Shown here: one piece after another, positions 1-64,000 of the stretch | How positions within the stretch are numbered: the stretch's first letter is position 1 | How the letters are laid out: every line of letters starts with the position of its first letter | Source: Luteitalea sp. | GTDB lineage: Bacteria > Acidobacteriota > Vicinamibacteria > Vicinamibacterales > CAVVIG01 | Assembly (NCBI GenBank): GCA_009380045.1 | Contig: WHSN01000002.1 | Span: 9,744-73,743 of the forward strand | Reading direction: 5' to 3' | DNA length: 64,000 nucleotides | Made by a program: the position numbers and the translations under genes | The notes under the pieces: model-generated | Told to the model about the DNA's origin: nothing | What the model saw: the letters and a program-made list of their open reading frames with translations, nothing else | Databases searched by the model: none

Positions 1-365
1 CCGCTCGTCCCGGCGTCCACGTAGGCGATCTGTTTCTGCCGCAACGCCTCGGCCCGCCGGAGATCGTCGTGGAAATTCGTGTTGCCGCCGTCGATGATCA
101 CGTCACCCGCGGCGAGAAGGCTTCCGAGGGCGGCGACGGTCGATTCGGTGGGCGCTCCGGAAGGGACCATCAGCCAGACTGCCCGTCTGGGCGGCAGCGC
201 CGCGACCAGGGCTTCGAGGGATGCGACGCCGCTCGCCCCGGCGGCTTCGGCGTTCCTGACCGCATCCGGGCTGCGATCGAAGGCGACAATCTCGTGGCCG
301 CCGCGCGTGAGACGCGTGACCATGTTCAGGCCCATCTTCCCGAGACCGACGAATCCGAGTTGCAT
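1..365 (-). CDS. gnd: 6-phosphogluconate dehydrogenase (decarboxylating), N-terminal part; gene runs off the left window edge
   Basis: Not in the ORF track because it has no stop in the window. Manual translation of the minus strand from the ATG at 365-363 gives MQLGFVGLGKMGLNMVTRLTRGGHEIVAFDRSPDAV...VWLMVPSG...VIIDGGNTNF. This is the Rossmann GxGxMG N-terminus plus DGGN motif of short-type Gnd. Confidence 0.8.
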   Translation of the reverse strand, partial: MQLGFVGLGKMGLNMVTRLTRGGHEIVAFDRSPDAVRNAEAAGASGVASLEALVAALPPRRAVWLMVPSGAPTESTVAALGSLLAAGDVIIDGGNTNFHDDLRRAEALRQKQIAYVDAGTS

Positions 366-471
366 ATGCTCTCCCGAGGCCACCGCGAGCCGGTGCGCTG
401 TGCGGTGATCGTTGTGATGTGGCTCCAGTAGGCCATAGGCTGGCAAATCCCGCCCCTGGTTCCGTCGGTGC

Positions 472-2178
472 TCAGGCGGACCGTTCCAGAGCGCCCAGCG
501 CCTCGATCAGCACGGCGGCGTCCGGTGAAGGCAGGTGCAGGTGGACAGCGCGGCGGCCGGTCGCATCGAGCGACGCGAAGTCGCCGAGCGCCTGGGCCAG
601 CTCGAGCGTGCCGAACGAGAAAGGCTGACCGGGAATCGCCAGGTCGTCGTGCGGTGTTGCCGTCACGATCACGAAGACTCCGGTATTGGGCCCCCCCTTG
701 TGCAGCTGTCCGGTGGAGTGCAGATAGCGCGGACCATAGCCCAGCATCGTGGCAGCCCGCGTGCGGTTCCGCACGTGACGCCGGAAGGCATCCAGTGCCT
801 CGGCAAGCGCGGGGTCTGGACCGAGGTAGGCGAGCAGCACGACGTAATCGCCAGGCTCGACCAGTTGCAAGATGCCCGCTGGGCTTGCCCCGTTCAAGCG
901 ATCCCGCGCGGCGGCTGTTGTCGCAACCGTCACACCGCCTCGCAGCGTGACGTCCGCCGCCGGAATCGGCAGACGTCCTTCCTCCTCGCGCCGGCCCAAC
1001 AACACTTTCGTGGCTTCCTTCGCCTGCTGGACGTTCGGTTCGTCGAACGGGTTGATGCCGAGCAACGCGCCGGCGATGGCGGTTGCGACTTCCCAACGCA
1101 TGAACTCCGCGCCGAGCGCGGTGCGCTCGAGCAGGTCGATGCGGACGAGCGGCGCGATCTTGCCAAGCACGCGAACCGCGGCGTCGTCGTCCGCCGTCGT
1201 CTCGCCGATTGCGTGCAGCTGCACGAAGAGGCGATCCGGCCCGTAGGCGTCCGGCAGTCCGAGCACTTCACCCGCGATCGGCACGACGCCGACCCCCTGC
1301 TTGCCGGTGCTCTCTGCCACCAGCTGTTCGACCCAGAGGCCGAACGGCTCGAAGGCCGGCGGGAGTACCAGCGTCACCTTGTCGTGCCCTTCGATCGCCG
1401 CCGCACCGATCAACAGCCCGAGGCCCACCGCGGGGTTCGCGAGGGGTTCCCTGGCAGCCGTCTGCGCCTCGTCGAGCATGGCGATCGCCCACGAGAGCAG
1501 CCCTTCGATGTCCTGGCCCATGAGCGCCGCCGGCACCAGTCCGAAGAATGACAGCGCCGAGTAGCGGCCACCGATGTCGGCCGGGTTGACGAAGAGGTCG
1601 CGAAACCGCTCGCGCTCGGCGCGAACCGCGAGCTCGGTCCCAGGGTCGGTGATCGCGACGAAGTGATCCGCCCATCGCAGCCCGGCGCGGTCGAGTGTCT
1701 GCTGAAAGTGGGCGGCGAGCGAATTCGGCTCGATGGTCGTTCCGGATTTGCTCGCCAGAAGAAACAATGTCTTGTCGGGCGGCTGGACGACAGCACGCAC
1801 GGCCGCCGGATCGGTTGAATCCAGCACCTGCAGCGCCGGCCAGCCAGGGGCGACACCGAGCACTCCACGGAGCACTTCCGGCGCCAGGCTGGAACCACCC
1901 ATGCCGAGCAGCACGACGTGCGTGAATCCATCGGCTTTGACCCGCTCCGCGAAGGCGCGCACCCGCCCAATCGAGCCGGCCATCAAGCTTGGAGAACCGA
2001 GCCACCCGAGCCGATTGGCGATCCTCTCTTGCGCAGCCGCATCGCCGCTCCAGACGGCAGGGTCGCGGCGCCACAAACCGGCAGCGATGCGTTCGGCGTC
2101 GGCGGCGTGCCTCCGAAGCGCGGTCGCGAGTGGTCCCGGGGACGGGTGGAACCCGTGCAGAAGAGCGGCGCGATGCAT
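472..2178 (-). CDS. pgi: glucose-6-phosphate isomerase
   Basis: ORF 472..2313. The conserved body starts at the internal ATG 2178 (MHRAALLHGF). PGI signatures LLASKSGTTIEP and DIGGRYSALS are present. It lies directly upstream of gnd on the same strand. Confidence 0.85.
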   Translation of the reverse strand: MHRAALLHGFHPSPGPLATALRRHAADAERIAAGLWRRDPAVWSGDAAAQERIANRLGWLGSPSLMAGSIGRVRAFAERVKADGFTHVVLLGMGGSSLAPEVLRGVLGVAPGWPALQVLDSTDPAAVRAVVQPPDKTLFLLASKSGTTIEPNSLAAHFQQTLDRAGLRWADHFVAITDPGTELAVRAERERFRDLFVNPADIGGRYSALSFFGLVPAALMGQDIEGLLSWAIAMLDEAQTAAREPLANPAVGLGLLIGAAAIEGHDKVTLVLPPAFEPFGLWVEQLVAESTGKQGVGVVPIAGEVLGLPDAYGPDRLFVQLHAIGETTADDDAAVRVLGKIAPLVRIDLLERTALGAEFMRWEVATAIAGALLGINPFDEPNVQQAKEATKVLLGRREEEGRLPIPAADVTLRGGVTVATTAAARDRLNGASPAGILQLVEPGDYVVLLAYLGPDPALAEALDAFRRHVRNRTRAATMLGYGPRYLHSTGQLHKGGPNTGVFVIVTATPHDDLAIPGQPFSFGTLELAQALGDFASLDATGRRAVHLHLPSPDAAVLIEALGALERSA

Positions 2179-2194
2179 CACGGTAGAATACCGT

Positions 2195-2440
2195 ATGGCT
2201 CGCGGGTTCGAGAGCAAGGACGTCGAGTTCCAGCAGGCTGAGGCTGAACGGGAGAAGGCGGTCGGACCGGAGCTGACGGCCGACCAGCGTCGCCTGGCGG
2301 AGCGGCGACGCACGACCGAACTGTCGCTGGCGCGAGCGAAGGGCGACCTCGACGCCGCGAAGCGGCCGGCGCATCGGCGGATGCTTCAACAGGCGGTCGC
2401 GGTCCTCGAAGCGGAGCTGGCCGCAGCCCCGGAACGATGA
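2195..2440 (+). CDS. small hypothetical protein (81 aa, charged and helical-looking)
   Basis: Tail of ORF 1733..2440 from ATG 2195 (MARGFESKDVEFQQAEAEREK...). Third codon positions are G/C-rich like real genes here. Its stop overlaps the tesA start in ATGA at 2437-2440. A TAGAAT box lies 5 nt upstream of the ATG. No family recognised. Confidence 0.45.
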   Translation: MARGFESKDVEFQQAEAEREKAVGPELTADQRRLAERRRTTELSLARAKGDLDAAKRPAHRRMLQQAVAVLEAELAAAPER

Positions 2441-3174
2441 CTCTCGCCTGCCCGCGCCTTCCGCACTGGTGTGCCGCCACACTGCTTCTCATCGCCGCCG
2501 CATGCGGCGGGAATGACGCTTCCAACGACACGCGCGGTACGGCGGAGCCAGCGGTTTCGGCCGTCCCGGCCACGCCCGAGACCAGAGCGGGGCGCGACCC
2601 ATCACCGCGGCCCGACATGGCAGGCGGGCGGCCCCGTGTCGTCGCCCTCGGTGACAGCCTCACGGCCGGTCTGGGCTTGAAGCCCGAGGCCGCCTATCCG
2701 GCCCTCCTCCAGCGGCGGCTCGACGAGGAGGGCGTCCAATACGAGGTGGTGAACGCCGGCGTGTCAGGCGATACGTCGGCCGGCGGATTGAGCCGGCTCG
2801 ACTGGGCACTGGACGGCGATGTCCGCGTGCTCATCGTGGCGCTGGGCGGGAACGATGCCTTGCGCGGGCTGCCGGTCGAGCAGCTGCGGCGGAATCTCTC
2901 CACGATCATCGAGCGTGCGCAAACGCGCCAGATCGAGGTCCTGCTCGCCGGCATGGAAGCGCCGCCGAACTTCGGCCAGTCCTACACCGTCTCCTTCCAC
3001 GAGGCCTACGCCGATCTCGCCAGGCAGTACGACGTCGCCTTCGTCCCCTTTCTTCTCGAAAGAGTCGCCGGAATCGCGTCGTTGAACCAGCGCGACGGCA
3101 TCCACCCGACTGCCGAGGGGGCCCGCATCGTTGCCGACAACGTGTGGCGGGCACTGAGACCGATGCTTCAATGA
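2437..3174 (+). CDS. tesA: SGNH/GDSL arylesterase / lysophospholipase L1-like lipoprotein (TesA-like)
   Basis: Contains GDSLTAG (block I), GGNDALRG (block III) and the DGIHP catalytic His block. The N-terminus has a lipobox-like LIAAAC. Synteny with ybbA/ybbP-like genes matches E. coli. Confidence 0.8.
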   Translation: MTLACPRLPHWCAATLLLIAAACGGNDASNDTRGTAEPAVSAVPATPETRAGRDPSPRPDMAGGRPRVVALGDSLTAGLGLKPEAAYPALLQRRLDEEGVQYEVVNAGVSGDTSAGGLSRLDWALDGDVRVLIVALGGNDALRGLPVEQLRRNLSTIIERAQTRQIEVLLAGMEAPPNFGQSYTVSFHEAYADLARQYDVAFVPFLLERVAGIASLNQRDGIHPTAEGARIVADNVWRALRPMLQ

Positions 3175-3827
3175 TTGAGCTGCGCGATGTTTCGAAGACA
3201 GTCACGAGCGGCACCGAGCCGCTCACCATCCTCCATCCGCTGACCACCTCAATTCCGCGCGGGGAGTTCGTCGCGATCGTCGGTCCGTCCGGCAGCGGCA
3301 AGTCGACGCTGCTTGGCTTGATTGCCGGCCTCGACTCGCCGACCTCAGGCTCGGTGCTCATCGACGGCGTCGACATCACCCGACTCGACGAAGATGTCCT
3401 GGCGAAGCTGCGCGGCGAGAAAATCGGGTTCGTCTTCCAGTTCTTCCATCTCATTCCCTCGCTCACCGCGTTCGAGAACGTCGCGGTGCCGATGGAGATC
3501 CGCGGCAACGGCGACGCGGCGCCGCGCGCGCGGGCGCTGCTCGAGGAAGTCGGTCTGACCGGTCGCGCCCACCACTATCCCTCGCAGCTCTCAGGCGGCG
3601 AACAGCAGCGGGTGGCGCTAGCCCGTGCCCTCGCCAACGATCCGCCGATTGTGCTCGCGGACGAGCCGACCGGCAACCTCGATACCGCCAACGGCCGCCT
3701 GATCATGGACCTGCTCCGCAACGTTCACCGCGGCCGGAATACCACGCTCGTGCTCGTAACTCACGATGCCGAGCTCGCTGCGATGGCGGATACGCGGATT
3801 ACCATGCGCGATGGCCGGGTGATGTGA
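3171..3827 (+). CDS. ybbA: ABC transporter ATP-binding protein (YbbA/LolD-like)
   Basis: Walker [10 protein letters not shown], signature [15 protein letters not shown] and Walker [13 protein letters not shown]. The likely start MIELRDV at 3171 overlaps the tesA stop (ATGA). The track ORF begins at 3144. Confidence 0.85.
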
Positions 3828-6376
3828 TGTTCGTTCTCAGGATGGCCGTCCGCGAGACCCGGTCGTCATGGCGGCGGCTGTTGTTCTTCTTCATCTGCAT
3901 CGCCGTCGGTGTCGCGGCCATCGTCGCGCTGCGCTCGGTCATCCAGAGCGTTCGAGGGGTGTTCGGCCGCGAAGCGAAATCGCTGATCGCCGCCGATGTG
4001 CTCATTTCCACCAACCGCGAGTGGACGCCCGCGGCGCGCGCGGCCATCGACAGGCGGCTCGCGGAGGCCGGGGCGCCGTTGAGCACCGAGACCATCGAGA
4101 CGCCGACGATGGTGCGGCCGTCGGACGAGAGCCGGGTTTCGGCCCGCATGGTCGAACTGCGCGCGATTCAAGCCGCGTTTCCCCTCTACGGCACGCTCGA
4201 GCTCGCGAGCGGGGAACCGTACACGCACGCGATGCTCGAGGATCGTGGGGTGCTCGTGCGGCCAGAGCTGCTCACCTCGCTCGGCCTGACGGTCGGCGAC
4301 CAGATGACGATCGGGAACGCCGCGTTCACGATCCGTGGCGTCATCACGAACGAGCCAGGTCGAAGAGTCGGCGACTTCAGCCTGGGGCCGCGCGTCCTCG
4401 TCGACTACGCCGATCTCCCGGCGGCCGGGCTTCTCGCGTTCGGCAGCCGCGCCCGCCGTGTTGTGCTGGTGAAAGTGCCGGACGACAAGATCGATCCGCT
4501 CGTCACGGCACTCCGCTCCGACTTCAAGGACGAGTTCGTGAACACGCGCTCCTATCGCGGAACAGACGACGAGATCGGGGAAGACTTCGAGCGTGCGGAG
4601 AACTACCTGAGCCTTGTGGGCCTGGTGATCGTCATCCTGGGAGGCATCGCCGTTTCGAGCGTCACCCGCGTGTTCGTCCAACAGAAGATGCGCAGCATCG
4701 CGGTTCTCAAGTGCATCGGCGCTCGGAGCGGCCAGATCATCACCGTCTACATGCTGCAGGTGATGACGCTCGGGCTCGCCGGCAGCATCCTCGGCGTGCT
4801 GCTCGCCCGTCTCGCCATTGCCGCCATGCCGTACGCGGTGGCATCGGCCGCGTCGTCGTCGCCGGCGTCGTCGCTGCTGTCGGATGTCGACTACGGTGTG
4901 TCGTGGAGCGCGGCCGGACAGGGGGTTGGCATCGGGGTGCTGGTGTCGCTGCTGTTCTCGGTGGTGCCGCTGCTTCAGGTGCGGTTGGTGAAGCCGTCGT
5001 TGCTGCTGAGGGATGAAAGCGTGGCGGGCGCCCGTGACTGGACCCGTCTCGGCGCCATCGTGCTGGTGTCCGCCGGTCTCGTGGCGCTCACGGCCTGGCA
5101 GGCGTCGTCGTTGCAGGTGGGGCTGATCGTGTGCGCCGGTTTCACGGCGCTCGCGTTCGTCCTGCAGCTGACCGGCCGGCTGCTGGTCCGCGCCGTGGCG
5201 CCGCTGGCGCTGTCGCGGTCGTTTCCGCTGCGGCACGCCGTGCTGCACCTGTCGCGCCCGGGCAACCAGACGCGGGTCATTCTCCTGGCGGTCGGCCTCG
5301 GATCGTTCTTCATCGTCGGCGTACGAGCGTTGCAGGCGAGCCTCCTCGAGGAGTTCTCGCTCGCATCGGCGGAAGACTCGCCGGACATGTTTCTCATGGA
5401 TATCCAGAGGCGGCAGGCCGACGCGGTGCGTGCGTTCCTCGATCAGCCGGCGAACGGCGCCGGAGGGTACCGGTTGATTCCGGTGCTGCGCGCGCGGGTC
5501 ACCGGCGTCAGCGGGCGGGATACCCGGCTCGACAGCTTCGAGGACGTGCGCGCGCGGGGATCGCTGGCGCGCGAGTACACCATCACCTACCGGGACCGGC
5601 TCGAAGAGAACGAGCGGCTTGTCGACGGCCAGTTCTGGCGCGGCGCCTCGTCAGACGCGGAGGTCTCGGTCGAGAAGGGGATCCATGAACGATTCGGCAT
5701 CGATGTCGGCGATGTGGTGCGGTTCGACGTCCTCGGCCGCCTCATCAACGCCCGGGTCACCAGTCTCCGGGAGGTGGATTGGAAGGATTCTCGAAGCGGC
5801 GGGTTCATGTTCGTGTTCCGGCCAGGCGTCCTCGACGACGCGCCGCAAACCTTCATTGCGCCGTTGAAGGGTCCCGAGGGACCCGATGCGCGGGCGCGGT
5901 TTCAGCACACGCTGGTCGAACAGTTTCCCAACGTATCGGTGATCGACTTCCATGAGATTCTCACGACCATTCGCGACGTGATGTCGAGGGTCACGCTGGC
6001 GATTTCCGTGGTCGGCGGTTTGGTGCTGTTCAGCGGAGCGCTGATTCTCGTCGGCGCCGTCGCGATGACCAAGTTTCAGCGGGTCTACGAGGCCGCGGTC
6101 TTCAAGACGCTCGGGGCGAACACCCGCACCATCGGCAAGATGCTGCTGTTCGAGTACGGGGTGCTCGGGCTGCTGGCCGGCACGGTCGGCTCTCTCGGCG
6201 CGGTCGCCCTCAGTTGGGGCGTGAGCCGGTATGCGCTCGACATCCCGTGGCGTGTCTTCGCCGGCGAACATCTCGGCGGCGTCGCCGTCACGGCGATCCT
6301 CGTGGCATTGATCGGTGTGGTTTCGAGCCTGGACGTGCTGCGCAACAAGCCACTCGCCACGTTGCGCGCCGAGTAG
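3824..6376 (+). CDS. ybbP: ABC transporter permease, duplicated FtsX/MacB-type (YbbP-like)
   Basis: 850-aa ORF with two FtsX-like 4-TM modules, each preceded by a large extracytoplasmic domain. Its start overlaps the ybbA stop (GTGA/TGATG at 3824-3829). Confidence 0.8.
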   Translation: MMFVLRMAVRETRSSWRRLLFFFICIAVGVAAIVALRSVIQSVRGVFGREAKSLIAADVLISTNREWTPAARAAIDRRLAEAGAPLSTETIETPTMVRPSDESRVSARMVELRAIQAAFPLYGTLELASGEPYTHAMLEDRGVLVRPELLTSLGLTVGDQMTIGNAAFTIRGVITNEPGRRVGDFSLGPRVLVDYADLPAAGLLAFGSRARRVVLVKVPDDKIDPLVTALRSDFKDEFVNTRSYRGTDDEIGEDFERAENYLSLVGLVIVILGGIAVSSVTRVFVQQKMRSIAVLKCIGARSGQIITVYMLQVMTLGLAGSILGVLLARLAIAAMPYAVASAASSSPASSLLSDVDYGVSWSAAGQGVGIGVLVSLLFSVVPLLQVRLVKPSLLLRDESVAGARDWTRLGAIVLVSAGLVALTAWQASSLQVGLIVCAGFTALAFVLQLTGRLLVRAVAPLALSRSFPLRHAVLHLSRPGNQTRVILLAVGLGSFFIVGVRALQASLLEEFSLASAEDSPDMFLMDIQRRQADAVRAFLDQPANGAGGYRLIPVLRARVTGVSGRDTRLDSFEDVRARGSLAREYTITYRDRLEENERLVDGQFWRGASSDAEVSVEKGIHERFGIDVGDVVRFDVLGRLINARVTSLREVDWKDSRSGGFMFVFRPGVLDDAPQTFIAPLKGPEGPDARARFQHTLVEQFPNVSVIDFHEILTTIRDVMSRVTLAISVVGGLVLFSGALILVGAVAMTKFQRVYEAAVFKTLGANTRTIGKMLLFEYGVLGLLAGTVGSLGAVALSWGVSRYALDIPWRVFAGEHLGGVAVTAILVALIGVVSSLDVLRNKPLATLRAE

Positions 6377-6492
6377 CCGCGGGCCATGGAGACTTGGGCT
6401 GAGCTCGCGATGGCGCTTCGAGGGGTGCGAAATGTTATGATGTTGTGTTGTGGTCGCGGCCGCGCCGCGACATGTGAGGAGCTCGTTCACGC

Positions 6493-6828
6493 ATGAATGT
6501 GCAGGCCTACAAGGACGCGCTGGTCAGGAAGCGTGACGAGCTCGTCGGCACCGGTGGCGTGAAGCCGCTGCAGGCGTCGATGGAAAACAACACCCGCCAG
6601 GGTGACATGGCCGATCAGGCGACCGGCAACAATGAAGTCCACATTGCGCTGAAGCTGAAGGCCACTGACGCCAAGATCCTTCAGGCGATTGAAGAAGCGC
6701 TGACGCGCATCGACAAAGGGACCTACGGCATCTGCCGCGACTGCGGGGAACCGATCGCGGAGGCGCGCTTGAACGCCATTCCCTGGACGCGCGTCTGCAT
6801 CACGTGCAAGGAAAAACAGAGCTCGTGA
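6493..6828 (+). CDS. DksA/TraR family C4-type zinc-finger protein
   Basis: C-terminal CRDCGEPI...RVCITC is a CxxC-N17-CxxC finger with a coiled-coil N-terminus. GAGGAG lies upstream of the ATG. Confidence 0.8.
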   Translation: MNVQAYKDALVRKRDELVGTGGVKPLQASMENNTRQGDMADQATGNNEVHIALKLKATDAKILQAIEEALTRIDKGTYGICRDCGEPIAEARLNAIPWTRVCITCKEKQSS

Positions 6829-7313
6829 ACGATCTGCTGCCGCTGCTCGAGGAGTTCCATCGCGAGAAGCTGGCCTCGTTGCTGCGACACGAAGCGGGCG
6901 CGCGCCTGATCGGACAGTACGACTTCAACAACACCTATCAGTACATCATCAACCGCGAAGACGTTCAGCTGTCGTGGGTCAGCCAGGCGATCGACGAGCT
7001 TGGCGGCTCGGCCGACAACAACGTTCAGGCGCCGGAGCGTCAGGCGCAGGGGAAGGCCGACGCCGCCGCCCGCGCGATCATGGAAGAGGATCAGCGCGAC
7101 GCACAGGCGTTCGTCGAGCGGTGGCGCCCCCGCGTCGAAGCGATGACCAACGCCCGGCAGCGCGGCATGCTGCGCGTCATCCTCGGAGAGACCCTCGAAC
7201 AGAAGCGCTTCTTCGACCAGGCGCTGGCTGGCCAGATGGATCTGCTCGGCCGGCGCCCGGATCATGTCGGTCCTCGCGTCGGCTCGGTGATGTCGACACG
7301 GTGGATCGAGTAG
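6825..7313 (+). CDS. hypothetical protein
   Basis: ORF 6804..7313. The likely GTG start at 6825 overlaps the upstream stop (GTGA). Composition and G/C-rich third positions look coding. No family recognised. Confidence 0.5.
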   Translation: MNDLLPLLEEFHREKLASLLRHEAGARLIGQYDFNNTYQYIINREDVQLSWVSQAIDELGGSADNNVQAPERQAQGKADAAARAIMEEDQRDAQAFVERWRPRVEAMTNARQRGMLRVILGETLEQKRFFDQALAGQMDLLGRRPDHVGPRVGSVMSTRWIE

Positions 7314-7774
7314 TCGCGCTCGCCGCCATCGGCCTCGGTTCCAATCTCGGCGATCGTCATGCCCATCTCGCCTACGCCCGCTCCCGCCTCGAGACGCTGC
7401 TCGCCAATCTGCGCTTCTCGTCCGTTCGCGAAACAGACCCCGTCGGCGTGCCTGGTCCGCAGACTCGGTACCTGAATGCGGCGGCGGTCGGCACGACCGA
7501 CGCCTCGCCGGAAGAGTTACTGGATGCGCTTCTCGCGATCGAGCAGGAGCGTGGACGGGAGCGCCCGTACCCGAACGCGCCTCGCACGCTCGATCTGGAT
7601 CTGCTGCTGGTGGGGGAGCTTGTAATGGCCGGCGAGCGGCTGGTGTTGCCCCATCCGCGCATGGGCTGCCGCGCCTTTGTCCTCGAGCCGCTGGCCGAGA
7701 TCGCCCCCCGGCTGCGCCACCCCGTCACCGGTCAGACGATTGGGGAAATGCTGGCGGCCTGTCGGAGACGCTGA
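7301..7774 (+). CDS. folK: 2-amino-4-hydroxy-6-hydroxymethyldihydropteridine pyrophosphokinase (HPPK)
   Basis: C-terminal 158 codons of ORF 6974..7774 from GTG 7301: AAIGLGSNLGDR...RETDPVG...YLNAAA...IEQERGRER...PRTLDLDLL...PHPR. This is the typical HPPK pattern and length. Confidence 0.8.
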   Translation: MDRVVALAAIGLGSNLGDRHAHLAYARSRLETLLANLRFSSVRETDPVGVPGPQTRYLNAAAVGTTDASPEELLDALLAIEQERGRERPYPNAPRTLDLDLLLVGELVMAGERLVLPHPRMGCRAFVLEPLAEIAPRLRHPVTGQTIGEMLAACRRR

Positions 7775-7812
7775 CGCTGACCAGGGGCCGCCTTCCGGGC
7801 GGCGCATCCCTC

Positions 7813-8754
7813 TCAGAAGTCTTTGAACGTTCGCTTCACCACTTGCGCCCAAGGATGGGTGCGCTCGTCTGCGACTGCTGGTTGGCGCCTCCCTTCCTGG
7901 GCGCTTCGAACGGATCCTGAGACCGGGATTCGCGTAGCCGTACCTTCGTAGGGAATGGCACTCGCAGGCTCCGCTTCCAGGCCTCCCGCTTCGTCGCTGG
8001 TGATGCGAACCGTGGCCACCTCGCCATTCCCGCCGAGTGGCCGGCCTGCCGTTCCATTGATCGAATAGGCGACGGTTGCTGCGTCTCCGACGCTGAGCGT
8101 GATCGTGCTGCGCGCCTCAACCAGACTGCGCTCACCTGGCTGCATGAGGCGATAGATCACGCGCTCCCCATCTGCCAGGACGGAGACCCAACATGGGCCA
8201 TTGAGTCGAAGCTCCAGCCGCAACGACGCCGCACCCGTGTCTGCGACGGCCGTGTTGACGAACTCGACGTGCTCGATGCCATCCAATTCGTCTGTCGGCG
8301 CCGCGGCTTCTGGAGGGTTGGACTCGACCGCGTTCAGCGTCCGATCTTCGTGTGATGGCTCCTGGCGGAAGCGGGTGAGCCCCATTAGGAGCAATCCGCA
8401 GATCAGGAGTCCGAGGCAGATCGCCAACCCGGCCGCCGCCCGGCGAAGCGTACGAGACCGGTCGTCGTAACCAGCGTCGTGCATCGGCAGCGCGTCGGCG
8501 GGTAGTTCGGCTTCGAATTTCGCGCGATACTCGCGTGCGAGTTCGTCTGCGTTCAACCCCACCTCGGCCGCGAACGCCCGCACGTAAGCCCTTCGGAACA
8601 CTCCGCCCGGAAGACGGGCGAAGTCGTTGTGCTCGATGGCATTGAGCGCGGTGGTCGAGATCTTGGTGGTATTGGCGATGTCCCGGAGCGTCAGCCCTCG
8701 CTGCTCGCGAGCCTGGTGGAGGCGGGAACCGATATCCGTAGCGGTCTGGTCCAT
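7813..8754 (-). CDS. RodZ-like protein: XRE-type HTH, one TM segment and a DUF4115-like C-terminal domain
   Basis: The N-terminus IGSRLHQAREQRGLTLRDIANTTKISTTALNAIE is an HTH. A TM segment (AAGLAICLGLLICGLLLMGL) follows. The C-terminus is beta-rich (LELRLNGPCWVSVLADGE...). I chose the ATG at 8754; an alternative TTG at 8796 overlaps the upstream stop. Confidence 0.7.
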   Translation of the reverse strand: MDQTATDIGSRLHQAREQRGLTLRDIANTTKISTTALNAIEHNDFARLPGGVFRRAYVRAFAAEVGLNADELAREYRAKFEAELPADALPMHDAGYDDRSRTLRRAAAGLAICLGLLICGLLLMGLTRFRQEPSHEDRTLNAVESNPPEAAAPTDELDGIEHVEFVNTAVADTGAASLRLELRLNGPCWVSVLADGERVIYRLMQPGERSLVEARSTITLSVGDAATVAYSINGTAGRPLGGNGEVATVRITSDEAGGLEAEPASAIPYEGTATRIPVSGSVRSAQEGRRQPAVADERTHPWAQVVKRTFKDF

Positions 8755-8792
8755 GTGGAACCCATGTGAATGAGACACCGGCCTGGCCAGGG

Positions 8793-10205
8793 TCAACCTC
8801 TGTGTCCCGCGCCGAGCAACGTCTCCTCCGGCTCGATGTCTGGCAGCCTGGCATCGAGTGACGCGCGAAGCCGCGGAAGGCTTTCCGGGTACTTGTGCTG
8901 AACGAACGAGACCAACTTCTCACGGATCTCGCAACGAAGGTCCCAGGCGAGGGATGCATCCGCGGCGCTCGCGAGGGCCCGAATCTCCAGAGTGTGCTCC
9001 TTCGCATCGGTGACCTGCAGGACGTTGACCTTGCCGTCCCAGTAGCGCGATGTTTCGAGGAGCCGTGTGAGCTCCGCGCGTAACGCATCGAGAGGCACGG
9101 TGTAGTCCACATAGAGGAAGACAGTGCCGAGAATCTCAGCCGACGAGCGTGTCCAGTTCTGGAACGGCTGCTCGATGAAGTAGTTGATCGGCACCACCAG
9201 CCGTCGCAGGTCCCAGATCCGGACCACGACGTAGGTGAGCGTGATGTCTTCGATCCGTCCCCACTCGTTCTCGACGATGACGACGTCGTCCACGCGGATC
9301 GGCTGTGTCAGCGCAATCTGGAATCCGGCGAGCAACGTCGCGATGCTCCGTTGGGCTGCGAAGCCGATGACGATGCCGGCAATGCCGGCCGACGCGAGAA
9401 TGCTAGCGCCGAATTGCCGCACCGAGTCGAAGACCATCAGCATCGACGCCAGCGTGAAGATGCCGATTGCCGTCACGGCCACCTTCTTCAGCACAACGAC
9501 CTGGGTGTAGATCGAGCGGGCCTGCAGGTTGTCGCTGACGTCGATCCGATGTTGTCGGAGGACGAACGATGCCGCGGCGTTCACGATCTGGAACAGGATG
9601 AACGCGAGCACGCCGATCAGCAGCAGGCTGGTGGCATTTCGGACCACCTCGGCCAGGGCCGGCGAGACCGAAAGGGCCGGCGCCCCGAGGATGAGCGCCA
9701 GAAGAGGAAGCCCGCGTCTAATCGCGTTGCCGGCGAGCGGCAGCAGCAGGTCATCCCAGGAGGTCTCCGCCCGGGTCGACAGCGACACCAGGAACGCTTC
9801 GATCAGCCGGCCGGTACGTGAGAGCAGCCAGAAGATCGCGCCGACGACACTGACGCTGTAGGCCCAGGTCAGAGCGACGAGTGCCGGTTCGGCAAGTGTC
9901 CGCAGGCCGGCCTGGCGCAACAGCAGGCTCAGCGCAAAGTAGAGTCCGTGAATCCATATCAGAAGGGCGAGCGCTGGCAGGATCTCCCTGAGACCGCGTG
10001 TCGACCAGCGTCGGAGATGCGTTTGGCCCGTCGCGCAGTCGCTCACGGCGGCGGCATCATCCTGGCGTGCCTTCCGCTGAACCCACCAGCGCAGCCAGAG
10101 GAGCGCCACGGCCATCAATGTCAGCACCAGCGCTGCCAATGTGACGGCTGACGCACCGAACCCGGCGATGAGCTGTGTCCACAATGACGACAGGTCGTCC
10201 TCCAT
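8793..10205 (-). CDS. mechanosensitive ion channel family protein (MscS-like)
   Basis: Several N-terminal TM helices, then the MscS core IVIGFAAQRSIATLLAGFQIALTQPIRVDDVVIVENEWGRIEDITLTYVVV. The ATG at 10205 lies 5 nt after the cupin stop. The track ORF extends to GTG 10247. Confidence 0.8.
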   Translation of the reverse strand: MEDDLSSLWTQLIAGFGASAVTLAALVLTLMAVALLWLRWWVQRKARQDDAAAVSDCATGQTHLRRWSTRGLREILPALALLIWIHGLYFALSLLLRQAGLRTLAEPALVALTWAYSVSVVGAIFWLLSRTGRLIEAFLVSLSTRAETSWDDLLLPLAGNAIRRGLPLLALILGAPALSVSPALAEVVRNATSLLLIGVLAFILFQIVNAAASFVLRQHRIDVSDNLQARSIYTQVVVLKKVAVTAIGIFTLASMLMVFDSVRQFGASILASAGIAGIVIGFAAQRSIATLLAGFQIALTQPIRVDDVVIVENEWGRIEDITLTYVVVRIWDLRRLVVPINYFIEQPFQNWTRSSAEILGTVFLYVDYTVPLDALRAELTRLLETSRYWDGKVNVLQVTDAKEHTLEIRALASAADASLAWDLRCEIREKLVSFVQHKYPESLPRLRASLDARLPDIEPEETLLGAGHRG

Positions 10206-10210
10206 TGTTC

Positions 10211-10696
10211 TTACAGGGCCGGAAACGTCAGACCGAAGCGCCGGCACAGATCCGGGACGCTTTCAAACCGCATCTCGAGCGCATACTTGTCGTTGATTTG
10301 GGCAAACTTGGCCGCGTCTCCCCACGCCACGGCCACCTCCCGGAAGTACCCCTCAAAACCCGCAGGTGAGATGACCTCGATGATCTCGCAGGGCGTGTCG
10401 CCGGCATTCCAGAAGGTGTGCCACTGCCTACGAGGCTTGAAGATCCAGGTCCCCGCATCGGCGGTCACGACTTCCTCCCCCAACAACGCTCCGAGCCTGC
10501 CGGTCAGCACGTACGACAGCTCGTCCTCGTTGTGGTGATAGTGAAGCGGCGCCGCGAGCGCGTGCGGGGCGATCGGATGGTGGACGACCGAGAACCGCCC
10601 CCCTGTCTGGTTCCCGTCGACCTTCCAACAGACGCCCAGCCCGCCGAAATCGAAGCTTTCCCTTTCTCCTGGGCTGACCATCAATGCCTTCGTCAC
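10211..10696 (-). CDS. cupin domain-containing protein
   Basis: Cupin motifs HYHHNEDELSYVLTG and WHTFWNAGD. The GTG at 10696 is preceded by GAGGAGGAG. The track ORF starts further upstream at 10774. Confidence 0.7.
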   Translation of the reverse strand: MTKALMVSPGERESFDFGGLGVCWKVDGNQTGGRFSVVHHPIAPHALAAPLHYHHNEDELSYVLTGRLGALLGEEVVTADAGTWIFKPRRQWHTFWNAGDTPCEIIEVISPAGFEGYFREVAVAWGDAAKFAQINDKYALEMRFESVPDLCRRFGLTFPAL

Positions 10697-11391
10697 GTTC
10701 TCCTCCTCATGTCTCGAGAAACCTCTCGCCACAGCCCCGAGCCTGGCTCGCGCCAGGAGCGCGCGGCCAGCCACGCGACAGGAAACGGCTGTATGGGATT
10801 GGCGTGCCGTGGCGGAACGCGAGCGGATAGAAGTAAAGGGGGAGTACTAAAAGACGCCGCGGCCGAGATTCTTGAAGGCGGGCAGGGGCGAACGCGACTC
10901 GGCGCACGTCAGCGCATCGAAGAGGGCGTCCCGAAAGAGGGAGCTCGTAAACGGGCAGAACGCAAGGCCCACGTGTCAACGCTAACGCGCGGCGTGAATC
11001 CTGTCAATGAACGCGTTGGATGTTGGATGTGAGCCCCCTCAAGGAGTCTCTTCCAGGAATTCCATCGAGGCGGCCGTGCGGCGAACGCTCCGAACCGCTG
11101 TGGAGCACGACCTCAAACGGCGCACGGATCGTGCCCGGCAGATTGGTGCGCTAGCTCGACGTCGTGACCGACTTCGATCCTGTTTTGACCTGACCCTGCG
11201 CGCGGCGAAACCCTGACGCCGATCGAGCGTGCGAGTTGCCGGACCCCCAACGCGCCTACAATTGGCCGTGCGATCCAAATTCCAGAAGTCGCGGAGCTCG
11301 CTCCCGCTCCCAAAATCTTCCGGGCGAAGGCGATGGGTGCCATTCACGGGCGACCTGGGCGCGAACCATTCATCTCCGGCTTGACCCTGTC

Positions 11392-12672
11392 ATGGAGCCT
11401 ACCAGCCCCTATCGACCTCGGGTATCGCGCGAAACCCGGCTGCTGCTGACGGCCGGCGTGTTGGCGATCGCAGCGCTCTGGCTCTTGGCGCGCTTCAGGT
11501 TCCGGGATCTTCCTGTGACACCCAATCCAATCCCGGCTGTCCTCAGTCAGCTGGCCACCGGTCCCAGGTATGACGACCTCGCTGCGGAGATCGCGCCGCT
11601 CCAAGCCCGGCTGGAAGCCTCCCTTCTCGCGCTCGAACCTCGTTCGGTTGTCTTTGGCTCTCAGCAGACCTCACGCCGGATCGCGGCGCTGAGATTTCGC
11701 GACGACGTCGCGGTGACCCTGCTCCCGACCGGGTCGATTTTCGAGGAGGCAAACCTCCTCGCCAGCGATGCGGCCTCTGGCCTCGCCGTGGTGCGCGTGC
11801 CGAGCCAGGCGCCCAGCTCTACGCCGGCGCCATGGATACCACGCCGCCTTCAGCAACCGCGTTACCTCATCGCCACTGACCTGTCACCGAACGGCGTGTC
11901 ACTGCGCCCGGTATTTGTGGGATCGCTCGATCAGATAGACAGCCCGTTGTGGTCCGAGCCGCTATGGACGGTGCCGGAGCGGAGTGATTTGGCGCCGGGG
12001 TCATTTCTGTTCACCAGTAACGCCGAGCTCGTGGGCATGGTAATCGAGGACGGTGTCGAGCGCGTCATCGTGCCGGGTTCGACGCTTCTCCAGCAGGCGG
12101 ATCGCCTGGTGGAAGAACCAAGGGAACCCGCCGGGACAATCGGCATTGAAGTGCAGGCGCTGACAGAACCTGTGGCGTCGGTGACGGGTGCTTCCGCCGG
12201 CATCGTCGTCACGTGGGTTGAACAGGACGGCGCCGCCATGGGGCAGCTCATGGCGGGCGACGTCATCGAAGCGATCGACGGGCGGACGCTCGCGACTCGT
12301 CAACATTGGGACGTTCGTGTGGCCCGCCTGTCGGTGGGCGAGACGCTGCCGCTCCGCGTGCGCAGGCGTGGCGAGGTCCTCGACGTGATGTTGGTCGCGA
12401 CCAGCGCTGCCGTGCAGGCCCCCACCCGGGCGCTTGGTCTCACGCTGCGTGGACGGACGGGAATCGGTGCCGAGGTGACCCGTGTCGAGCCCGCTTCCGC
12501 CGGGGACCGGGCCGGACTGGCGGTCGGCGACGTGATCACGCTCGTCGCCGCTGTCAGGGCGCCGACGCCGGCCCAGGTCGCGCGGTCCTTCACCTCCGTG
12601 CCCCAGGGTCAGCGTGTGATGATTGCCGTCACGCGAGGCGATGCTCACCATGTGACGACGCTGGAACGATGA
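11392..12672 (+). CDS. membrane-anchored HtrA/DegP-like protein with two PDZ domains; protease catalytic motifs not evident
   Basis: From ATG 11392 there is an N-terminal TM segment (LLLTAGVLAIAALWLLARF) and a trypsin-fold-like region. That region lacks a recognisable GNSGGP serine box; GSFLFTSNAELVGMV sits in its place. Two PDZ-like segments follow (GIVVTWVEQDGAAMGQLMAGDVIEAIDG and GAEVTRVEPASAGDRAGLAVGDVI). Confidence 0.65.
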   Translation: MEPTSPYRPRVSRETRLLLTAGVLAIAALWLLARFRFRDLPVTPNPIPAVLSQLATGPRYDDLAAEIAPLQARLEASLLALEPRSVVFGSQQTSRRIAALRFRDDVAVTLLPTGSIFEEANLLASDAASGLAVVRVPSQAPSSTPAPWIPRRLQQPRYLIATDLSPNGVSLRPVFVGSLDQIDSPLWSEPLWTVPERSDLAPGSFLFTSNAELVGMVIEDGVERVIVPGSTLLQQADRLVEEPREPAGTIGIEVQALTEPVASVTGASAGIVVTWVEQDGAAMGQLMAGDVIEAIDGRTLATRQHWDVRVARLSVGETLPLRVRRRGEVLDVMLVATSAAVQAPTRALGLTLRGRTGIGAEVTRVEPASAGDRAGLAVGDVITLVAAVRAPTPAQVARSFTSVPQGQRVMIAVTRGDAHHVTTLER

Positions 12673-13847
12673 CGTCCCTTCCAGCCGGGGATCCGTTCGG
12701 CCTTCTCGATCCGTCTCTCGATGGCGCCGTCGACCAGGGACGTGGGCGGGCGTTGGACCCTGATGGGGCCGGGACGCGGAGCTGGCGCCGGTTGCTCGAA
12801 TGGTCGGCGACATCGGCTCCGGTGGCTCCTCTCCTCGTGATCGGAATCGCGGTCGGCCCTCGCGGCATCAACCTGCTGTCTGCAGCTGTGCTGGGGTTGC
12901 TCGATCCGGTGGTTCCGGTCGCGCTCGCCGCACTGGGGGTGCTTATCGGGCTGGCCGTGGGTGACCGTCGAGCGGACAACCGGCGTCTGTTCGCCGCCGC
13001 GTCTCTCGACGCGGCGGCGACCATGCTCGTGGTCTCGGCCGGGATCGGCGTGGTCGCGTTCGCGGCGATGTCACCGGTCGCCCGCCCCTTCGGGACACTC
13101 GCCTTGATCAGCGGCATCTGTGCCGCAACGTCGCTGACGCTGCCGGCGGGCAATCCCTTGGAACCCCGGACGGCGGCCACCCGCGTCAGCGAGATCGGCG
13201 TCCTGCTCCCGATTGTGGCGGGCGGGTTTGTGCTTGCGTGGCTGCGCGCGGGCACGCCCCTGGGAGCCGTTGTCCTCGTAGCGCAGGCGTGCGGCGTGAC
13301 ACTTGCGCTGGCCGCCGCCGCATGGCTGTTGTTGACACGGGCCTCTTCCGAAACGGAAGAACGCGTCCTGGCCGTTTCGGCACTGCTCCTCGTCGGCGGC
13401 GTCGCGGACGCCCTTGCCCTGTCCGCGCTGTTCGGCGGGCTGGTTGCCGGTGTGTGCTGGCGCTACGCGGGACGGCACCCGCGCGAGACGATCAGTCGGG
13501 ATGTGTTTTTCATACAGCACCCCCTCCTCGTGCTCGTGCTGCTGGTGGCCGGGGCTCGTGCGGATCTGACGACCGCCTCACTCGCACTAGGGGCCGGGTA
13601 CGTCGTGCTGCGCACCGCTGGCAAGGTGGCAGGAGGCGCCGTGGCCAGGCGCGTCGCCGGCGTGAACGTGCCTCGCGATCTTGGGCGCTCCCTTCTGCCG
13701 CCGGGCGTCTTCGGCGTGGCGTTCGCGCTCAACGCGATCAACGTCGTCGGCGCCGACGCGTCGCTCCTGCTTGCGGCAGTCGTGATTGGCACCGTCGGGT
13801 CGCAGTTCGTCGCGCTCCTGCTGCCACATCGGAGAGTGGGCGAGTGA
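12669..13847 (+). CDS. polytopic membrane protein, cation/proton-antiporter (Na+/H+ exchanger family)-like
   Basis: ATG 12669 overlaps the upstream stop (ATGA). About 11-12 hydrophobic helices. LLVIGIAVGPRGINLL resembles the [16 protein letters not shown] start of the next gene's membrane domain, so the two look paralogous. Confidence 0.6.
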   Translation: MTSLPAGDPFGLLDPSLDGAVDQGRGRALDPDGAGTRSWRRLLEWSATSAPVAPLLVIGIAVGPRGINLLSAAVLGLLDPVVPVALAALGVLIGLAVGDRRADNRRLFAAASLDAAATMLVVSAGIGVVAFAAMSPVARPFGTLALISGICAATSLTLPAGNPLEPRTAATRVSEIGVLLPIVAGGFVLAWLRAGTPLGAVVLVAQACGVTLALAAAAWLLLTRASSETEERVLAVSALLLVGGVADALALSALFGGLVAGVCWRYAGRHPRETISRDVFFIQHPLLVLVLLVAGARADLTTASLALGAGYVVLRTAGKVAGGAVARRVAGVNVPRDLGRSLLPPGVFGVAFALNAINVVGADASLLLAAVVIGTVGSQFVALLLPHRRVGE

Positions 13848-16603
13848 GGCGCCTGCTGGCGCTCGGGTTGGCTGTCGGCGCGATGGCCTCGGTCCGCGAG
13901 CTCCGCATCCAGGTGACGGCCGGTTCAGCGGCCACCGCGCTGGCACTTGGGTTCGCGCTGATGGGCGCGTCGGTCACGGGTGACGTGCTGCGGCGGTTTC
14001 ATCTCCCGCGCCTGACCGGGTATCTCCTCTTCGGTGTGGTCGTCGGGCCGTCTCTCGGCAACCTGATTACCCAATCGATGGCCGCTCAGCTTCAGGTGGT
14101 CACGGGAATCGCCACGACGCTGATCGCGCTGATCGCTGGCCTGACGTTGAGCGTCGAGCGCCTCGGGGCCCGACTCGCGGCGATCATGCGGATGACCGCC
14201 GCGACCCTGGTCGTGGCCATGGTCGGTCTATCAGCGGTGGCGTGGATGGTATGGCCGTGGCTGCCCATTGCGCCCGACGCCGTCGGGTCCCAGCGGCTTG
14301 TCATGCTGACCTTGCTGGTCGTGATGGTCGTCTCGTTCTCGCCGACGATGACGGCGGCGGTGGTCGCGGACTCGGGAGCCCGCGGGCCACTGAGCGATAC
14401 GGTGCTGGCGATCGTCGTGCTCGCCGATCTCGCGATTCTGGTGCTCTTCTCGGTGTCGATGCAGCTGGCGCGAATCGTCTTCGACACTGGCGAAGGCCAG
14501 GGCGTGGAGGTGCTGGCGCGACTCGCCTGGGAGATCGGGGGGGCCGTCGCCTTTGGCGTCCTCATCGGCGTCTTGTTTGCGTTCTATTTGCGCTACATCG
14601 GCCGGGAGATCACGCTTGTCCTGCTGGCTGTGTGCGCCGTGCTGAGTCAGGTCGGCACGACGCAGCAACTCCAGTCGCTGCTGGCAGCCGTCGCGGCGGG
14701 TGTGGTGATCGAGAACCTGGCGGTCGCACAGGGCGACACATTGCGGGCCGCCGTGCGCCGTGGCGCGCCGCCGGTGCTGGTGGTCTTCTTCGTGGCGGTC
14801 GGCGCGTCACTTCGGCTCGACGCCCTGGCCGCCATCGGGCTGAGCGCGGTGACATTGTCTGCGGTCCGACTCGGATTCATCAGGCTTGGAGTCGGGGCAG
14901 GCGTCACGCTCTCGGGGCTTCCCGAGCCAATCGGGAAGCACGCCTGGACGGGCCTGGTGTCCCAGGCCGGCATTACTCTGGGATTTGCCTCCGTCGTCGC
15001 CACCGAGTTCCCCGGGTGGGGGAACCAGGTGCAACTGCTGCTGGTCGCGTCGATTGCGATTCACGAGCTCGTGGGACCGATTCTGTTTCGCCGCGGGCTG
15101 GTTCAGGCCGGCGAGCTCGACGCGCACGTGCCTCGTCCCCTCGTGGTCGTGTCCAACCGCGAACCGTACCTCCACAGCCGGGATGAGGACGGCCGAATCG
15201 TGGCGCAAGCCGCGACCGGTGGCGTCGCCGTGGCCCTGGACGCCCTGATGCGCGAACGTGGCGGCGTGTGGATCGCCCACGGAGCCGGCCCGGCGGACCG
15301 GTTGGTCGTCGATGCGACTGACAAGGTGCGGGTCCCCCCTGAGAGCCCATCGTACGCGCTTCGGCGTCTGTGGCTCGAGGAGCCCACCTTCTCTGCGTAC
15401 TACGGGGGCTTCGCGAATGAGGGCCTGTGGCCGTTGTGCCATGTGGTCGATGTCCGTCCACAGTTTCGGAGCGAGGAATGGGCGGCCTACCAGGACATCA
15501 ACGGGCGCTTCGCCGCCGCGATTCACGCCGAGCTCGGCGCGTCCAACGCGCCGGTGTTCATCCAGGACTATCACCTGGCGCTCGTCGCGCCAGCGTTGCG
15601 GGCGCTGCGGCCTCACACGCGCACGGCCCTCTTCTGGCACATCCCCTGGCCCTATCCCGATCGCCTCCGCATCTGTCCGTGGCGGCGCGAACTTGTCGCG
15701 GGACTGCTGGCCAACGACCTGATCGCCTTTCAACTGGAACGCGACCGCCGAAATTTCCTGATGGCCGCCGACGAAGAGCTGCACGCCGAGGTCGAGATCG
15801 AGTCGTCGCGAGTCCGATTCGGCGGGCGCTCCACCACGGTCGTCTCGGTGCCCATCGGTGTCGACTACGACCGCATCCAGAGCTTCGCCGCTGACCCGGC
15901 GCTCCTGACCGAGCAGCAGCGTCTGCGGGAGCTGCTCGGCCTTCGGGCGGAGATCGTCGGGCTCGGCGTCGATCGACTCGACTACACCAAGGGCATCCCT
16001 GAGCGCCTCGACGCGCTCGCGGCGCTGATGGCCGAGCGGCCGGATCTGCGGGGGCGGTTGACGTTCGTGCAGATTGGCGTGCCGTCCCGTTCGGATCTCA
16101 AGAGCTATGCGGCCATCGAAGCGGAGATCGGCCAGCGGATCGCCACGATCAATGCGCGCTACGCGGTTCCGGGCGGCGCACCGGTGGTGTCGTACTACAC
16201 GACGCCGCTCGGGGCGTTCAGCCTCGTGGCGCTCTATCGTCTCGTCCACTTCTGCATCGTCAGCTCGCTGCACGACGGGATGAACCTCGTGGCAAAGGAG
16301 TTCGTTGCCGCCCGCGACGATGACCACGGCGTACTCGTGCTCAGCGCCCTGGCCGGCGCCGCGCAGGAGCTCGAGGACGCGGTGATCATCAACCCCTACG
16401 ACATCGATGCGTTCGCCGCGGCCCTCGGACGAGCCATAAACATGACGAGCGAAGAGCAGGTGAGACGCATGCGGACGATGCGGAAGGTGGTCGCGGGACG
16501 GAACGTCTTCAACTGGGCGTCGGATATCCTGGAGGGTCTCGAGAGTCTCTGGACCAAGCCGCTGCTCTACTCGGTCCGGGGGTGGGAAGAGACGTCGGTG
16601 TGA
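13844..16603 (+). CDS. otsA: fusion protein: N-terminal cation/proton-antiporter-like membrane domain plus C-terminal alpha,alpha-trehalose-phosphate synthase (GT20, OtsA)
   Basis: GTG 13844 overlaps the upstream stop (GTGA). The first ~430 aa are polytopic ([43 protein letters not shown]). The C-terminal ~480 aa align by eye to E. coli OtsA ([73 protein letters not shown]). Confidence 0.8.
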
Positions 16604-16861
16604 GGCGGGCATCGAGTGGCTCGCACAGCGCCTTCCGGCGGTCGGTCGTCAGTCGGGCTCACCGATATCGACGTCAGTCGCCGACCGGCGCGCGTGGGGA
16701 TTTCGCGGGCGAACGCGCCGCCTGGGAGTGCAAAACCAGTCCGCTCGTTCGACGAGTGGGGCGCCCGGTCACCTTTCGCGTGCTCGCCGGTGTATCATTC
16801 ATGGGGAGCGCGCTCGAAGGTTGAAGAAGCGTTTCTACCTCGAGTTGCTTCGCCTTGCATC

Positions 16862-18121
16862 ATGATCAGTAATCCCACCGCCTTCCGGACCGTTCCACGC
16901 ACGGGCGTCATCTTCGTGATGTCCGAGGCGCAGACGAGCGGCTATTCGGCCCTCGATCCCGAGTGGTGCAACCTCGGTCAGGGCCAGCCCGAGACCGGCG
17001 CGCTCGAAGGCGCGCCAGAACGCGTTCGGGACGTCAATATATCGGTCGACGATCAGGAGTACGCGCCGGTCGGCGGAATCGGTGAGCTGCGCGAAGCGAT
17101 CGCCGACCTCTACAACGGGCTCTATCGAAGGGGCCGCGGGTCGCAGTACTCCGCCGAGAACGTGTGCGTGTCCGGCGGCGGCCGTGCGGCCCTCACTCGT
17201 GCGGCGGCGAGCCTCGGCACCATCAATCTGGGCCATTTTCTGCCCGACTACACCGCATACGAAGAGCTGCTCGATCTCTTCAGGACGTTCAACCCGACTC
17301 CGATCCTGCTCGATTCCGACCGCGGCTACGCGTTCTCGCACGAGGACCTGCGAAGGGAGATCCTCGGCCGTGGGCTCTCCGCGATCCTGGCGTCGAATCC
17401 CTGCAATCCGACCGGCAAGCTCGTCGGGGGTGAGGACCTCGAAGCGTGGGTAGCCGTCGCGCGCGACCTCGATTGCTCACTGCTCCTCGACGAGTTCTAC
17501 TCACACTACATCTACCGCGCGAAGCCCGGCGCGCTGCCCGTCGAAAGCGCCGCACGCTATGTTGACGACGTGGACCGTGATCCGGTGATTCTCTTCGACG
17601 GCCTGACCAAGAACTGGCGGTATCCCGGATGGCGCGTGACCTGGGCGATCGGTCCAAAGGCGGTGATCGAGGCGCTCACGAGCGCGGGCTCGTTCCTGGA
17701 CGGTGGCGGAAACAAGCCGCTCCAGCGGGCTGCGATTCCGCTCCTGGCCGAAGATCACGTCGTCAAGGAAACGCTCGCTATCCGAAACGCGTTTCGTGAA
17801 AAGCGCGATTGCATGGTCTCGCGGCTCGAGCGCATGGGCGTACAGATCGATCGTCCGCCAGATGGAACGTTCTATGTCTGGGGCAGCGTCGCCGATTTAC
17901 ACCCCTCGATTGCCGACGGTATGAGCTTCTTCCGCGCCGCGCTCGACAGCAAAGTGATCGTCGTGCCCGGTGAATTCTTCGACGTCAACCCTGGCAAGCG
18001 CAGGGGTCGCGGATCGCGGTTTCGCGCGCACGTTCGCTTCTCGTTCGGACCGAGCTTGGGGGCGGTGGAGAAGGCGCTCGGTCGTCTCGAACAGCTGGTC
18101 GACGCGTTCGCCACCGCCTGA
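16862..18121 (+). CDS. pyridoxal-phosphate-dependent aminotransferase (class I/II)
   Basis: From ATG 16862 (MISNPTAF): GQGQPE, NPCNPTG, DEFYSHY, and LTKNWRYPGWRV as the PLP-lysine region. Length is 419 aa. Confidence 0.8.
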   Translation: MISNPTAFRTVPRTGVIFVMSEAQTSGYSALDPEWCNLGQGQPETGALEGAPERVRDVNISVDDQEYAPVGGIGELREAIADLYNGLYRRGRGSQYSAENVCVSGGGRAALTRAAASLGTINLGHFLPDYTAYEELLDLFRTFNPTPILLDSDRGYAFSHEDLRREILGRGLSAILASNPCNPTGKLVGGEDLEAWVAVARDLDCSLLLDEFYSHYIYRAKPGALPVESAARYVDDVDRDPVILFDGLTKNWRYPGWRVTWAIGPKAVIEALTSAGSFLDGGGNKPLQRAAIPLLAEDHVVKETLAIRNAFREKRDCMVSRLERMGVQIDRPPDGTFYVWGSVADLHPSIADGMSFFRAALDSKVIVVPGEFFDVNPGKRRGRGSRFRAHVRFSFGPSLGAVEKALGRLEQLVDAFATA

Positions 18122-18195
18122 ACTCGCTGGCGCGCAACTCCCCGGCGCCGGAGCGAAGACGGCCATGCGCGAGCATCGACCGGTGGCTGGCGCGC

Positions 18196-18684
18196 TCAGG
18201 CGCTCTTGGCGAGCGCCTTCAACGGCTCACCGGTAAGCCGCTGAATCGTCCAGTCGTTCATCGCCGTCGCGCCCACCCCCCGATACACACGCAGCGCCAT
18301 CTCGTTCCAGTCCAGGACCGACCACTCCATCCGGCCGAACCCCCGATCGATCGCAATGTGTGCCAGGTGCGCCAGCAGCTTCCGCCCCAGCCCCTGTCTC
18401 CGCCATTCGGGACGCACGTAGAGGTCCTCCAGATAGAGGCCCGGTCTCGCGAGAAACGTCGAGAAGCTGATGAAATACACCGCAAACCCGGCCGGCTCCG
18501 CGCCGGCGTAGGCGAGCACGGCGTAAGCGACGCGCTCGGGTCCAAAGAGCGTCTCGTACAGATCGGATTCAGTGGCAGTCACCTGATCCCCGAGCTTCTC
18601 GTAGTCAGCGAGCTCTCTGATGAACTGCAGCACCACCGGCAGGTCCTGCTCGGTCGCGGGCTGTAGACGGAACGCGAGGGTCAT
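18196..18684 (-). CDS. GNAT family N-acetyltransferase (diamine acetyltransferase-like)
   Basis: From ATG 18684 (MTLAFRLQPAT...). Acetyl-CoA motif A: LYVRPEWRRQGLGRKLL. Confidence 0.75.
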   Translation of the reverse strand: MTLAFRLQPATEQDLPVVLQFIRELADYEKLGDQVTATESDLYETLFGPERVAYAVLAYAGAEPAGFAVYFISFSTFLARPGLYLEDLYVRPEWRRQGLGRKLLAHLAHIAIDRGFGRMEWSVLDWNEMALRVYRGVGATAMNDWTIQRLTGEPLKALAKSA

Positions 18685-18760
18685 GGCGAAGGATCGTAGC
18701 ACGCCCAGAACCGCGATCGGCCCGGTGAAGGTCTCGAGTCGAGACGGTCCTGTCCCGAAG

Positions 18761-19537
18761 TCATACGACGATTTCCTGCTGAAGCGTCCGGAGCTCCTCA
18801 TCGCCGTCGCGCCGCTTCGCGACCGCACGATCGGCCACGATCTGCCCGTCGCGGCACGACACGATTCGAGTGCCGTAGTCCGCGATATCCGGCTCGTGCG
18901 TGATCAGGAGAACGGTGATGCGCCGCTCGACATTCAGCCGCTGAAACAGGCCCATGACCTCGACGCTGGTCCGGGTGTCCAGATTTCCCGTTGGCTCGTC
19001 GGCGAGGAGAATCGAGGGGTTCATGATCAGAGCGCGCGCAATCGCGACCCGCTGTTGCTGACCGCCGGACAACTGATTGGGGTGGTGGTGGGCGCGGTCG
19101 CCGAGCGCCACTGCGTCGAGCGCATCCATCGCCCGCTTCCGGCGCGCCGCCGCCTTGAGCTTGCCGCCGCCGTAGAGCAGCGGTAGCTCCACGTTGTCGA
19201 GCGCCGTCGTGCGCGACAGCAAATTGAAGCCCTGGAACACGAAGCCGATCTTCTGATTGCGAATCTCCGCCAGCTCGTCGCGCGTCATTCGCGACACGTC
19301 TTGACCGTCGAGGAGATACTGCCCGGACGTCGGGCGGTCGAGGCAGCCGAGGATGTGCATCAGCGTCGACTTCCCCGAACCCGACGGCCCGGTGACGGCG
19401 AGAAACTCGCCATGGCGGACATCGAGCGACACACCGCGAAGCGCGCGGACCTCAACCTCGCCGACGACATAGGTTTTCACCAGGTTGCGAACCGCGATCA
19501 CCGGCGGATCGGTGGTGGGACGCGCGTCAGCCATCAA
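18761..19537 (-). CDS. ABC transporter ATP-binding protein (MacB/LolD-type ATPase)
   Basis: [24 protein letters not shown] and [11 protein letters not shown]. It lies 6 nt downstream of the FtsX-type permease gene. Confidence 0.85.
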
Positions 19538-19543
19538 GGGCCC

Positions 19544-20763
<1,220 letters not shown>

Positions 20764-20764
<1 letters not shown>

Positions 20765-22511
20765 CAGCGTCTCCCCCCTGGTTGCCGCCGCGGTTGCCGC
20801 CGCCCGGGAAGCCGCCGCGGCCAGGCTGGCCGAAGAGGAAGCCGCCAGCGCCTGCCGCGGGCCGCGTTTCTCCGCCAAGCGAGATGTTGGTGACGAGCGC
20901 CGCGCCTTCGGCGACGTCGCCGTCAATCAGCTCGGTCGCCTGACCATCAGACACGCCCAGCCGCAGTCGAACCGGCTCGAGCCCGGTTTCCGTGCGCAGC
21001 CACACGCGGCCTGCTGTCTCGACGATCGGCAGGGGTCCGAACAGCGCGTCGATGGTGGTGGCGCCGGTCGCTCTCGCGACGGCAGGTTCGGGTGGAGCGG
21101 GAGGGGCGCTGCGCCCGGATCGAGGCGCGCCGGCCGAAGCCTCGGGAGTGCCGCCGCTCTGGACAGAAGAAGGATCGCCCCCCCGCGCGCGCATGCGCTG
21201 CAGCACCTGCTCCCGTTGTTCGGGCGACATGCTCTCCATCCGCTCGGCGAACCGCCCGCGTCCGCCACCGGGGCCGATGCCGTCGGCTCCGTCATCGCGA
21301 CCCCGGCGGGCGCCGGATTGAGTTGGACGCGGCATTTCCTGCTCCGAAGCGGCTGCTTCTCGGGGGGCGACTGGCGCGGTGGAGGTGTTCGGCGCGACCG
21401 GCGGCACGGCCTTGGCCGGCGCCCGTGGTGGGGTGCTTTCGTCGCCCTTCGAAGGGTGTCCACCCTCGCTCTCGCCGGGACTGCCGCGAGGCATATCTCC
21501 CAGGAACTCGCGCTTGCCCGGATCGGGCGGCGTCAGGCCGAGGGCCACGAACGTTTCCGGGGTCGGCCTGAAGCGCAACGCGGCATTTGGTATGCGCAGG
21601 ACATTTGTCCGACGGGCGATTTCGATATTCACGTTCGCCGTCATGCCGGGCTTGAGTTTGAGCTCGTCGTTCGGCACGTCGATGACCGTCGCGTAGGTGA
21701 CGACGTTCTGTTGCACGAGCGGGTTCAGCCGCACTTGCGACACCTTGCCGGGGAACGTATCGGTGGAGTAGGCGTCGACCCGGAACGAGACCTGCTGGCC
21801 GGGACGGATGCGCCCGACATCCGACTCGTCGAGATTCGCGACCACCTGCATTTTCGTGAGATCCGCCGCCAGCACGAAGAGCGTCGGGGCCTGCATGCTC
21901 GCCGCGACCGTCTGGCCGACATCGACGTCTCGCGAGATCACCAGGCCGTCGATCGGCGCCGTGATCACGGTGTGATCGAGGTTCACCTGGTTCTGGTTCA
22001 GGGATGCCTGGGCCTGGGTGACCTGCGCCTCGGCGGACCGAAGCTGCGCTTCGGCCGACCGCACGGTCACCTGCGCCACCTCGAGATCGCTCTGCGAGAT
22101 GAGCTGGCGGTCCGACAGCTCGCGGGCGCGATTCAGCTTGGCGCGGCCGTCTTCGAACCCGATCCGCAGGCGCTCGAGATCTGCCTGGGCGCGACGCAGG
22201 TTGGCCCGCGCCTGCTCGATCTGTGTCTGAAACAGCGACGGGTCGAGGCGGGCGAGGACCTGACCTTTCCTGACCAGCGAATTGAAGTCGGCGTAGAGCG
22301 ACTCGATTGTGCCCGACACCTGCGTTCCCACCTGCACGGTGGTGACCGCCTGCAGCGTCCCGGTGGCGCTGACCGTGTCGACGATGTCCCCCCGCGTGAT
22401 TGGCGCCGTCGCGACCGTGGGGACTGGCCCGGTCTTCCGATAGGTGTAGAGCCCGTAAACCGACCCGGCAATCACGGCGGCGACAACGAGCGTCAGTACG
22501 GTCCTTTTCAC
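20764..22511 (-). CDS. MacA-like efflux periplasmic adaptor (HlyD/MFP family); no in-frame stop as sequenced (apparent 1-nt frameshift near the 3' end)
   Basis: N-terminal part of the 1019-codon ORF 19527..22586. It has a TM anchor, a lipoyl/coiled-coil region (QVGTQVSGTIESLYADF...DLERL...) and a beta-barrel (TAPIDGLVISRDVDVGQ). A long Pro/Gly/Arg-rich insert is also present. The frame runs stop-free across the whole permease gene. Adding one G to the G6 run (plus-strand C6 at 20773-20778) gives ...GGNQGGRR-TGA, overlapping the permease ATG (TGATG). Start is either GTG 22511 or GTG 22586. Confidence 0.7.
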
Positions 22512-22555
22512 GAGCTCTCGATTCCTAGGGTCCTGCCGCTCGGATCCCGCGCGCG

Positions 22556-25500
22556 TCAGGCTTCGGCCTTTGCCGACCGCCGCCACGGCATGCGGATGCC
22601 TTCCTCGAACAAGGTGTAGACCGTCGGCACGAGCACCAGGGTGATCAGCAGCGATGTGGTGAGGCCCCCGATCACGACGCGGGCGAGCGGTACCTGCAGC
22701 TCGCTGCCTTCGCCGATACCGAGCGACATCGGTACCAGACCGAGCGCGGTGGCGATCGACGTCATCAGAATCGGGCGAAGACGCGTGCGGCCGGCCATTT
22801 CGACCGCCTCACGCAACGGCAGGCCGTCGCGGCGCCGGAGCACGTTGGTGTAGTCGACCAGCAGGATGCCGTTGCTGACGACGATACCGGCGAGCATGAT
22901 GATGCCGATATACGCCTGCATGTTGAACGACGTGCCGGTGAGCTTCAACGCCAGCACCACGCCGATGGCGGCCGTCGGCACCGAGAACATGATGATGAAC
23001 GGATCCCTCAGCGACTCGTACTGCGACGCCATCACCGCATAGACCAGCACGAGGGCGAGGATGAGCACCATGCGCAGCTGGTCGAACGCCTGGGCCTGCT
23101 GCTCGACTTCGGCCCCGAAACCGATCGAGAAGTCCTGCGGCAGCAGCCCATGAATCTGCGGCAGCCGGTCCTGCACGCTCTTGACTGCGTCGCTGAGCGT
23201 CGCTTCAGGCTCGGCGCTGACATACGCGATCCGCTGCTGGTTCTTGCGCTGAATCTGGCTCGGCCCGATCGCGTCTTCCACGCGCATCAGGTTCTTCGCC
23301 TGCAGCACCTGGCCGGACGGCGTGCTGACCAGCACGTCGTTGACGTCGGTGATGTTCTGCCGCTCCTCCTCGCGGAGGCGGACGACAATCGGGTACTCGT
23401 TGCCTTCCTGGCGGAACATCGCGGCCTGCGTGCCCGCGACGTTGGTGCGGATCGTGTTCGCCACGGTGGTCGCGCTCACTCCGAGCAGTGCCGCCTTGGC
23501 CCGGTCGATACGGATCGCGAGCTCCGGGCGGCCTTCATCGCGCCCGAGCCGCGCGTCGGCCACGCCCGGAGTGGTGTCCAGGAGGTCCTTCGCCGCCGTC
23601 GCGACCTTCCTCGCGTCCTCGAGGCTCTCGCCCCGGATTTCGAGGGCCAGGCGTCCGCCGCCCTGGTTGCCGCCAGAGAGGAGCCGGTTCAACTGGTTGT
23701 TGCCGCCGGAGGCGTTGGCGCGGACGATCACCCCGGGGATGCCCGAGAGCTGACGCCGCAGGTCCACGGCAATCTGCTCGCTCGAGCGGGTGCGCTCGTC
23801 CTTGGGTGTCAGGAGCAGCTGGAGGTTGCCGCGGTTCACCGACGCGCCGCCCGGGCCGAACCCGCCGCCGCCTGCCTGGACGATGATATCGGTCGCTTCG
23901 GGCACATACTCGTGAATCGCCGCTTCGACGCGCTGCAGCACCGGGTCGGTGACCTCGATCCGTGTCCCTTGCGGCAGCTCGACGTTCACCTGCACCTCTC
24001 CTTCGTCGGCCTGCGTGCTCAGCTCGGTCGGCAGCGTCGGGAAGATGACGGCGGCGACTACCACCGATGCGACCGCCAGGCCGACCACGATCGGACGATG
24101 CCGGAGCGCCAGATGGAGGAGCTTGCGATAGCCTTCGTCCATCCCCTCGAGGAACCGCTCGCTCATGGTGTACAGCCGGCCGCCCAACCCCCTGCGCTTG
24201 TCGGGTGGCGGAGGCAGAACCAGGAGCCGGGAGCAGAGCACCGGCACCACCGTGACCGCGACGAACAGCGACATCAGCAGCGAGAAGACGACCACGATCG
24301 AGAGCTGCCGGAACAGGATGCTCGACACGCCCTCGAGGAACAGCAGCGGCACGAACACCGCGATGTGGGTGAGGATCGACGCCAGGATCGCCGACCACAC
24401 CTCTTCGCTGCCGTCGATGGCCGCCGTCATCCGATCCTTGCCGTGGTGCTCCATGTGCCTGAACGAGTTCTCCAGCACGACGATCGCCGCATCGACAATC
24501 ATGCCCACCCCGAGGGCGAGACCGCCGAAGGTCATCGTGTTGAGCGTCAGGCCCCCGAAGTAGAGCAGGGCGAAGGTGCCGACCACCGAAATCGGGATCG
24601 CGGTGCAGACGATCAGCGTCGAACGGAAGTTTCTCAGAAACAGGAAGATGATCAGGATGACCAGGCCCGATCCGATCATCACGTGTTCCTGCACGGCGTG
24701 AATCGAGCGCTCGATGAACTTGGCGCTGTCGTTCAGCAGCGAGAGCTTGATGCCGGGCACCTCGCGGTTGATGCGCTCCATCTCCGCCCGGACGCCTTCG
24801 GCAATCCGCACCGTGTTGGTGCCCGACTGCTTGGTGATCTGGAGGCGGACGCCCTGACGGCCGTTGATCCGCAGCACCGATCGGTTGTCTTCCGTGGAGT
24901 CGACGACGTCGGCGATGTCCCTCATGTAGACAGGGACGCCGCCCTTGGTGAGCACCACGAGGTTGCGGATCTGGTCGAGGTCCTGGAATTGACCCTGGCT
25001 GCGCAGCAACAGCGCGCTGTCTCCCCGGTAGACCTCGCCGATCGGGATGTTCTCGTTTTCCAGGCGCAGGACGTTGACGATCCGGTCGACCGAGAGGTCG
25101 AGCGCCGTGATCTTCTCGCGCGACAGGTCGACGTGGATCTGGCGGCGGAGACCGCCGTTGACGGTGACCGCGGCGACGCCCTGCACGCGCTCGATCCGCT
25201 GCGACAACACGTTTTCCGCGAGCTCCCGCAGCGCGACGCGATCCAGGCTGCCGTCGGTGCTCTCGACGCCGAGGCCCATGATCGGCGCGGCGTTGGTGTC
25301 GTACTTCTGGATGATCGGTGGTTCCGCGTCCTCGGGCAGACGTCCGCGCACGCGGTCGATGCGGGTGCGGATGTCGTCCATCGCTTCGTTCAGGTCGGTG
25401 CCCCACGTGAAATTGAGCCTGACGCTGGCGTTCCCCTCGTCCGCGGTCGAGTTCATCTGGTCGAGGCCCGAAACCGCGCTGAGCTGCTGCTCGAGCGGGC

Positions 25501-25693
25501 GCACGATCAGCTCCTCGATCTCGAGCGGTCCGACGCCCGCGTAGTTCACACGGACGTTGATGGTCGGTTGCGAGATGTCCGGCAGCAGGTCGACCGGCAG
25601 CCGGGTCAGCGAAATCCCACCGATGAGGATGACGATCGAGCTGATCATCAACATCATGATCGGCCGCTCAATCGCAAAACGAGGGATGCTCAT
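22556..25693 (-). CDS. RND family efflux transporter permease (AcrB/HAE1-like)
   Basis: 1045-aa ORF. Typical N-terminus MSIPRFAIERPIMMLMISSIVILIGGISLTRLPVDLLPD, 12-TM layout and two large periplasmic loops. Confidence 0.9.
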   Translation of the reverse strand: MSIPRFAIERPIMMLMISSIVILIGGISLTRLPVDLLPDISQPTINVRVNYAGVGPLEIEELIVRPLEQQLSAVSGLDQMNSTADEGNASVRLNFTWGTDLNEAMDDIRTRIDRVRGRLPEDAEPPIIQKYDTNAAPIMGLGVESTDGSLDRVALRELAENVLSQRIERVQGVAAVTVNGGLRRQIHVDLSREKITALDLSVDRIVNVLRLENENIPIGEVYRGDSALLLRSQGQFQDLDQIRNLVVLTKGGVPVYMRDIADVVDSTEDNRSVLRINGRQGVRLQITKQSGTNTVRIAEGVRAEMERINREVPGIKLSLLNDSAKFIERSIHAVQEHVMIGSGLVILIIFLFLRNFRSTLIVCTAIPISVVGTFALLYFGGLTLNTMTFGGLALGVGMIVDAAIVVLENSFRHMEHHGKDRMTAAIDGSEEVWSAILASILTHIAVFVPLLFLEGVSSILFRQLSIVVVFSLLMSLFVAVTVVPVLCSRLLVLPPPPDKRRGLGGRLYTMSERFLEGMDEGYRKLLHLALRHRPIVVGLAVASVVVAAVIFPTLPTELSTQADEGEVQVNVELPQGTRIEVTDPVLQRVEAAIHEYVPEATDIIVQAGGGGFGPGGASVNRGNLQLLLTPKDERTRSSEQIAVDLRRQLSGIPGVIVRANASGGNNQLNRLLSGGNQGGGRLALEIRGESLEDARKVATAAKDLLDTTPGVADARLGRDEGRPELAIRIDRAKAALLGVSATTVANTIRTNVAGTQAAMFRQEGNEYPIVVRLREEERQNITDVNDVLVSTPSGQVLQAKNLMRVEDAIGPSQIQRKNQQRIAYVSAEPEATLSDAVKSVQDRLPQIHGLLPQDFSIGFGAEVEQQAQAFDQLRMVLILALVLVYAVMASQYESLRDPFIIMFSVPTAAIGVVLALKLTGTSFNMQAYIGIIMLAGIVVSNGILLVDYTNVLRRRDGLPLREAVEMAGRTRLRPILMTSIATALGLVPMSLGIGEGSELQVPLARVVIGGLTTSLLITLVLVPTVYTLFEEGIRMPWRRSAKAEA

Positions 25694-25769
25694 ACGGGCT
25701 CCTGAAAACGGTCAGATGTCACGCCGTCCGGCCGACGCCGAACACTTCACACTCGTGTGCCGTGGTCCC

Positions 25770-27095
25770 TCAGCTGGTGGGGGCGCCGCCACGGCGGCCC
25801 TCGCCGCCCAGCCCGCCGCTTCTGGCCCCAGCCGGTGCGCCCCGACCATTCCCGCCTTGTTGGCCCTGCCCGAACAGGAGGATCTTGTCGCCCTCACGAA
25901 GCGCTGCCGAACCGGTGGTGACCACGCGCGCGCCCTCGGACAAGCCCGCCGCGACTTCGACGTGCTGCGAATCCACCATGCCGATGGTGATCGCGTGGAA
26001 CCTCGCGACATCACCTTCGTCGGGCAGGAACACGCCTTTCTTGCCATTCAGATCGACGACGGCGTTTGCCGGGACGACGAGCGCGTTCTCCCTGTGCTCG
26101 ACCGTGAAGCTCACCCTCGCGTACATCCCCGGCTTCAGGCGCAGCTTCGCGTTGTCGATCTCGACTTCGATCTGCGCGGTCCGGGTCGCCGGATCGAGGA
26201 CCGGCGCGACATGCGCGATCCGCCCCTCGAACATCTCACCCGGGAAGGCATCGACTTCCACCGTTGCCTTCATGCCCGCCGTGATGCGGCGCAGGTCCCG
26301 TTCGACGATGTTGGCGACGAGTCGAACGACGCTGATGTCGACGACCGAGATGAACGCCGAGCTCGGGGTGACCCAGGCGCCGGGATCGAGCACCCGCGAC
26401 GCGACGAAGCCGCTGACCGACGACGTGATGGTGGTGTTGGCGAGGTTGATCTTGAGCTCGTCGAGCCGCGCCTCGGCCTGCGAATGTTGCGCTTTGGCAA
26501 GATCGAGCTGCGCCGCCGCCGCCTGATACCGCGCTTCGGTGTCGTCGTAGGTCTGCTTGGGAATCAGTTCCCGCTCGAACAGGTTGCGCGAGCGTTCCAG
26601 GTTCGTCTGCGCCAGGCGGAGGTCGGCCTCGCGCTGCCGGATGGTCGCGGCAGACACGCCGTAGGACGCCTCGGCCTGTTTCACCTGCTCGAGAATTTCA
26701 CGATCTTCCACCTTGGCGAGCCGCTGGCCGCGGCCGACCCGGTCACCGAGCCGGACCGATACCGATTCGAGGCGGCCGCTCACTTTGGGTACGGCTTCGA
26801 CGGTGGCGGCGCCGATCAGGTTGCCGACCACGGTCATGGTCTCGGTCATGTCGGCGCGCTTCACGGCGGCGAGCTCCACGGTCATCGGCAGCCGTGGGCC
26901 GCCGCCGAAGCCACCAGCACCGGGCCCGCCAGACCCTCCCGGGCCGCCCTGCCGTCCGCCGCGTCCCTGCTCCTGGGCGCCCGGCGCACCAGTGGCGCCC
27001 GCCGCGTTCGCGTCCGTGCCACCGCGCTTGAGGTAGTACGCACCGCCGCCCACGGCGGCTGCGAGAATGGCTACGACGATGATCGACGGTTTCAT
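25770..27095 (-). CDS. RND efflux periplasmic adaptor subunit (MFP)
   Basis: TM/signal anchor, lipoyl motif (VSGRLESVSVRLGDRV), coiled coil, and ITSSVSGFVASRVLDPG. Both the N- and C-terminal tails are Gly/Arg-rich. Confidence 0.85.
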   Translation of the reverse strand: MKPSIIVVAILAAAVGGGAYYLKRGGTDANAAGATGAPGAQEQGRGGRQGGPGGSGGPGAGGFGGGPRLPMTVELAAVKRADMTETMTVVGNLIGAATVEAVPKVSGRLESVSVRLGDRVGRGQRLAKVEDREILEQVKQAEASYGVSAATIRQREADLRLAQTNLERSRNLFERELIPKQTYDDTEARYQAAAAQLDLAKAQHSQAEARLDELKINLANTTITSSVSGFVASRVLDPGAWVTPSSAFISVVDISVVRLVANIVERDLRRITAGMKATVEVDAFPGEMFEGRIAHVAPVLDPATRTAQIEVEIDNAKLRLKPGMYARVSFTVEHRENALVVPANAVVDLNGKKGVFLPDEGDVARFHAITIGMVDSQHVEVAAGLSEGARVVTTGSAALREGDKILLFGQGQQGGNGRGAPAGARSGGLGGEGRRGGAPTS

Positions 27096-27124
27096 GATGC
27101 TCCGTGTCTACTGAGGTCTGAGCC

Positions 27125-28813
27125 CTACCGGCCCAGGATGGTGATGTTGGATGTCTGTAGCGAGGTCTGCTGCAGACGCTCCAGTTCGACCAGCGAGCGG
27201 CGGTAGGCGAGAATCGCCTGCAACGCGTTGTTCTGTGCCGTGAGCAGATCACGCTGCGCCTGGACGACGAAATAGTTCGTCGACATGCCGACCTCGAACT
27301 TGCTCTGTTCGGCTTCCAGCTGCCGCTGCGAGAACTCGCGGGCGGCCTGCGCGGCCTCGACCCGCTCGACGTTGTTCTGGACGTTGGTCGCCGCATTGGT
27401 GACATCGGTCGCCACCTGCAGCTCGATCTGCCGGATCTGCCCCTCGACTTGATTCTGCTGCACGCGCGCGCGAGCGACGGTGGCCTCCTGCGCGCTGACG
27501 CCGATGGGGTAGCTGACGTTGATGCCGAAGTTCCACGTCGGATATCGGCGATCGAACAACGAGCTCAAGGCATCGGCGTAACCGCCGGGAATCGTTTCCG
27601 TGATGCCGCCACTGATGCCGCCGGCGCGCACAAAGCGGGTGCCACCCTGGCCGATCAGTCCGTAGCGGGCGGTGAAGTCCACCTGCGGCAGCGTCTGATT
27701 CCTGAGGTAGCCGAGCGTGACGTCGTTCACCTGCATGTTCTTGCGTACTTGCGCCAGGTCTGTCCGGTTCTCGATCGCCCGCGCAACCGCGGCCGTCACG
27801 TCGATCGGCGCCGGCACGAAATCCGGCTGATCGGTCGGCTCGATGGTGGCGCTCCAGTTCTGATCCTGCGTCCCGCTCACAATCAGCCGTTTCAGGGCAA
27901 GCTCCGTCGTGCGCCGCGTGCCCTCGGCCACCGCCAGGTTCTGCCGCTGCGTCGCTGCCTGCGCCTGCGCCTGCACCACGTCGATAGGCGCCATCGTCCC
28001 GATCTCGACGCGCACCCGGTTGTCCGACACCAGCCGTTCGGCCAGCTCCACCGACCGCCGCGCCACTTCCACCGACTGCACACCGAAGACCAGGTCCCAG
28101 TAGGCGTTCCGGACGTTCGCGAGCGTGTTGATGATGGTGGACTGGAGCTGAATCTCGGAGATGTCCTGATTCAGCTTGGTCACGACGAGCTGCTGTCGTG
28201 TGGTGTCGGTCTTGAAGTTGCGCAGCAGCGGCTGGGTGAACGACGCCGACCAGTTCGTGTTGTAGGCGGGATCGAACAGCGCGGTCGGGCTGGTGGTGGA
28301 CTGCCGGTTGTTGTTGAGCGTGACAGCGAAGTTGCCGCCGCCCCAGGGGATGTTCTGCGCGATACCGGCGTTGTAGGTCGCCTGACCCTGGGTGATCCCG
28401 GTTCCCGCCGCGGCGCCCTGAATCGTCTGCGTCGACGGGTTGGTGTTCGACTGTTGCGCCAACTGCGAGGTGACGGTCGGGCGGTAAGTGGCGCGAAGCC
28501 CGGCGAGCGAAAAATCAAAGGCCTGCGGATTGAGCCGCTGGACCGAGATGTCGAGATTGCGATCGAGCGCCAGCTTGATCGCTTCGTCGAGCGTCAACTG
28601 CACGACCGATCGCCCCGACGCCGTCGCCTGAGCTGTGGTCTGGCCCGTGCTGCCGGCTCCGGCCGAGGGCTGGCTCACGCCGGCACGCGCCGCCGCCTCT
28701 CGAATGAGCTCCTGAACATATTCGTCAGTCGTGCGTTGCGCCGACGCGTGTGGGACGCTGGCCAGCGTCATGAGGGTGGCCAGCGCCGCCCACGTCAATC
28801 CATTCCGTTTCAT
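27125..28813 (-). CDS. TolC-family outer membrane efflux protein
   Basis: From ATG 28813 with a signal peptide (MKRNGLTWAALATLMTLASVPHASA). Two OEP repeats with coiled-coil segments (LTLDEAIKLALDRNLD...). Confidence 0.85.
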   Translation of the reverse strand: MKRNGLTWAALATLMTLASVPHASAQRTTDEYVQELIREAAARAGVSQPSAGAGSTGQTTAQATASGRSVVQLTLDEAIKLALDRNLDISVQRLNPQAFDFSLAGLRATYRPTVTSQLAQQSNTNPSTQTIQGAAAGTGITQGQATYNAGIAQNIPWGGGNFAVTLNNNRQSTTSPTALFDPAYNTNWSASFTQPLLRNFKTDTTRQQLVVTKLNQDISEIQLQSTIINTLANVRNAYWDLVFGVQSVEVARRSVELAERLVSDNRVRVEIGTMAPIDVVQAQAQAATQRQNLAVAEGTRRTTELALKRLIVSGTQDQNWSATIEPTDQPDFVPAPIDVTAAVARAIENRTDLAQVRKNMQVNDVTLGYLRNQTLPQVDFTARYGLIGQGGTRFVRAGGISGGITETIPGGYADALSSLFDRRYPTWNFGINVSYPIGVSAQEATVARARVQQNQVEGQIRQIELQVATDVTNAATNVQNNVERVEAAQAAREFSQRQLEAEQSKFEVGMSTNYFVVQAQRDLLTAQNNALQAILAYRRSLVELERLQQTSLQTSNITILGR

Positions 28814-28872
28814 CTCGACTATCCCTCTTGGACGGTTCACTGTTGGGGCGTTGTTCATCCCGCGGTGAGGCG

Positions 28873-29337
28873 TCACTCATCCCGCCGGGTGGTGTTGGGC
28901 GGGCGCTTCTCGCGGTCCCGTTGCCAGCGGTCGTGAAGCACCTTGAACTGGACGCGCTGCTCGGGCGTCAGCACCTTCAACATCTGGACGAGCATGATCG
29001 ATCGGGTCTTGTTCGCGTTCGCGCGGGCGCTTTCCACCCGATCAATCTGGCGTGAGAGGACCGCCTCGTCCGCATCCTTCTGAATCAGATGGGAGAGCTT
29101 GCTCTCGAGCCTCAAGAGCTCGTCCCATTCGACCCTGAGCTCGGGGCGCGTGGTTTCCCAAATCTTCTCGATTCGTCCGGACTGATCCGCGGAAAGACCG
29201 ATCTCCTTCTTGAACGGCTCGGATTTCCACCACGGAAACGGCAGCCTTTTGGCTGTGAGCGACTGGGCGGCTAGGGGTGCGACGGCCAGTAGAAGGAGCA
29301 CCGAGCAGATGAGCTGACGGCGCGAACACGTCATCAT
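28873..29337 (-). CDS. Spy/CpxP-family periplasmic protein (LTxxQ motif)
   Basis: Signal peptide (LLLLAVAPLAAQS), helical charged body and an LTPEQ motif (KVLTPEQRVQF). It is the first gene of the efflux gene string. Confidence 0.65.
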   Translation of the reverse strand: MMTCSRRQLICSVLLLLAVAPLAAQSLTAKRLPFPWWKSEPFKKEIGLSADQSGRIEKIWETTRPELRVEWDELLRLESKLSHLIQKDADEAVLSRQIDRVESARANANKTRSIMLVQMLKVLTPEQRVQFKVLHDRWQRDREKRPPNTTRRDE

Positions 29338-29440
29338 TGAGGCAAACCTCTGGAAAGCTGGTTCGTAAAGAAATACGGCGCTCCCTCAGGATGTGTTTAG
29401 CCTGGCGACAGAAAAATCGAGCACGCGGCAACCACAGTGG

Positions 29441-30613
29441 CTAGCCGCAGAAGGCTTCGAGCTTGGCCACGACCGCTCCGACAAGGTTGTCGGGAGTCGA
29501 CGCGCCCGATGTCAGCCCAACCCGGACCGGACCGGCAGGGGGCAGCCACCCTTTCGACACAATCTCTACTTTCGACCCGACCGGACGATGCCGGATTTCG
29601 TCGCTCGACACGAGGCAGTCGGGCTCCGCCACGTGGTAGGTCGGATGGGCCTGGGCGCACATGCGCGCCAGGTTTGCCGTGTTGCTGCTGTTGTAGCCGC
29701 CGATCACGACCATGAGATCGATCGGGTGCTCCTGCAGCAACGTCACCACCGCGTCCTGTCGATCCTGCGTCGCGCTGCAGATGGTGTCGAACGCCTGATA
29801 GTGCGATGCGAGCGCCGATTCCCCCCAGCGATCGATCATCGCGGCCCTGAGCAGCTCGCCGACGGCGAGCGACTCGGACATCAGCATCGTCGTCTGGTTC
29901 GCCAGGCCGATGCGCTGAAGATCGCGCGCGGGATCGAACCCGGCCGACGCGGCGCTGGCGAACCGCGCCAGGAACGCGTCCCGATTGCCGCCCGAGCGGA
30001 TGTACGCGCACACGACGTCGGTCTCGGCGCCGTCGAACACCACGAGGTAGCGGCCGCCGTAGGCGACCGCCTGTGACGCCGTCGCTTGTGTCTCCTCGTG
30101 CCAGACCTTGCCGTGGATGATCGACGTGTAGCCGCCCTCCGCGTAGCGGCGCACGTTCTTCCACACGTTGAGGACCGATCCACACGTGGTGTCGATGAGG
30201 GTGCACCCGATCCGGTCCAGGTGCTGCAGCAGGCTGGTCGTCACCCCGAAGGCCGGCAGGATGACGACATCGGCCGGCCGCAGGTGGTCGATCGGGTCCG
30301 ACGGATCCGACAGGAAGCGAATGCCCATCGCCCGCAGCTTCTCGTTGACATGCGGGTTGTGGATGATCTCGCCGGTGAGGTAGACCCGGCGATTGGGGAA
30401 GCGCCGCCGGGTCTGATACGCGTAGTCGACGGCGCGATCGACGCCGTAACAGAAACCGAACTCCCGCGCCAGGTGGACGGTGAGACGCCCGGCCTCGTAC
30501 CGGTAGTCCGCTTCCTTGATCCGGTCGATGACGTCGCTGTGATAGTTCTCGGCCAGCATGCCGGCGACGGCATCCTTCAGGTCGAGCCCCTTGCGGAAAA
30601 TCAGGGAAGGCAC
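29441..30613 (-). CDS. ispH: 4-hydroxy-3-methylbut-2-enyl diphosphate reductase (long IspH/LytB form)
   Basis: 390-aa ORF with a GTG start. Contains FGFCYGVDRAV, TTCGSVLNVW, ANQTTM, VIGGYNSSNT and SGASTP (Cys ligands and conserved blocks of IspH). Confidence 0.85.
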   Translation of the reverse strand: MPSLIFRKGLDLKDAVAGMLAENYHSDVIDRIKEADYRYEAGRLTVHLAREFGFCYGVDRAVDYAYQTRRRFPNRRVYLTGEIIHNPHVNEKLRAMGIRFLSDPSDPIDHLRPADVVILPAFGVTTSLLQHLDRIGCTLIDTTCGSVLNVWKNVRRYAEGGYTSIIHGKVWHEETQATASQAVAYGGRYLVVFDGAETDVVCAYIRSGGNRDAFLARFASAASAGFDPARDLQRIGLANQTTMLMSESLAVGELLRAAMIDRWGESALASHYQAFDTICSATQDRQDAVVTLLQEHPIDLMVVIGGYNSSNTANLARMCAQAHPTYHVAEPDCLVSSDEIRHRPVGSKVEIVSKGWLPPAGPVRVGLTSGASTPDNLVGAVVAKLEAFCG

Positions 30614-30619
30614 GGGCTG

Positions 30620-31258
30620 CTATTGCAGCCGGACGCTGATGTCGCGCACGTGGGGCGTCAGCGCGTCGAAGGGCAGCAGCTCGCGTGTGCCGGGGTTCTG
30701 AAGCGCTTCCTCGAGCTCTACGAGGAAGCGTTCGTCGTCGGCCGGCACCGCCATGGAGGCGGGGGTGGTCACGAGAACTGGCGGCGTGGCGGACGAGACC
30801 GGCGCCGGTTTGCTGCGAGCCATGATCGTGGAATCGGGGTTCACCTGGACGCCGTTGTCGAAGAACATGCCACCGACGGCGACGCCGACAAACAGGCCCG
30901 CCGCGGCCGCCGCCGCGAGCCAGCGGGGCGTGACCCGTGTGGTCGCTCCGGCGACGCGCCGGCTTATCTTATCCGGGAAGCTGATGACGCGCGCCGGCCG
31001 CCCGACCTGTTCGAGCCGATGGAGAATCGCCTGATGCTGGTTCCAGAGGCGTTCCGGCGTGAAGATCTCGTCAGCCTGGGCCTCGCCGTCGGCTCGAACG
31101 GTGTCCATGAAGTGCGCCAGCTCGTCGAAGCGCGCGGCGCACTGGGCGCATTCGAACAGATGCTCCGCCGCCGGCGGATCGACGACGTCTCCCGCCTGCT
31201 CGGCGAGATAACAGTCGAACAGCCGCTCGTCGTGCAGATGATGGGTGCGCGCGATCAC
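30620..31258 (-). CDS. anti-sigma factor, zinc-binding (ZAS) type, single-pass membrane protein
   Basis: GTG 31258 overlaps the sigma-factor stop (GTGA). An HxxxCxxC motif is present in EHLFECAQC. TM segment: WLAAAAAAGLFVGVAVGGMFF. Confidence 0.7.
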   Translation of the reverse strand: MIARTHHLHDERLFDCYLAEQAGDVVDPPAAEHLFECAQCAARFDELAHFMDTVRADGEAQADEIFTPERLWNQHQAILHRLEQVGRPARVISFPDKISRRVAGATTRVTPRWLAAAAAAGLFVGVAVGGMFFDNGVQVNPDSTIMARSKPAPVSSATPPVLVTTPASMAVPADDERFLVELEEALQNPGTRELLPFDALTPHVRDISVRLQ

Positions 31259-31941
31259 GGTTTGCCTCCCAGGAAGCCCCGCAGCTTGCGCGCGGCACGG
31301 AACAGGTGCACGCGGACCGTTGATTCGTTGAGCCCGGTCATGGCGCTGACCTCGCGGGGTGTGCAGTCGCCGAAATGGCATAGCATGAAGACACTGCGCT
31401 GGCGGCCGTCGAGCCGATCGATCGCGGCGGCCAACCGGGCACGGCGCTCCCGCGCAAGGAGCCGCGCCTCGGGATCGAGATCGCCGGCGCCGCCGAATGC
31501 CGGCGTGGATTCTGCGAGTCCGGTTGCCGCATCCGCCGGTGCAAACCACCGGTCGCGGCGAGCCCGCGCCTTGCGACGGTCGAGACAGCCGTTGATGAGA
31601 ATACGAGTGAGCCAGACCTCGAAGGGCCAGGCCTCACGGTACGACGTAAGATGGCTGAAAGCCTTGACGAAGGCATCCTGCACCGCTTCGTCCGCCTCGG
31701 CTGTGTCGCGCAGGTACTGATACGCGATCCGGGAAGCGCGGCGCTGATGCACGGCGACGAGGCCGCTGTAGCGCTCACGTGCCTCGTCCATGTTGCCGTG
31801 CTCGACGAGGCCGCGGATTTCGACCGCGAGACGCGTGTCGTCGGACACAGCCGGCGAGGCGGCGCGACGCCCTGCGGGCACCACAGGCTCCGCCGGGGAC
31901 GGGGCGAGGTCGCTCTGTCGTGTGATGCGTGGTTCACTCAT
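31255..31941 (-). CDS. RNA polymerase ECF-type sigma-70 family factor
   Basis: Region 2 (DEAVQDAFVKAF...WLTRILINGCLD) and region 4 HTH (REVSAMTGLNESTVRVHLFRARKL-like). Confidence 0.85.
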   Translation of the reverse strand: MSEPRITRQSDLAPSPAEPVVPAGRRAASPAVSDDTRLAVEIRGLVEHGNMDEARERYSGLVAVHQRRASRIAYQYLRDTAEADEAVQDAFVKAFSHLTSYREAWPFEVWLTRILINGCLDRRKARARRDRWFAPADAATGLAESTPAFGGAGDLDPEARLLARERRARLAAAIDRLDGRQRSVFMLCHFGDCTPREVSAMTGLNESTVRVHLFRAARKLRGFLGGKP

Positions 31942-32079
31942 AGGGGATTACGGTCCCGCGACGCTGGTGTTTACAAGTTTACCGCAGACCGGGCCCGTTT
32001 ATTGACTTCGTTCGAAAAGGACGAGTACGATTCCCACTTTCGCGTATGTTCCTTGGACTCTATACGTTAGGAGCCATCA

Positions 32080-33669
32080 ATGAGTTTGCGGACTGAGCAG
32101 GACCGCTCCCTTCAGGACGAGGGCATTCAGGACGCGCGCCCGTCCTGGAATCTGACGGGGGCGGCCCTCTACGAGGAAGCGATCCGGAGACGCGAGGGGC
32201 TGGTGGCTGCAGACGGTCCGCTCGTCTGTCGCACCGGCCACCACACCGGCCGATCCCCCAACGACAAGTTCATCGTTCGAGAGCCGTCGAGTGAACGGGA
32301 CATCGCCTGGGGGGGGTCGAACCGGGAGATGTCAGTGGCTCATTTCGACGCGCTCCGGCGCGACCTTTTCGCCTCGATGTCCGGAGCGGAGATCTTCGTC
32401 CAGGATTGCCATGCCGGCGCCGATCCCAGGTATCGTCTGCCGGTCCGTGTGATCACCGAATACGCGTGGCATAGCCTGTTTGCCCGCAACCTGCTGATCG
32501 TCGATCCTGACGCTCAGACCGGCCAGGTTCCGCAGCTCACGATCGTCGACTCGCCAAGCTTCCGCGCCGATCCGGCCCGCCACGGCACCAATTCGGAGGT
32601 TGTCGTTGCGCTGAACTTCGCCGAGCGACTGGTGTTGATTGCCGGGACCAGCTATGCCGGCGAGATCAAGAAGTCGGTCTTCAGCACGCTGAACTACCTG
32701 CTGCCCTTGGGCGGTGTGATGCCGATGCACTGTTCGGCAAACGTCGGATCAGCTGGTGATGTCGCGCTCTTCTTCGGGTTGTCCGGCACCGGCAAGACGA
32801 GCTTGTCGAGCGATCCCGAGCGCGGTCTCATCGGCGACGACGAGCACGGGTGGAGCGACCATGGCGTGTTCAACTTCGAAGGGGGTTGCTACGCCAAGAC
32901 GATCCGGTTGTCGGCGGAAGCCGAGCCCGAGATCTACGCGACCACGCGCCGATTCGGCACGGTGCTCGAGAACGTGGTCATCGATCCCGAGACCAGGCGG
33001 CTCAACCTCGACGACGATCGCTTCACCGAGAATACCCGCGCCGCCTATCCGATCAGCTTCATCAGCAACGCCGTCCCATCGGGCCAGGGGACCCATCCGC
33101 GGAACATCGTCATGCTTACCGCCGACGCGTTCGGCGTGCTGCCGCCGGTCTCGCGCCTCTCGCCGGCCGGGGCGATGTATCACTTTCTTTCGGGCTACAC
33201 CGCCAAGGTGGCGGGCACGGAGAAGGGGGTCACCGAGCCGAAGGCGACGTTCAGCACCTGTTTTGGTGCGCCATTCCTCCCCCTGCCGCCGAGCCGGTAC
33301 GCCGGGATGCTCGGCGAGCGGATCGAGCGGCACCAGGCGCGGGTCTGGCTGGTGAACACCGGGTGGACCGGTGGGCCCTACGGGACCGGCTCGCGGATGA
33401 AGATCAAGTACACGCGCGCCATGATTCATGCGGCGTTGTCGGGCGTCCTCGACGGCATGCGCTTCGAGCGCGATCCGATTTTCAACCTCGACGTGCCGCA
33501 ATCGTGCCCGAATGTTCCGGCCGACGTGTTGAACCCGCGCAACACCTGGGCCAACAAGGCCGACTACGACGCCCAGGCGCGCAAGCTCGCCGCCATGTTT
33601 GCCGAAAACTTCAGGACCTTCGAGAGCGCGGTCGCCGCGGACGTAAGAACGGCAGGACCGCACGTCTGA
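32080..33669 (+). CDS. pckA: phosphoenolpyruvate carboxykinase (ATP)
   Basis: 529-aa ORF with AGGAG upstream. Kinase-1a GLSGTGKT, plus GDDEHGW and [13 protein letters not shown] blocks typical of ATP-PEPCK. Confidence 0.9.
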
Positions 33670-33679
33670 GCGAATGTAG

Positions 33680-33819
33680 TGCAGGGATGACAGGATGGCA
33701 GGATGGCAGTGATTGCAGGATGGACCGGATGGAAAGGATGGCAAGAAGGTCGGATGGCAAGAAGCTGTAGTTCTGCCATCCGGCCATCCTGCCATCCCGC
33801 CATCCTGCCAGCCTGCAAT
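33680..33819. repeat. intergenic inverted array of short tandem units (GGATGG(CA) x6-7 facing CCATCC x4)
   Basis: GGATGG occurs at 33693, 33701, 33718, 33727, 33736 and 33752. CCATCC occurs at 33776, 33784, 33792 and 33800. The outer GCAGG/CCTGC also pair. The element lies between the pckA stop and the gatB start. Confidence 0.9.
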
Positions 33820-33838
33820 TTCTGGTGTTTGGCGTCCG

Positions 33839-35293
33839 ATGCCGTTTGAGGCCGTCATCGGCCTGGAGATTCACGCGCAGCTGCAGACGGCTTCGAAGAT
33901 CTTCTGCGGGTGCAGCACCGTCTTCGGCGCCCCGCCGAACACGCACGTCTGCCCGGTCTGCCTGGGGTTCCCCGGTGCGCTGCCGGTGCTCAATGGCGCC
34001 GCGGTCGATTTTGCCGTGCGAGCGGGGCTGGCCCTCGGCTGCCGCATCAACGACAGGTCAATCTTCGCGCGCAAGAACTACTTCTATCCGGATCTGCCCA
34101 AGGGCTACCAGATCTCGCAGTACGAGCTGCCGCTGGCCAGCCAGGGCGCCCTGGAGTACACGGTGGGCGACGGCATCCGCCGGGTGGGCATCACCCGCGT
34201 CCATCTGGAGGAAGACGCGGGCAAATCGCTGCACGAGGGCTTCAGCGATTCCGATCGCAAGACCTACGTCGACTTCAACCGCAGTGGCGTGCCGCTCATC
34301 GAGATCGTGACCGAGCCCGATCTGCGATCCGCCCCGGAGGCGGCGGCCTTTTTTGCCCGGCTGCGGGCGATTCTGGTCTGGCTCGGCGTCAACGACGGCA
34401 ACATGGAAGAAGGAAGCCTCCGCTGCGACGCCAACGTGTCGGTGCGTCCGGCCGGCAGCGGCGCCTTCGGCACGAAGGCCGAGGTGAAGAACCTGAACTC
34501 GTTCCGGTTCCTCCAGAAGGCCCTCGAGTACGAGATCGATCGCCAGATCGAGCTGCTCAGGGAGGGCGGCCGCGTGCGGCAGGAAACGCGGCTGTTCGAT
34601 GCGGCCTCCGGCGGGACCGTCTCGATGCGAAGCAAGGAAGAAGCGCACGACTACCGCTACTTCCCGGAACCCGATTTGCCGCCGGTCGTCCTCGACGCCG
34701 ATCGCGTGGACGCCTTGAGGCGCGCGATGCCCGAGCTGCCTGACGCGCGGCGCCGGCGGTTCATCGAACAGCATGCGCTGCCGGAATACGACGCCGGCCA
34801 CCTGACCGAGTCGCGGGCGCTGGCCGACTACTTCGAGCAGGCGGTCGCGGCCGGCGGCTCACCGAAGATGGTCAGCAACTGGATGATGGGCGAGCTCGCG
34901 CGCGCGTTGAACGACAACGGCCGCGAGATCTCCGATGCGCCGGTCACCGCTGCGAGGCTGGCCAGCCTGCTTCAGCTGATCGACCGCGGCACCATCAGCG
35001 GCGCGATGGCGAAAGGGGTGTTCGAGAAGATGTGCGCCTCCGGACGTGACGCCGCCGAGATCGTCGAGGCCGAGGGCCTGTCGCAGATTGACGACGAGGC
35101 CCAGATCCTCGAGCGGATCACCTCGGTGCTGAGCGAGCACGCCGATGCCGTCGCGCAATTTCGCGCCGGCAAGGCGGCGGCGCTTGGCTTTCTGGTCGGT
35201 CAAGTGATGAAGGCCACGGCAGGGAAGGCCAATCCCAGGCGGGTGAACGAGCTGCTCAAGCGTGAGCTGGGGGGCGGGTCACCGGGCACGTAG
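33839..35293 (+). CDS. gatB: Asp-tRNA(Asn)/Glu-tRNA(Gln) amidotransferase subunit B
   Basis: From ATG 33839: [23 protein letters not shown]...[20 protein letters not shown]. The GatB N-terminus and tail domain are present. Confidence 0.9.
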
Positions 35294-35368
35294 AGAAGCT
35301 TGGGTGGTATACTCGAGGTGTACTCCTCTGACACGTGACACATCAGCGGCTTCAGGTGCGCCGGCAGC

Positions 35369-36028
35369 TTGATAGAGAGTAATCACCTATCAAAGCTCTA
35401 CGGCCGCGGGGTCTACGCGCTGCGCGATCTGTCCTTGTCGATCGACAAGGGCGAGTTCCTCTTCCTCACCGGTCCGAGCGGGGCTGGGAAGTCGACATTC
35501 CTTCGCCTCCTCCTGCGCGAGGAGCTGCCAAGCGAAGGCGAGCTGAAGGTGAGCGGCCGCAGCATTCAGGACCTCCGCCCCTCAGAAGTCCAGGCCTACC
35601 GGCGCACGATTGGGTTCGTGTTCCAGGATTTCCGGCTGATTCCCCGCCTCTCGGTCTTTCAGAACGTTGCGTTCGTGATGCGGGTCAACGGGGTGCCGCT
35701 TGCGGCTCAGCAACGAAAGACCTTCCAGGTGCTGAAGTGGGTCGGTCTCCAGCATCGCATGAACGCCCATCCTGAAGAGCTGTCTGGCGGCGAGCAACAG
35801 CGCGTGGCGATCGCGCGCGCCCTGGTCAACGATCCCCATCTGGTGCTCGCCGACGAGCCGACCGGCAATCTCGACCCCGATCTTTCCCTCGACATCATGA
35901 ACCTGTTCCGCGAGATCAACGCTCGCGGGACGACCGTGATCGTCGCGACCCATGACCGCGAGCTGATCCGGCGCGTCGGCCGGCGCTCGATCACACTCGA
36001 CCACGGCCGCGTGGTGGAGGTCGCCTGA
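35369..36028 (+). CDS. ftsE: cell division ATP-binding protein FtsE
   Basis: TTG start. [24 protein letters not shown] and [10 protein letters not shown]. Followed 2 nt later by ftsX. Confidence 0.85.
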   Translation: MIESNHLSKLYGRGVYALRDLSLSIDKGEFLFLTGPSGAGKSTFLRLLLREELPSEGELKVSGRSIQDLRPSEVQAYRRTIGFVFQDFRLIPRLSVFQNVAFVMRVNGVPLAAQQRKTFQVLKWVGLQHRMNAHPEELSGGEQQRVAIARALVNDPHLVLADEPTGNLDPDLSLDIMNLFREINARGTTVIVATHDRELIRRVGRRSITLDHGRVVEVA

Positions 36029-36029
36029 A

Positions 36030-36932
36030 ATGGGCGTCCTTGGCTACGCCTTCGACGAGGCGACCACGAGCTTGTGGCGCGGACGGCAGTCGGGGTCGCT
36101 CTCGGCGGCAACGGTCGCCGTCGCGCTGTTCGTGCTCGGCGGATTCCTGGTCGCCACCTCCAACCTCGAACGACTGGCTCACGAGTGGAGCCGCGCCGCC
36201 GAGATGTCGATCTACCTGACCGACGATGCCGGAAGCGCCGCCCGCCCGCAGATCGAAGGGCTGCTCGCCAACCGGGAGGTTGTCGCGGAGTACGAGTTCG
36301 TTTCGAAAGCCGACGCGCTCCTCCGCTTCAAGCAGATGTTCGCCGACCTGGCGGCCACCGCCGACACGCTGGGCGACAATCCGTTGCCCGCGTCGTACGA
36401 GGTCCGGCTGCAGCCCACCGAACAGGCGCGGTCGGCGACCGACCCCTTCATCGCCTCCCTTCGCGCCACGGCTGGTGTGGCGGATGTGCGATTCGATCGG
36501 GAGTGGCTGGATCGTCTCATCCGCGCGGTCGGCGCCGTTCGCGCCGTCGGCCTCATTCTGGGCGGCGTGCTCACGGTCGCAGCCGCGCTGACGGTCGCGA
36601 ACGTGGTGCGTCTGGCCTTGTACGCCAGGCGCGACGAGCTCGAAATCATGCGGCTCGTCGGCGCCCCGCCGGCGTATGTGGATGGTCCGTTCGTGATGGA
36701 AGGCTTCCTGCTGGGAGGCCTCGGCGCGGCGGCCGGGCTCGCCGCGCTCGCGATTGTGTTCGTCGCGATTCGCGGCCGCTACCTCGCGCCGCTCGCGGCC
36801 GCCGTCAACCTGTCATCGGTGCGGTTCCTCGCGCCCGAGCTGTGCGTGCTGCTCCTCCTGGGAGGCATGGCCGTCGGATGCCTCGGTGGACTGGTCGCAG
36901 CTCGGGGCGGGCCAGGCGTTACACGGTCTTGA
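36030..36932 (+). CDS. ftsX: cell division permease-like protein FtsX
   Basis: TM1, a periplasmic domain (YEFVSKADALLRFKQMF...NPLPASYEV) and a C-terminal 3-TM FtsX domain. Confidence 0.85.
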   Translation: MGVLGYAFDEATTSLWRGRQSGSLSAATVAVALFVLGGFLVATSNLERLAHEWSRAAEMSIYLTDDAGSAARPQIEGLLANREVVAEYEFVSKADALLRFKQMFADLAATADTLGDNPLPASYEVRLQPTEQARSATDPFIASLRATAGVADVRFDREWLDRLIRAVGAVRAVGLILGGVLTVAAALTVANVVRLALYARRDELEIMRLVGAPPAYVDGPFVMEGFLLGGLGAAAGLAALAIVFVAIRGRYLAPLAAAVNLSSVRFLAPELCVLLLLGGMAVGCLGGLVAARGGPGVTRS

Positions 36933-36994
36933 CAGGTCTTTTGGCGCGGCTCTACACTGATGAAACGATCGCCAATTCAACTCGAGGACTCTGC

Positions 36995-37279
36995 ATGCCA
37001 CGCTTCGTGACCCATTCGAGGCCGATCAGCGCGCAGCACCCGCTTACGGAGTTTTACCGAGAAGAGTTCGTCAAACATCACCGTTGCCTCCAGCAGCACC
37101 GCGCCTACTTCTCAGAGAGCGCCATCACCGACGTCGAAGCGGCACTGACGCGGATCCTCGGACAGCTCGAGCAACTGTGCTCCAAGGACGATGCTGACGA
37201 AGTGGTCAGCCGTCTCCTGAAGAAATTCGACGTCGTCACCGGGCTTTCCGCCTGGTCAGATCCCAGACACAGTCACTGA
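36995..37279 (+). CDS. hypothetical protein (94 aa)
   Basis: Tail of ORF 36074..37279 from ATG 36995 (MPRFVTHSRPISAQHPLTEFYREEF...). Amino-acid composition is balanced and unlike the Arg/Ala-rich shadow frames. No family recognised. Confidence 0.45.
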   Translation: MPRFVTHSRPISAQHPLTEFYREEFVKHHRCLQQHRAYFSESAITDVEAALTRILGQLEQLCSKDDADEVVSRLLKKFDVVTGLSAWSDPRHSH

Positions 37280-38559
37280 CACCTTCGCTCGCTCTGCTTC
37301 GCGACGATCTCCTGGCGTTCGTACGGGCCGGGATTCGTGCTGCCGATGCCGGCCTCCTCGTCCGACGTGCCTTGCGCGAGATCGACCCCGCGCCGTATCG
37401 CGTGATCGCCGCCGGGAAAGCCGCCGCCGCCATGGCGATGGCGGCGTATGACGTTCTCGGCGCGCGAACCGCGGCCGGTCTGGTGATCGCCCCGTCGGCG
37501 ATTGAGATGCCAGCGCCGTTCAGAGCGATGGCCGGACAACACCCGCAGCCGGGCGAGGGGAGCGAGCGGGCCGGCCGCGATGCGCTGGCGATGGCGCGCG
37601 AGGCCCAGACCGGCGAGCGCCTGCTGATCCTGCTTTCCGGCGGCGCCTCGTCGCTGATGGCGGTGCCGGCGGCCGGTGTGACCCTGTCGGACAAGCGGCG
37701 CGCCACGACGGTGCTCCTTCAGGCCGGCGCCGACATCGTCGCCCTCAATACCGTCAGGAAGCACCTCTCCTCGATCAAGGGTGGATGGCTCGGCGCCTCA
37801 TCGAAGGCGCGCTGTGACTCCCTCGTCGTCTCGGACGTCGTCGGCGACAATCCGAGCGTGATTGCCTCGGGGCCGACCGTTCCGGATGCGACGACGTTCG
37901 AGGAGGCGTGCGACGTGCTCGTGCGGTTCGGCGGCATGGCCGCTTATCCTCGTGCGGTCGTCGACCGTCTCATCGGTGGGTCGGCGGGTGAATTCGCGGA
38001 AACGCCCAAGCCGGGCGATCCACGTCTCGGTCACTCGACGGTGACCATTGTCGGCGGCCGCGGCGACGCGATGCGCGGTGCGGCCGACCTCGCCCGGCGA
38101 CGCGGGTATGCCGTGCTGACGATGGGGACGCCGGTGACCGGCGAAGCGCGGGACGCCGCGCGCAGGCATCTCCGGGAGGTGCTGTTCCGCGCCGCGTCGT
38201 TGCCGCGCCCGACCTGTGTGATTTCGAGCGGCGAGACGACCGTGACGGTCCAGGGAGACGGCCGCGGCGGCCGCAACCAGGAGTTTGCCCTGGCGGCCGC
38301 CGACCTCCTCCGGCAGCCAGGCACCGACATCGTGCTCGGCAGCGCCGGCACCGATGGCATCGACGGTCCCACCGACGCTGCTGGGGCAATCGCCGATTCC
38401 ACGACCTGCGCGCGCGCGGAGAACGCCGGCCTGCGGCCCTTCGAGGCGTATCTTCGGGACAACAACGCCTACGCATGTTTCGACGCGCTGGGCGATCTCA
38501 TTCACACCGGTCCGACCGGCACCAATGTCGGCGATCTCCAGATAATTCTGCTAGCCTGA
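37276..38559 (+). CDS. glycerate kinase, MOFRL/DUF4147 family (glycerate 2-kinase / hydroxypyruvate reductase-like)
   Basis: Contains LLSGGASSLM, LNTVRKHLSSIKGG, SGETTV.V.G.GRGGRNQE and GTDGIDGPTDAAGA. The first canonical start is TTG 37372. The family-like N-terminus (LRDDLLAFVRAGIRAADAGLLVRRAL) lies upstream in the same frame, so the 5' end is uncertain. CTG 37276 is proposed as the start. Confidence 0.75.
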   Translation: MTPSLALLRDDLLAFVRAGIRAADAGLLVRRALREIDPAPYRVIAAGKAAAAMAMAAYDVLGARTAAGLVIAPSAIEMPAPFRAMAGQHPQPGEGSERAGRDALAMAREAQTGERLLILLSGGASSLMAVPAAGVTLSDKRRATTVLLQAGADIVALNTVRKHLSSIKGGWLGASSKARCDSLVVSDVVGDNPSVIASGPTVPDATTFEEACDVLVRFGGMAAYPRAVVDRLIGGSAGEFAETPKPGDPRLGHSTVTIVGGRGDAMRGAADLARRRGYAVLTMGTPVTGEARDAARRHLREVLFRAASLPRPTCVISSGETTVTVQGDGRGGRNQEFALAAADLLRQPGTDIVLGSAGTDGIDGPTDAAGAIADSTTCARAENAGLRPFEAYLRDNNAYACFDALGDLIHTGPTGTNVGDLQIILLA

Positions 38560-38565
38560 ATTTTC

Positions 38566-40818
38566 ATGCTTTCTCGTGATCAAGTCCTTGCGCAGATGCG
38601 CGAGCGGGTCCACCATCCCGCCGGCACCCGCGAGCTCCTGCAGCTCCTCAAGATTCCGCGCGAAGAGCGTGCCTCGTTCAAGCGCCACCTGGAATCGCTG
38701 GTGGGCTCGGGCGACCTCATCCAGATTCGTGGCCAGCGCTTCGGCCTGCCCGAGAAGATGGATCTGTATGTCGGCGCCCTCGAGACGCATCCGGCGGGCT
38801 ACGGGTTCGTCCGACCCGAGCGGCCGCTCGAGGGCGGCAGCGGCGACATCTACGTCGCGAACCCCCACCTGAACGAGGCGATGCACGGCGACCGCGTCGT
38901 CGTGCGCATCGAGCGGATCAAGGACGGCGGCCGCGTCGAAGGGCGGATTATCCGCATCCTCGACCGCGGCAACACGTGGCTGGTGGGCCGCTACGACCGG
39001 AACGAGGACGGCATGGGCTTCGTCGTGCCCTTCGATCGCCGCGTCCTGATGGACGTGCTGATTCCGCCTGGACAGGAAAGCGGTGCGACGCCCGGCGAGA
39101 TGGTGACCATCGAGCTCACCCGCTGGCCGACCTCTTCGCGCGGCGCCATCGGCCGGGTCGCGGACGTGCTCGGTGACATCGACGCGCCAGGCGTCGACAC
39201 CGAAATCATCATCAGGAAGCACGGCATCCCCGACGCGCACTCACCCCAAGCGGTCGCTGAGGCGGTTCGCCTTGGCGGCAGCGTGTCGGAAAAGGACATT
39301 CGCGGGCGATCGGACTTCCGCGAGCAGGTCACCGTCACCATCGACGGCGAGCACGCTCGCGATTTCGACGATGCGATCACGATTGAGAGGCTGCCGGGCG
39401 GCAATTTCTGGCTGGGTGTCCACATCGCCGACGTCTCGCACTACGTGCAGGAGGGAAGCGCCCTCGACCGCGAGGCGTACGATCGCGGCACCTCGGTGTA
39501 TTTTCCCGAGCGCGCCGTGCACATGTTTCCGTCCGAGCTCGCCACCGGGCTCTGCAGCCTGAACCCGCAGGTCGATCGGCTAGTGCAGTCCTGCTTCATG
39601 GAGGTGACGCGTCGCGGGGAGGTGGTGCGCTCGGAGTTCCACGACGGGGTGATCAACAGCAACGAGCGGATGACCTACACCGCGGTGAACGGCATTCTGA
39701 CCGACCGCGATCCCGAGTTGATCAAGCGGTACGAGCCGCTGGTACCGTCGTTCGAGCTGATGCGGGAGCTGTTCCACGTCCTGAACGACGCCCGCAAGCG
39801 CCGCGGCTCGATCGATTTCGACCTGAACGAAGCGGAGGTGATCATCGACGCCGGTGGCGTGGTGGAAGCGATCATCGCGCTGCAGCGAAACGTCGCCCAC
39901 CGCCTGATCGAAGAGTTCATGCTGCTCGCCAATGAGACCGTCGCGACCCATCTGGAAGCGCAGGACGCGCCGGCGCTGTACCGCATCCACGAAGAGCCGG
40001 ACGTGCTCAAGATCGCGAAGTTCGAAGACTTCATCTCGGGCTTCGGGCTCAGCCTCGGCGCATCGCTGACGGCGTTGCGGCCCCGCCATTTCCAGAAGCT
40101 GATCGAGCGCATTCACGGGAAGCCGGAAGAGAAGCCGATTGCCTTCCTGATGCTGCGCACGATGCAGAAGGCGCGGTATGCGCCGGAGAACGCCGGCCAC
40201 TTCGGGCTGGCGGCCCCGAGCTACACCCACTTCACGTCGCCGATCCGCCGCTATCCCGATCTCGTGGTGCACCGTGCGCTGCGCGCCTCGCGCCACGGGC
40301 TCCTGACCGCCGAGCGCCGCGAAGAGTGGTCGGAGGATCTGCCGGAGGTGGCGCGCCACACCTCGGAAATGGAGCGCCGGGCGGACGACGCCGAACGCGA
40401 GCTGCTGCAGTGGAAGAAGGTGAAGTTCATGGCCGACAAGGTCGGCGATGAATTCGAAGGCTACGTCACCGGGGTCGCCGCGTTCGGTCTGTTCATCGAG
40501 CTGGTCGAGCACTACGTCGAGGGCCTGGTTCACGTCTCGACGATGGCCGACGACTACTACCGGTTCATCGACACCGCTCACATGCTGCGCGGCGAGAACA
40601 CCCAGAAGACCTACCGGCTCGGCGACAAAGTGAAGGTTCAGGTCGTTCGCGTCAACATGGAGGTGCGGCAGATCGATCTGGGTTTGGTCGAGATTCTGAA
40701 CCGTTTGAGGCAGGGCGAGCGCGGCGCGCGCCGGTCGAAGGCGCAGCCCAAGCGGGTGGAACGCAAGAAGAAGGGGCGGCCGGGACGAAACGAAAGGAAG
40801 AAAACGAAACGCCGCTAG
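38566..40818 (+). CDS. rnr: ribonuclease R
   Basis: 750 aa with an N-terminal HTH/OB region and an RNB domain (REDFR...[12 protein letters not shown]...YFPER.VHMFP). An S1 domain and a Lys/Arg-rich tail follow. Confidence 0.9.
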
Positions 40819-40973
40819 CTCTTGTCGTCGGCTGTTTCGTCCTTGATCCCGTTCTTGAAGTTCCGGATCGCGCTGCCGATGCCCTTCCCGAGCCCAGGCA
40901 GCCGGTTGGCGCCGAAGATTACGATGACGATCAGAAAAATAATGATCAGTTCGGGCATGCCCAGACGTCCCAT
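40815..40973 (-). CDS. tatA: twin-arginine translocase subunit TatA/E (52 aa)
   Basis: Too short for the ORF track. Manual minus-strand translation gives [56 protein letters not shown] lies 8 nt upstream of the ATG at 40973. The stop overlaps the rnr stop within CTAG (40815-40818). Confidence 0.85.
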
Positions 40974-41085
40974 GGTGACACTCCGCCCCGGTGGAAATCA
41001 GAAACGCCGCCCGCGGTGTTGCTGGGTCCGGGGAACCGGTCAGATTGTACCACCTCCAGCCCGCCGCGGCACTTCCCGTTTCCTT

Positions 41086-41936
41086 ATGTCCTTCGCCATC
41101 AGCGCGATAGGGTTGTCGCGGATGGCGGGATCCGGACTGCCGGCGGCGCAGTTTGCGACGGCCGTCAACGCCGTCGAGGTCTACGCGACGGTAACCGATG
41201 CTCGAGGGGAGCCGGTCTCTGGACTGAGCGAGCAGGATTTCGCGATCGAGGAAGGCGGCGAACCCGAGGTGATCGGCTCGTTCGCGGCGGGGAGCTTCCG
41301 CTCGCGCTGGCGGTGGCGATCGATCGGAGCTTCAGTATCTCCGAGGCGCACGTGGCCGGTGTGGCATCGGCGGTGAAGGGCTGGCTGCGCGAGTTGCGGC
41401 CCCGGGACGAAGTGATGCTGCTCGCCATCGGCAGCGAGAACGAGGTTCTGCACCCGCTGTCGGCGGACCGCGGCGCGGCCGGCGAGGCGCTCGCGAGATT
41501 GCGCCGGTGGGGGACCACCCCGCTCCACGACGCCGTGCTTGCGGCGCTCTCGTCGATCCAGGCTGGCCATGGACGCCGGGCGCTGGTGCTCTTGTCCGAC
41601 GGCAGGGATCGATACAGCCTCGCGAGCGCGGCCGACGTGATCGAGCGGGCACGCAGAGCCGACGTGCTGGTGTATCCCGTGGCGCTGGCCCGGGAGCCTC
41701 CGTCACTGTTCACCGGGCTGGCATCGGCGACCGGCGGGCGATCGTTCCAGGCCGCCGATGTCGGCACCCTGCCTTCCACGCTGTCCACGATTGCGCGCGA
41801 GCTCCGATCGCAGTATCTGCTTGGCTATACGCCGTCGCGGCCGATGACAGAGGGCCCGGCCTGGCGATCGATTCGCGTCACCGTGAATCGTCCCGGGGTG
41901 CGCGTTCGCGCCCGGGAGGGATACCTGGCGCGATAG
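41086..41936 (+). CDS. VWA domain-containing protein (TIGR03436-like), split into two frames as sequenced (apparent 1-nt frameshift)
   Basis: The N-part lies in the frame of ORF 40822..41376 (AVNAVEVYATVTDARGEPVSGLSEQDFAIEEGGEPEVIGSFAAG). The C-part lies in the frame of ORF 41016..41936 (ELPLALAVAIDRSFSI...LLSDGRD...). One extra G in the G4 run at 41289-41292 joins them seamlessly. Confidence 0.7.
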
Positions 41937-41938
41937 GC

Positions 41939-42150
41939 CAGTTGGTCACTTGGTCATTGGTCACTTGGTCATTGGTCATGGGTCATTGAGTCATTTGGCC
42001 ATTGATCTGGTCATTTCCTTGTGGTCATTTCATGACCAAATCACCAGATGACCACATGTACCGTGTCATTTCATCGACAGATCACCAAATGACCCAATGA
42101 CCAACGACCCAATGACCAACGACCCAATGACCAACGACCAAAAGACCAAC
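41939..42150. repeat. intergenic inverted array of TTGGTCA-type units (left arm) and TGACCAA-type units (right arm), ~210 nt imperfect hairpin
   Basis: The left arm (41939-42030) contains TTGGTCACTTGGTCA x2-3 plus degenerate copies. The turn is TGGTCAT-TTC-ATGACCA at 42022-42038. The right arm contains GACCCAATGACCAAC x3 (42091-42135). The element lies between convergent genes. Confidence 0.9.
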
Positions 42151-42163
42151 TGTACCGCGTGCG

Positions 42164-42622
42164 TCAGACGCGTCCCGTCCATGCGCCGATCGCGGCGTTG
42201 CCTGCGCCGTAGGAATGCAGCACGGCGAGCGCGTCGGCGGCGCGCGGCTCGCTGTGGATCGCCACCAGCACTCCGCCTCGAGCGGTGAGTGCTTCGAAGA
42301 TGCGCGCATCGTGCGACTGGAATCCGACGCGGCGCATGGTTCCGGCGAGCCCGAGCGTCGCCAGATCGCGGGCCGCGCCCTGCAGCGGGGCGACGATGGG
42401 ACCTTTCATGAGCACCGCCCCGACGGCGCCCGATTCGACACGCTCGCCCGGCCCGCCAAGGACCGTCTCGATGAGCGATGCCACCTCGCTGCTCTCCTTC
42501 GCCATGATGCTCAACGACGCGGACGGCAGCCCCGCGGCAATGAGCGCTCCAAGACCCTTCTGCGCCCACGCGACATCCTGAAACACCCCGACGGTGAAGC
42601 GGCCAGTCTCGACCTGGATCAT
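42164..42622 (-). CDS. hypothetical protein (possibly general-stress YflT-like; weak)
   Basis: 152-aa ORF with plausible composition (MIQVETGRFTVGVFQDVAWAQKGLGALIAAGLP...). Function not recognised with confidence. Confidence 0.5.
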   Translation of the reverse strand: MIQVETGRFTVGVFQDVAWAQKGLGALIAAGLPSASLSIMAKESSEVASLIETVLGGPGERVESGAVGAVLMKGPIVAPLQGAARDLATLGLAGTMRRVGFQSHDARIFEALTARGGVLVAIHSEPRAADALAVLHSYGAGNAAIGAWTGRV

Positions 42623-42675
42623 GCGCGCAACGATATCACGAGCCCCTCAGGCGCCGCATCCCGCGCGTCGTTCGT

Positions 42676-42710
42676 GCATCTCGCGGCACTCATCTCGCAT
42701 CTCGCGGCAC
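42676..42710. repeat. direct repeat GCATCTCGCGGCAC x2 with 21-nt period in a divergent promoter region
   Basis: Exact 14-mers at 42676-42689 and 42697-42710, between the divergent ORF 42164..42622 and the tonB-like gene. Confidence 0.6.
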
Positions 42711-42924
42711 CCGCCCCAGCACGCGCAAGGCAAAACGCCGACGGTGCTGGCGACTCGGCAGCACTTTACCGCGTCAGGCCCACATGCCTTCTCCCGGTGA
42801 CGGAAACCGTCTCTCGAGCGGTTCGTCCCAGCAGATCCGGAGCAGCCCGAGAGGCATTTCTTTTGCAGTTGCCTCGTTGACACCCGTGCGCCACAATATT
42901 TCCACGAGAGATATTCAAGTCCCC

Positions 42925-43845
42925 ATGGTAGAGACCCTTCAATCAGGCGGAGCTCGCACGAACGTGTCCGCCGGGCATCTCTCGGTTCACGTGGAAGGGG
43001 CACACCCCCCGGAAGTCGTGTTCAGCCTCGAGCAGCAGTCCAAGCGGCTCGGGCCGGCATTTCTCACTTCGTTCGTCATGCAGATCGTCGCCGTCCTGCT
43101 GGTGGTCGCGCTGAGCCGGTACGGAGTCAGCATGGCGGGCACACCGGCAATCCTTCCGGAGGAGCCGAACAGCAACATCGTGTGGCTCAGTCAGCCAGGG
43201 CCCGGCGGCGGCGGTGGCGGCGGCGGCAATCAGATGAAAGAGCCGCCGCGACAGGCGGAGCTGCCCGGCAAGGACAAGATCACCGTCCCCGTCAGCAAGC
43301 CCGTTCAGATCGAGCCGCTCAAGCAGGCCAGGGTCGAGCCCGAACCGATTGCGCAGCTCAATATCCCCGCCCAGGAGCTGTCCGCTTCGGCGCTGGAGCT
43401 GCCGGGCGCGATTGAGGCGCCGCCCGGTCCTCCAACCCCGTCACAGGGAAGTGGCGCGGGAGGAGGCGCAGGGTCGGGACGCGGATCGGGGATCGGATCG
43501 GGCACCGGCTCCGGGCTGGGTCAGGGTTCGGGAGGCGGCACGGGGGGCGGTGTCTATCAGCCGGGCAACGGCGTCACCATCCCGGTGAAGGTGCGCGAGG
43601 TGAAGCCGGCGTACACCTCCGACGCCATGCGGGCGAAGATTCAGGGCACGGTGTGGCTGCAGTGTGTCGTCCGCCCCGACGGCAGCATTACCGATGTGCA
43701 GGTGGTGAAGTCGCTCGATCCGGTGTTCGGTCTGGATCAGGAGGCCATCAAGGCCGCCCGCCAGTGGATGTTCCGCCCAGGCACGCGCCTCGGCCAGCCG
43801 GTGTCGGTGCAGATCACCATCGAGATGGAGTTCACGCTTCGCTGA
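42925..43845 (+). CDS. energy transducer TonB family protein
   Basis: From ATG 42925 there is a TM anchor (FLTSFVMQIVAVLLVVAL). Gly-rich and Pro-rich spacers follow. The C-terminal TonB domain reads KPAYTSDAMRAKIQGTVWLQCVVRPDGSITDVQVVKSLD..GLDQEAIKAARQWMFRPG. Confidence 0.8.
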   Translation: MVETLQSGGARTNVSAGHLSVHVEGAHPPEVVFSLEQQSKRLGPAFLTSFVMQIVAVLLVVALSRYGVSMAGTPAILPEEPNSNIVWLSQPGPGGGGGGGGNQMKEPPRQAELPGKDKITVPVSKPVQIEPLKQARVEPEPIAQLNIPAQELSASALELPGAIEAPPGPPTPSQGSGAGGGAGSGRGSGIGSGTGSGLGQGSGGGTGGGVYQPGNGVTIPVKVREVKPAYTSDAMRAKIQGTVWLQCVVRPDGSITDVQVVKSLDPVFGLDQEAIKAARQWMFRPGTRLGQPVSVQITIEMEFTLR

Positions 43846-43899
43846 GCTCAGAGCTGGGGCAGCCGCCTGGCAAGACCGGGTTGAGCAGGCCCGGCAGAG

Positions 43900-43938
43900 A
43901 AAAAAGGCCCGGGCGGCTTGTGCGCGCCCGGGCCTTTT
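43900..43938. terminator. bidirectional intrinsic terminator (A6 - GC hairpin - T4)
   Basis: GGCCCGGGCG (43906-15) pairs with CGCCCGGGCC (43925-34) across a 9-nt loop. It is flanked by AAAAAA upstream and TTTT downstream. It lies between the convergent tonB-like and groEL genes. Confidence 0.75.
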
Positions 43939-43949
43939 CAGTGTGAACG

Positions 43950-44060
43950 GAGAACGAGAAATCTTGAATCGGGAACGTCAAATTTCTGAATGCAGAATTC
44001 TCGACCGGCCAGACCTCGTCACGAATTCTTCATTCCCAATTCCCAACTCCTAATTTCACG
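43950..44060. repeat. AT-rich imperfect palindromic element downstream of groEL
   Basis: AGAATTC (43994-44000) faces GAATTCT (44023-29), and GAATCGGGAA (43966-75) faces TTCCCAATTC (44033-42). The right arm carries the tandem TTCCCAA TTCCCAA CTCCTAA. G+C is visibly much lower than in the flanks. Confidence 0.6.
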
Positions 44061-44062
44061 CG

Positions 44063-46025
<1,963 letters not shown>

Positions 46026-46104
46026 GCTCTGTACTCCGTCTTTTAGCAATGAGGGTCCTTGCGGACCGCCTGACAAGTGGGCGCCGTGCGAGCCCAAGGC
46101 GCAC

Positions 46105-46131
46105 TTAGCACTCGCTCCTGGCGACTGCTAA
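46105..46131 (-). promoter_or_regulatory. CIRCE operator (HrcA binding site)
   Basis: TTAGCACTC-GCTCCTGGC-GACTGCTAA matches the consensus TTAGCACTC-N9-GAGTGCTAA with one mismatch. It lies in the groES leader. Confidence 0.85.
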
Positions 46132-46158
46132 TTATAGTTTGGCGGCTGGCACTGTCAA
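46131..46158 (-). promoter_or_regulatory. sigma-70-type promoter of groESL
   Basis: The minus strand reads TTGACA (46158-53), a 16-nt spacer, then TATAAT (46136-31). The -10 box abuts CIRCE. Confidence 0.7.
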
Positions 46159-46168
46159 CTCGTGAGTG

Positions 46169-46381
46169 CTAGCCGCGTTTCTTTATCTTGTATTCACCCA
46201 TTTTGCGGGTGAGGGTGTTGCGGTGCATGCCGAGGCATCCGGCGGCCTTGGTCAGGCTCCCGTCGCACTGGCCGAGCACGCGGACGATGAACCGCCTCTC
46301 GAACTCGCGGACGGCGTCCTCGAAATGCACGCCTTTATCGACCATTTCCTCGACGAGCTTCTCCAGCCGCTCCGCGATCAT
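46169..46381 (-). CDS. Fis-family helix-turn-helix DNA-binding protein (70 aa)
   Basis: The C-terminus GSLTKAAGCLGMHRNTLTRKMGEYKI is a Fis/NtrC-type HTH. The start overlaps the purC stop (ATGA at 46378-81). Confidence 0.7.
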   Translation of the reverse strand: MIAERLEKLVEEMVDKGVHFEDAVREFERRFIVRVLGQCDGSLTKAAGCLGMHRNTLTRKMGEYKIKKRG

Positions 46382-47352
46382 GCCAGTTCGCGTCCGGTCA
46401 GCCGGCGGTAAGCTTCCACATACTTCTCGCGGGTCCTGACCACGACCTCATCGGGCAGGGAGGGGACCGGCGCCTGCTTGTTCCAGTGCACGCCCTCCAG
46501 GTAGTCGCGGACGAACTGCTTGTCGAAGCTTGGCTGCGGGCCGCCGGCCCGGTAGCCGTCCCGAGGCCAGAAGCGGGACGAGTCCGGCGTCAGGGCTTCA
46601 TCGATCAGGATCAGGCGCTCCTCGGCAGGGCGCGATGCATGATCGCCCGCAGCCGGGAGCAGACCGAACTCGAATTTCGTGTCGGCGACGATGATGCCGC
46701 ACGATTCGGCGTGAGCGGCCCCCTCGGCGTACAGCCGCAGCGTGAGGTCGCGGGCCCTGGAGAGCACGGACGGTTCGACAAGGGCCCCCGCGGCGGCTTC
46801 GCTGATGTTGATGTCGTGTCCGCTCTGGGCCTTGGTCGCCGGTGTGAAAATCGGGGCCGGCAGGCGCGACGACTCGAGCAGGCCGGCGGGAAGTCGAATG
46901 CCACAGACCTCGCCGGTGTCTCGATAGTCCTTCCACGCCGAGCCGGACAGAAAGCCCCGCGCGACACATTCGATCGGCAGCGGTTCGGTGCGCCGGACCA
47001 GCATCGAGCGGCCGGCCAGCAGCGCCCCATCGCCGCGCGTCGACTCGGGGAACGCCGCCAGATCGGTTGACAGCAGGTGATTCTGGACGATCCCGCGGGT
47101 GCGGTTGAACCAGAAGGCTGAAATCTGATTGAGGACCTTCCCCTTGTCCGGGATGCCCGAGCCGAGAACGTAGTCGAAGGCGGATATGCGATCGGTGGCG
47201 ATGATCAGCAGGCGATCGCCGAAGTCGTACAGGTCTCGAACCTTTCCGTGTCGATCGGGAGCGCGGCGGCCGAGTGTGGTTTGGAGAATAGCGGGGGCCA
47301 GCGGCAAGTCAAATCCTCGGCCGAAGAAGACTCCGCATGTTACAGGGACCAC
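46378..47352 (-). CDS. purC: phosphoribosylaminoimidazole-succinocarboxamide synthase (long form)
   Basis: GKVRDLYDFGDRLLIIATDRISAFDYVL, ADTKFEFG and LIDEALTPDSSRFW. The start is uncertain: the track gives 47352, while a TTG at 47307 has GAGGA upstream. Confidence 0.85.
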   Translation of the reverse strand: MVPVTCGVFFGRGFDLPLAPAILQTTLGRRAPDRHGKVRDLYDFGDRLLIIATDRISAFDYVLGSGIPDKGKVLNQISAFWFNRTRGIVQNHLLSTDLAAFPESTRGDGALLAGRSMLVRRTEPLPIECVARGFLSGSAWKDYRDTGEVCGIRLPAGLLESSRLPAPIFTPATKAQSGHDINISEAAAGALVEPSVLSRARDLTLRLYAEGAAHAESCGIIVADTKFEFGLLPAAGDHASRPAEERLILIDEALTPDSSRFWPRDGYRAGGPQPSFDKQFVRDYLEGVHWNKQAPVPSLPDEVVVRTREKYVEAYRRLTGRELA

Positions 47353-47432
47353 GGAGGGCTCGCAACAACAACATATAGCGGCAGTCGGCCGCCAGCGCCG
47401 CTAGAGCGGTATAGTAGAGGGCGCTCCACCAC

Positions 47433-48461
47433 ATGCGATCTCATGTCCGCACGATCCTTGTCCTCGCGGTCGCCGCCGCGTTGCTGGTCCTCTTCCTGTA
47501 CAAGGTGGACCTGCGGGGCGTGGTGCTGCAGATCGTCGACGCCGAGCCGGTATGGCTGGCGTTGTCGCTCGCGACGATGTTCGCGAATCTGGCGATTCGG
47601 GCCTGGCGGTGGCAGTATCTGCTCGAACCCCTCGGTCGGACGACGTTCGCCAACGCCTTCCGCGCGACCGCCGTCGGATTCGCGGCCAGCAGCATTCTGC
47701 CGGCGCGCGCCGGCGAGGTGATTCGCCCGTATTTCCTCGCGCGGCACGAGCGGCTGAGCGCCACCGGCGCCTTCGCGACGATTATTCTCGAACGGCTGCT
47801 GGACATGATCACCGTGCTCCTGCTGCTGGCGAGCTTCGTTTTCTTCTCCGGCGCAGACTTGTCGGCCGCCAACCCGGTTGCCTACGAGGCGGTGAAATGG
47901 GCCGGCGCCACCGCCGGCGCCATGGCGCTCGCGGCGCTCGTTGTGCTGTTCGTGCTCGCCGGCAACCCGGCGCGCCTGGCGGCGACTCTCAAGAAGCTGG
48001 AGCAGGTGCTGCCGTCGAAGCTGGCCGGGCTGCTGGCCGAGGTCGCCGAGAAGTTCGCCATCGGACTCGGCGCCATCCGGCGCCCGGGGCGTCTCCTGGT
48101 CGCGCTGCTGCTGTCCGTTCCGCTGTGGTTGTGCATCGCGATGGGGACCTGGGCTGCAGCGGTTGCGTTTCACCTGGCCGTACCCTTCACTGGATCGTTC
48201 CTCATCATGGCGCTGCTGGTGATCGGCGTCGCGGTGCCGACCCCTGGAGCGGTCGGGGGCTTCCACGCCATGTTTCGCCTCGGCGCCACCACTTTTTTCG
48301 GGGCGCCCGACGACGCGGCAGTGGGGGCGGCGATTGTCCTGCACGCCTTCACCGTCGGACCGTCGCTCCTGCTCGGGCTGATGTTCGCCGCCCAGGCCGG
48401 CATGAACCTGAGAGGCGTCCAGCGGCTGGCCGATCAGGCCGAAGTCAGGCGCTCCGCGTAG
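47433..48461 (+). CDS. lysylphosphatidylglycerol synthase TM-region / UPF0104 family membrane protein
   Basis: 342 aa with ~8 TM segments. The N-terminal pattern ([23 protein letters not shown]...[11 protein letters not shown]) is typical of the flippase-like UPF0104 family. Confidence 0.65.
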
Positions 48462-48465
48462 TCGT

Positions 48466-48924
48466 ATGAAGTGTCCCTACTGTGCCCACCTGGGCGACAA
48501 GGTTGTCGACTCGCGCGAGAGCAAGGAAGGCGAGGTCATCCGCCGTCGCCGTGAGTGCCTCGAGTGCGGCAAGCGATTCACGAGCTACGAACGGATCGAC
48601 GAGATCCCGTACATGGTCGTGAAGAAGGACGGCACCCGCGAGCGGTTCGAACGACAGAAGCTCATCGCCGGCCTGCTGCGGGCGTGTGAAAAGCGGCCGG
48701 TCAGCCTCGCCGCCGTCGAAGGGATCGCCGATCGCGTGGAGTCGACGCTCCAGGAGCGTCCGGAGAAGGAAATCGCCACGGCGGACATCGGCGCCTTCGT
48801 CATGGAAGAACTGAAGAAGCTCGACAAAGTGGCGTATGTGCGGTTTGCTTCCGTCTATCGCCATTTTCGCGACATCGGCGAGTTCATGAGCGAGCTGAAC
48901 GAGCTCTTGAAGGTCAAGGAGTAG
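48466..48924 (+). CDS. nrdR: transcriptional repressor NrdR
   Basis: [42 protein letters not shown] is the zinc ribbon, followed by an ATP-cone. Confidence 0.95.
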
Positions 48925-48952
48925 GGACCCGGGGATCCCCGACCCCGGGTCC
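48925..48952 (+). terminator. GC-rich hairpin downstream of nrdR (possible terminator/attenuator, no T-tract)
   Basis: GGACCCGGGG (48925-34) pairs with CCCCGGGTCC (48943-52) across an 8-nt loop. GATCCCCGA recurs at 48934 and 48954. Confidence 0.4.
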
Positions 48953-48979
48953 TGATCCCCGAATCCCAGAGAAGACGAA

Positions 48980-51261
48980 GTGCCCGCCACGGTCACCTCC
49001 ATCGCGCCGAGCCGAGTGCCCGGACCAGCCTCCGCGCCCCCGCCGCGTCGCCGTCCGTTCCGGGACAACCCGCGGCTGATACTGGCCGGCATCGCGGCGC
49101 TGGTGATGGCGCTGGTGGCGATCCTCACCGTCGCCAACCGTCCGCCGGCGCTCTCGCCCGACGTGCTCTCGGAGGTCGTTCTCTACGCGCTCACCGCCGC
49201 CGACCTCACGATGCTCGTCGCGCTCGTCTTCGTGCTGGCGCGCAACATCGTCAAGCTGGTGGTGGAGCGGCGGCACGGCCGCCCGTTCGCCAGGTTCCGC
49301 GCCAAGCTGGTCGCCCTGCTGCTCGGCATGACGCTGGTCCCGGCGATTCTGGTCCTCGCTGTCGGAAGCGAGCTCCTGCAGGCGAGCGTCGAACGGTGGT
49401 TCAACGCGCCGATGGACGAGATCCTCTCGTCGGCCAACCAGATCGCAGGCGATTACTACCAGGAGCGGCAGTTGCAGGTCAGCGATCAGGCGACGCGGCT
49501 CGCCCGAACGCTGTCGACGGTCGATCTCGCGCAGCCCGATGTCGCCGAGCTTCGAGATCTCATTTCGCCCGACATCACGCTGCAGCGCGTGCAGATGGTC
49601 GAGGTCTACCGGATCGCGCCGCCCAACCTCGGCCCGCCAGGCCTCGAGACGGTTCTCGACATCGCCGCCCCCGCGCTGCCGGCCGGTTATTCCCGGGCGG
49701 GGGCCAACCGGCTGGCCGCGCAAGTGCTTGCCGGCGCGGAGGAGACGCGGTCGGTCGAGACGCTTGGCGCGTCGGGCGATCTTCTTCACGCCGCCTCCGT
49801 CATCACCTCCACGCCGGGAGACGTCGTCACGGGGGTGGTGGTGGCGACCGATTACCTGACCGGCGACATGGCCGCGCGGTCGCGGCGCATGACGCAGGCC
49901 TTCGAGGACTACAACCAGCTCCGGGTTCTGAAGCGCCCGCTCACCGGCGTCTATCTGTCGTTCTTTCTCATGGTCACGCTGATGATTCTGGTCGGCGCCA
50001 CCTGGATGGGGCTCTATCTCGCGAAGCGGATCACGCAGCCGGTGCAGATGCTGGCGGCTGCGGCGCGCGAGATCGGGGCCGGCCGTCTGGATCAGCACCT
50101 CGAGCCTCAGAGCAACGACGAGTTCGGGGCGCTCACCGAAGCGTTCAACGCGATGGCCGGCGAACTGGCGACGAGCCGGCGTCGTGTGGAGCGTTCGACG
50201 ATCGAGCTGGAGCGCAAGCACGTCGAAGTGGAGGGACGCCGCCGGTACATCGAAACGATTCTGGAGCGGATCACCACCGGCGTGATCTCAATCGACGCTG
50301 CCGGCGCCGTCACCACCATCAATTCGGCCGCCCAACGCCTGCTCGGCCTCGATCGCCATGTTGTCGGTCAACCGCTGCGCCAGGTGTTCCAGCGGCCAGT
50401 CTTCAGCCGATCGGTGCGCTGCTCACCGGGTCGTCGCCGAGCCGGCTAGATCCGGTCGCCCAGGAGGTTGCGATCCTGCGCGACGATCACGAGCTGCACC
50501 TCGGCGTCGTCGTCACGGCGTTCGTCGATGACCACGGGTCGGCCGAGGGGCAGGTGATCGTGCTCGACGACGTCACGCCGCTGATCCGGGCGCAGAAGGT
50601 GGCGGCCTGGCGCGAGGTGGCGCGACGGCTGGCGCACGAAATCAAGAACCCGCTGACGCCGATACAACTCTCCGCCGAGCGCATGCGCCGGCATTTTGCC
50701 GACGCGCCCTCGGGCGCGCGAGCGCTGGTCGAGGAGTGCACGGGCACCATCGTCGGCGAGGTCGAGTCGTTGAAGGGGCTGGTCGACGAGTTTTCGCAGT
50801 TCGCGCGGATGCCTTCTCCGCGCACCGTTCCCACCGAGCTGCACGAGCTGATGGAACATGCGCTGGGGCTCTACAACGGGATCTTCACCGACGTCACCAT
50901 TACCCGCCGGTGGGCGGGCGAGATGCCGGTGGTGCGGATCGACCCCGAACAAATCAGGCGGGTGATCATCAACCTGGTTGACAACGCGATCGAGGCGATG
51001 GAACGGCGCGGCCACATCGTGGTCGAAACGCAGTGCGAGCCGGCCAACCATCTCGTGCGGATCATGGTCGCCGACGATGGACCGGGCATCCCGGCGGCTG
51101 AGCGGGAGAAGCTGTTCCTGCCGTACTATTCGACCAAGCGCCGCGGAAGCGGGCTCGGGCTGGCGATCGTCCGGCGAATCATCGCCGAGCACGGCGGGAA
51201 CATCGACGTCGGCGACAACGTCCCTCGCGGCACACGTTTCACCATCGAGCTGCCGTGCTGA
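48980..51261 (+). CDS. NtrY-like sensor histidine kinase (TM-HAMP-PAS-HisKA-HATPase), split into two frames as sequenced (apparent 1-nt frameshift)
   Basis: ORF 48980..50449 carries the TM segments, a HAMP domain (LAKRITQPVQMLAAAAREIG) and the start of a PAS domain. ORF 49396..51261 carries the H-box HEIKNPLTPI, N-box DNAIEAM, and DDGPGI and GSGLGLAIV. The frames join as ...QVFQRP(S)LQPIGALL if one base is added near 50396-50398. Confidence 0.75.
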
Positions 51262-51391
51262 GGCAGGCAGCGGGGACAGGGGCCATCGCGAAGGCGCGAA
51301 GCGGGCGGCGATTCGGTTGCGATCTCCGTGTGCTCCGTGGCCCTGATGCTCGTGGCCGTTGTGGTCTTCGTGACTTCGTGAAACGCGAGCG

Positions 51392-52777
<1,386 letters not shown>

Positions 52778-52780
52778 CGA

Positions 52781-52850
52781 TCGTTGGTCGTTGGTCGTTG
52801 GTCGTTGGTCGGTTGGTGTCGGCGTTGATGTCGGTCGTCCGTCGTTGGCC
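52781..52850. repeat. tandem heptamer array (TCGTTGG/TTGGTCG x4-5 plus degenerate copies), single arm
   Basis: CGTTGGT is repeated at 52782, 52789, 52796 and 52803. It then decays into GGTTGGTGTCGGCGTTGATGTCGGTCGTCCGTCGTTGG. It lies between convergent genes and shares the TTGGTC core with the arrays at 41939 and 62847. Confidence 0.85.
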
Positions 52851-52884
52851 GCCGGTTCTGGGTGCTTGGCCGCGTGTTCAGCGC

Positions 52885-53790
52885 TCATTTGTCCTCGCTG
52901 ATCCTCGCCAGGCGGCTCTCCAGGATCCGGTCGGGGCTGAAGTTGGTCAGCATCAGCGCGGCTGGTGTCGTGCCGGCCAGCGCCGCCTGTGGAATCAATC
53001 CGATCAGCTCGCTCTCGAGCACCTCGACTCCGTGTCTGGCGGCTTCGGCTTTGACGGCCGCGAACAGCTGTTCGATCGGCGTCACTTCGTAGTTGGTCAG
53101 ATTCAGCGACACCTGCACGAGGCCGCGATCGGTCAGCGGCACTCCGATCGCCTTCACGGCGGGCATCCCGCCGCTGCTCTGCCGTACGGTCGCCGCTACC
53201 CTGGCGGCAACGTCGAGACGGTCGGTCGAGAGGTTGACGTTGAACGCGATCAAAGGATGTCTCGCCCCGATGACGGTCGCACCCGCCGTCGGATGGGGAA
53301 GGGCGGGACCGAAGTCCGGCGCCCATTCGGGCCTGGCCATCTTCGCCGCCAGCCCTTCGAACTGGCCGCGCCGCACGTCTTCCAGTTTCCGGCGAGCCGG
53401 CGTCGTGGCGGCCGCTTCGTAGAGGTAGACCGGAACGTGGAGCGTCGCTGCGACCCGCGCGCCGACGCGCCGCGCGAGATCGACGCAGTCTTCCAGCGTC
53501 GCTCCCGCGAGAGGAATGAAAGGCACCACGTCTAGAGCGCCGATCCGCGGATGCACGCCGCGATGGGTCCGCATGTCGATGGCCGCGACGGCGTGCGCAT
53601 ACAGTTTCAGGACGGCCTCCTCGACGGCGGGAGGCGGGCCGGCCAGCGTGAAGACCGAGCGGTTGTGCGCGGCATCGGCCGAGTGATCGAGGAGCATCAC
53701 GCCGGGCGTCGATCGGACGGCGGTGGCCAGAGCGTCAACGATCTGCAGACGCGAGCCCTCACTCACATTCGGCACGCTCTCGATAACCAT
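52885..53790 (-). CDS. ftcD: glutamate formimidoyltransferase
   Basis: MVIESVPNVSEGSR...HNRSVFTLAG...HPRIGALDVVPFIP...IGAR..LIAFNVNL matches the formiminotransferase N- and C-subdomains. Confidence 0.85.
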   Translation of the reverse strand: MVIESVPNVSEGSRLQIVDALATAVRSTPGVMLLDHSADAAHNRSVFTLAGPPPAVEEAVLKLYAHAVAAIDMRTHRGVHPRIGALDVVPFIPLAGATLEDCVDLARRVGARVAATLHVPVYLYEAAATTPARRKLEDVRRGQFEGLAAKMARPEWAPDFGPALPHPTAGATVIGARHPLIAFNVNLSTDRLDVAARVAATVRQSSGGMPAVKAIGVPLTDRGLVQVSLNLTNYEVTPIEQLFAAVKAEAARHGVEVLESELIGLIPQAALAGTTPAALMLTNFSPDRILESRLARISEDK

Positions 53791-53851
53791 CGACGTCGCC
53801 GCATTCTAAGCTATAATTTTGCCGCGCCTGCAGAGCCGTCCTTCAGAATCT

Positions 53852-54700
53852 ATGTCCGATCCGCTTCGTACCGACCCATCGCGCGCGATCGAGCCGGTGT
53901 CGGCGGCGGAGCGTGATGCGAAAATCGAGCAGCTCCTGCTCGCCGGCCTCGACCATTACTTTGCCGCCCGGTATGAACAGGCGATCAACGTCTGGACGCG
54001 CGCCCTGTTCTTCGACCGCAGTCACGCTCGCGCGCGCGCATACATCGAACGGGCGCGCAGCGCTCTCGCCGAGGGGCAGCGTGAATCCGAGGAACTGCTG
54101 CAGAGCGGTCTCGCGGCCTTCGGCCGTGGCGAGGCCGGCGTGGCGCGCCGGCTCCTCCAGACCGCCATCGATCGAGGAGCGCCGTCCGACGAGGCGCTGG
54201 CGGTGCTCGGCAGGCTCGACCGCCTGGAACAGGGCCAGTCGGCACCAGCGCACCGGACGGTCACACCCGGAGGGGTCACGGAAACGCCGGCGCCGAGCGC
54301 GCGGCGTCGCTCCCCGCGCGGCGCCTGGATCGCAACCGCCGCATTGGTTCTGACCGTTGCCGCCGGCGGTCTCTTCGTCGTTCAAGGTGGACGATTCGAC
54401 CGGCCCGTCCTCTTCGACTTTCCACCGGGCGTCCCGGCCGTGCAAGCCGCCCCGCCGTTTGGCGAGATCGCGCCGGAATTGCCGCGCCGTGGTGAGATGG
54501 CGCTCGATCGCGCACGAACGCTTGCCGCCAGCGGACGGCTCCGGGACGCGCTCGTCATGCTCGACCGGGTACGGGCGACCGATGCCGAGCGGGTTGACGC
54601 CGATCGGCTGCGCGCGGAGCTCCAGAAGCAGCTCATTGCGCTCGCCGACCTTCCGCCCGCTGCCAGCGCTCCCGCGACAAGCGGGCCGCGTCAACCATGA
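53852..54700 (+). CDS. hypothetical membrane protein with TPR-like helical N-terminal region
   Basis: From ATG 53852 (MSDPLRT). YFAARYEQAINVWTRALFFD looks TPR-like. One TM segment (WIATAALVLTVAAGGLFVV). TATAAT at 53812-17 lies upstream. The track ORF starts at TTG 53819. Confidence 0.55.
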   Translation: MSDPLRTDPSRAIEPVSAAERDAKIEQLLLAGLDHYFAARYEQAINVWTRALFFDRSHARARAYIERARSALAEGQRESEELLQSGLAAFGRGEAGVARRLLQTAIDRGAPSDEALAVLGRLDRLEQGQSAPAHRTVTPGGVTETPAPSARRRSPRGAWIATAALVLTVAAGGLFVVQGGRFDRPVLFDFPPGVPAVQAAPPFGEIAPELPRRGEMALDRARTLAASGRLRDALVMLDRVRATDAERVDADRLRAELQKQLIALADLPPAASAPATSGPRQP

Positions 54701-55626
54701 AATGCCCGAAGTGTGGGTTCGTGGGATTCGAGGCGATCGACCGCTGTCGTCACTGCGGCTACGATTTCTCCTTCACGCCGACATCGCAGGCGGCAGAACT
54801 TCGGTTGCGTTCGAACGACGCCGACGATGCGCATCCCCTTCCCGACCTCGCACTCGCGGACTCCAGCCGGCACGCGCCGAGCGGTGCGGGACGCCGCCCA
54901 GGCAGCGCCGATCTCCATCAGGGCCCGAGAGCTGACGGACTCGCCCTCACGCCTGATCTCCCGCTGTTCGCTCCCACTGCATCCGCCGACCAGCCGCTCG
55001 TCAGCCGGCCGTCGCAACCGCGGCAGCCGTTGTCGGTCCGGCGCGCCACCCCGGACGTTGCTCGGCTCAGAACGGAGCAGCGGCCCTCGTCAGCCGCGAC
55101 GACACCGTTGCTCGACCTCGATGCGACGGACGCGGCTTCGCGGCCGCCGCCTTCGAGCGGCCGCCTCCGCCCGATGCAGGCACACGTCGGTGGCACGGTG
55201 GTCGCACCCGAGCCTGCGGCTGTCGGCGCGCGGGTGCTGGCCGTGGTCGTCGACCTGATCGTGCTGGCTGTCACCGACCTCGTCGTGATCTACTTCACGA
55301 TGCAGATCTGCGGGCTCACACCTGCCGACATCGGCATTCTCCCGAAAGGGCCCCTGATCGCGTTTCTCCTGGTGCAGAACGGCGCCTACCTGGTCACGTT
55401 CACCGCCGGCGGCCAGACGCTGGGCAAGATGGCGGCTGGCATCCGCGTCGTGTCGGCGAATCCGCACGGGTCGGTTGATCTCGGCCACTCGGTGGTGCGG
55501 ACGATTGTCTGGGCGCTGCTCGCCACTCCGGCCGGTCTCGGCTTCGTGACCGCGCTCTTCAGCCGCGACCACCGCGGGCTCCACGATCGCTGTGCGGGCA
55601 CACGGGTCGTGCGCGCGACCGTCTGA
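54697..55626 (+). CDS. RDD family membrane protein with N-terminal zinc-ribbon
   Basis: MKCPKCGFVGFEAIDRCRHCGY is a CxxC-N10-CxxC ribbon. A long Pro/Arg/Ser-rich linker follows. The C-terminal RDD domain reads GARVLAVVVDL...GQTLGKMAAGIRVV...RGLHDRCAGTRVV. The ATGA start overlaps the upstream gene. Confidence 0.75.
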   Translation: MKCPKCGFVGFEAIDRCRHCGYDFSFTPTSQAAELRLRSNDADDAHPLPDLALADSSRHAPSGAGRRPGSADLHQGPRADGLALTPDLPLFAPTASADQPLVSRPSQPRQPLSVRRATPDVARLRTEQRPSSAATTPLLDLDATDAASRPPPSSGRLRPMQAHVGGTVVAPEPAAVGARVLAVVVDLIVLAVTDLVVIYFTMQICGLTPADIGILPKGPLIAFLLVQNGAYLVTFTAGGQTLGKMAAGIRVVSANPHGSVDLGHSVVRTIVWALLATPAGLGFVTALFSRDHRGLHDRCAGTRVVRATV

Positions 55627-55652
55627 CGCGGCGAATCGAGTACGCTCGTTTC

Positions 55653-56120
55653 ATGACATCCGTTGCGCTCGCCCTGGCGACCTGTGCCGGGATCGGCTAC
55701 GTTCGCTGGGCGCCGGGTACGTTCGGTTCGCTCGCCGGCCTGCTCCTGTGGTATCTCGTACCCGAGTCGCCAGGCCTGCAGATCGGCGCCATCGTCAGCG
55801 TGTTCCTCGTCGGCGCATGGACCGGCGGCGTCGCCGAGCGGCATTTCGGTGCCACGGATCCTTCTCATGTGGTCCTCGACGAAGTCGTGGGAATGTGGAT
55901 CACGCTCTTGTTCAACCCGGTTGGATGGCAGGGCGCGGTGATCGCCTTCGTGCTGTTCCGCGTCTTCGACGTGTTGAAGCCGTATCCCGCCGATCGGCTG
56001 GAGCGTCTGCACGGCGGCTTCGGCGTGATGGCCGACGATGCGATGGCGGCGATTTACGCGAACATGACGCTGCGGCTCACGATTTACCTGCTGGCCGCGT
56101 TCCCGCACTGGGCGTTATGA
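55653..56120 (+). CDS. pgpA: phosphatidylglycerophosphatase A
   Basis: GIGYVRWAPGTFGSLAGLL...VLDEVVGMW...FRVFDVLKPYP...G.GVMADDAMAAIYA are the conserved PgpA blocks. Confidence 0.85.
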   Translation: MTSVALALATCAGIGYVRWAPGTFGSLAGLLLWYLVPESPGLQIGAIVSVFLVGAWTGGVAERHFGATDPSHVVLDEVVGMWITLLFNPVGWQGAVIAFVLFRVFDVLKPYPADRLERLHGGFGVMADDAMAAIYANMTLRLTIYLLAAFPHWAL

Positions 56121-57367
56121 ACGCCTGGATTATCGCCGTCGGCAGCGAGATGCTCACCCCGTTCAAGGTCGACACCAACTCGCTGGCCGTCACCGAGCGG
56201 CTGAACGCGATCGGCTGCGACGTGCGGTTCAAGGCGGTCGTCGGCGACGAGGTCGCCGAACTGGCGGCGCTGTTCACGCGGGGGATCGGAGCGATCGACC
56301 TGATCGTGTGCACCGGTGGTCTTGGCCCGACCCAAGACGACATCACGCGCGATGCGCTCACGCTCGCGCTCCAGGTGCCGGCGGACGAAGATGCAACCGT
56401 GATCGAACGGATCCGTCAGCGGTTCGCGCAGCGTGGGATGACGATGCCCGACATCAACCGCCGGCAAGCGATGGTGCCTCGAGGCGCGGTCATGCTCGAG
56501 AACGAGCGTGGCACGGCGCCCGGCCTGTGGATCGAGCGTGCGGGCACGACTGTCGTGCTCCTGCCGGGTCCACCCCGCGAGATGATGCCGATGCTGGAGC
56601 GTGTCATCGATGATCGCCTGGGCCCTCGCGCCGGCGCCGCCGGATTGTTCCGCCGCGTGCTGAAGATCACCGGCCGATCCGAATCGGAAGTGGACGAGCG
56701 GGCGCAGCCGATTTACTGCCAATGGACGCGCGGGCAGGACGTGCCGATCAGCACCACCATCCTCGCGGTGATGGGCCAGATCGAACTGCACCTCACGGCG
56801 AGTGCGTCCACTCCAGACGCTGGCGCGGCGGCGCTGGATGCGGCGGTCCGCGAACTCGAGCAGGTGCTGGGCACCGCCATTTACAGCTCTCGAGGACAGC
56901 CGCTCGAACGGGTGGTCGGCGAGCTCCTGATCCGTGGTGGGCTGACGATCGCGGTCGCGGAGTCCTGCACCGGCGGGCTGCTGGCGTCGCGGCTGACCGA
57001 CGTCCCGGGCAGCTCGGCTTATTTCGATCGCGGCGTCGTCTGCTACAGCAACGACGCGAAAGTGGCATGGCTGGGCGTTCCGGGTGAGCTGATTGCCGAT
57101 TGCGGCGCGGTGAGCGAACCGGTGGCCCGCGTGATGGCTGAACACGTGCGCGCGCGATCGGGGACCAGCGTCGGGATCGGCGTGACCGGCATCGCGGGCC
57201 CGGGCGGCGGCACGCCGGAGAAGCCGGTTGGCACCGTGGTCATCGCCGTGGCCGCTCCGGGCGAAACCCGCGTTCAAACCTTTCAGTTCGTCGGTGCGCG
57301 AGACATGGTGAAGTTTCAATCGACCCAGGCGGCCTTGAACATGGTGCGGTTGTTGTTGTGCAACTGA
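56117..57367 (+). CDS. cinA: competence/damage-inducible protein CinA (MoCF-binding domain plus PncC-like nicotinamide-nucleotide amidase)
   Basis: From ATG 56117 (ATGA overlap with pgpA): IIAVGSEML...DTNS, TGGLGPTQDDITR, LPGPPREM, and C-terminal AESCTGGLLA...GVTGIAGPGGG. Confidence 0.85.
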   Translation: MNAWIIAVGSEMLTPFKVDTNSLAVTERLNAIGCDVRFKAVVGDEVAELAALFTRGIGAIDLIVCTGGLGPTQDDITRDALTLALQVPADEDATVIERIRQRFAQRGMTMPDINRRQAMVPRGAVMLENERGTAPGLWIERAGTTVVLLPGPPREMMPMLERVIDDRLGPRAGAAGLFRRVLKITGRSESEVDERAQPIYCQWTRGQDVPISTTILAVMGQIELHLTASASTPDAGAAALDAAVRELEQVLGTAIYSSRGQPLERVVGELLIRGGLTIAVAESCTGGLLASRLTDVPGSSAYFDRGVVCYSNDAKVAWLGVPGELIADCGAVSEPVARVMAEHVRARSGTSVGIGVTGIAGPGGGTPEKPVGTVVIAVAAPGETRVQTFQFVGARDMVKFQSTQAALNMVRLLLCN

Positions 57368-57960
57368 GCGCGGTGGCCCCGATCACGATTCTCGCCGCGT
57401 ATTTCATCGGCTCGATTCCCTTCGCCCTGCTGATGGCGCGGCGGTGGGGGACCGCCGATCTGCACCGTGTCGGCAGCGGCAACATCGGGGCCGCCAATGT
57501 GTTCCGCGTCTCCGGCGTGAAGGCCGGCCTGATGGTGGCGCTGCTCGACGCGGCCAAGGGGGCGGCCAGCGTGCTTCTCGCGCAGCGGTTGAACGGCGGA
57601 GGTGCCGCACCGGCCGTGGCCGGTCTCGCCGCCGTCGTCGGGCATGTCTATCCCGTGTGGCTGGGCTTTCGCGGCGGCAAAGGCGTCGCTACGGCGTGTG
57701 GCGCGTTCTGCGTGCTGACGCCCGTCGCCATCACGCCGGCGGTGAGCCTGTTCGTCGCCGGGGCGTGGCTCTCGAAATACGTGTCTGTCGGCTCGGTGCT
57801 CGCCTCCGTGGCACTGGCGCCGATTGCGTACGCCACCGGCAGTCCGGTGTCGGCGGTCGCGAGCGCGAGCGGCGCCGCCGCGCTGATTGTGTTCCGGCAC
57901 CGATCGAATCTGGCGCGAGTCCGGCTTGGCACCGAGCGTCGCCTCGGGGTCCGGGATTGA
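57358..57960 (+). CDS. plsY: glycerol-3-phosphate acyltransferase PlsY
   Basis: YFIGSIPFALLMAR...GSGNIGAANVFR...DAAKG...GHVYPVWLGFRGGKGVAT. Confidence 0.9.
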   Translation: MQLSAVAPITILAAYFIGSIPFALLMARRWGTADLHRVGSGNIGAANVFRVSGVKAGLMVALLDAAKGAASVLLAQRLNGGGAAPAVAGLAAVVGHVYPVWLGFRGGKGVATACGAFCVLTPVAITPAVSLFVAGAWLSKYVSVGSVLASVALAPIAYATGSPVSAVASASGAAALIVFRHRSNLARVRLGTERRLGVRD

Positions 57961-58970
57961 TGCGGACCGTCGCGGTTCTTGGCGCCGGCAGTTGGGGCAC
58001 CGCCCTGGCCGTCCATCTGGCGCGCGTCGGTCACGACGTGCGCCTGTGGGCCCGCGATCCGGCGTTCGCCGAGGAGCTGCAGCGGCAGCGCCAGAACTCC
58101 GTCTATCTGCCGGCCGTTTCGCTGCCCAGTCGCATTTCGGTGTCCGCGTCGCTCGACGCGACGCTCGAGGGCTGCGAGCTGCTGGTCTCCGCGATCCCCT
58201 CGCACGGGTGCCGTGCGGTGATGCGTGCCGCGGCTCCCTACATCGCACGCCGTGCGACCGTCGTCAGTGCCACCAAGGGGCTCGAGTGCGACACGCTGCT
58301 GCGCATGTCGGAAGTGATTGCGGCCGAGCTCGGCCTCGATCGGCCGGTCGTCGTGCTGTCGGGTCCCAGCTTTGCGCAGGAGGTTGCGCAGGAGCTGCCA
58401 ACGGCCATTCTCGTCGCCTCACCGGACCCTGCCGCGACCGAGCTGGTCCAGGCCGATTTCCGCGCGCCCTATTTCCGCCTGTACGGATCGCCGGATGTGG
58501 TCGGTGTCGAGCTTGGCGGCGCGTTGAAGAACGTCATTGCGATCGCGGCAGGCGTCGTCGAGGGACTCGGTCTCGGGCAGAACGCCCTCGCGGCGCTCAT
58601 CACCCGCGGCCTGGCCGAGATCACGCGTCTCGCGTGTGCGGCGGGCGGCAGACGTGAAACGCCAGCCGGTCTGAGCGGCCTGGGTGATCTGGTGCTCACC
58701 TGCACCGGGTCGCTCAGCCGCAACCGCCACGTCGGCCTGGAGCTGGCGCGCGGCCGGGCCCTTCACGATATCGTCACCAGCATGAAGATGGTGGCCGAGG
58801 GAATCAACACCACGAGCGCGGCGACGGCCCTGGGCATCCGCTACGGAGTCGAGCTCCCGATCGCGGCGCAGATGTCGGCAGTGCTCGACGGCCGCACCGA
58901 TGTTCGCTCGGCGCTCGAAACGCTCATGCTGCGGCCGCAGCGAACCGAGACCGAGACCGAACCCGCGTAA
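57960..58970 (+). CDS. gpsA: NAD(P)H-dependent glycerol-3-phosphate dehydrogenase
   Basis: From ATG 57960 (TGATG overlap with plsY): VAVLGAGSWGTALAVHLA, SGPSFAQEVA, GALKNVIAIAAG, SRNRHVG, and VAEG...T. Confidence 0.9.
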   Translation: MRTVAVLGAGSWGTALAVHLARVGHDVRLWARDPAFAEELQRQRQNSVYLPAVSLPSRISVSASLDATLEGCELLVSAIPSHGCRAVMRAAAPYIARRATVVSATKGLECDTLLRMSEVIAAELGLDRPVVVLSGPSFAQEVAQELPTAILVASPDPAATELVQADFRAPYFRLYGSPDVVGVELGGALKNVIAIAAGVVEGLGLGQNALAALITRGLAEITRLACAAGGRRETPAGLSGLGDLVLTCTGSLSRNRHVGLELARGRALHDIVTSMKMVAEGINTTSAATALGIRYGVELPIAAQMSAVLDGRTDVRSALETLMLRPQRTETETEPA

Positions 58971-58980
58971 GATCAACCGA

Positions 58981-59904
58981 ATGGGCGTGTTCGGTCGGAT
59001 CCGTGAGAGCCTTTCCCGCACGAAACAGCAGATCGTCGAGCGGTTCGACGAGATCGTCAGCCTCGCCGACGAGCCGGAGCGGCGCACGCGGGCGGTCGAT
59101 GTCGACACCATCGAGGCGCTCGAAGAGCTGCTGATTTCGGCCGACATCGGGCTGTCGGCGACCGACCGCATCATCGCTGCCGTGAAGGGTCGCACGCGCT
59201 CGGGGGAGAGCCTGCGGGACCTCGTGAAGCAGGAGATCCGACGCATCTTCGACTCGGTCGACGGTCCGGTCGCCGTCCCCGCACCGCCGCAGGTCACCTT
59301 GATCGTTGGCGTCAACGGCACCGGCAAGACCACCACCGTCGGAAAGCTGGCGAACGTGCTCAGGGCCGAAGGCCGGCGACCGCTGATTTGCGCGGCGGAC
59401 ACGTTTCGCGCGGCGGCGGTCGAGCAGCTCGAGATCTGGGCGACGCGGGCGGGTGTCGAGATGGTGCGGGCGCGGGAGGGAGCCGATCCGGCGGCGGTGG
59501 TGTTCGACGCCATTTCATCGGCGAAGGCCAAGGGCCGCGATCCGGTTCTGGTCGACACGGCGGGCCGGCTTCACACGCGTGTGAACCTGATGAACGAGCT
59601 GGACAAGATCCGTCGGGTGGCCGCTCGCGAAGTCGCGGGGGCCCCTCACGAGGTGCTGCTCGTGCTCGACGCCACAGTCGGCCAGAACGGTCTGACCCAG
59701 GCTCGTGAGTTCACCAACGTCGCCGGTGTGAACGGTATTGTCCTGACGAAGCTGGACGGAACCGCGAAAGGCGGCATCGCGGTGGCGATTGCCAACGACC
59801 TGAAGCTGCCAATCCGCTGGGTTGGCGTCGGCGAGGGCATCGAGGATCTCGTGCGGTTTTCCGCCGAAGAGTACGTGGACGGGCTGTTCGAAGAGAAGTG
59901 GTGA
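58981..59904 (+). CDS. ftsY: signal recognition particle receptor FtsY
   Basis: From ATG 58981: an NG domain with GVNGTGKTTTVGKLA, DTAGRLH, TKLDGTAKGG and VGVGEGIEDL. Confidence 0.9.
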   Translation: MGVFGRIRESLSRTKQQIVERFDEIVSLADEPERRTRAVDVDTIEALEELLISADIGLSATDRIIAAVKGRTRSGESLRDLVKQEIRRIFDSVDGPVAVPAPPQVTLIVGVNGTGKTTTVGKLANVLRAEGRRPLICAADTFRAAAVEQLEIWATRAGVEMVRAREGADPAAVVFDAISSAKAKGRDPVLVDTAGRLHTRVNLMNELDKIRRVAAREVAGAPHEVLLVLDATVGQNGLTQAREFTNVAGVNGIVLTKLDGTAKGGIAVAIANDLKLPIRWVGVGEGIEDLVRFSAEEYVDGLFEEKW

Positions 59905-59905
59905 C

Positions 59906-60985
59906 GTGACCGACGCCGACTACATGGCCCGTGCGTTGTTTCACGCGGCCAGAGGACGCGGGCGCACGAGTCCGAATCCGGTGGTCGGCGCCGTCGTCGT
60001 GTCGCCCGAGGGCGTGGTCGTCGGGCAGGGCTACCATGAACGTGCCGGAGAGCCGCACGCGGAAGTGCACGCGCTCAACATGGCGGCGGGGCGGACGCGC
60101 GGTGCGACGCTGTATTGCACCCTGGAACCGTGCAGCCACACCGGCCGGACCGGTCCCTGTGCCGATCGCATCGCCGACGCGGGCATCCGTCGGGTCGTCG
60201 CGTCGATGATCGATCCCAATCCTCTGGTGAGCGGCCGCGGCTTCGCCTACCTCCGGTCCCGGGGCATCAACGTGGAAGTGGGGCTCGGGGTCGAGCCGGC
60301 GTCCCGCCTCAATCAGCCGTTCTTCACGCTCGTGCGCGACCGGCGGCCGTTCGTGCTGTTGAAGGCGGCGATCAGTCTGGACGGGTATATCGCTGAAGCC
60401 GCGGGGCGGCCGACAGCGCTCAGCTCGGCTGAAGCGAACAGGCACGCGCAGCGCGTGCGAGCCGAAATCGACGCCGTGGCCGTGGGCGTCGGCACCATTC
60501 TCGCGGACGACCCGCTGTTGACGCCGCGGGGCGTGTACAGGGCGCTGCCGCTGACACGGGTGATTTTCGACCGCCTGCTGCGCACGCCGCCGTCAGCGCG
60601 CGTGCTCTCGACAGCGGAGGCCGGGCCTGTCATGATCGTCACCTCCCCGGCGGGTGCGGCCAGCACGGATCGACGGCGGCCGCTCGAGGCCCGCGGGGCG
60701 GAGATCGTCGCCACCGACGGCACCATCGCCTCGGCGTTGGCGGAGCTCGGGAAGCGCGACGTCGCCTCGCTGCTGCTCGAAGGTGGTGCGAAGGTGCACG
60801 CGGCGGCATGGGACGAGGGCGTGGTCGACTACGTGCGGCTCTATGTCACTCCGCACGTGCTGGGGCAGCATGCCGTGAAGTTCCTGGACGGCCGTCCGTT
60901 CTCGACCGCGAGACTCTACGACAGACGCACCGAACCAGTTGGCGCCGACGTGATAATCGAAGGGTATGTTCACGGGCCTCGTTGA
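59906..60985 (+). CDS. ribD: bifunctional diaminohydroxyphosphoribosylaminopyrimidine deaminase / 5-amino-6-(5-phosphoribosylamino)uracil reductase
   Basis: GTG 59906 lies 1 nt after the ftsY stop. Contains TSPNPVVGAVVV, HAEVHAL and TLEPCSHTGRTGPC (deaminase zinc site). The reductase half has KAAISLDG and GVGTILADDP. Confidence 0.9.
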   Translation: MTDADYMARALFHAARGRGRTSPNPVVGAVVVSPEGVVVGQGYHERAGEPHAEVHALNMAAGRTRGATLYCTLEPCSHTGRTGPCADRIADAGIRRVVASMIDPNPLVSGRGFAYLRSRGINVEVGLGVEPASRLNQPFFTLVRDRRPFVLLKAAISLDGYIAEAAGRPTALSSAEANRHAQRVRAEIDAVAVGVGTILADDPLLTPRGVYRALPLTRVIFDRLLRTPPSARVLSTAEAGPVMIVTSPAGAASTDRRRPLEARGAEIVATDGTIASALAELGKRDVASLLLEGGAKVHAAAWDEGVVDYVRLYVTPHVLGQHAVKFLDGRPFSTARLYDRRTEPVGADVIIEGYVHGPR

Positions 60986-61598
60986 AGCGATCGGAGAAAT
61001 CGCGGAATCCACGCCGACGACGGGCGGCGTCCGCCTGCGCATCGAGACCTCGCTGGCGCCGGAGCTGGCGCCGGGCGACAGCCTGGCCGTCAACGGCGTG
61101 TGCCTGACCGTGGTCCGGGCCGGCGCCGGCGACGTCGATGCGGAGGTCGGGCCCGAGACGCTGCGAGTGACCACGCTTGGCACGTTGGCGCGCCGGGCGC
61201 TCGTGAATCTCGAACGGCCGCTGCGGTCCGATGGCCGTTTCGGCGGGCACTTCGTGCAGGGGCATGTCGATGCCGTCGGCCTGGTCGAGGAGCTCCGGGC
61301 GGACGCGGAGTTTCATTGGCTGACGGTGCGCTTTCCGCCGCAGCTGGCGCCGTTCATCGTGCACAAGGGGTCGATTGCGGTCGACGGCATCAGCCTGACC
61401 GTGGCGCGCCTCGGGAGCGACTGTTTCGACGTGCAGGTGGTGCCGTTCACCATCGAGCGCACCAATCTGAAACGGGTGCAGGTCCGCGACCCTGTCAACC
61501 TGGAAGGCGACATGGTCGCGAAGTATGTCGTTCGCGCGACGGAACTCGCCGGCTTGTCGCGCAAGCCGGTTCGCGCTGAAGGGGCCGCCGACTCATGA
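60966..61598 (+). CDS. ribE: riboflavin synthase (alpha chain)
   Basis: MFTGLVEAIGEI...GDSLAVNGVCLTV...GGHFVQGHVD...GSIAVDGISLTV shows the duplicated lumazine-binding repeat. Confidence 0.9.
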   Translation: MFTGLVEAIGEIAESTPTTGGVRLRIETSLAPELAPGDSLAVNGVCLTVVRAGAGDVDAEVGPETLRVTTLGTLARRALVNLERPLRSDGRFGGHFVQGHVDAVGLVEELRADAEFHWLTVRFPPQLAPFIVHKGSIAVDGISLTVARLGSDCFDVQVVPFTIERTNLKRVQVRDPVNLEGDMVAKYVVRATELAGLSRKPVRAEGAADS

Positions 61599-62842
61599 CA
61601 AAAGGGATGACAATCGCCAAGGGCGCGCGGAAAGCGTCCGGTCCATTCGCCCGCATCGAAGACGCGGTTGACGCGTTTCGTGCCGGCCAGATGATCATCG
61701 TCGTCGACGATGAGGATCGCGAGAACGAGGGCGACCTGACGATCGCGGCGGAAAGGATTACGCCTGAAGCGATTAACTTCATGGCGCGGTTCGGCCGCGG
61801 CCTGATTTGCCTGTCGATGACGTCGGCGCGGCTCGACGAGCTCGAGATTCCGATGATGGTGGCGCAGAACACGTCGCGCTTCGAGACCGGCTTCTGTGTG
61901 TCGATCGAAGCGAAAGGCCGCACGACGACCGGGATCTCGGCGGCCGACCGGGCGGCGACGGTGCTCGCGGCGATCGATCCGGCCACCAGGCCGTCCGACC
62001 TGGCGCGCCCGGGCCATACGTTCCCGTTGCGATCGCGATCGGGCGGCGTCATCGAGAGGGCGGGACAGACCGAGGCGGCGATTGACCTCGCACGGATCGC
62101 CGGGCTGTATCCGGCCGGCGTGATCTGCGAGATCATGAACGAGGACGGGACCATGGCGCGGGTGCCCGAGCTGACGAAGTACGCCCGGAAACACCACCTG
62201 CTGATGATCACCATCAAGGACCTGATCAGGTATCGGATCCGCAATGAATCGCTGGTGAAGCGCGTCTCCTCGGCAAAGCTGCCGACCATTCATGGCGACT
62301 TCCACATCCACGTCTTCGTGAACCAGCTCGACAACACCGAGCATGTCGCGCTGGTGCGTGGCGACCTCACCGATGGCCGGGACGTGCTGGTCCGGGTGCA
62401 CTCGTCGTGTTTGACCGGCGATGTGCTGCACTCGATTCGGTGCGACTGCGGCTCGCAGCTGGATGCGGCGATGGCGCGCGTCGCGGCGGAAGGACGCGGC
62501 ATCGTTCTCTACCTGAATCAGGAGGGGCGCGGCATCGGCCTGGCGAACAAGATTCGGGCCTACGAGCTGCAGGATGAGGGGTTCGACACGGTCGAAGCGA
62601 ACGAGCGGCTTGGCTTCAAGGCCGACCAGCGCGACTACGGGATGGGCGTCCAGATTCTCCGCGAGCTCGGGGTCCGCTCAATGCGCTTGCTGAGCAACAA
62701 TCCGAGGAAGCTCGTGGGCATCGAAGGGTACGGTCTGTCGATCAGCGAATGGCTGCCGCTCGAGATTCCGGCGTCCGAGTCCACTCGGCGGTACCTGACG
62801 ACCAAGAAAGAGAAGCTGGGGCACAAGCTCACTTCTGTATAG
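61595..62842 (+). CDS. ribBA: bifunctional 3,4-dihydroxy-2-butanone-4-phosphate synthase / GTP cyclohydrolase II
   Basis: DHBP synthase blocks (VVDDEDRENEGDL, RPGHTFPL, RAGQTEAA). GCH II blocks (VRVHSSCLTGDVLHSIRCDCG, EGRGIGL..K). The ATGA start overlaps the ribE stop. Confidence 0.9.
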   Translation: MTKGMTIAKGARKASGPFARIEDAVDAFRAGQMIIVVDDEDRENEGDLTIAAERITPEAINFMARFGRGLICLSMTSARLDELEIPMMVAQNTSRFETGFCVSIEAKGRTTTGISAADRAATVLAAIDPATRPSDLARPGHTFPLRSRSGGVIERAGQTEAAIDLARIAGLYPAGVICEIMNEDGTMARVPELTKYARKHHLLMITIKDLIRYRIRNESLVKRVSSAKLPTIHGDFHIHVFVNQLDNTEHVALVRGDLTDGRDVLVRVHSSCLTGDVLHSIRCDCGSQLDAAMARVAAEGRGIVLYLNQEGRGIGLANKIRAYELQDEGFDTVEANERLGFKADQRDYGMGVQILRELGVRSMRLLSNNPRKLVGIEGYGLSISEWLPLEIPASESTRRYLTTKKEKLGHKLTSV

Positions 62843-62846
62843 AGAA

Positions 62847-63057
62847 TTTGGTCATCTGGTGATCTGGTCATCTGGTCAACGATTTGGTCATCTGGTCAAC
62901 GATTTGGTCATCTGGTCAATGATTTGGTCATCTGGTCGTCTGGTGATCTGATCAATGACTGGGTCTGATCGATGACCCAATGACCCAATGACCCAATGAC
63001 CCAATGACCCAATGACCCAATGACCTAATGACCAACGACCAATGACCAATGATTGAC
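62847..63057. repeat. intergenic inverted array: (GATTTGGTCATCTGGTCAAC)x4 left arm facing (ATGACCCA)x6-8 right arm
   Basis: 20-mers lie at 62861, 62881, 62901 and 62921. Perfect 8-mers ATGACCCA run from 62972 to 63019, followed by ATGACCTA, ATGACCAA and further degenerate copies. The arms are largely complementary (7 of 8 per unit). The element lies between the ribBA stop and the ffh start. Confidence 0.9.
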
Positions 63058-63140
63058 ACCCCGGAGCCCCTGCCATTACGATAACGGTTTGCGCTAGAGC
63101 ACGTTAGAGCCGCTCCGACGGTCCCCGTTTACATGATGCC

Positions 63141-64000
63141 ATGTTCGAGTCCCTGAGCACACGTCTGCAGGACGTCTTCAAGTCCCTGCGAGGTCAGGGG
63201 CGGTTGACGCCCGAGAACATCGAGGCGGCCCTGCGCGAAATCCGCCTGGCCCTGCTCGAGGCCGACGTCAACTTCAAGGTCGTCAAGGCGTTCATCGATC
63301 GGGTGCGGGACCGCGCGATGGAGCAGGACGTGCTCCAGAGCCTGTCGCCGTCGCAGCAGGTCGTCAGGATCGTCCGCGACGAGATGCTCGCGCTCTTCGG
63401 CGACGCCCAGGGCGGCCTGGCGGACACGACCAAACGGCCGCGCGTGATCCTGCTGCTCGGGCTGCAGGGCGCCGGCAAGACCACCACCGCGGGCAAGCTC
63501 GCGAAGTGGCTGGCGAAACAGGGCCGGCATCCGCTGCTGGTGTCGACCGACGTCAAGCGTCCGGCGGCGATCCAGCAGCTGAACCTCGTCGCGGAAAAGG
63601 CGGACGTGCGGGTGCACGATCCGGCCGGGCAGCTGGATCCGGTCGCGAGGGCGAAAGGCGCACTGCTCGAGGCGACGAACAAGGGATTCGACGTCGTGAT
63701 CGTCGACTCCGCCGGCCGTCTGCACATCGACGACGAGCTGATGACCGAGCTCGCGGCGATCAAGGCGGTGACCGATCCGAGCGACCTGCTGTATGTCGCG
63801 GATGCGATGACCGGGCAGGACGCAATCAAGAGCGCTGGCGAGTTCAATCGCCGCGTCGGCGTCACGGGCGTCGTGCTGACCAAGCTCGACGGCGACGCGC
63901 GCGGTGGCGCGGCGCTCTCGGTGGTGTCGGTCGTCGGCGTGCCGATCGCCTTCGCCGGCAGCGGCGAACGGCTCGAGGACCTCGAGCCGTTCCATCCCGA
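63141..64000 (+). CDS. ffh: signal recognition particle protein Ffh, N-terminal part; continues beyond the right window edge
   Basis: Not in the ORF track because it has no stop in the window. Manual translation from ATG 63141 gives MFESLSTRLQDVFKSLRGQGRLTPENIEAALREIRLALLEADVNFKVV...GLQGAGKTTTAGKLA...DSAGRLH...TKLDGDARGGAALS. Confidence 0.9.
   Translation, partial: MFESLSTRLQDVFKSLRGQGRLTPENIEAALREIRLALLEADVNFKVVKAFIDRVRDRAMEQDVLQSLSPSQQVVRIVRDEMLALFGDAQGGLADTTKRPRVILLLGLQGAGKTTTAGKLAKWLAKQGRHPLLVSTDVKRPAAIQQLNLVAEKADVRVHDPAGQLDPVARAKGALLEATNKGFDVVIVDSAGRLHIDDELMTELAAIKAVTDPSDLLYVADAMTGQDAIKSAGEFNRRVGVTGVVLTKLDGDARGGAALSVVSVVGVPIAFAGSGERLEDLEPFHP

Follow-up and report, generated by a model that had tools for sequence, protein, structure and literature searches.

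The trehalose-phosphate synthase of E. coli is stimulated by K+, and for the compatible-solute phase K+ is seen as a second messenger (PMC6291793, citing Giaever 1988). In KefC, a cytoplasmic C-terminal domain docked under the NhaA-fold core can gate the exchanger (PMC11150392). The msc-gt-tpsp operon of Thermoproteus tenax encodes a trehalose synthase complex together with a putative mechanosensitive channel, a linkage for which a model of the stress response has been put forward (PMC3634074).

Here we analyse a 64,000-nucleotide stretch of DNA from Luteitalea sp. (hereafter the window) that carries a gene in which a membrane domain of the CPA superfamily is fused to a trehalose-6-phosphate synthase (OtsA). 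Trehalose is one of the main compounds that protect soil bacteria from drought and osmotic stress, and among soil Acidobacteria the Vicinamibacterales rank with the most abundant. The switch from the ionic phase of osmoadaptation (K+ uptake) to compatible-solute synthesis is poorly understood, and the stimulation of OtsA by K+ has long been known but to our knowledge lacks a structural explanation. The CPA-OtsA fusion suggests a possible direct link of membrane ion status to protectant synthesis.

Results

A first-pass annotation of the window proposed one uninterrupted 919-codon frame that covers a membrane domain and a complete OtsA domain joined by a short linker. This description holds throughout. 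The frame of the fusion gene (gene 3; 13844..16603, forward strand) is open from end to end, with 919 sense codons followed by TGA. Its start codon, a GTG, shares the letters GTGA with the TGA stop of the gene before it, and GGAGAG lies 8-13 nt 5' of this start. Residues 1-19 (13844..13900) resemble a signal peptide or an extra helix; AF2 predicts a helix at 2-19, ahead of the region that aligns with TM1 of KefC, and the KefC alignment begins at residue 41 of the fusion (KefC residue 15). Standalone relatives have the same N-terminus. The NhaA-fold transmembrane domain spans residues ~27-421 (13922..15106). It is followed by an 11-residue linker (residues 422-432; 15107..15139), the length of which is conserved (consensus GLAxAGELDxxxPRP), and by the GT20 domain (residues 433-900; 15140..16543).

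The protein ends in a conserved tail that is predicted to be disordered (residues 901-919; 16544..16600; AF2 pLDDT <50 at 902-919). The tail consensus in the fusion clade is [ED][ED]x[S/P/A]V-COOH. Among the 75 intact copies from 82 loci, the last residue is Val in 72 and Met in one, and the remaining two have divergent ends. This tail was not found on the unfused OtsA of locus L085 or on the standalone CPA protein P0246.

The fusion encodes a genuine and, as judged from its sequence, apparently catalytic trehalose-6-phosphate synthase. Pfam PF00982 (Glyco_transf_20) matches residues 433-900 with E 8e-109 and 364.9 bits against a gathering score of 32.5, and the match is close to full length (profile positions 3-472 of 473). 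The best PDB sequence match of the domain is 5jij (5e-81). Foldseek matches the AF2 model to 5jio, 1gz5, 1uqt and other PDB entries with E 1e-25 to 1e-29, and the target-normalised TM to solved OtsA/Tps1 structures, all of the GT-B fold, is 0.77-0.83 for this model. Moreover, when the domain is aligned pairwise with OtsA of E. coli K-12, all 12 of the active-site residues that we checked are identical. Residues R439, G460, Y520, W529, D575 and H599 of the fusion correspond to R9, G22, Y76, W85, D130 and H154 of the E. coli enzyme, and R711, K716, R749, D811, L815 and E819 correspond to R262, K267, R300, D361, L365 and E369. In the OtsA structures, these residues bind the G6P phosphate, the UDP phosphate and glucose. 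The fusion falls short of the NCBIfam equivalog cut-offs (TIGR02400, 406 versus 565 bits; PRK14501, 451 versus 634), although the OtsA models are still its top NCBIfam matches, ahead of GgpS at 276 bits. The GT20 domain is also under the tightest constraint in the operon, with a dN/dS of 0.08-0.11.

The N-terminal half belongs, as first annotated, to the Na+/H+-exchanger family. PF00999 (Na_H_Exchanger) matches residues 46-406 above its gathering score (75.4 versus 26.2 bits, E 5e-21) and over profile positions 8-360 of 375. A family profile of the domain matches NHE6, NHE9, NapA and PaNhaP in the PDB, and hhalign pairs it with KefC at a probability of 96% (E 3.5e-9); phmmer with the N-domain found no PDB relative. 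Residue D195 (14426-14428) aligns with KefC D156, the essential ion-binding aspartate of that protein (PMC11150392), and does not vary within the fusion clade; in the wider family its conservation is 90% or more. R342 (14867-14869), which aligns with KefC K307, is invariant in all 50 aligned family members. The corresponding CPA sites in NapA are D157, the ion-binding Asp in TM5/6, and K305, the basic residue in TM10/11.

The surroundings of this putative ion site are atypical. The residue that precedes the CPA aspartate is N in CPA1, D in electrogenic CPA2 and Q in K+/H+ exchangers; here it is none of these: the fusion clade has Ala194, and the consensus of the wider family has Lys. The alignment with KefC reveals no counterpart of the TM12 glutamate (KefC E337). 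Therefore the domain may bind ions without transporting them, or may do neither. Relatives are named 'Kef-type ... KefB' in the source databases, but the fusion has GT20 in place of an RCK/KTN domain and AD in place of the QD motif, and its N-domain scores 42 bits against the cut-off of 238 of the NCBIfam CPA2 model TIGR00932.

The AF2 model of the transmembrane domain is only moderate (pLDDT <50 at residues 230-309). It predicts helix breaks at 163-166 and 372-375, and an invariant motif sits at each of them: S164-F-S-P-T168 (SFSPT) and V372-S-Q-A375 (VSQA). The invariant polar intramembrane residues are S166, P167, T168, D195, E290, N291, R342, S373 and Q374. The domain is under strong purifying selection (dN/dS 0.12-0.16), nearly matching OtsA. 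The CPA-like module also occurs in fusions with many other, unrelated partners, among them AAA/STAND-like regions and an Ion_trans channel.

Two genes precede the fusion on the same strand, and 4-bp overlaps link each gene to the next. The first-pass annotation had described GTGA coupling to a paralogous CPA-like gene and a PDZ protein; the coupling and the PDZ gene were confirmed, and the paralogy proved visible to profile and structure comparisons but not to Pfam. Gene 2 (12669..13847), which overlaps gene 1 as ATGA and gene 3 as GTGA, encodes a 392-aa polytopic membrane protein that we call MID. It has no Pfam match, and each of its 552 homologues is named 'hypothetical'. Nevertheless, hhalign relates MID to the CPA-like family over 330 columns (probability 98.5%, E 2.3e-15), and a Foldseek search with its AF2 model (pTM 0.75) returns only CPA antiporters, among them NapA (1e-6), KefC, PaNhaP and NHE1. 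The profile and model evidence indicates that MID is a degenerate, divergent NhaA-fold paralogue of the CPA-like domain. Its dN/dS of 0.24-0.35 marks it as less constrained than either half of the fusion.

Gene 1 (11392..12672) encodes a 426-aa membrane-anchored pseudo-HtrA protein, and its true start is the ATG at 11392. A cytoplasmic N-terminal motif, YRPRVSRETR, kept in more than 60 loci, is followed by one transmembrane helix (residues ~16-34), a degenerate protease-like region and two PDZ domains. Pfam identifies PDZ_2, PDZ and PDZ_6, and the family profile matches DegQ/DegP at 1e-26 to 1e-20 over positions 119-422. There is no Pfam Trypsin match. The His-Asp-Ser triad is not intact: Gly takes the place of the Asp, and the serine loop GNSGGAL is missing. 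Because the catalytic Asp and Ser positions are lost, gene 1 is not a protease. Its PDZ domains are predicted to be periplasmic and so cannot bind the conserved cytoplasmic C-terminal tail of the fusion.

The fusion is widespread. More than 120 clusters (90% identity) from JGI, ENA, NCBI and Logan contain both domains in proteins of 914-920 aa, and at least 80 GTDB species genomes encode a full-length copy. Nearly all carriers are labelled Vicinamibacterales or Acidobacteriota; the conserved gene set occurs in over 100 species of soil Acidobacteria. In some long-read relatives (L017, L027, L029 and P0247) the fusion copy is frameshifted. The first-pass annotation knew of no characterised example of the architecture. 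Indeed, we found no published description of a CPA-OtsA fusion in the literature; the databases, however, do contain it, with automatically assigned names, for example 'trehalose-6-phosphate synthase/Kef-type K+ transport system membrane component KefB'.

The triad of PDZ gene, MID and fusion, with its 4-bp overlaps, recurs in 82 loci from about 80 species, MID being present in all 82 and the PDZ gene in 80. In 47 of these loci otsB adjoins the triad, and the OtsB encoded there has no signal peptide. The window contains no otsB homologue by tblastn, just as had been noted from the sequence; given the 47 relatives, this absence is peculiar to this region of the genome. An MscS channel upstream had been put forward as osmotic context. 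The MscS-type ORF (8793..10247, reverse strand) is real, but it is not conserved, occurring in only 3 of the 82 related loci.

Relatives in which the parts are separated or joined differently tie them together by gene-order and fusion links. In the nearest unfused relative (48% identity), a PDZ-MID-CPA set lies beside separate, divergently transcribed otsA and otsB genes. A 44%-identity relative has MID-CPA with GT20 fragments nearby; fragments resembling trehalose synthase and maltokinase also lie near this pair. In a 37%-identity relative, otsB overlaps a CPA-like gene by 4 bp. Two proteins, P0267 and P0281, combine MID-like and CPA-like halves in one polypeptide. MID is absent at locus L089, so not every member of the wider family has the MID-CPA pair.

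Discussion

We propose a heteromeric, exchanger-like complex in the membrane to which trehalose-6-phosphate synthesis is tethered and by which it is probably regulated, with the ion state of the complex coupled to catalysis. We give this reading a probability of about one half. The fusion would be a trehalose-6-phosphate synthase built into the cytoplasmic membrane. Its 13-helix NhaA-fold N-domain most likely pairs with the co-translated MID, and together they would form a heteromeric exchanger-like core that replaces the usual CPA homodimer. From the last helix, OtsA would hang by its 11-residue linker at the cytoplasmic face, in the position where Kef-type exchangers have their regulatory RCK domain. 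The ion-binding or transport state of the core and OtsA catalysis may then be allosterically coupled, in one direction or the other, tying the trehalose phase of osmoadaptation and desiccation adaptation to the monovalent-cation and proton status of the cytoplasm. K+ is the prime candidate for the cation. Through its two PDZ domains, the protease-dead HtrA-like protein could feed in signals from the envelope, presumably as a sensor, and with OtsB, which is encoded elsewhere in this genome, the pathway to trehalose would be complete. The original suggestion, control or localisation of trehalose synthesis by ion flux or by osmotic sensing, was an inference; comparative genomics has strengthened it, and an inference it stays.

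A more ambitious version, which we regard as possible but advance only tentatively, makes the triad a transcription-independent machine for transmembrane signalling and metabolism. The transport or ion-occupancy cycle of the heteromeric exchanger would be mechanically coupled to the open-closed cycle of OtsA and, across the membrane, to a periplasmic, protease-dead HtrA/PDZ sensor, so that envelope or ionic stress directly switches on compatible-solute synthesis. Cytoplasmic K+ might even be swapped for trehalose. Were this version true, no earlier CPA exchanger would be known to regulate, or be regulated by, a metabolic enzyme fused to it, and no earlier CPA transporter would be known as an obligate heterodimer.

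Could the CPA-like domain be a pure anchor or scaffold that neither transports nor senses, and only holds OtsA at the membrane? Such an anchor might place trehalose production beside the bilayer when the cell dries out, or bring OtsA together with other envelope proteins. The atypical ion site (Ala for N/D/Q before the Asp, no TM12 Glu) and the degeneration of MID, which lacks any Pfam match, agree with this idea, and a module found on many unrelated partners would suit a generic role in the membrane. However, a single helix would be enough for anchoring, the polar intramembrane residues are invariant, the family retains a dedicated paralogous partner gene, and the dN/dS of the membrane domain (0.12-0.16) is close to that of the enzyme and half that of MID. 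We consider an anchor unlikely. It is improbable, too, that the protein is a transporter first, in which GT20 acts as an RCK-like sensor of UDP-glucose, G6P or T6P that gates cation/proton exchange, catalysis being secondary or absent. GT-B enzymes, as seen in the OtsA structures, undergo a large, substrate-driven domain closure; the GT20 domain sits at the Kef RCK position behind a short linker, and the fusion scores below the OtsA equivalog cut-offs (406 versus 565 bits). Yet every catalytic and substrate-binding residue that we checked is conserved in what is the most constrained part of the operon, the unfused sister system retains a normal otsA-otsB pair, and the presence of otsB alongside in 47 of the 82 loci implies that T6P is really made.

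Bile-acid and auxin carriers, which are not cation carriers, have the NhaA fold too, and the canonical cation-site motifs are incomplete here. Synthesis might be coupled to translocation of an organic solute, such as a sugar or sugar phosphate, in place of cations, with export or import of a metabolite of the trehalose pathway. We judge this very improbable, given that cation/proton exchangers account for all of the best matches by sequence and by profile and that the key Asp and the basic residue are kept; moreover, OtsB is cytoplasmic and therefore no export of T6P is needed. Finally, a sequencing or assembly indel could have joined two neighbouring genes. Some long-read relatives are frameshifted, but nothing specific to this window points to such an error. 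The same uninterrupted frame of 914-920 aa recurs in more than 120 clusters and 80 species genomes, and the linker is conserved. These independent full-length copies lead us to reject an artefact, the chance of which is negligible.

If our preferred reading of a regulated, membrane-tethered synthase is right, a T6P synthase hard-wired to a core of the cation/proton-exchanger type, together with its own paralogous subunit and a PDZ pseudo-protease in the periplasm, would offer a physically defined system for testing the link between K+ and compatible solutes. It would also extend the ways in which NhaA-fold transporters are regulated, with an enzyme in the place of RCK and a heteromeric core. 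The locus would provide a function-linked context for two large 'hypothetical' families, MID and pseudo-HtrA.

Comparison with known systems

Known OtsA enzymes (GT20; E. coli 1GZ5/1UQU, M. thermoresistibile 5JIJ) share the GT-B fold, 33-36% identity and the active-site residues with the fusion. They are soluble, whereas here GT20 is C-terminal to a polytopic membrane domain of ~420 aa, and the conserved acidic tail ending in Val is an extra feature.

KefC and KefB, the CPA2 K+/H+ exchangers, resemble the fusion in an NhaA-fold domain that aligns over its whole length, with D156 and K307 of KefC at the positions of D195 and R342, and in a cytoplasmic alpha/beta domain after the last helix. In contrast, KefC has an RCK domain, the QD motif and E337, and the fusion has an enzyme, AD and no counterpart of E337. 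KefC is a homodimer; here a separate, degenerate paralogous subunit (MID) is encoded. The Kef accessory proteins are KefF and KefG, and the accessory protein here is a pseudo-HtrA. Gene 1 shares its N-terminal membrane anchor with DegS, and its protease-like domain and two PDZ domains with DegP and DegQ. It differs from all three in lacking the catalytic Asp and Ser and in being translationally coupled to transporter-like membrane genes.

The T. tenax operon likewise ties T6P synthesis genetically to a membrane pathway for ions or solutes and to an activating partner protein. However, it is archaeal, its linkage is by operon without fusion, its channel is MscS-like rather than CPA, and its TPS is fused to TPP. 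SOS1/NHX7, SLC9C1 and NHE1-CHP1, the structures of which are among the best structural matches of MID, are similar in that an NhaA-fold core is set by an attached cytosolic domain. Their modules are regulatory (cyclic-nucleotide-binding, voltage-sensing, autoinhibitory or calcineurin-B-like); the domain attached here is a metabolic enzyme.

Results

The fusion gene and its distribution

A single open frame on the forward strand (13844..16603; 919 sense codons and TGA) encodes the fusion. The GTG start codon shares GTGA with the TGA stop of the gene before it, and GGAGAG stands 8-13 nt upstream of the start. Pfam places PF00999 (Na_H_Exchanger) at residues 46-406, scoring 75.4 bits against a gathering score of 26.2, and PF00982 (Glyco_transf_20) at residues 433-900 over the full profile length (E 8e-109); an 11-residue linker (residues 422-432) separates the domains. 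OtsA-type models head the NCBIfam ranking (PRK14501, 451 bits; TIGR02400, 406 bits; both below their equivalog cut-offs) and a CPA2 model matches weakly (42 bits). ORF, Pfam and NCBIfam analyses all agree with the first-pass annotation, which had described a CPA-type domain joined in frame to OtsA by a short linker and had anticipated both Pfam families.

The fusion is real, conserved and under selection. A search of a 5.8-billion-protein collection returned 1095 relatives, and the best 120 clusters are 78-91% identical and 835-920 residues long (nearly all 914-920), with both Pfam domains recorded for 117 of them in JGI, ENA, NCBI and Logan sources. When one genome per GTDB species was scanned, 112 relatives were found; the best 80 are all full-length fusions (61-92% identity), and their loci are almost all labelled Vicinamibacterales, Vicinamibacteria or Acidobacteriota MAGs. 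Every listed genome bearing the fusion is a MAG, with no cultured isolate among them. Given the same architecture in clusters from all four sources and in many species genomes, there is next to no chance that the frame is an artefact rather than a gene. Among the best 150 N-domain matches clustered at 50%, one cluster only (P0100) is an intact fusion, which indicates that the architecture is restricted to one clade and ubiquitous there. P0247 (876 aa, no GT20 Pfam match), also among those 150, was considered as a different fusion and rejected, because it comes from a CPA-OtsA gene of 51% identity that carries a frameshift.

Frameshifted, Arg-rich C-terminal stretches occur at loci L017, L027, L029, L057 and L086 and in protein clusters P0247 and P0253; the contigs bearing L017, L027 and L029 are 0.36-4 Mb long. 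We take these copies to be assembly indel errors, not pseudogenes, and they could distort counts of domain architectures. At four loci (L004, L028, L053 and L068) copies of the gene triad described below, 64-92% identical, lie on contigs labelled Gemmatimonadaceae, Bifidobacteriaceae, Bifidobacterium or Acidimicrobiia MAGs; mis-binning is a likelier cause than horizontal transfer. The fusion occurs on two contigs in each of two further cases (MAGs with L009/L010, 89-90% identical to the window, and with L046/L049, 73-74%), for which paralogy, a mixture of strains or bin duplication may account.

The OtsA domain

The nearest solved relatives of the GT20 domain are M. thermoresistibile OtsA (5e-81), fungal Tps1 and E. 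coli OtsA. In the AlphaFold2 (AF2) model of the fusion (mean pLDDT 73, mostly 75-95 over the GT20 domain) this part superposes on solved OtsA/Tps1 structures with a target-normalised TM of about 0.8. Pairwise alignment finds 12 of 12 checked E. coli K-12 OtsA residues identical (R9, G22, Y76, W85, D130, H154, R262, K267, R300, D361, L365 and E369), positions that bind the phosphate of G6P, the UDP phosphates and the glucose, and the same 12 are kept throughout the fusion clade. Every testable feature of a GT20 member was found in the protein itself except an equivalog-level score. The domain looks catalytically competent, and we predict from its residues that the fusion works like OtsA for catalysis.

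At 47 of the 82 related loci a trehalose-phosphatase gene (otsB, PF02358) neighbours the operon: it follows the fusion directly or comes just before the PDZ gene. Within the 64-kb window tblastn found no otsB, as had been claimed, so the gene must lie elsewhere in this genome. Export of trehalose 6-phosphate (T6P) is disfavoured because the OtsB encoded next to the operon in relatives has no signal peptide.

The membrane domain

By itself the N-domain has no PDB relative at E <= 1 (phmmer), and Foldseek with the whole fusion model returned only OtsA structures in its top 50, which is uninformative on the transmembrane domain. PDB matches required a family profile of 50 members, which retrieved NHE6 (4.7e-11), NHE9, NapA, PaNhaP and MjNhaP1. 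This profile aligns end to end with E. coli KefC (hhalign 96%, E 3.5e-9). The residue before the ion-binding aspartate is N in CPA1, D in electrogenic CPA2 and Q in K+/H+ exchangers; it is Ala in the fusion and Lys in the wider family. Fusion D195 aligns with KefC D156, the essential ion-binding aspartate, R342 with lysine K307 of TM11, which keeps the crossover together, and S164-P167 with L124-T127, a stretch that includes the K+-coordinating residues S125 and T127 (PMC11150392). No counterpart of KefC E337 appears in the profile alignment. Pfam, profile alignment and the key Asp and Arg mark the domain as a divergent CPA superfamily member with a non-canonical ion site.

The AF2 model begins with a signal-like helix (residues 2-19) followed by a KefC-like helix series, in which two helices are broken, the breaks coinciding with the invariant SFSPT and VSQA motifs. 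Because the alignment begins at KefC TM1 and the KefC C-terminus is intracellular, the OtsA domain is probably cytoplasmic, where its substrates are.

The operon and its surroundings

ATGA and GTGA overlaps tie three genes into a triad, the fusion being the last, which confirms the coupling to a PDZ protein and a CPA-like gene noted in the first-pass annotation. The gene order is the same at 82 of 82 loci, the PDZ gene being missing only at two contig ends (tblastn). Gene 1 (11392..12672, forward strand, 426 aa) encodes the PDZ protein, which has one TM helix and, on the cytoplasmic side, the conserved motif RPRVSRETR. A profile of part of the protein matches DegP/DegQ over the second half of the protease domain and both PDZ domains (1e-26 to 1e-20), with Gly at the catalytic Asp position and the serine loop missing. 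The lost Asp and loop and the single helix make it a membrane-anchored pseudo-HtrA, and the bulk of the product is predicted to be periplasmic.

Gene 2, MID (12669..13847, forward strand, 392 aa), has no Pfam match, and BLASTP of it against the N-domain is marginal (E 0.002). Its paralogy was resolved by local hhalign with deeper alignments (98.5%, E 2.3e-15 over 330 columns against the CPA-like family); global mode with shallow alignments did not recover it. The AF2 model (pTM 0.75) has only CPA antiporters as PDB matches (among them NapA, KefC, PaNhaP, NHE1, SOS1 and NhaA). Profile and fold comparison thus support the earlier suggestion that this gene is a CPA-like, if distant, paralogue. 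MID keeps an Arg (R315) equivalent to R342 and has no acidic residue at the D195 column; E175, which is near-invariant and precedes that column by one helical turn, comes closest.

Divergently upstream, on the reverse strand, lie an MscS-type channel gene (8793-10247) and a cupin gene (10211-10774). The channel had been noted before as fitting an osmotic theme; we reject it as conserved osmotic context, since it is syntenic at only 3 of 82 loci (L016, L019 and L020). The downstream aminotransferase is conserved at none of the 82. No promoter or terminator scored above chance in 10700-18400, and Rfam has no match in the window. Genes unlinked to the fusion include a reverse-strand RND efflux operon (22556-28876: outer-membrane factor (OEP), HlyD-type adaptor and AcrB-family pump) and housekeeping genes for PEP carboxykinase (32080-33669), an RNase R/II-type enzyme (38566-40818), a RodZ-like protein (7813-8796) and HPPK (6974-7774).

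The 3' end of the fusion gene (16544-16600) encodes a conserved tail, disordered in the AF2 prediction: ...LWTKPL.Y..R..[ED][ED]x[S/P/A]V-COOH. Val is the last residue in 72 of 75 intact copies, and the tail is absent from an unfused OtsA (L085) and from the standalone CPA protein P0246. The tail resembles a PDZ-type C-terminal ligand. As a ligand of the operon's own PDZ domains it is disfavoured: OtsA has to be cytoplasmic, whereas HtrA ancestry and the charges flanking the helix of the PDZ protein (N side about +3, C side +1 to +2) predict periplasmic PDZ domains. A contact of the tail with the conserved basic N-terminus of the PDZ protein, in the cytoplasm, might take its place.

Links in the wider family

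Fusion and gene-order evidence connects all components. P0246 (48% identity), the closest unfused relative of the N-domain, sits in a PDZ-MID-CPA operon with the same overlaps, adjoined by a divergently transcribed 502-aa GT20 gene and an otsB fragment. In a relative of 44% identity, MID-CPA is preceded by alpha-amylase and maltokinase-like fragments and followed by fragments of GT20. At 37% identity (L090:5192-7359), otsB (PF02358) overlaps a standalone CPA-like gene by 4 bp, followed by a cation-diffusion-facilitator gene; this is a second, independent link of the CPA-like family to trehalose synthesis. At 39% identity (L087/L088:5863-9383) a PTS_EIIA_2 protein replaces the PDZ protein before MID-CPA, with a Usp gene opposite, so the accessory regulator of the pair varies between lineages. 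In P0264 a Pfam-less 417-aa gene overlaps the CPA gene.

P0267 (835 aa) and P0281 (907 aa), an architecture encoded at L091:6001-8724, are single chains in which a MID-like half precedes a CPA-like one (in P0267 the halves score 7.7e-29 and 2e-123 by hmmsearch). Joined halves in one chain are a classic signature of subunits acting together, and these sequences suggest that NhaA-fold paralogues pair up in the wider family, as a heterodimer or a pseudo-dimer, an arrangement not described for CPA transporters to our knowledge. The pair is not universal, L089 having no MID.

In P0337 (1301 aa) an Ion_trans channel domain of the voltage-gated type follows the C-terminus of the same CPA-like module. 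P0327, P0333, P0358, P0365, P0371, P0381, P0386 and P0389 are 1393-1532 aa long; among the three scanned, P0327 and P0358 join the module to long, AAA/STAND-like regions with weak AAA_16/AAA_22 matches, and P0365 shows the CPA domain only. The CPA-like module combines freely with cytoplasmic partners of widely different kinds.

Discussion

OtsA and a CPA exchanger are combined here inside a previously undescribed four-component module, whose function we infer from architecture, alignments and gene order. The N-domain and MID would form a heteromeric NhaA-fold, exchanger-like core, with OtsA hanging beneath it where Kef exchangers carry a gating RCK domain. Ion occupancy or transport state of this core would be coupled, in one direction or the other, to OtsA catalysis; pseudo-HtrA would supply periplasmic input and OtsB would complete the pathway. 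After osmotic upshift, K+ glutamate accumulates first. According to PMC6291793, which cites Giaever 1988, E. coli T6P synthase is stimulated by K+, and this ion is regarded as signalling the compatible-solute phase. Fused to OtsA, a Kef-like module could sense that K+ load, or reduce it, during trehalose synthesis. We give this mechanism as a whole a probability of about 0.5.

The membrane domain might merely hold OtsA at the membrane as an inert anchor. Its dN/dS of 0.12-0.16 is close to that of the enzyme (0.08-0.11 for the GT20 domain) and half that of neighbouring genes, which argues against a mere anchor and leaves that reading unlikely. The roles might be reversed, the protein being a transporter with an enzyme-derived regulatory domain; we think this improbable, and the 12 retained OtsA residues speak against it. 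That the membrane domain is an organic-solute carrier seems highly improbable for a CPA-like protein with the key Asp and Arg.

The fusion is unexpected, OtsA being soluble by the textbook, and it gives experiments direct access to a putative ion-to-osmolyte coupling. Relatives of the fusion already carry automatic database names, such as 'trehalose-6-phosphate synthase/Kef-type K+ transport system membrane component KefB', and as far as our tools can tell the architecture is catalogued automatically and otherwise uncharacterised. In the full texts of PMC and bioRxiv our searches met no account of GT20 fused to a CPA domain, in keeping with the initial impression that no example had been characterised. 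A 2025 review of T6P metabolism does not contain the word 'transmembrane' and uses 'membrane-bound' of trehalase only, and so describes no membrane-bound T6P synthase.

The nearest conceptual precedents come from three known systems. In Thermoproteus tenax, genes for trehalose synthesis share the msc-gt-tpsp operon with that of a membrane channel (PMC3634074), and SOS1 and SLC9C1 are examples of CPA exchangers with large cytosolic regulators. The third is KefC, in which a cytoplasmic domain gates an NhaA-fold core (PMC11150392). The membrane domain of the fusion is not a Kef protein, because it has neither an RCK domain nor the QD motif and scores below the CPA2 cut-off; where KefC carries its gating domain, the fusion carries an enzyme.

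Follow-up and report, generated by a model that had tools for sequence, protein, structure and literature searches.

The 64,000-nt stretch of Luteitalea sp. DNA analyzed here (hereafter the window) contains, at positions 41939-42152, a hairpin-forming pair of heptamer arrays located between two convergent genes. On balance, we consider this element to be probably a gene-less representative of a family of hairpins with heptamer arms that is akin to intervening sequences and whose full-size members carry a PF05635 (S23p) gene. As a repeat, it adds a new unit to a class that has been described but not explained, the polar 7-nt convergent arrays found near gene ends. The element and its flanking genes are organized as follows:

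41016..41936, + strand: VWA gene, the upstream flank (ORF list; Pfam VWA, 8.5e-08, and VWA_2)
41939..42015, + strand: left arm, G/T-rich, ~10 TTGGTCA-type units with an 8+7 = 15-nt super-period (TRF, sequence, inverted-repeat search)
42016..42083, no strand: degenerate centre, with decayed units of both arms and the turn (sequence, BLAST)
42084..42152, + strand: right arm, A/C-rich, (GACCCAATGACCAAC)x4 + GACCAAAAGACCAAC (TRF, inverted-repeat search)
42164..42622, - strand: 152-aa ORF, the downstream flank, conserved and convergent with the VWA gene (orthologues, context in relatives)

The TRF analysis resolved the left arm into 10.3 copies of a period-7 unit (TTGGTCA, 41942-42015) and, over 41942-42004, into 4.2 copies of a period-15 unit (TTGGTCACTTGGTCA, 87% matches), with the regularity being highest at the outer end of the arm. 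The right arm gave 4.0 copies of the period-15 unit GACCCAATGACCAAC at 42091-42150 (95% matches), and its reverse complement reads GTTGGTC/ATTGGGTC, i.e., TGGTCG plus TGGTCA units. The inverted-repeat arms (41939-42003 and 42088-42152) are 65 nt long and 77% complementary, with many alternative pairing registers, and the hairpin turns on TGGTCATTTCATGACCA at 42022-42038 (TGGTCAT-TTC-ATGACCA). An earlier note, made by reading this DNA, had described a hairpin-forming TTGGTCA/TGACCAA array between convergent genes with a 15-nt super-period and a turn at 42022-38, all of which were recovered by TRF, inverted-repeat search and inspection of the sequence. The element occupies a 227-nt spacer, starting 2 nt past the VWA stop (41936) and ending 11 nt short of the stop of the convergent ORF, so that nearly the whole gap is filled as had been claimed, and its G+C content is indeed lower than that of the flanks (0.46 vs. 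0.70 on both sides). The spurious ORFs mentioned in the same note appear in the ORF list as frames running into the arrays. The centre (42016-42083) contains no ORF according to the sequence and the ORF list, and no unique core common to other copies, since a BLAST of 42000-42095 against the genome returned only 20-24-nt unit matches. One Logan contig with an identical 152-aa ORF ends 54 nt inside the array, and hence the array length given here is that of the assembly alone. The element itself is a real feature and not a chance artefact.

We have compared the folding of the element with that of 200 shuffles, a control that the earlier note had proposed. None of the shuffles equalled the element, either as + strand RNA (-106.9 kcal/mol, z -9.3), as - strand RNA (-129.8 kcal/mol, z -11.9) or as DNA (-59 kcal/mol, z -7.7). 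Such very strong folding on both strands would be compatible with a selected bidirectional terminator or 3'-end stabilizer shared by the VWA gene and the 152-aa ORF, in which the hairpin stops the polymerase or blocks 3' exonucleases. The element also takes up the entire convergent spacer, where no other terminator was found. However, it has no U-tract, although canonical terminators are used in this genome (e.g., 43915-43942, after the TonB-type gene), and its sole match to an intrinsic terminator is a weak, internal one at chance level (41996-42013).

The gene context of the element bears on the same question. The VWA gene, which a separate gene caller starts at 41313 instead of the 41016 of the ORF list, is a neighbor of the 152-aa ORF in no relative examined. 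The 152-aa ORF, for which the Pfam search returned no family, has orthologues in 22 of 31 relatives, every one of them in another genus and with a protein identity of at most 80%, and it is found with the same upper limit of identity (80%) on 80 metagenome contigs. In the relatives it is followed by a promoter-like motif (cttttgcagttgc...gtgcgc..aatat) and a TonB-type gene on the same strand, and upstream of it lies either tatA or a divergent gene whose GxGxxG N-terminus suggests a flavoprotein. The orthologues have other 3' neighbors and lack such an array there, so that the junction occupied by the element is without an array in the relatives. Compared with the relatives, the 152-aa ORF of the window has the opposite orientation with respect to the TonB-type gene, whose promoter-like motif lies at 42858-42900. 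With no relative having the VWA neighbor and the ORF being inverted here, the junction that holds the element is lineage-specific, which argues against a terminator dedicated to these two genes.

Many relatives do carry heptamer arrays in the spacers on both sides of the 152-aa ORF, made of a dozen different units. Read on the coding strand, C exceeds G in 17 of the 20 arrays upstream of the ORF (two rows being the same array, and locus L008 being counted in this class), and G exceeds C in 5/5 of the first arrays past its stop; one relative (G017) has no array, its spacer being only ~25 nt. The class of arrays persists while its units turn over between lineages. An RNA rule placing an A/C-rich leader before starts and a G/U-rich trailer after stops was rejected, as it is contradicted by the flavoprotein gene, which in many relatives has the G/T-rich strand immediately before its start codon.

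The element belongs to a large family in its own genome (4.30-Mb assembly, 251 contigs, G+C 66%). Among the tandem arrays with at least 4 copies, those with period 8 (88 arrays) and period 7 (45 arrays) dominate. The genome-wide pattern search suggested in the earlier note showed that the motif is not unique to the window, with 63 TGGTCA-type and 37 CAGGAT-type arrays being detected, compared with 0-5 for shuffled hexamers. After merging, there were 125 arrays, 101 of which were intergenic, and these ~100 intergenic arrays fall into three unit families. Three further members lie in the window:

33680..33816, + strand: C-type sister element, GGATGGCA facing CTGCCATC, between genes that we take to be pckA and gatB (TRF)
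52781..52848, + strand: single-armed T-type array, TCGTTGG x10, 4 nt past a stop codon (TRF)
62846..63052, + strand: T-type sister element, ATTTGGTCATCTGGTCAACG x4.8 facing ATGACCCA x10.5, between co-directional genes, presumably ribBA and ffh (TRF)

The element shares a core with the last two, as had been noticed, and this core is TGGTC. Genome-wide, the elements were found in 45 co-directional, 16 convergent and 9 divergent spacers, against a total of 2341, 506 and 512 spacers, respectively. Array density is thus greater in convergent than in divergent spacers, a point in favor of terminator function, but most members lie between co-directional genes, often right before a start codon, which speaks against it.

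The arrays are strictly polar. Neighboring arrays form 20 convergent and 0 divergent pairs (p = 2e-6), the G/T-rich arm coming first on either strand; a TRF-based count gave 20 convergent pairs vs. 1, the exception being the junction between two adjacent elements. Both arms belong to the same unit family in 17/20 pairs, where 51% would be expected (p = 0.003). In 50 of 56 cases (p = 1e-9), a "single" array has as its closer neighbor the gene located 5' of its G/T-rich strand, the median distances being 14 nt to that gene and 97 nt to the other, with the start-side distances depending on our own gene caller; some family arrays sit directly before a start codon. A degenerate partner arm, with at least two exact complementary cores, was present on the 3' side of 24 of these 56 arrays. 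With so many "single" arrays having a decayed partner, convergent pairing appears to be the underlying fact, and the idea that the polarity of single arrays reflects a gene-boundary process is weakened. The units TTGGTCA, ATCTGGTC and GGATGGCA contain GG at most and therefore lack the GGG tracts of a G-quadruplex, which makes the inward polarity independent of G4-forming G-tracts. Stop codons in all frames were also discarded as the cause of orientation, because GGATGGCA/TGCCATCC is stop-free on both strands. The arrays are mildly enriched at contig ends (11 observed vs. 6.4 expected).

These properties place the family next to the intergenic arrays of GGGAATC (Xanthomonas) and GGGGA(C/T)T (Nostoc), which form 70-75 "convergent" pairs per genome (Rehm et al. 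2015, PLoS One, PMC4692102). There, the G-rich strand lies near the gene on its 5' side, be it at the start or the stop, arrays are under-represented between divergent genes, and copy number and sequence vary among close relatives; the function was given as unknown, and the explanation put forward was the formation of three-tetrad G-quadruplexes (PMC4692102). The genome studied here has the ~7-nt intergenic family, the convergent pairs and the 5'-side proximity of those arrays. However, TTGGTCA has just GG and cannot form a three-tetrad quadruplex, and periods 7 and 8 are mixed. The earlier note had not recognized a described repeat family. This was correct for the unit, since TTGGTCA is undescribed in the literature that we found, but not for the class, which Rehm et al. 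had described (PMC4692102).

The distribution of the units also speaks to the proposal of the earlier note that the element is a protein-binding array. Such an array would consist of sites for a TGGTCA-recognizing regulator, nucleoid or partition-type protein. The TGGTCA/TGACCA half-sites are reiterated ~20 times in the element, and the core recurs at 63 sites in the genome and sporadically in other families of the order. Yet TGGTCA x3 was found in only 16 of 151 genomes of the order, in a patchy manner, with 48 matches here and nearly none in the own family, so that the sites are missing from nearly all same-family genomes. In addition, neighboring sites spaced by 7/8 nt do not face the same side of the helix, the same spacer carries a dozen different units across lineages, and the sites show no preference for any class of genes. 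A conserved regulator would hardly tolerate such a change of unit at the same spacer, and we consider a binding array highly improbable.

A transposase-driven MITE or a REP/REPIN element would likewise account for a dispersed, intergenic, palindromic and gene-less sequence. The REP/BIME and REPIN sequences of Enterobacteria and Pseudomonas are dispersed extragenic palindromes, often located past stop codons and able to stabilize mRNA 3' ends, and the likeness of the present family extends to dispersal, palindromy and frequent location after stops. REPs are, however, single conserved palindromes of 20-40 nt mobilized by RAYT (Y1) transposases, whereas the arms here are tandem arrays, and the Y1/RAYT transposase (PF01797) is absent from the assembly. 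No second full-length copy, conserved termini or conserved core were detected by BLAST, which returned unit-level matches on 20 contigs, target-site duplications were not seen at the ends of the element, and the Rfam scan of the 64-kb window gave 0 matches. A classical element of this kind therefore has next to no credibility in our view. As for the suggestion that the element is slippage-prone or MITE-like, it was the closest of those offered in that it describes a dispersed, gene-less and fast-changing family.

We have also examined if the two arms evolve together. In the element, the 8+7 super-unit of the left arm differs from that of the right arm, and other pairs mix period 7 with period 8. 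Compared with non-partners of the same family, partner arms share hardly more k-mers (p about 0.06, not significant) and fold only marginally better (-1.42 vs. -1.33 kcal/nt, p = 0.07, not significant), and the arms of the element reach -1.23 kcal/nt with their own partner and -1.27 kcal/nt with foreign arms. Neither k-mers nor folding thus gave a significant signal of co-adaptation through compensatory evolution. Arms so poorly matched to their own partners indicate that each arm homogenizes by itself, as slippage would do. As a structure, the hairpin seems not to have been under selection. Taken with the lack of a U-tract, the predominance of co-directional spacers and the missing array in relatives, this makes the bidirectional terminator or RNA-stability element put forward in the earlier note very unlikely.

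The separate homogenization of the arms raises the alternative that the family consists of plain long simple-sequence repeats, produced by slippage that favors 7-nt units, facing each other by chance and having no connection to PF05635. The differing 8+7 units, the pairing of period 7 with period 8, partner arms that are barely more alike than non-partners (p = 0.06-0.07) and the turnover of units between lineages are all in line with this alternative, and slippage was also cited by Rehm et al. (PMC4692102). Nevertheless, slippage does not predict 20 convergent vs. 0 divergent pairs, same-family arms in 17/20 pairs, or the reuse of three unit families at ~100 sites. Neither does it predict the association with PF05635 genes described below, and we regard it as an unlikely candidate.

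PF05635 is represented by three genes in this genome, and each of them is enclosed by a pair of arms reaching up to the neighboring genes:

C67:1281-1577: PF05635 gene between GATTTCAG x8.6 and CAAGTCGC/ATCCTGAA
C74:16584-16898: PF05635 gene between TGGTCGT x6 and CGACCAA x5
C199:25402-25692: PF05635 gene between GGATGGCA x6 and TCCTGCCA x8.5

The arms of the three genes (3/3) are made of the genome's two dominant gene-less unit families, and such arm cores occur at only 6 of 89 PF05635 loci of other genomes (background 7%). Two of the other arrays in the window reproduce these arms, as the array at 52781..52848 has the TGGTCGT unit found around the C74 gene, and the 8-mer of the element at 33680..33816 is identical to the arms around the C199 gene. 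Between themselves, the two PF05635 proteins whose genes have CAGGAT-type arms are closely similar, whereas their identity to the TGGTCG-armed protein is only 16-18%; the protein encoded at C74 matches PDB 2GSC, the S23p protein of Xanthomonas (E = 4e-9). This link, which is not visible inside the window, was missed by the earlier note.

The same arrangement was found well beyond this genome. In the order, PF05635 is present in 39 of 61 genomes, in up to 17 copies, and 19-21 of 33 PF05635 loci are flanked by a G-rich arm on the left and a C-rich one on the right, the unit being particular to each locus. A scan of named genomes covering 80 PF05635 loci from ten or more phyla revealed both arms at 54 loci, one arm at 18 (hence at least one at 72) and none at 8, with an arm orientation of 44 vs. 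1 and period 7 in 93/108 arms. In Xanthomonas vasicola, the PF05635 gene sits between CGGGAAT x4.4 and CCCATTC x4.3, i.e., the repeat of Rehm et al., whose paper drew no S23p/PF05635 link. A Mantel test showed that the arm units vary together with the similarity of the PF05635 proteins (rho -0.11, p = 0.003). Moreover, 100-kb samples contained 57 period-7/8 arrays in 8 genomes with PF05635 and 6 in 8 genomes without it (p = 0.001), the samples being arbitrary, the set of 16 genomes small and kinship not fully corrected; within-family contrasts gave 8 vs. 0 and 3 vs. 0 arrays. The sampled genomes lacking PF05635 are thus nearly free of arrays, and half of their 6 arrays are G+C-rich and coding-like. 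Two of these genomes have 1-2 plausible arrays each, which counts against the reading that we favor. Neither the enclosure of PF05635 genes nor the 57 vs. 6 difference is predicted by the slippage alternative.

PF05635 is similar to Avd, an accessory protein that belongs to diversity-generating retroelements (PMC10053308). The assembly contains no RVT_1 reverse transcriptase gene, so the PF05635 genes here are not parts of such a retroelement, and repeat addition dependent on reverse transcriptase was ruled out on the same grounds. S23p genes were first found inside intervening sequences of 23S rRNA (Warrier et al. 2016, PMC4990558). In Coxiella, the terminal inverted repeats of the intervening sequence form a stem-loop around the S23p ORF, the stem is cut by RNase III, and two or three strain-variable tandem heptamers precede the ORF; the origin of the intervening sequence and the role of S23p were given as unknown (PMC4990558). 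The intervening sequences of Coxiella and Leptospira and the present family share a long stem, terminal inverted repeats and copy-variable heptamers in the arms. A sporadic distribution and a supposedly selfish nature are further points in common, and the full-size sister elements additionally share the PF05635 ORF in the loop. The terminal inverted repeats of the element at 41939-42152 are able to form a long stem of this type, but no PF05635 ORF is present in its loop, and it can accordingly be only a gene-less derivative of an S23p-type element. It also lies between two protein-coding genes and not in helix 45 or 25 of 23S rRNA, the window having no rRNA match, and its arms are arrays of at least 10 units, whereas the stem of the intervening sequence measures 28 bp. 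The presence of PF05635, an Avd-like four-helix bundle, inside the same architecture led us to see the family as the extragenic counterpart of the S23p-bearing 23S rRNA intervening sequences.

Two other groups of heptamers were compared. The TAACTGA direct repeats of Beggiatoaceae, cyanobacteria and Bacteroidetes are intergenic and spread genome-wide, keep one orientation with respect to the gene next to them, frequently stop 1 nt short of the start codon with no Shine-Dalgarno sequence, change length in 7-nt steps and are patchy across phyla (MacGregor 2015, PMC4679880). The start-adjacent arrays described here resemble them, but the TAACTGA repeats are nearly all single direct arrays (with one inverted case) of 2-6 copies and have another unit. 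The second group comprises the cyanobacterial STRR heptamers of Mazel et al. (1990), one of which is said to have the unit TT(G/T)GTCA, in tandem in intergenic DNA. If so, this would be the very same heptamer as TTGGTCA, in hosts with ~41% G+C that belong to another phylum; a literature search on the putative identity of STRR2 with TTGGTCA found no paper giving the STRR unit sequences.

The reading that we favor, a gene-less member of the PF05635-bearing hairpin family, would work as follows. The architecture consists of convergent tandem arrays of 7-8-nt units, in which the G/T-rich strand runs 5'->3' towards the centre on both strands. Gene-less copies would arise from PF05635-bearing elements, or be seeded or maintained by them, much as MITEs depend on autonomous partners. 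Each arm would then grow, shrink and homogenize separately through replication slippage. Transcription entering from either flanking gene would produce an imperfect RNA hairpin of ~90 bp, and this RNA is probably a substrate of RNase III, by analogy with the Coxiella intervening sequence, for which the cleavage is known; an rnc gene is present in the assembly. Cleavage might leave processed, stem-ended 3' ends on both convergent mRNAs. An incidental effect of this kind at the RNA level is likely, and the element is probably selfish or neutral filler and not a selected, purpose-built terminator. At this site it would mark a lineage-specific rearrangement junction.

Several observations go against this reading. 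The 68-nt centre holds no PF05635 remnant and no unique sequence in common with the full-size element at C74, so that derivation from a PF05635 element by deletion is only conjectural. The main unit, TGGTCAT, is one base off that of the C74 arms (TGGTCGT), and the assembly, at 90% completeness, contains no TGGTCAT-armed PF05635 gene. PF05635 genes are also outnumbered ~30 to 1 by gene-less arrays. The dependence might instead be the reverse, with PF05635 genes being captured by pre-existing hairpins.

A bolder reading, which we consider quite unlikely, goes further than a gene-less family member. PF05635 genes and their inverted heptamer arms would together form an unrecognized self-propagating element distributed across phyla, with a polar, protein-guided laying of units. 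The protein, acting with a host polymerase or nuclease, would lay or copy G-rich 7-nt units at DNA ends or gene boundaries and would thereby seed hundreds of gene-less arrays, among them the GGGAATC arrays of Xanthomonas, the cyanobacterial heptamers and the TTGGTCA arrays. The copy at 41939-42152, located exactly on a lineage-specific gene-order junction, would then be the scar of the rearrangement bringing the two genes together and not a product of slippage.

An excess of long simple-sequence repeats with 7-nt units was reportedly noted in 2007. For decades, the spacers of bacterial genomes have been known to contain heptamer arrays for which there is no explanation (Rehm et al. 2015, PMC4692102; MacGregor 2015, PMC4679880). 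The element described here displays the inward polarity of such arrays with no need for quadruplex-forming G-tracts, and PF05635 genes are found within arms of the same design in this genome, throughout the order and in ten or more phyla, Xanthomonas included. In practical terms, such arrays interrupt assemblies made from short reads, give rise to spurious ORFs and can lead gene-start calls astray. The element itself probably matters little to the cell, and its interest rests on the class-level S23p/PF05635 link, which is directly testable. If this link is causal, two old puzzles, the heptamer arrays and S23p, would become one question that can be addressed in the laboratory, namely whether S23p binds, cuts or propagates heptamer arms.

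In the window, the 152-aa ORF is oriented with respect to the TonB-type gene in the opposite way to that seen in all relatives examined (42164-42925). In these relatives, the usual 5' neighbour of the ORF is tatA or a divergent flavoprotein-type gene (GxGxxG N-terminus), and in the window a VWA gene has replaced these neighbours. The inverted ORF together with its exchanged neighbour represents a local rearrangement with two junctions, one carrying the hairpin element and the other a 15-nt direct repeat (42676-42705).

RNA folding of the hairpin element (41930-42165) was asymmetric, with the minus strand giving -129.8 kcal/mol vs. -106.9 kcal/mol for the plus strand, that is, better by 23 kcal/mol. 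Many of the mispaired positions between the arms are A-C in the RNA of one strand and G-U in that of the opposite strand.

Further features of this region of the window are:

42623-42645, minus strand: start motif of the 152-aa ORF, reading cgtgatatcgttgcgcgcATG
42858-42900: promoter-like motif of the TonB_C-domain gene
43900-43942: canonical bidirectional terminator in the spacer that separates groEL from the TonB-type gene

The first of these, cgtgatacattac(a/g)c(g/c)ccATG, is a conserved motif found immediately 5' of the 152-aa ORF, terminating at its start codon, and is present in about 15 relatives (e.g., loci L049 and L078). By sequence, it resembles a -10 element positioned for a leaderless or near-leaderless mRNA. 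The motif preceding the TonB_C-domain gene is kept across genera; it reads cttttgcagttgc-N(10-16)-gtgcgc(g/c)a(c/g)aatat and lies 3' of the 152-aa ORF in the relatives' loci L002, L004, L005, L046, L070 and L089. A scan with the sigma-70 consensus returned 0 promoter-like sites, and this motif did not fit that consensus. The terminator is followed by low-G+C repeats (43944-44055), composed of TGAATCGGAGAACGACAAATCTC x2.2 and ATTCCCA x3.4, the latter unit being of the GGGAAT type, like the Xanthomonas repeat.

Arrays were also found elsewhere. Very long ones occupy comparable positions in some relatives (L005/L058, 1289-1482; L087, 1838-1987; L171, 8548-8720), with the units CGCACTCT x21, GGTGCCG x22 and CCCAGATC x22, respectively. 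In the genome of the window, contig C64 (2758-3443) holds a head-to-tail pair of complete elements of the TGGTCA-like family, in each of which the arms read TTGGTCA ... GACGACC/ACGACCA and a long repeat (~60 nt) lies inside; the pair looks like a tandem duplication of one whole element. On contigs C155, C35, C36, C234, C251 and C218, the A/C-rich array, complementary to the G/T-rich one, reaches the called start codon of many genes, the ATG sometimes lying within the final ATGACCA unit, and a Shine-Dalgarno sequence is absent between array and start codon. Therefore, either these start calls are unreliable or translation would initiate without a Shine-Dalgarno sequence.

Follow-up and report, generated by a model that had tools for sequence, protein, structure and literature searches.

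A Facing Pair of Tandem-Repeat Arms in the ribBA-ffh Spacer of a Luteitalea Genome and Its Possible Kinship With PF05635-Carrying Hairpin Arrays

The Array Between ribBA and ffh

The window analyzed here is a stretch of 64,000 nucleotides from a Luteitalea sp. contig, near the right end of which ribBA and ffh, both confirmed by Pfam, lie as co-directional neighbors on the + strand, as an earlier note on this DNA had stated. Most of the spacer between them (210 of 298 nt) is filled by an element at 62846-63052 that consists of two facing repeat arms, the left one built from TGGT(C/G)A and the right one from ATGACCCA-type units, on which the sequence itself, TRF and regular expressions agree. 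The features of the locus are as follows.

61595..62842, + strand: ribBA, DHBP synthase / GTP cyclohydrolase II (PF00926, E = 8e-85; PF00925, E = 8e-73), stop codon TAG at 62840-62842
62846..62955, + strand: left (5′) arm of the array, G/T-rich, with eight TGGTCA and two TGGTGA units
62861, 62881 and 62901, with a degenerate copy at 62921, + strand: 20-nt super-repeat of the left arm, GAT(T/C)TGGTCATCTGGTCAA(C/T), located by regular expression
62888..63076, − strand: spurious, repeat-generated ORF of 62 aa from the ORF list, with no Pfam match
62956..62971, no strand: hairpin turn of 16 nt (…AATGACTGGGTCTGATCG…) in the MFE structure
62972..63052, + strand: right (3′) arm of the array, A/C-rich, with six perfect copies of ATGACCCA (62972-63019) followed by ATGACCTA, ATGACCAA and CGACCAATGACCAATGA
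63053..63082, + strand: promoter-like site of ffh abutting the array, TTGACA (63053-63058), 18 nt, TACGAT (63077-63082), matching the consensus at 10 of 12 positions
63087..63100, + strand: conserved ffh leader block GTTTGCGCTAGAGC, outside the array, with (near-)invariant columns in an alignment of 18 relatives
63141..63998, + strand: 5′ part of ffh (SRP54), which extends past the window edge (SRP54, E = 1.5e-67; SRP54_N, E = 5.6e-23)

In the left arm TRF finds periods of 8 and 20 with scores of 142-151 (at period 20, 4.8 copies, 90% match and a score of 142), and in the right arm a period of 8 (10.5 copies, 93% match, score 127), and hence the array is not a simple palindromic duplication, as had been argued from the differing periodicities. 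The TRF copy numbers of the two arms are 14.8 and 10.5, that is, at least four tandem units in each. The six perfect octamers and three variants described for the right arm are recovered by both TRF and regular expression, while of the four 20-mer copies claimed for the left arm three are intact and the last has degenerated. The reverse complement of ATGACCCA is TGGGTCAT, which matches the (C/T)TGGTCAT units at seven of eight positions, so the pairing of units from opposite arms is as originally given. Keto skew is +0.28 in the left arm and −0.46 in the right, such that the G-rich strands face each other, and the G+C content of the array is 46% versus 66% for the genome. The earlier note was also right to dismiss the 62-aa ORF, and the array is indeed the largest of its kind within the window but not within the genome, where those at C82:12409-12711 and C63:38449-38721 are longer. 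The perfect ATGACCCA run is not mirrored by TGGGTCA units in the left arm, and the two arms therefore appear to have been homogenized independently. Recent slippage, as previously suggested, would be the simplest reading of the octamer run.

As RNA, the region 62835-63075 is predicted to fold with an energy of −90.6 kcal/mol (z = −4.06; none of 200 shuffles folds as well) into 75 pairs, 73 of them Watson-Crick and two G-U. The hairpin that had been postulated is thus real, but its length of about 90 bp was somewhat generous, because the 75 pairs are interrupted, the longest unbroken helix is 8 bp and the arms are identical at 72 of 103 positions. The genome encodes both RNase III (rnc) and Rho, and cleavage of this stem by RNase III is uncertain given that it is interrupted every 2-8 bp. 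When the arms are folded singly, the left reaches −28.3 kcal/mol and the right is unstructured (MFE 0.0), and the same asymmetry holds genome-wide, with −0.245 kcal/mol per nt for G/T-rich versus −0.088 for A/C-rich arms (p = 1e-17). An Rfam scan of the array gives nothing at the gathering threshold, only generic hairpin (miRNA precursor) matches of 18-23 bits against thresholds of 90-144, and a known RNA family was rejected on that basis.

The array begins 3 nt past the ribBA stop codon and ends at the −35 box of the ffh promoter, the TTGACA…TACGATAAG arrangement of which is kept upstream of ffh in an alignment of relatives across the order. The leader block at 63087-63100 is the right limit of the free spacer and matches no Rfam family. 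An intrinsic terminator was rejected, as there are no terminator-like sites in 62600-63300 and there is no U-tract. The 34 paired arrays of the genome are found in tandem, convergent and divergent spacers in 24, 4 and 6 cases, respectively, versus a baseline of 66, 17 and 17%, with gene contexts taken from a GC3-based gene caller rather than from curated annotation, and hence the flanking genes show baseline frequencies and no terminator-like bias in orientation. These results, together with the gap of only 6-50 nt that most relatives have at this site (see below), lend no support to the terminator or insulator role that had been implied. The arrays of this genome show no positional preference relative to promoters, and a reading of the −35-like TTGACC units as outward-facing promoters was dropped because it fits the TGGTCA core only and not the other cores.

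A Genome-Wide Family With Strict Polarity

The array is one member of a family spread over the genome of this soil acidobacterium, which contains about 127 intergenic arrays, 94 of them with a period of 7-8. The TGGTCR core is common to about 34 loci including the one between ribBA and ffh, where loci were counted only if they had at least 5 to 7 units; a loose scan gave many chance clusters of three units, and a reversed-pattern control for TGGTCR arrays gave approximately zero matches. Three further arrays detected by TRF lie within the window itself.

33680..33816, no strand: sister element between pckA and gatB, built on a second core family, CAGGATGG / CTGCCATC
41942..42150, no strand: sister element with a TGGTCA/TGACCA core and like polarity, between convergent genes
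52781..52848, no strand: one-armed array of TCGTTGG (a rotation of TTGGTCG), on the left edge of the spacer and 3 nt past a stop codon

The hairpin turn at 62956-62971 has no motif in common with that of the 41942-42150 element, the only member with which it was compared (by eye).

The polarity of the arms is very strict, with the G/T-rich arm 5′ and the A/C-rich arm 3′ in 49 of the 50 arrays of this genome that have an inverted partner, and in 59 paired arms versus one reversed among 117 loci of other genomes. The rule applies on both strands. Within spacers, the left edge is the place of G/T-rich arrays and the right edge that of A/C-rich ones (Fisher p = 2e-5). Avoidance of Rho was considered as the cause of the polarity and rejected, since 20 one-armed arrays in tandem spacers give a G/U-rich sense RNA and 25 an A/C-rich one; these arrays have no bias with respect to transcription, and it is their position in the spacer that matters instead. 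The genome holds at least four core families, and in one array pair (C23:1075-1289) the two arms carry different cores.

There is no sign that the array moved recently as a discrete unit. No near-identical copies of it were found, the best identity between loci being 77-88% and confined to the repeats, and inspection of the junctions that follow TAGAGAAT and precede TTGACACC revealed no direct repeat that could represent a target-site duplication, and recent MITE-like transposition was rejected on these grounds. A Y1/RAYT transposase (PF01797) has no match in the genome (90% complete), so that a REP/RAYT identity was rejected too, and reverse transcriptase (RVT_1, PF00078) has none in the draft assemblies of this genome (G000) and of G001, G008, G017 and G020, so that reverse-transcriptase-templated addition was rejected for these array-rich genomes.

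Association With PF05635 Genes

The family PF05635, the 23S rRNA intervening-sequence protein (S23p), an Avd-like four-helix bundle, is represented by exactly three genes in this genome and all three are located inside array palindromes, in the loop. Their arms consist of TGGTCGT (C74), GGATGGCA (C199) and GATTTCAG (C67). Among 824 small genes, three have inverted flanks that score at least 40 and two of these are PF05635 genes (C67 and C74); the third is an artefact of paralogous csp genes, and the PF05635 copy at C199 is not in the top list of scores. The protein encoded at C74 matches XCC0516, the PF05635 protein of Xanthomonas campestris (PDB 2GSC), with E = 4e-9. In related genera, approximately 18 of 28 PF05635 loci have inverted arms of 7-9-nt units that score above shuffles, and 24 of the 28 are flanked by an array on one side or both.

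The two features also go together at the level of genomes. Array density and PF05635 density are correlated in 12 sampled relatives (rho 0.96, p = 9e-7; Mann-Whitney p = 0.002), a correlation that is phylogenetically confounded in that four of the five PF05635-negative genomes are from other families of the order. In the 200 kb sampled per genome, strict arrays number 0, 0, 0, 0 and 0 in the five PF05635-free genomes versus 11, 3, 6, 2, 2, 1 and 1 in the seven positive ones, and G009, without PF05635, still has three matches to the TGGTCR pattern. The correlation fits equally well with arrays that depend on the gene and with a gene that settles in arrays. A strict match between protein subfamily and repeat unit was rejected, as their covariation is weak (Mantel r = 0.185, p = 0.036) and there are clear counter-examples; one subfamily, flanked by TGGTCA arms in G017 and G008, comes with CAGGAT arms in the present genome.

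Neither a PF05635 gene nor a remnant of one is present at the ribBA-ffh array, where the loop is 16 nt and the sole ORF is spurious. Hence the link of this locus to PF05635 consists of family resemblance and the genome-level correlation, rather than descent at the site.

The Same Spacers in Relatives

The earlier note had suggested searching relatives for the same core at orthologous and other sites, and both are found, the former in the ribBA-ffh spacer of the non-sister genome G020 and the latter in the TGGTCA-armed PF05635 genes of G017, G008 and G003. Arrays of other cores occupy the ribBA-ffh spacer in G024, G018 and G029. The site is free of arrays in about 20 of 27 relatives, and the distance from the ribBA stop codon to the ffh −35 box is 6-50 nt in most relatives and 6-30 nt in several. 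The pckA-gatB spacer is similar in that its orthologs carry arrays of other cores, and in G006 it contains a small hairpin (GGGGATG…CATCCC) that resembles the unit of the present genome. A search of metagenome contigs with the exact flanks of the array returned no match, and of the sequencing runs searched for its source none holds more than 8% of the sampled words.

Discussion

What goes beyond the earlier reading of this locus is the genome-wide family, the strict polarity of the arms and the tie to PF05635 genes. We propose that the array at 62846-63052 is a cargo-less, stem-only form of a hairpin-array element whose full-length versions carry a PF05635 gene in the loop, a reading to which we give an even chance of being correct, and that it is probably a tolerated insert, selfish or neutral, rather than a purpose-built switch. 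In this scheme the element, or a seed of it, would have entered the short spacer between the ribBA stop codon and the ffh −35 box, a spacer in which arrays of other cores seem to have settled more than once in other genera. The arms would then have grown and become homogenized, each on its own, by replication slippage, leading to the six perfect ATGACCCA units in one and the 20-mer super-repeat in the other, and the array would have gone on spreading as far as the stop codon to its left and the promoter to its right. The array is presumably transcribed as the ribBA 3′ UTR, in which case the G/U-rich arm would emerge first and fold on itself, and the C/A-rich arm, which is unstructured alone and resembles a Rho loading site, would emerge second and be captured into the long interrupted hairpin. 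We suggest that this capture would make the insert largely harmless. By analogy with rRNA intervening sequences, side effects such as protection of the RNA 3′ end or processing by RNase III are conceivable.

The array fits exactly into the gap from a stop codon to a conserved promoter and has a strong predicted fold (z = −4.06), the host encodes RNase III, and in Xanthomonas such arrays are transcribed and concentrated no more than 50 bp from stop codons (PMC4692102), all of which would suit a dedicated RNA element, be it a terminator, an insulator or a REP/BIME-like, mRNA-stabilizing 3′ structure, that separates ribBA from an independently promoted ffh. Nevertheless, we regard such a role as unlikely, because there is no U-tract, the helices do not exceed 8 bp, paired arrays are as frequent in divergent spacers as the baseline predicts (6 of 34), some 20 of the 27 relatives manage without an array, several of them with only 6-30 nt from stop codon to −35 box, and the arms evolve independently rather than compensating each other. 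That the units are instead DNA or RNA sites for the PF05635 pentamer or another host factor, with gene-less arrays as selected regulatory or sponge sites, is a possibility we consider distinctly unlikely. The core families are genome-specific and co-occur with PF05635, arm unit and protein covary weakly, Avd relatives bind nucleic acid and reverse transcriptase (PMC10053308), and XCC0516 is described, in the part of PMC4990558 that cites Lin (2006), as a toroidal pentamer. However, one protein subfamily carries different arms in different genomes, three genes here face at least four core families, and the arrays do not favor any position relative to promoters.

Slippage typically leaves features such as the perfect octamer run and the arm-specific super-periods, and the lack of both identical copies and a transposase, the small pckA-gatB hairpin of G006 and the excess of heptamers among prokaryotic simple-sequence repeats, as cited in PMC4692102, would all be in keeping with a plain repeat that expanded locally from chance seeds or ordinary hairpin stems and took its inverted layout from a prior small palindrome, with no link to any gene or element. 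This would not lead one to expect a TGGTCR core shared by about 34 loci here and by several other genera when the reversed pattern has next to no matches, the 49:1 and 59:1 polarities, the position of all three PF05635 genes inside arrays or the absence of arrays from PF05635-free relatives, and so we judge it quite improbable. The polarity, the dispersed shared core, the individual structure of each array and the mixed-core pair (C23:1075-1289) would all be explained if a telomerase-like or reverse-transcriptase activity with an Avd-like cofactor added G/T-rich units to both 3′ ends of a break and the ends were then joined into convergent arrays, and PF05635 is homologous to Avd, the cofactor of the DGR reverse transcriptase (PMC10053308). 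Templated addition of this kind is nonetheless very improbable, since RVT_1 was not found in the five genomes with the most TGGTCA arrays (G000, G001, G008, G017 and G020), no template RNA came to light and several cores coexist per genome. Least probable of all is that the length or arrangement of the array is an artefact of short-read assembly. While sister arrays do occur at contig ends (C2:1-105, C53:1-88, C64:1-50, C126 and C94), each arm here is shorter than a typical read pair, the element lies within a 77.6-kb contig between unique flanks, and long-contig MAGs of other genera show a like architecture.

The reading of the array as a stem-only element can be extended, although we consider the extension tentative and rather doubtful. 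PF05635 genes and convergent arrays of 7-8-nt units may form one self-propagating system that repeatedly colonizes the same transcribed spacers, with the gene-carrying palindromes as autonomous members and the gene-less arrays as their dependants (approximately 25-30:1 for the TGGTCR core), and with a mode of synthesis that fixes the G/T-5′, A/C-3′ polarity. To our knowledge, few unexplained features of bacterial intergenic DNA are as abundant as tandem repeats of 7-8 nt, and we know of no stand-alone function for the large family PF05635 (IVS protein, Avd-like). The findings in one bacterial order now link this repeat class to a PF05635 gene and turn a descriptive curiosity into testable hypotheses, namely binding or processing of arrays by the protein, decay of arrays upon loss of the gene and cutting by RNase III. 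If a single self-propagating system does exist, it would account for the arrays seen in Xanthomonas and Nostoc, for the way in which ORF-bearing rRNA intervening sequences arose and for the long-noted excess of heptamers and octamers between bacterial genes. On the practical side, such arrays break short-read assemblies and create spurious ORFs.

Comparison With Known Systems

Several described systems share features with the ribBA-ffh array. REP/BIME and REPIN sequences with their RAYT (PMC3116915) are likewise dispersed, intergenic, palindromic repeats that are often found in 3′ UTRs, are tolerated by the host and have side effects on mRNA stability, whereas the arms of the present arrays are tandem micro-repeats without a conserved palindrome unit of ~35 nt, and neither near-identical copies nor a Y1/RAYT gene accompany them. 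Long simple-sequence repeats and STRR heptamers (cited in PMC4692102; TAACTGA, PMC4679880) have in common with them the 7-8-nt units, the intergenic location, the lineage-specific cores and a fast change in copy number. They differ in that they are described as direct arrays, and obligatory convergent pairing, polarity and a PF05635 association are not covered by these descriptions.

The closer precedent is in Xanthomonas, and the earlier note's reservation that the array might correspond to an already described repeat family is in part justified by it. As reported by Rehm et al. (2015; PMC4692102), X. campestris and X. citri have 70-75 convergent inverted heptamer array pairs (GGGAATC) per genome, which are intergenic and transcribed; their G-rich strand is the sense strand where they directly follow a stop codon and the antisense strand where they directly precede an ORF. 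Tandem 7-8-nt units, convergent pairs on opposite strands, an intergenic location and a rule of edge and polarity are shared with the arrays described here, and the host also encodes a PF05635 protein (XCC0516; PMC4990558). On the other hand, the TGGTCAYN unit has no G-tract (no run of three G), and hence the G-quadruplex reading of PMC4692102 cannot apply to it, octamers dominate in this genome, the under-representation between divergent genes seen in Xanthomonas is not found here, and PMC4692102 draws no link to PF05635.

The ORF-bearing intervening sequences of 23S rRNA in Coxiella burnetii and Leptospira (Warrier et al., 2016; PMC4990558) differ from the ribBA-ffh array in carrying an ORF in the loop, in their location in helix 25 or 45 of 23S rRNA rather than in an mRNA spacer, and in a near-perfect stem of 28 bp in place of approximately 75 interrupted pairs made of repeats only. 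The C. burnetii sequence consists of an S23p ORF in this 28-bp stem, with strain-variable tandem heptamers in its 5′ part, and RNase III cleaves it (PMC4990558). Common ground lies in the inverted terminal repeats that pair into a stem, the short tandem repeats and, presumably, transcription within a host RNA, and the sister loci C74, C67 and C199, each a stem around a PF05635 ORF, have exactly that build.

Anatomy of the ribBA-ffh Array

The spacer between ribBA and ffh holds a two-armed inverted repeat array, as the earlier note had claimed and as the sequence, TRF, and Pfam matches to both flanking genes confirm. This 298-nt spacer contains a left arm, a 16-nt turn, and a right arm. The window corresponds to C226:9744-73743 of the source assembly.

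Table. Features in the window (window positions)
End at 62842: ribBA (identity by Pfam)
62846-62955: left arm, 8 TGGTCA and 2 TGGTGA units
62972-63052: right arm, ATGACCCA in six perfect copies, then ATGACCTA, ATGACCAA, CGACCAATGACCAATGA
63053-63082: ffh promoter-like site TTGACA-18-TACGAT, beginning one base past the end of the right arm
Start at 63141: ffh (identity by Pfam)
33680-33816; 41942-42150; 52781-52848: further members of the array family

Most of the left arm consists of a 20-mer, GAT(T/C)TGGTCATCTGGTCAA(C/T), which occurs in three clean copies plus a degenerate fourth. The element has a G+C content of 46%, compared with 66% for the source assembly (a 4.3-Mb draft in 251 contigs), and it matches no Rfam family. 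As RNA it folds at about −90 kcal/mol on either strand (z = −4.06), a stability reached by none of 200 shuffled sequences. The hairpin potential proposed previously stands, with 75 pairs instead of about 90 bp, but no helix exceeds 8 bp because the arms, which are identical at 72 of 103 positions, differ in period and unit variants. The 62-aa ORF that had been called spurious has no Pfam match.

Alignment of relatives shows that the ffh promoter-like site and the downstream leader GTTTGCGCTAGAGC are conserved 5′ of ffh throughout the order. The whole region from 63053 to 63140 is unusually conserved (TTGACA-N17/18-TACGATAAG, then GTTTGCGCTAGAGC…TTAGCG, then ATG); it has no matching Rfam family and may be a conserved leader or an autoregulatory element.

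The Array Family and Its Polarity

TRF analysis of the whole genome gave 127 intergenic arrays, 94 of them with a period of 7 or 8. The most common core is GGTCAT/TGGTCA/TGGTCG (~44-56 arrays), followed by CAGGAT (~21, as CAGGATGG or CAGGATTT), while GGGAAT and other cores are rarer. At a threshold of at least 5-7 units there are ~34 TGGTCR loci, 22 of them two-armed, and an array usually extends from 0-15 nt from one flanking gene up to 0-15 nt from the other. No two loci are near-identical: the top inter-locus identity is 77-88%, in the repeats only, and the best match to the ribBA-ffh element (contig C2, 4-212) is 77% identical. Several contigs terminate in 7-8-nt arrays (C2:1-105, C53:1-88, C64:1-50, C126:14672-14719, C94:8222-8404), and hence the arrays break the short-read assembly, and their number and length are probably underestimated. 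Higher-order structure on the same core is seen at C64:2744-3446, where a composite repeat with a 45-nt period (TTGGGCCGAACCAACGAC plus TGGTCATGGGTCA…) has a tandem duplicate (92% identical over 263 bp) and is interspersed with TTGGTCA and ACGACCA arrays. The palindromes at C23:1075-1289 and C67:1100-1861 have unlike cores, ATTTCAGG on the left and ATGACCC/CCAGATGACC on the right, and on C67 a 14-copy CAAGTCGC array is inserted beside the ATCCTGAA arm; such arrangements suggest that arrays nest within or replace one another.

The G/T-rich arm lies to the left of the A/C-rich arm in 49 of the 50 arrays of the source genome that have an inverted partner. The structure being a palindrome, this polarity is the same on both strands, and the reverse arrangement, with the A/C-rich arm on the left, is a distinct object that is essentially absent. 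Among 117 loci fetched from other genomes by the pattern (TGGTCATY)x3.75, paired arms are in the G/T-left order 59 times and reversed once. One-armed arrays are G/T-rich at the left edge of the spacer and A/C-rich at the right edge (Fisher p = 2e-5) with no preference for transcription direction, so the polarity is a property of the architecture and not of which gene is read. The G/U-rich arm of the ribBA-ffh element folds on itself as RNA (−28.3 kcal/mol) whereas the A/C-rich arm is unstructured (0.0), and genome-wide the values are −0.245 versus −0.088 kcal/mol per nt (p = 1e-17).

Association With PF05635 Proteins

Three wide-spaced array pairs (C67:1100-1861, C74:16448-16983, and C199:25297-25923) each have a small ORF in the loop that encodes a protein of PF05635, the 23S rRNA-intervening sequence (IVS) family (E = 1e-9 to 3e-22), and by whole-genome search these are the only three PF05635 genes in the genome. 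In an inverted-flank control just 3 of 824 small genes scored at least 40. Two are the PF05635 genes of C67 and C74, and the third, the only false positive, is a HAD-type hydrolase gene (C183:23068-24270) between two inverted cold-shock-protein paralogues.

PF05635 is found in 30 of 41 relatives, with 28 loci assessable (about one per genus). Inverted arms of 7-9-nt units exceed shuffle scores at ~18 of these, the left arm being G/T-rich in 16 of the 18, and 24 of the 28 are flanked by an array on one or both sides. PF05635 genes with TGGTCA arms occur in G017, G008, and G003. The G003 copy (C15:32420-33210), flanked by TGGTCATC arms, is split over two frames by an apparent frameshift and may be cargo decaying toward a gene-less palindrome. 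The ORFs of G017 (C11:125200-126000) and G008 (C28:15380-16080) terminate within the right-arm array (…NDQMTK*), their final codons and stop coming from the repeat unit ATGACCAAATGA.

Twelve relatives were sampled at 200 kb each for low-G+C arrays with a period of 7 or 8. The counts were 0, 0, 0, 0, and 0 in five PF05635-free genomes, four of them from other families of the order, versus 11, 3, 6, 2, 2, 1, and 1 in seven PF05635-positive ones (Mann-Whitney p = 0.002). Array density and PF05635 density are correlated, with no direction of dependence implied (Spearman rho 0.96, p = 9e-7; 0.91 with a looser array count). G009 lacks PF05635 yet has three TGGTCR pattern matches.

Recurrent Occupation of the Same Spacers

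In most relatives only 6-50 nt separate the ribBA stop from the ffh −35 box, and some have arrays there or between pckA and gatB.

Table. Arrays in two spacers of the source genome (G000) and relatives
3′ of ribBA, G000: TGGTCATC
3′ of ribBA, G020: shorter TGGTCA/TGACCA palindrome, running over the −35 position
3′ of ribBA, G024: GAGTTGGT / CAAATCAC
3′ of ribBA, G018: CTTGGTGA / CAACTCGC
3′ of ribBA, G029: GTAAGAA
3′ of ribBA, G014: GGAGTCA, weak traces
pckA-gatB, G000: CAGGATGG
pckA-gatB, G024 and G002: TTGGTGAG
pckA-gatB, G020: GGAGGCT
pckA-gatB, G005: CTGGTGA, one arm
pckA-gatB, G006: small hairpin
pckA-gatB, G014 and G009: no array

The Ffh tree, a single-gene tree of modest resolution, places G000 with G014 and G009 and G020 with G012 and G006, and thus their two TGGTCA arrays are probably independent gains. 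The two comparisons together indicate that the same spacers are occupied recurrently, each time by a core belonging to the host in question. Either such spacers are favored as targets, or existing arrays are overwritten.

Proposed Origin and Alternatives

Weighing the directly observed anatomy, family, polarity, and PF05635 association, we propose, at even confidence for the reading as a whole, that the element is an IVS-like hairpin cassette in stem-only form, expanded by slippage and benign in the transcript. Slippage inside each arm would have given rise to both the 20-mer super-repeat and the run of perfect octamers, with growth halted by the stop codon at one end and the promoter at the opposite end. 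During transcription of ribBA, the G/U-rich arm, which folds on itself, would be synthesized first. The C-rich, G-poor, unstructured arm, potentially a good Rho loading site if exposed, would come second and be paired at once, making the insert benign whichever way it is transcribed. The genome has rho genes, and two full-scoring Rho RNA-binding domains (C66:46720-46941 and C230:15661-15882) suggest two paralogues. It also has a gene for RNase III, which cleaves the homologous IVS stems in rRNA (PMC4990558) and may process the ribBA-ffh hairpin, although this is uncertain given the interrupted helix.

The alternatives are taken here in order of decreasing probability. A dedicated terminator or stabilizer is unlikely, as no U-tract is found at the element and the paired arrays lie between tandem, convergent, and divergent genes in the ratio 24/4/6, like the baseline of 66/17/17% (GC3-based gene calls), which argues against a terminator-type function. 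That the arrays are protein-binding sites is quite unlikely, since the PF05635 subfamily with TGGTCA arms in G017 and G008 has CAGGAT arms in the source genome. Protein distance and arm-unit distance show only weak covariation (Mantel r = 0.185, p = 0.036, n = 18). Slippage alone would account for the array improbably, as it predicts neither preferred target spacers nor the rewriting of old arrays. Templated addition is very improbable, as no reverse transcriptase was found in any of the five genomes where TGGTCA arrays are most abundant; Y1/RAYT transposases were likewise not found in the source genome. That the array is an artefact of assembly is hardly credible.

Comparison With Known Systems

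The ribBA-ffh array is individually an ordinary family member, and the interest lies at the family level, in the polarity, the genome-scale co-occurrence with PF05635, the recurrent spacer occupation, and the octamer in other phyla. Identical (TGGTCATY)n arrays, often in several copies, occur in Bacteroidota, Chloroflexota, Cyanobacteria, and Proteobacteria; the hosts include Prevotella and other Bacteroidales, Mucilaginibacter, Chitinophagaceae, Chloroflexia, Phormidium, Vibrio, Pseudomonas, Psychrobacter, Acinetobacter, and Nocardioides (fetched loci L087, L094, L096, L103, L110-L113, L116, L124, L129, L141, and L159), through either chance, convergence, or transfer.

The literature searched holds no connection of gene-less arrays with PF05635. 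The nearest published descriptions are the convergent GGGAATC arrays of Xanthomonas and the Coxiella 23S rRNA intervening sequence with its ORF. The former (70-75 convergent pairs) are G-rich on the sense strand right after stops, or antisense just 5′ of ORFs (PMC4692102), and hence share the architecture, edge rule, and polarity of the arrays described here, but they were read as G-quadruplexes, which is inapplicable to TGGTCA units. The protein encoded in the C74 loop matches the PF05635 protein XCC0516 of X. campestris (PDB 2GSC; E = 4e-9), and the Coxiella sequence combines a PF05635 ORF with a stem and variable heptamers (PMC4990558).
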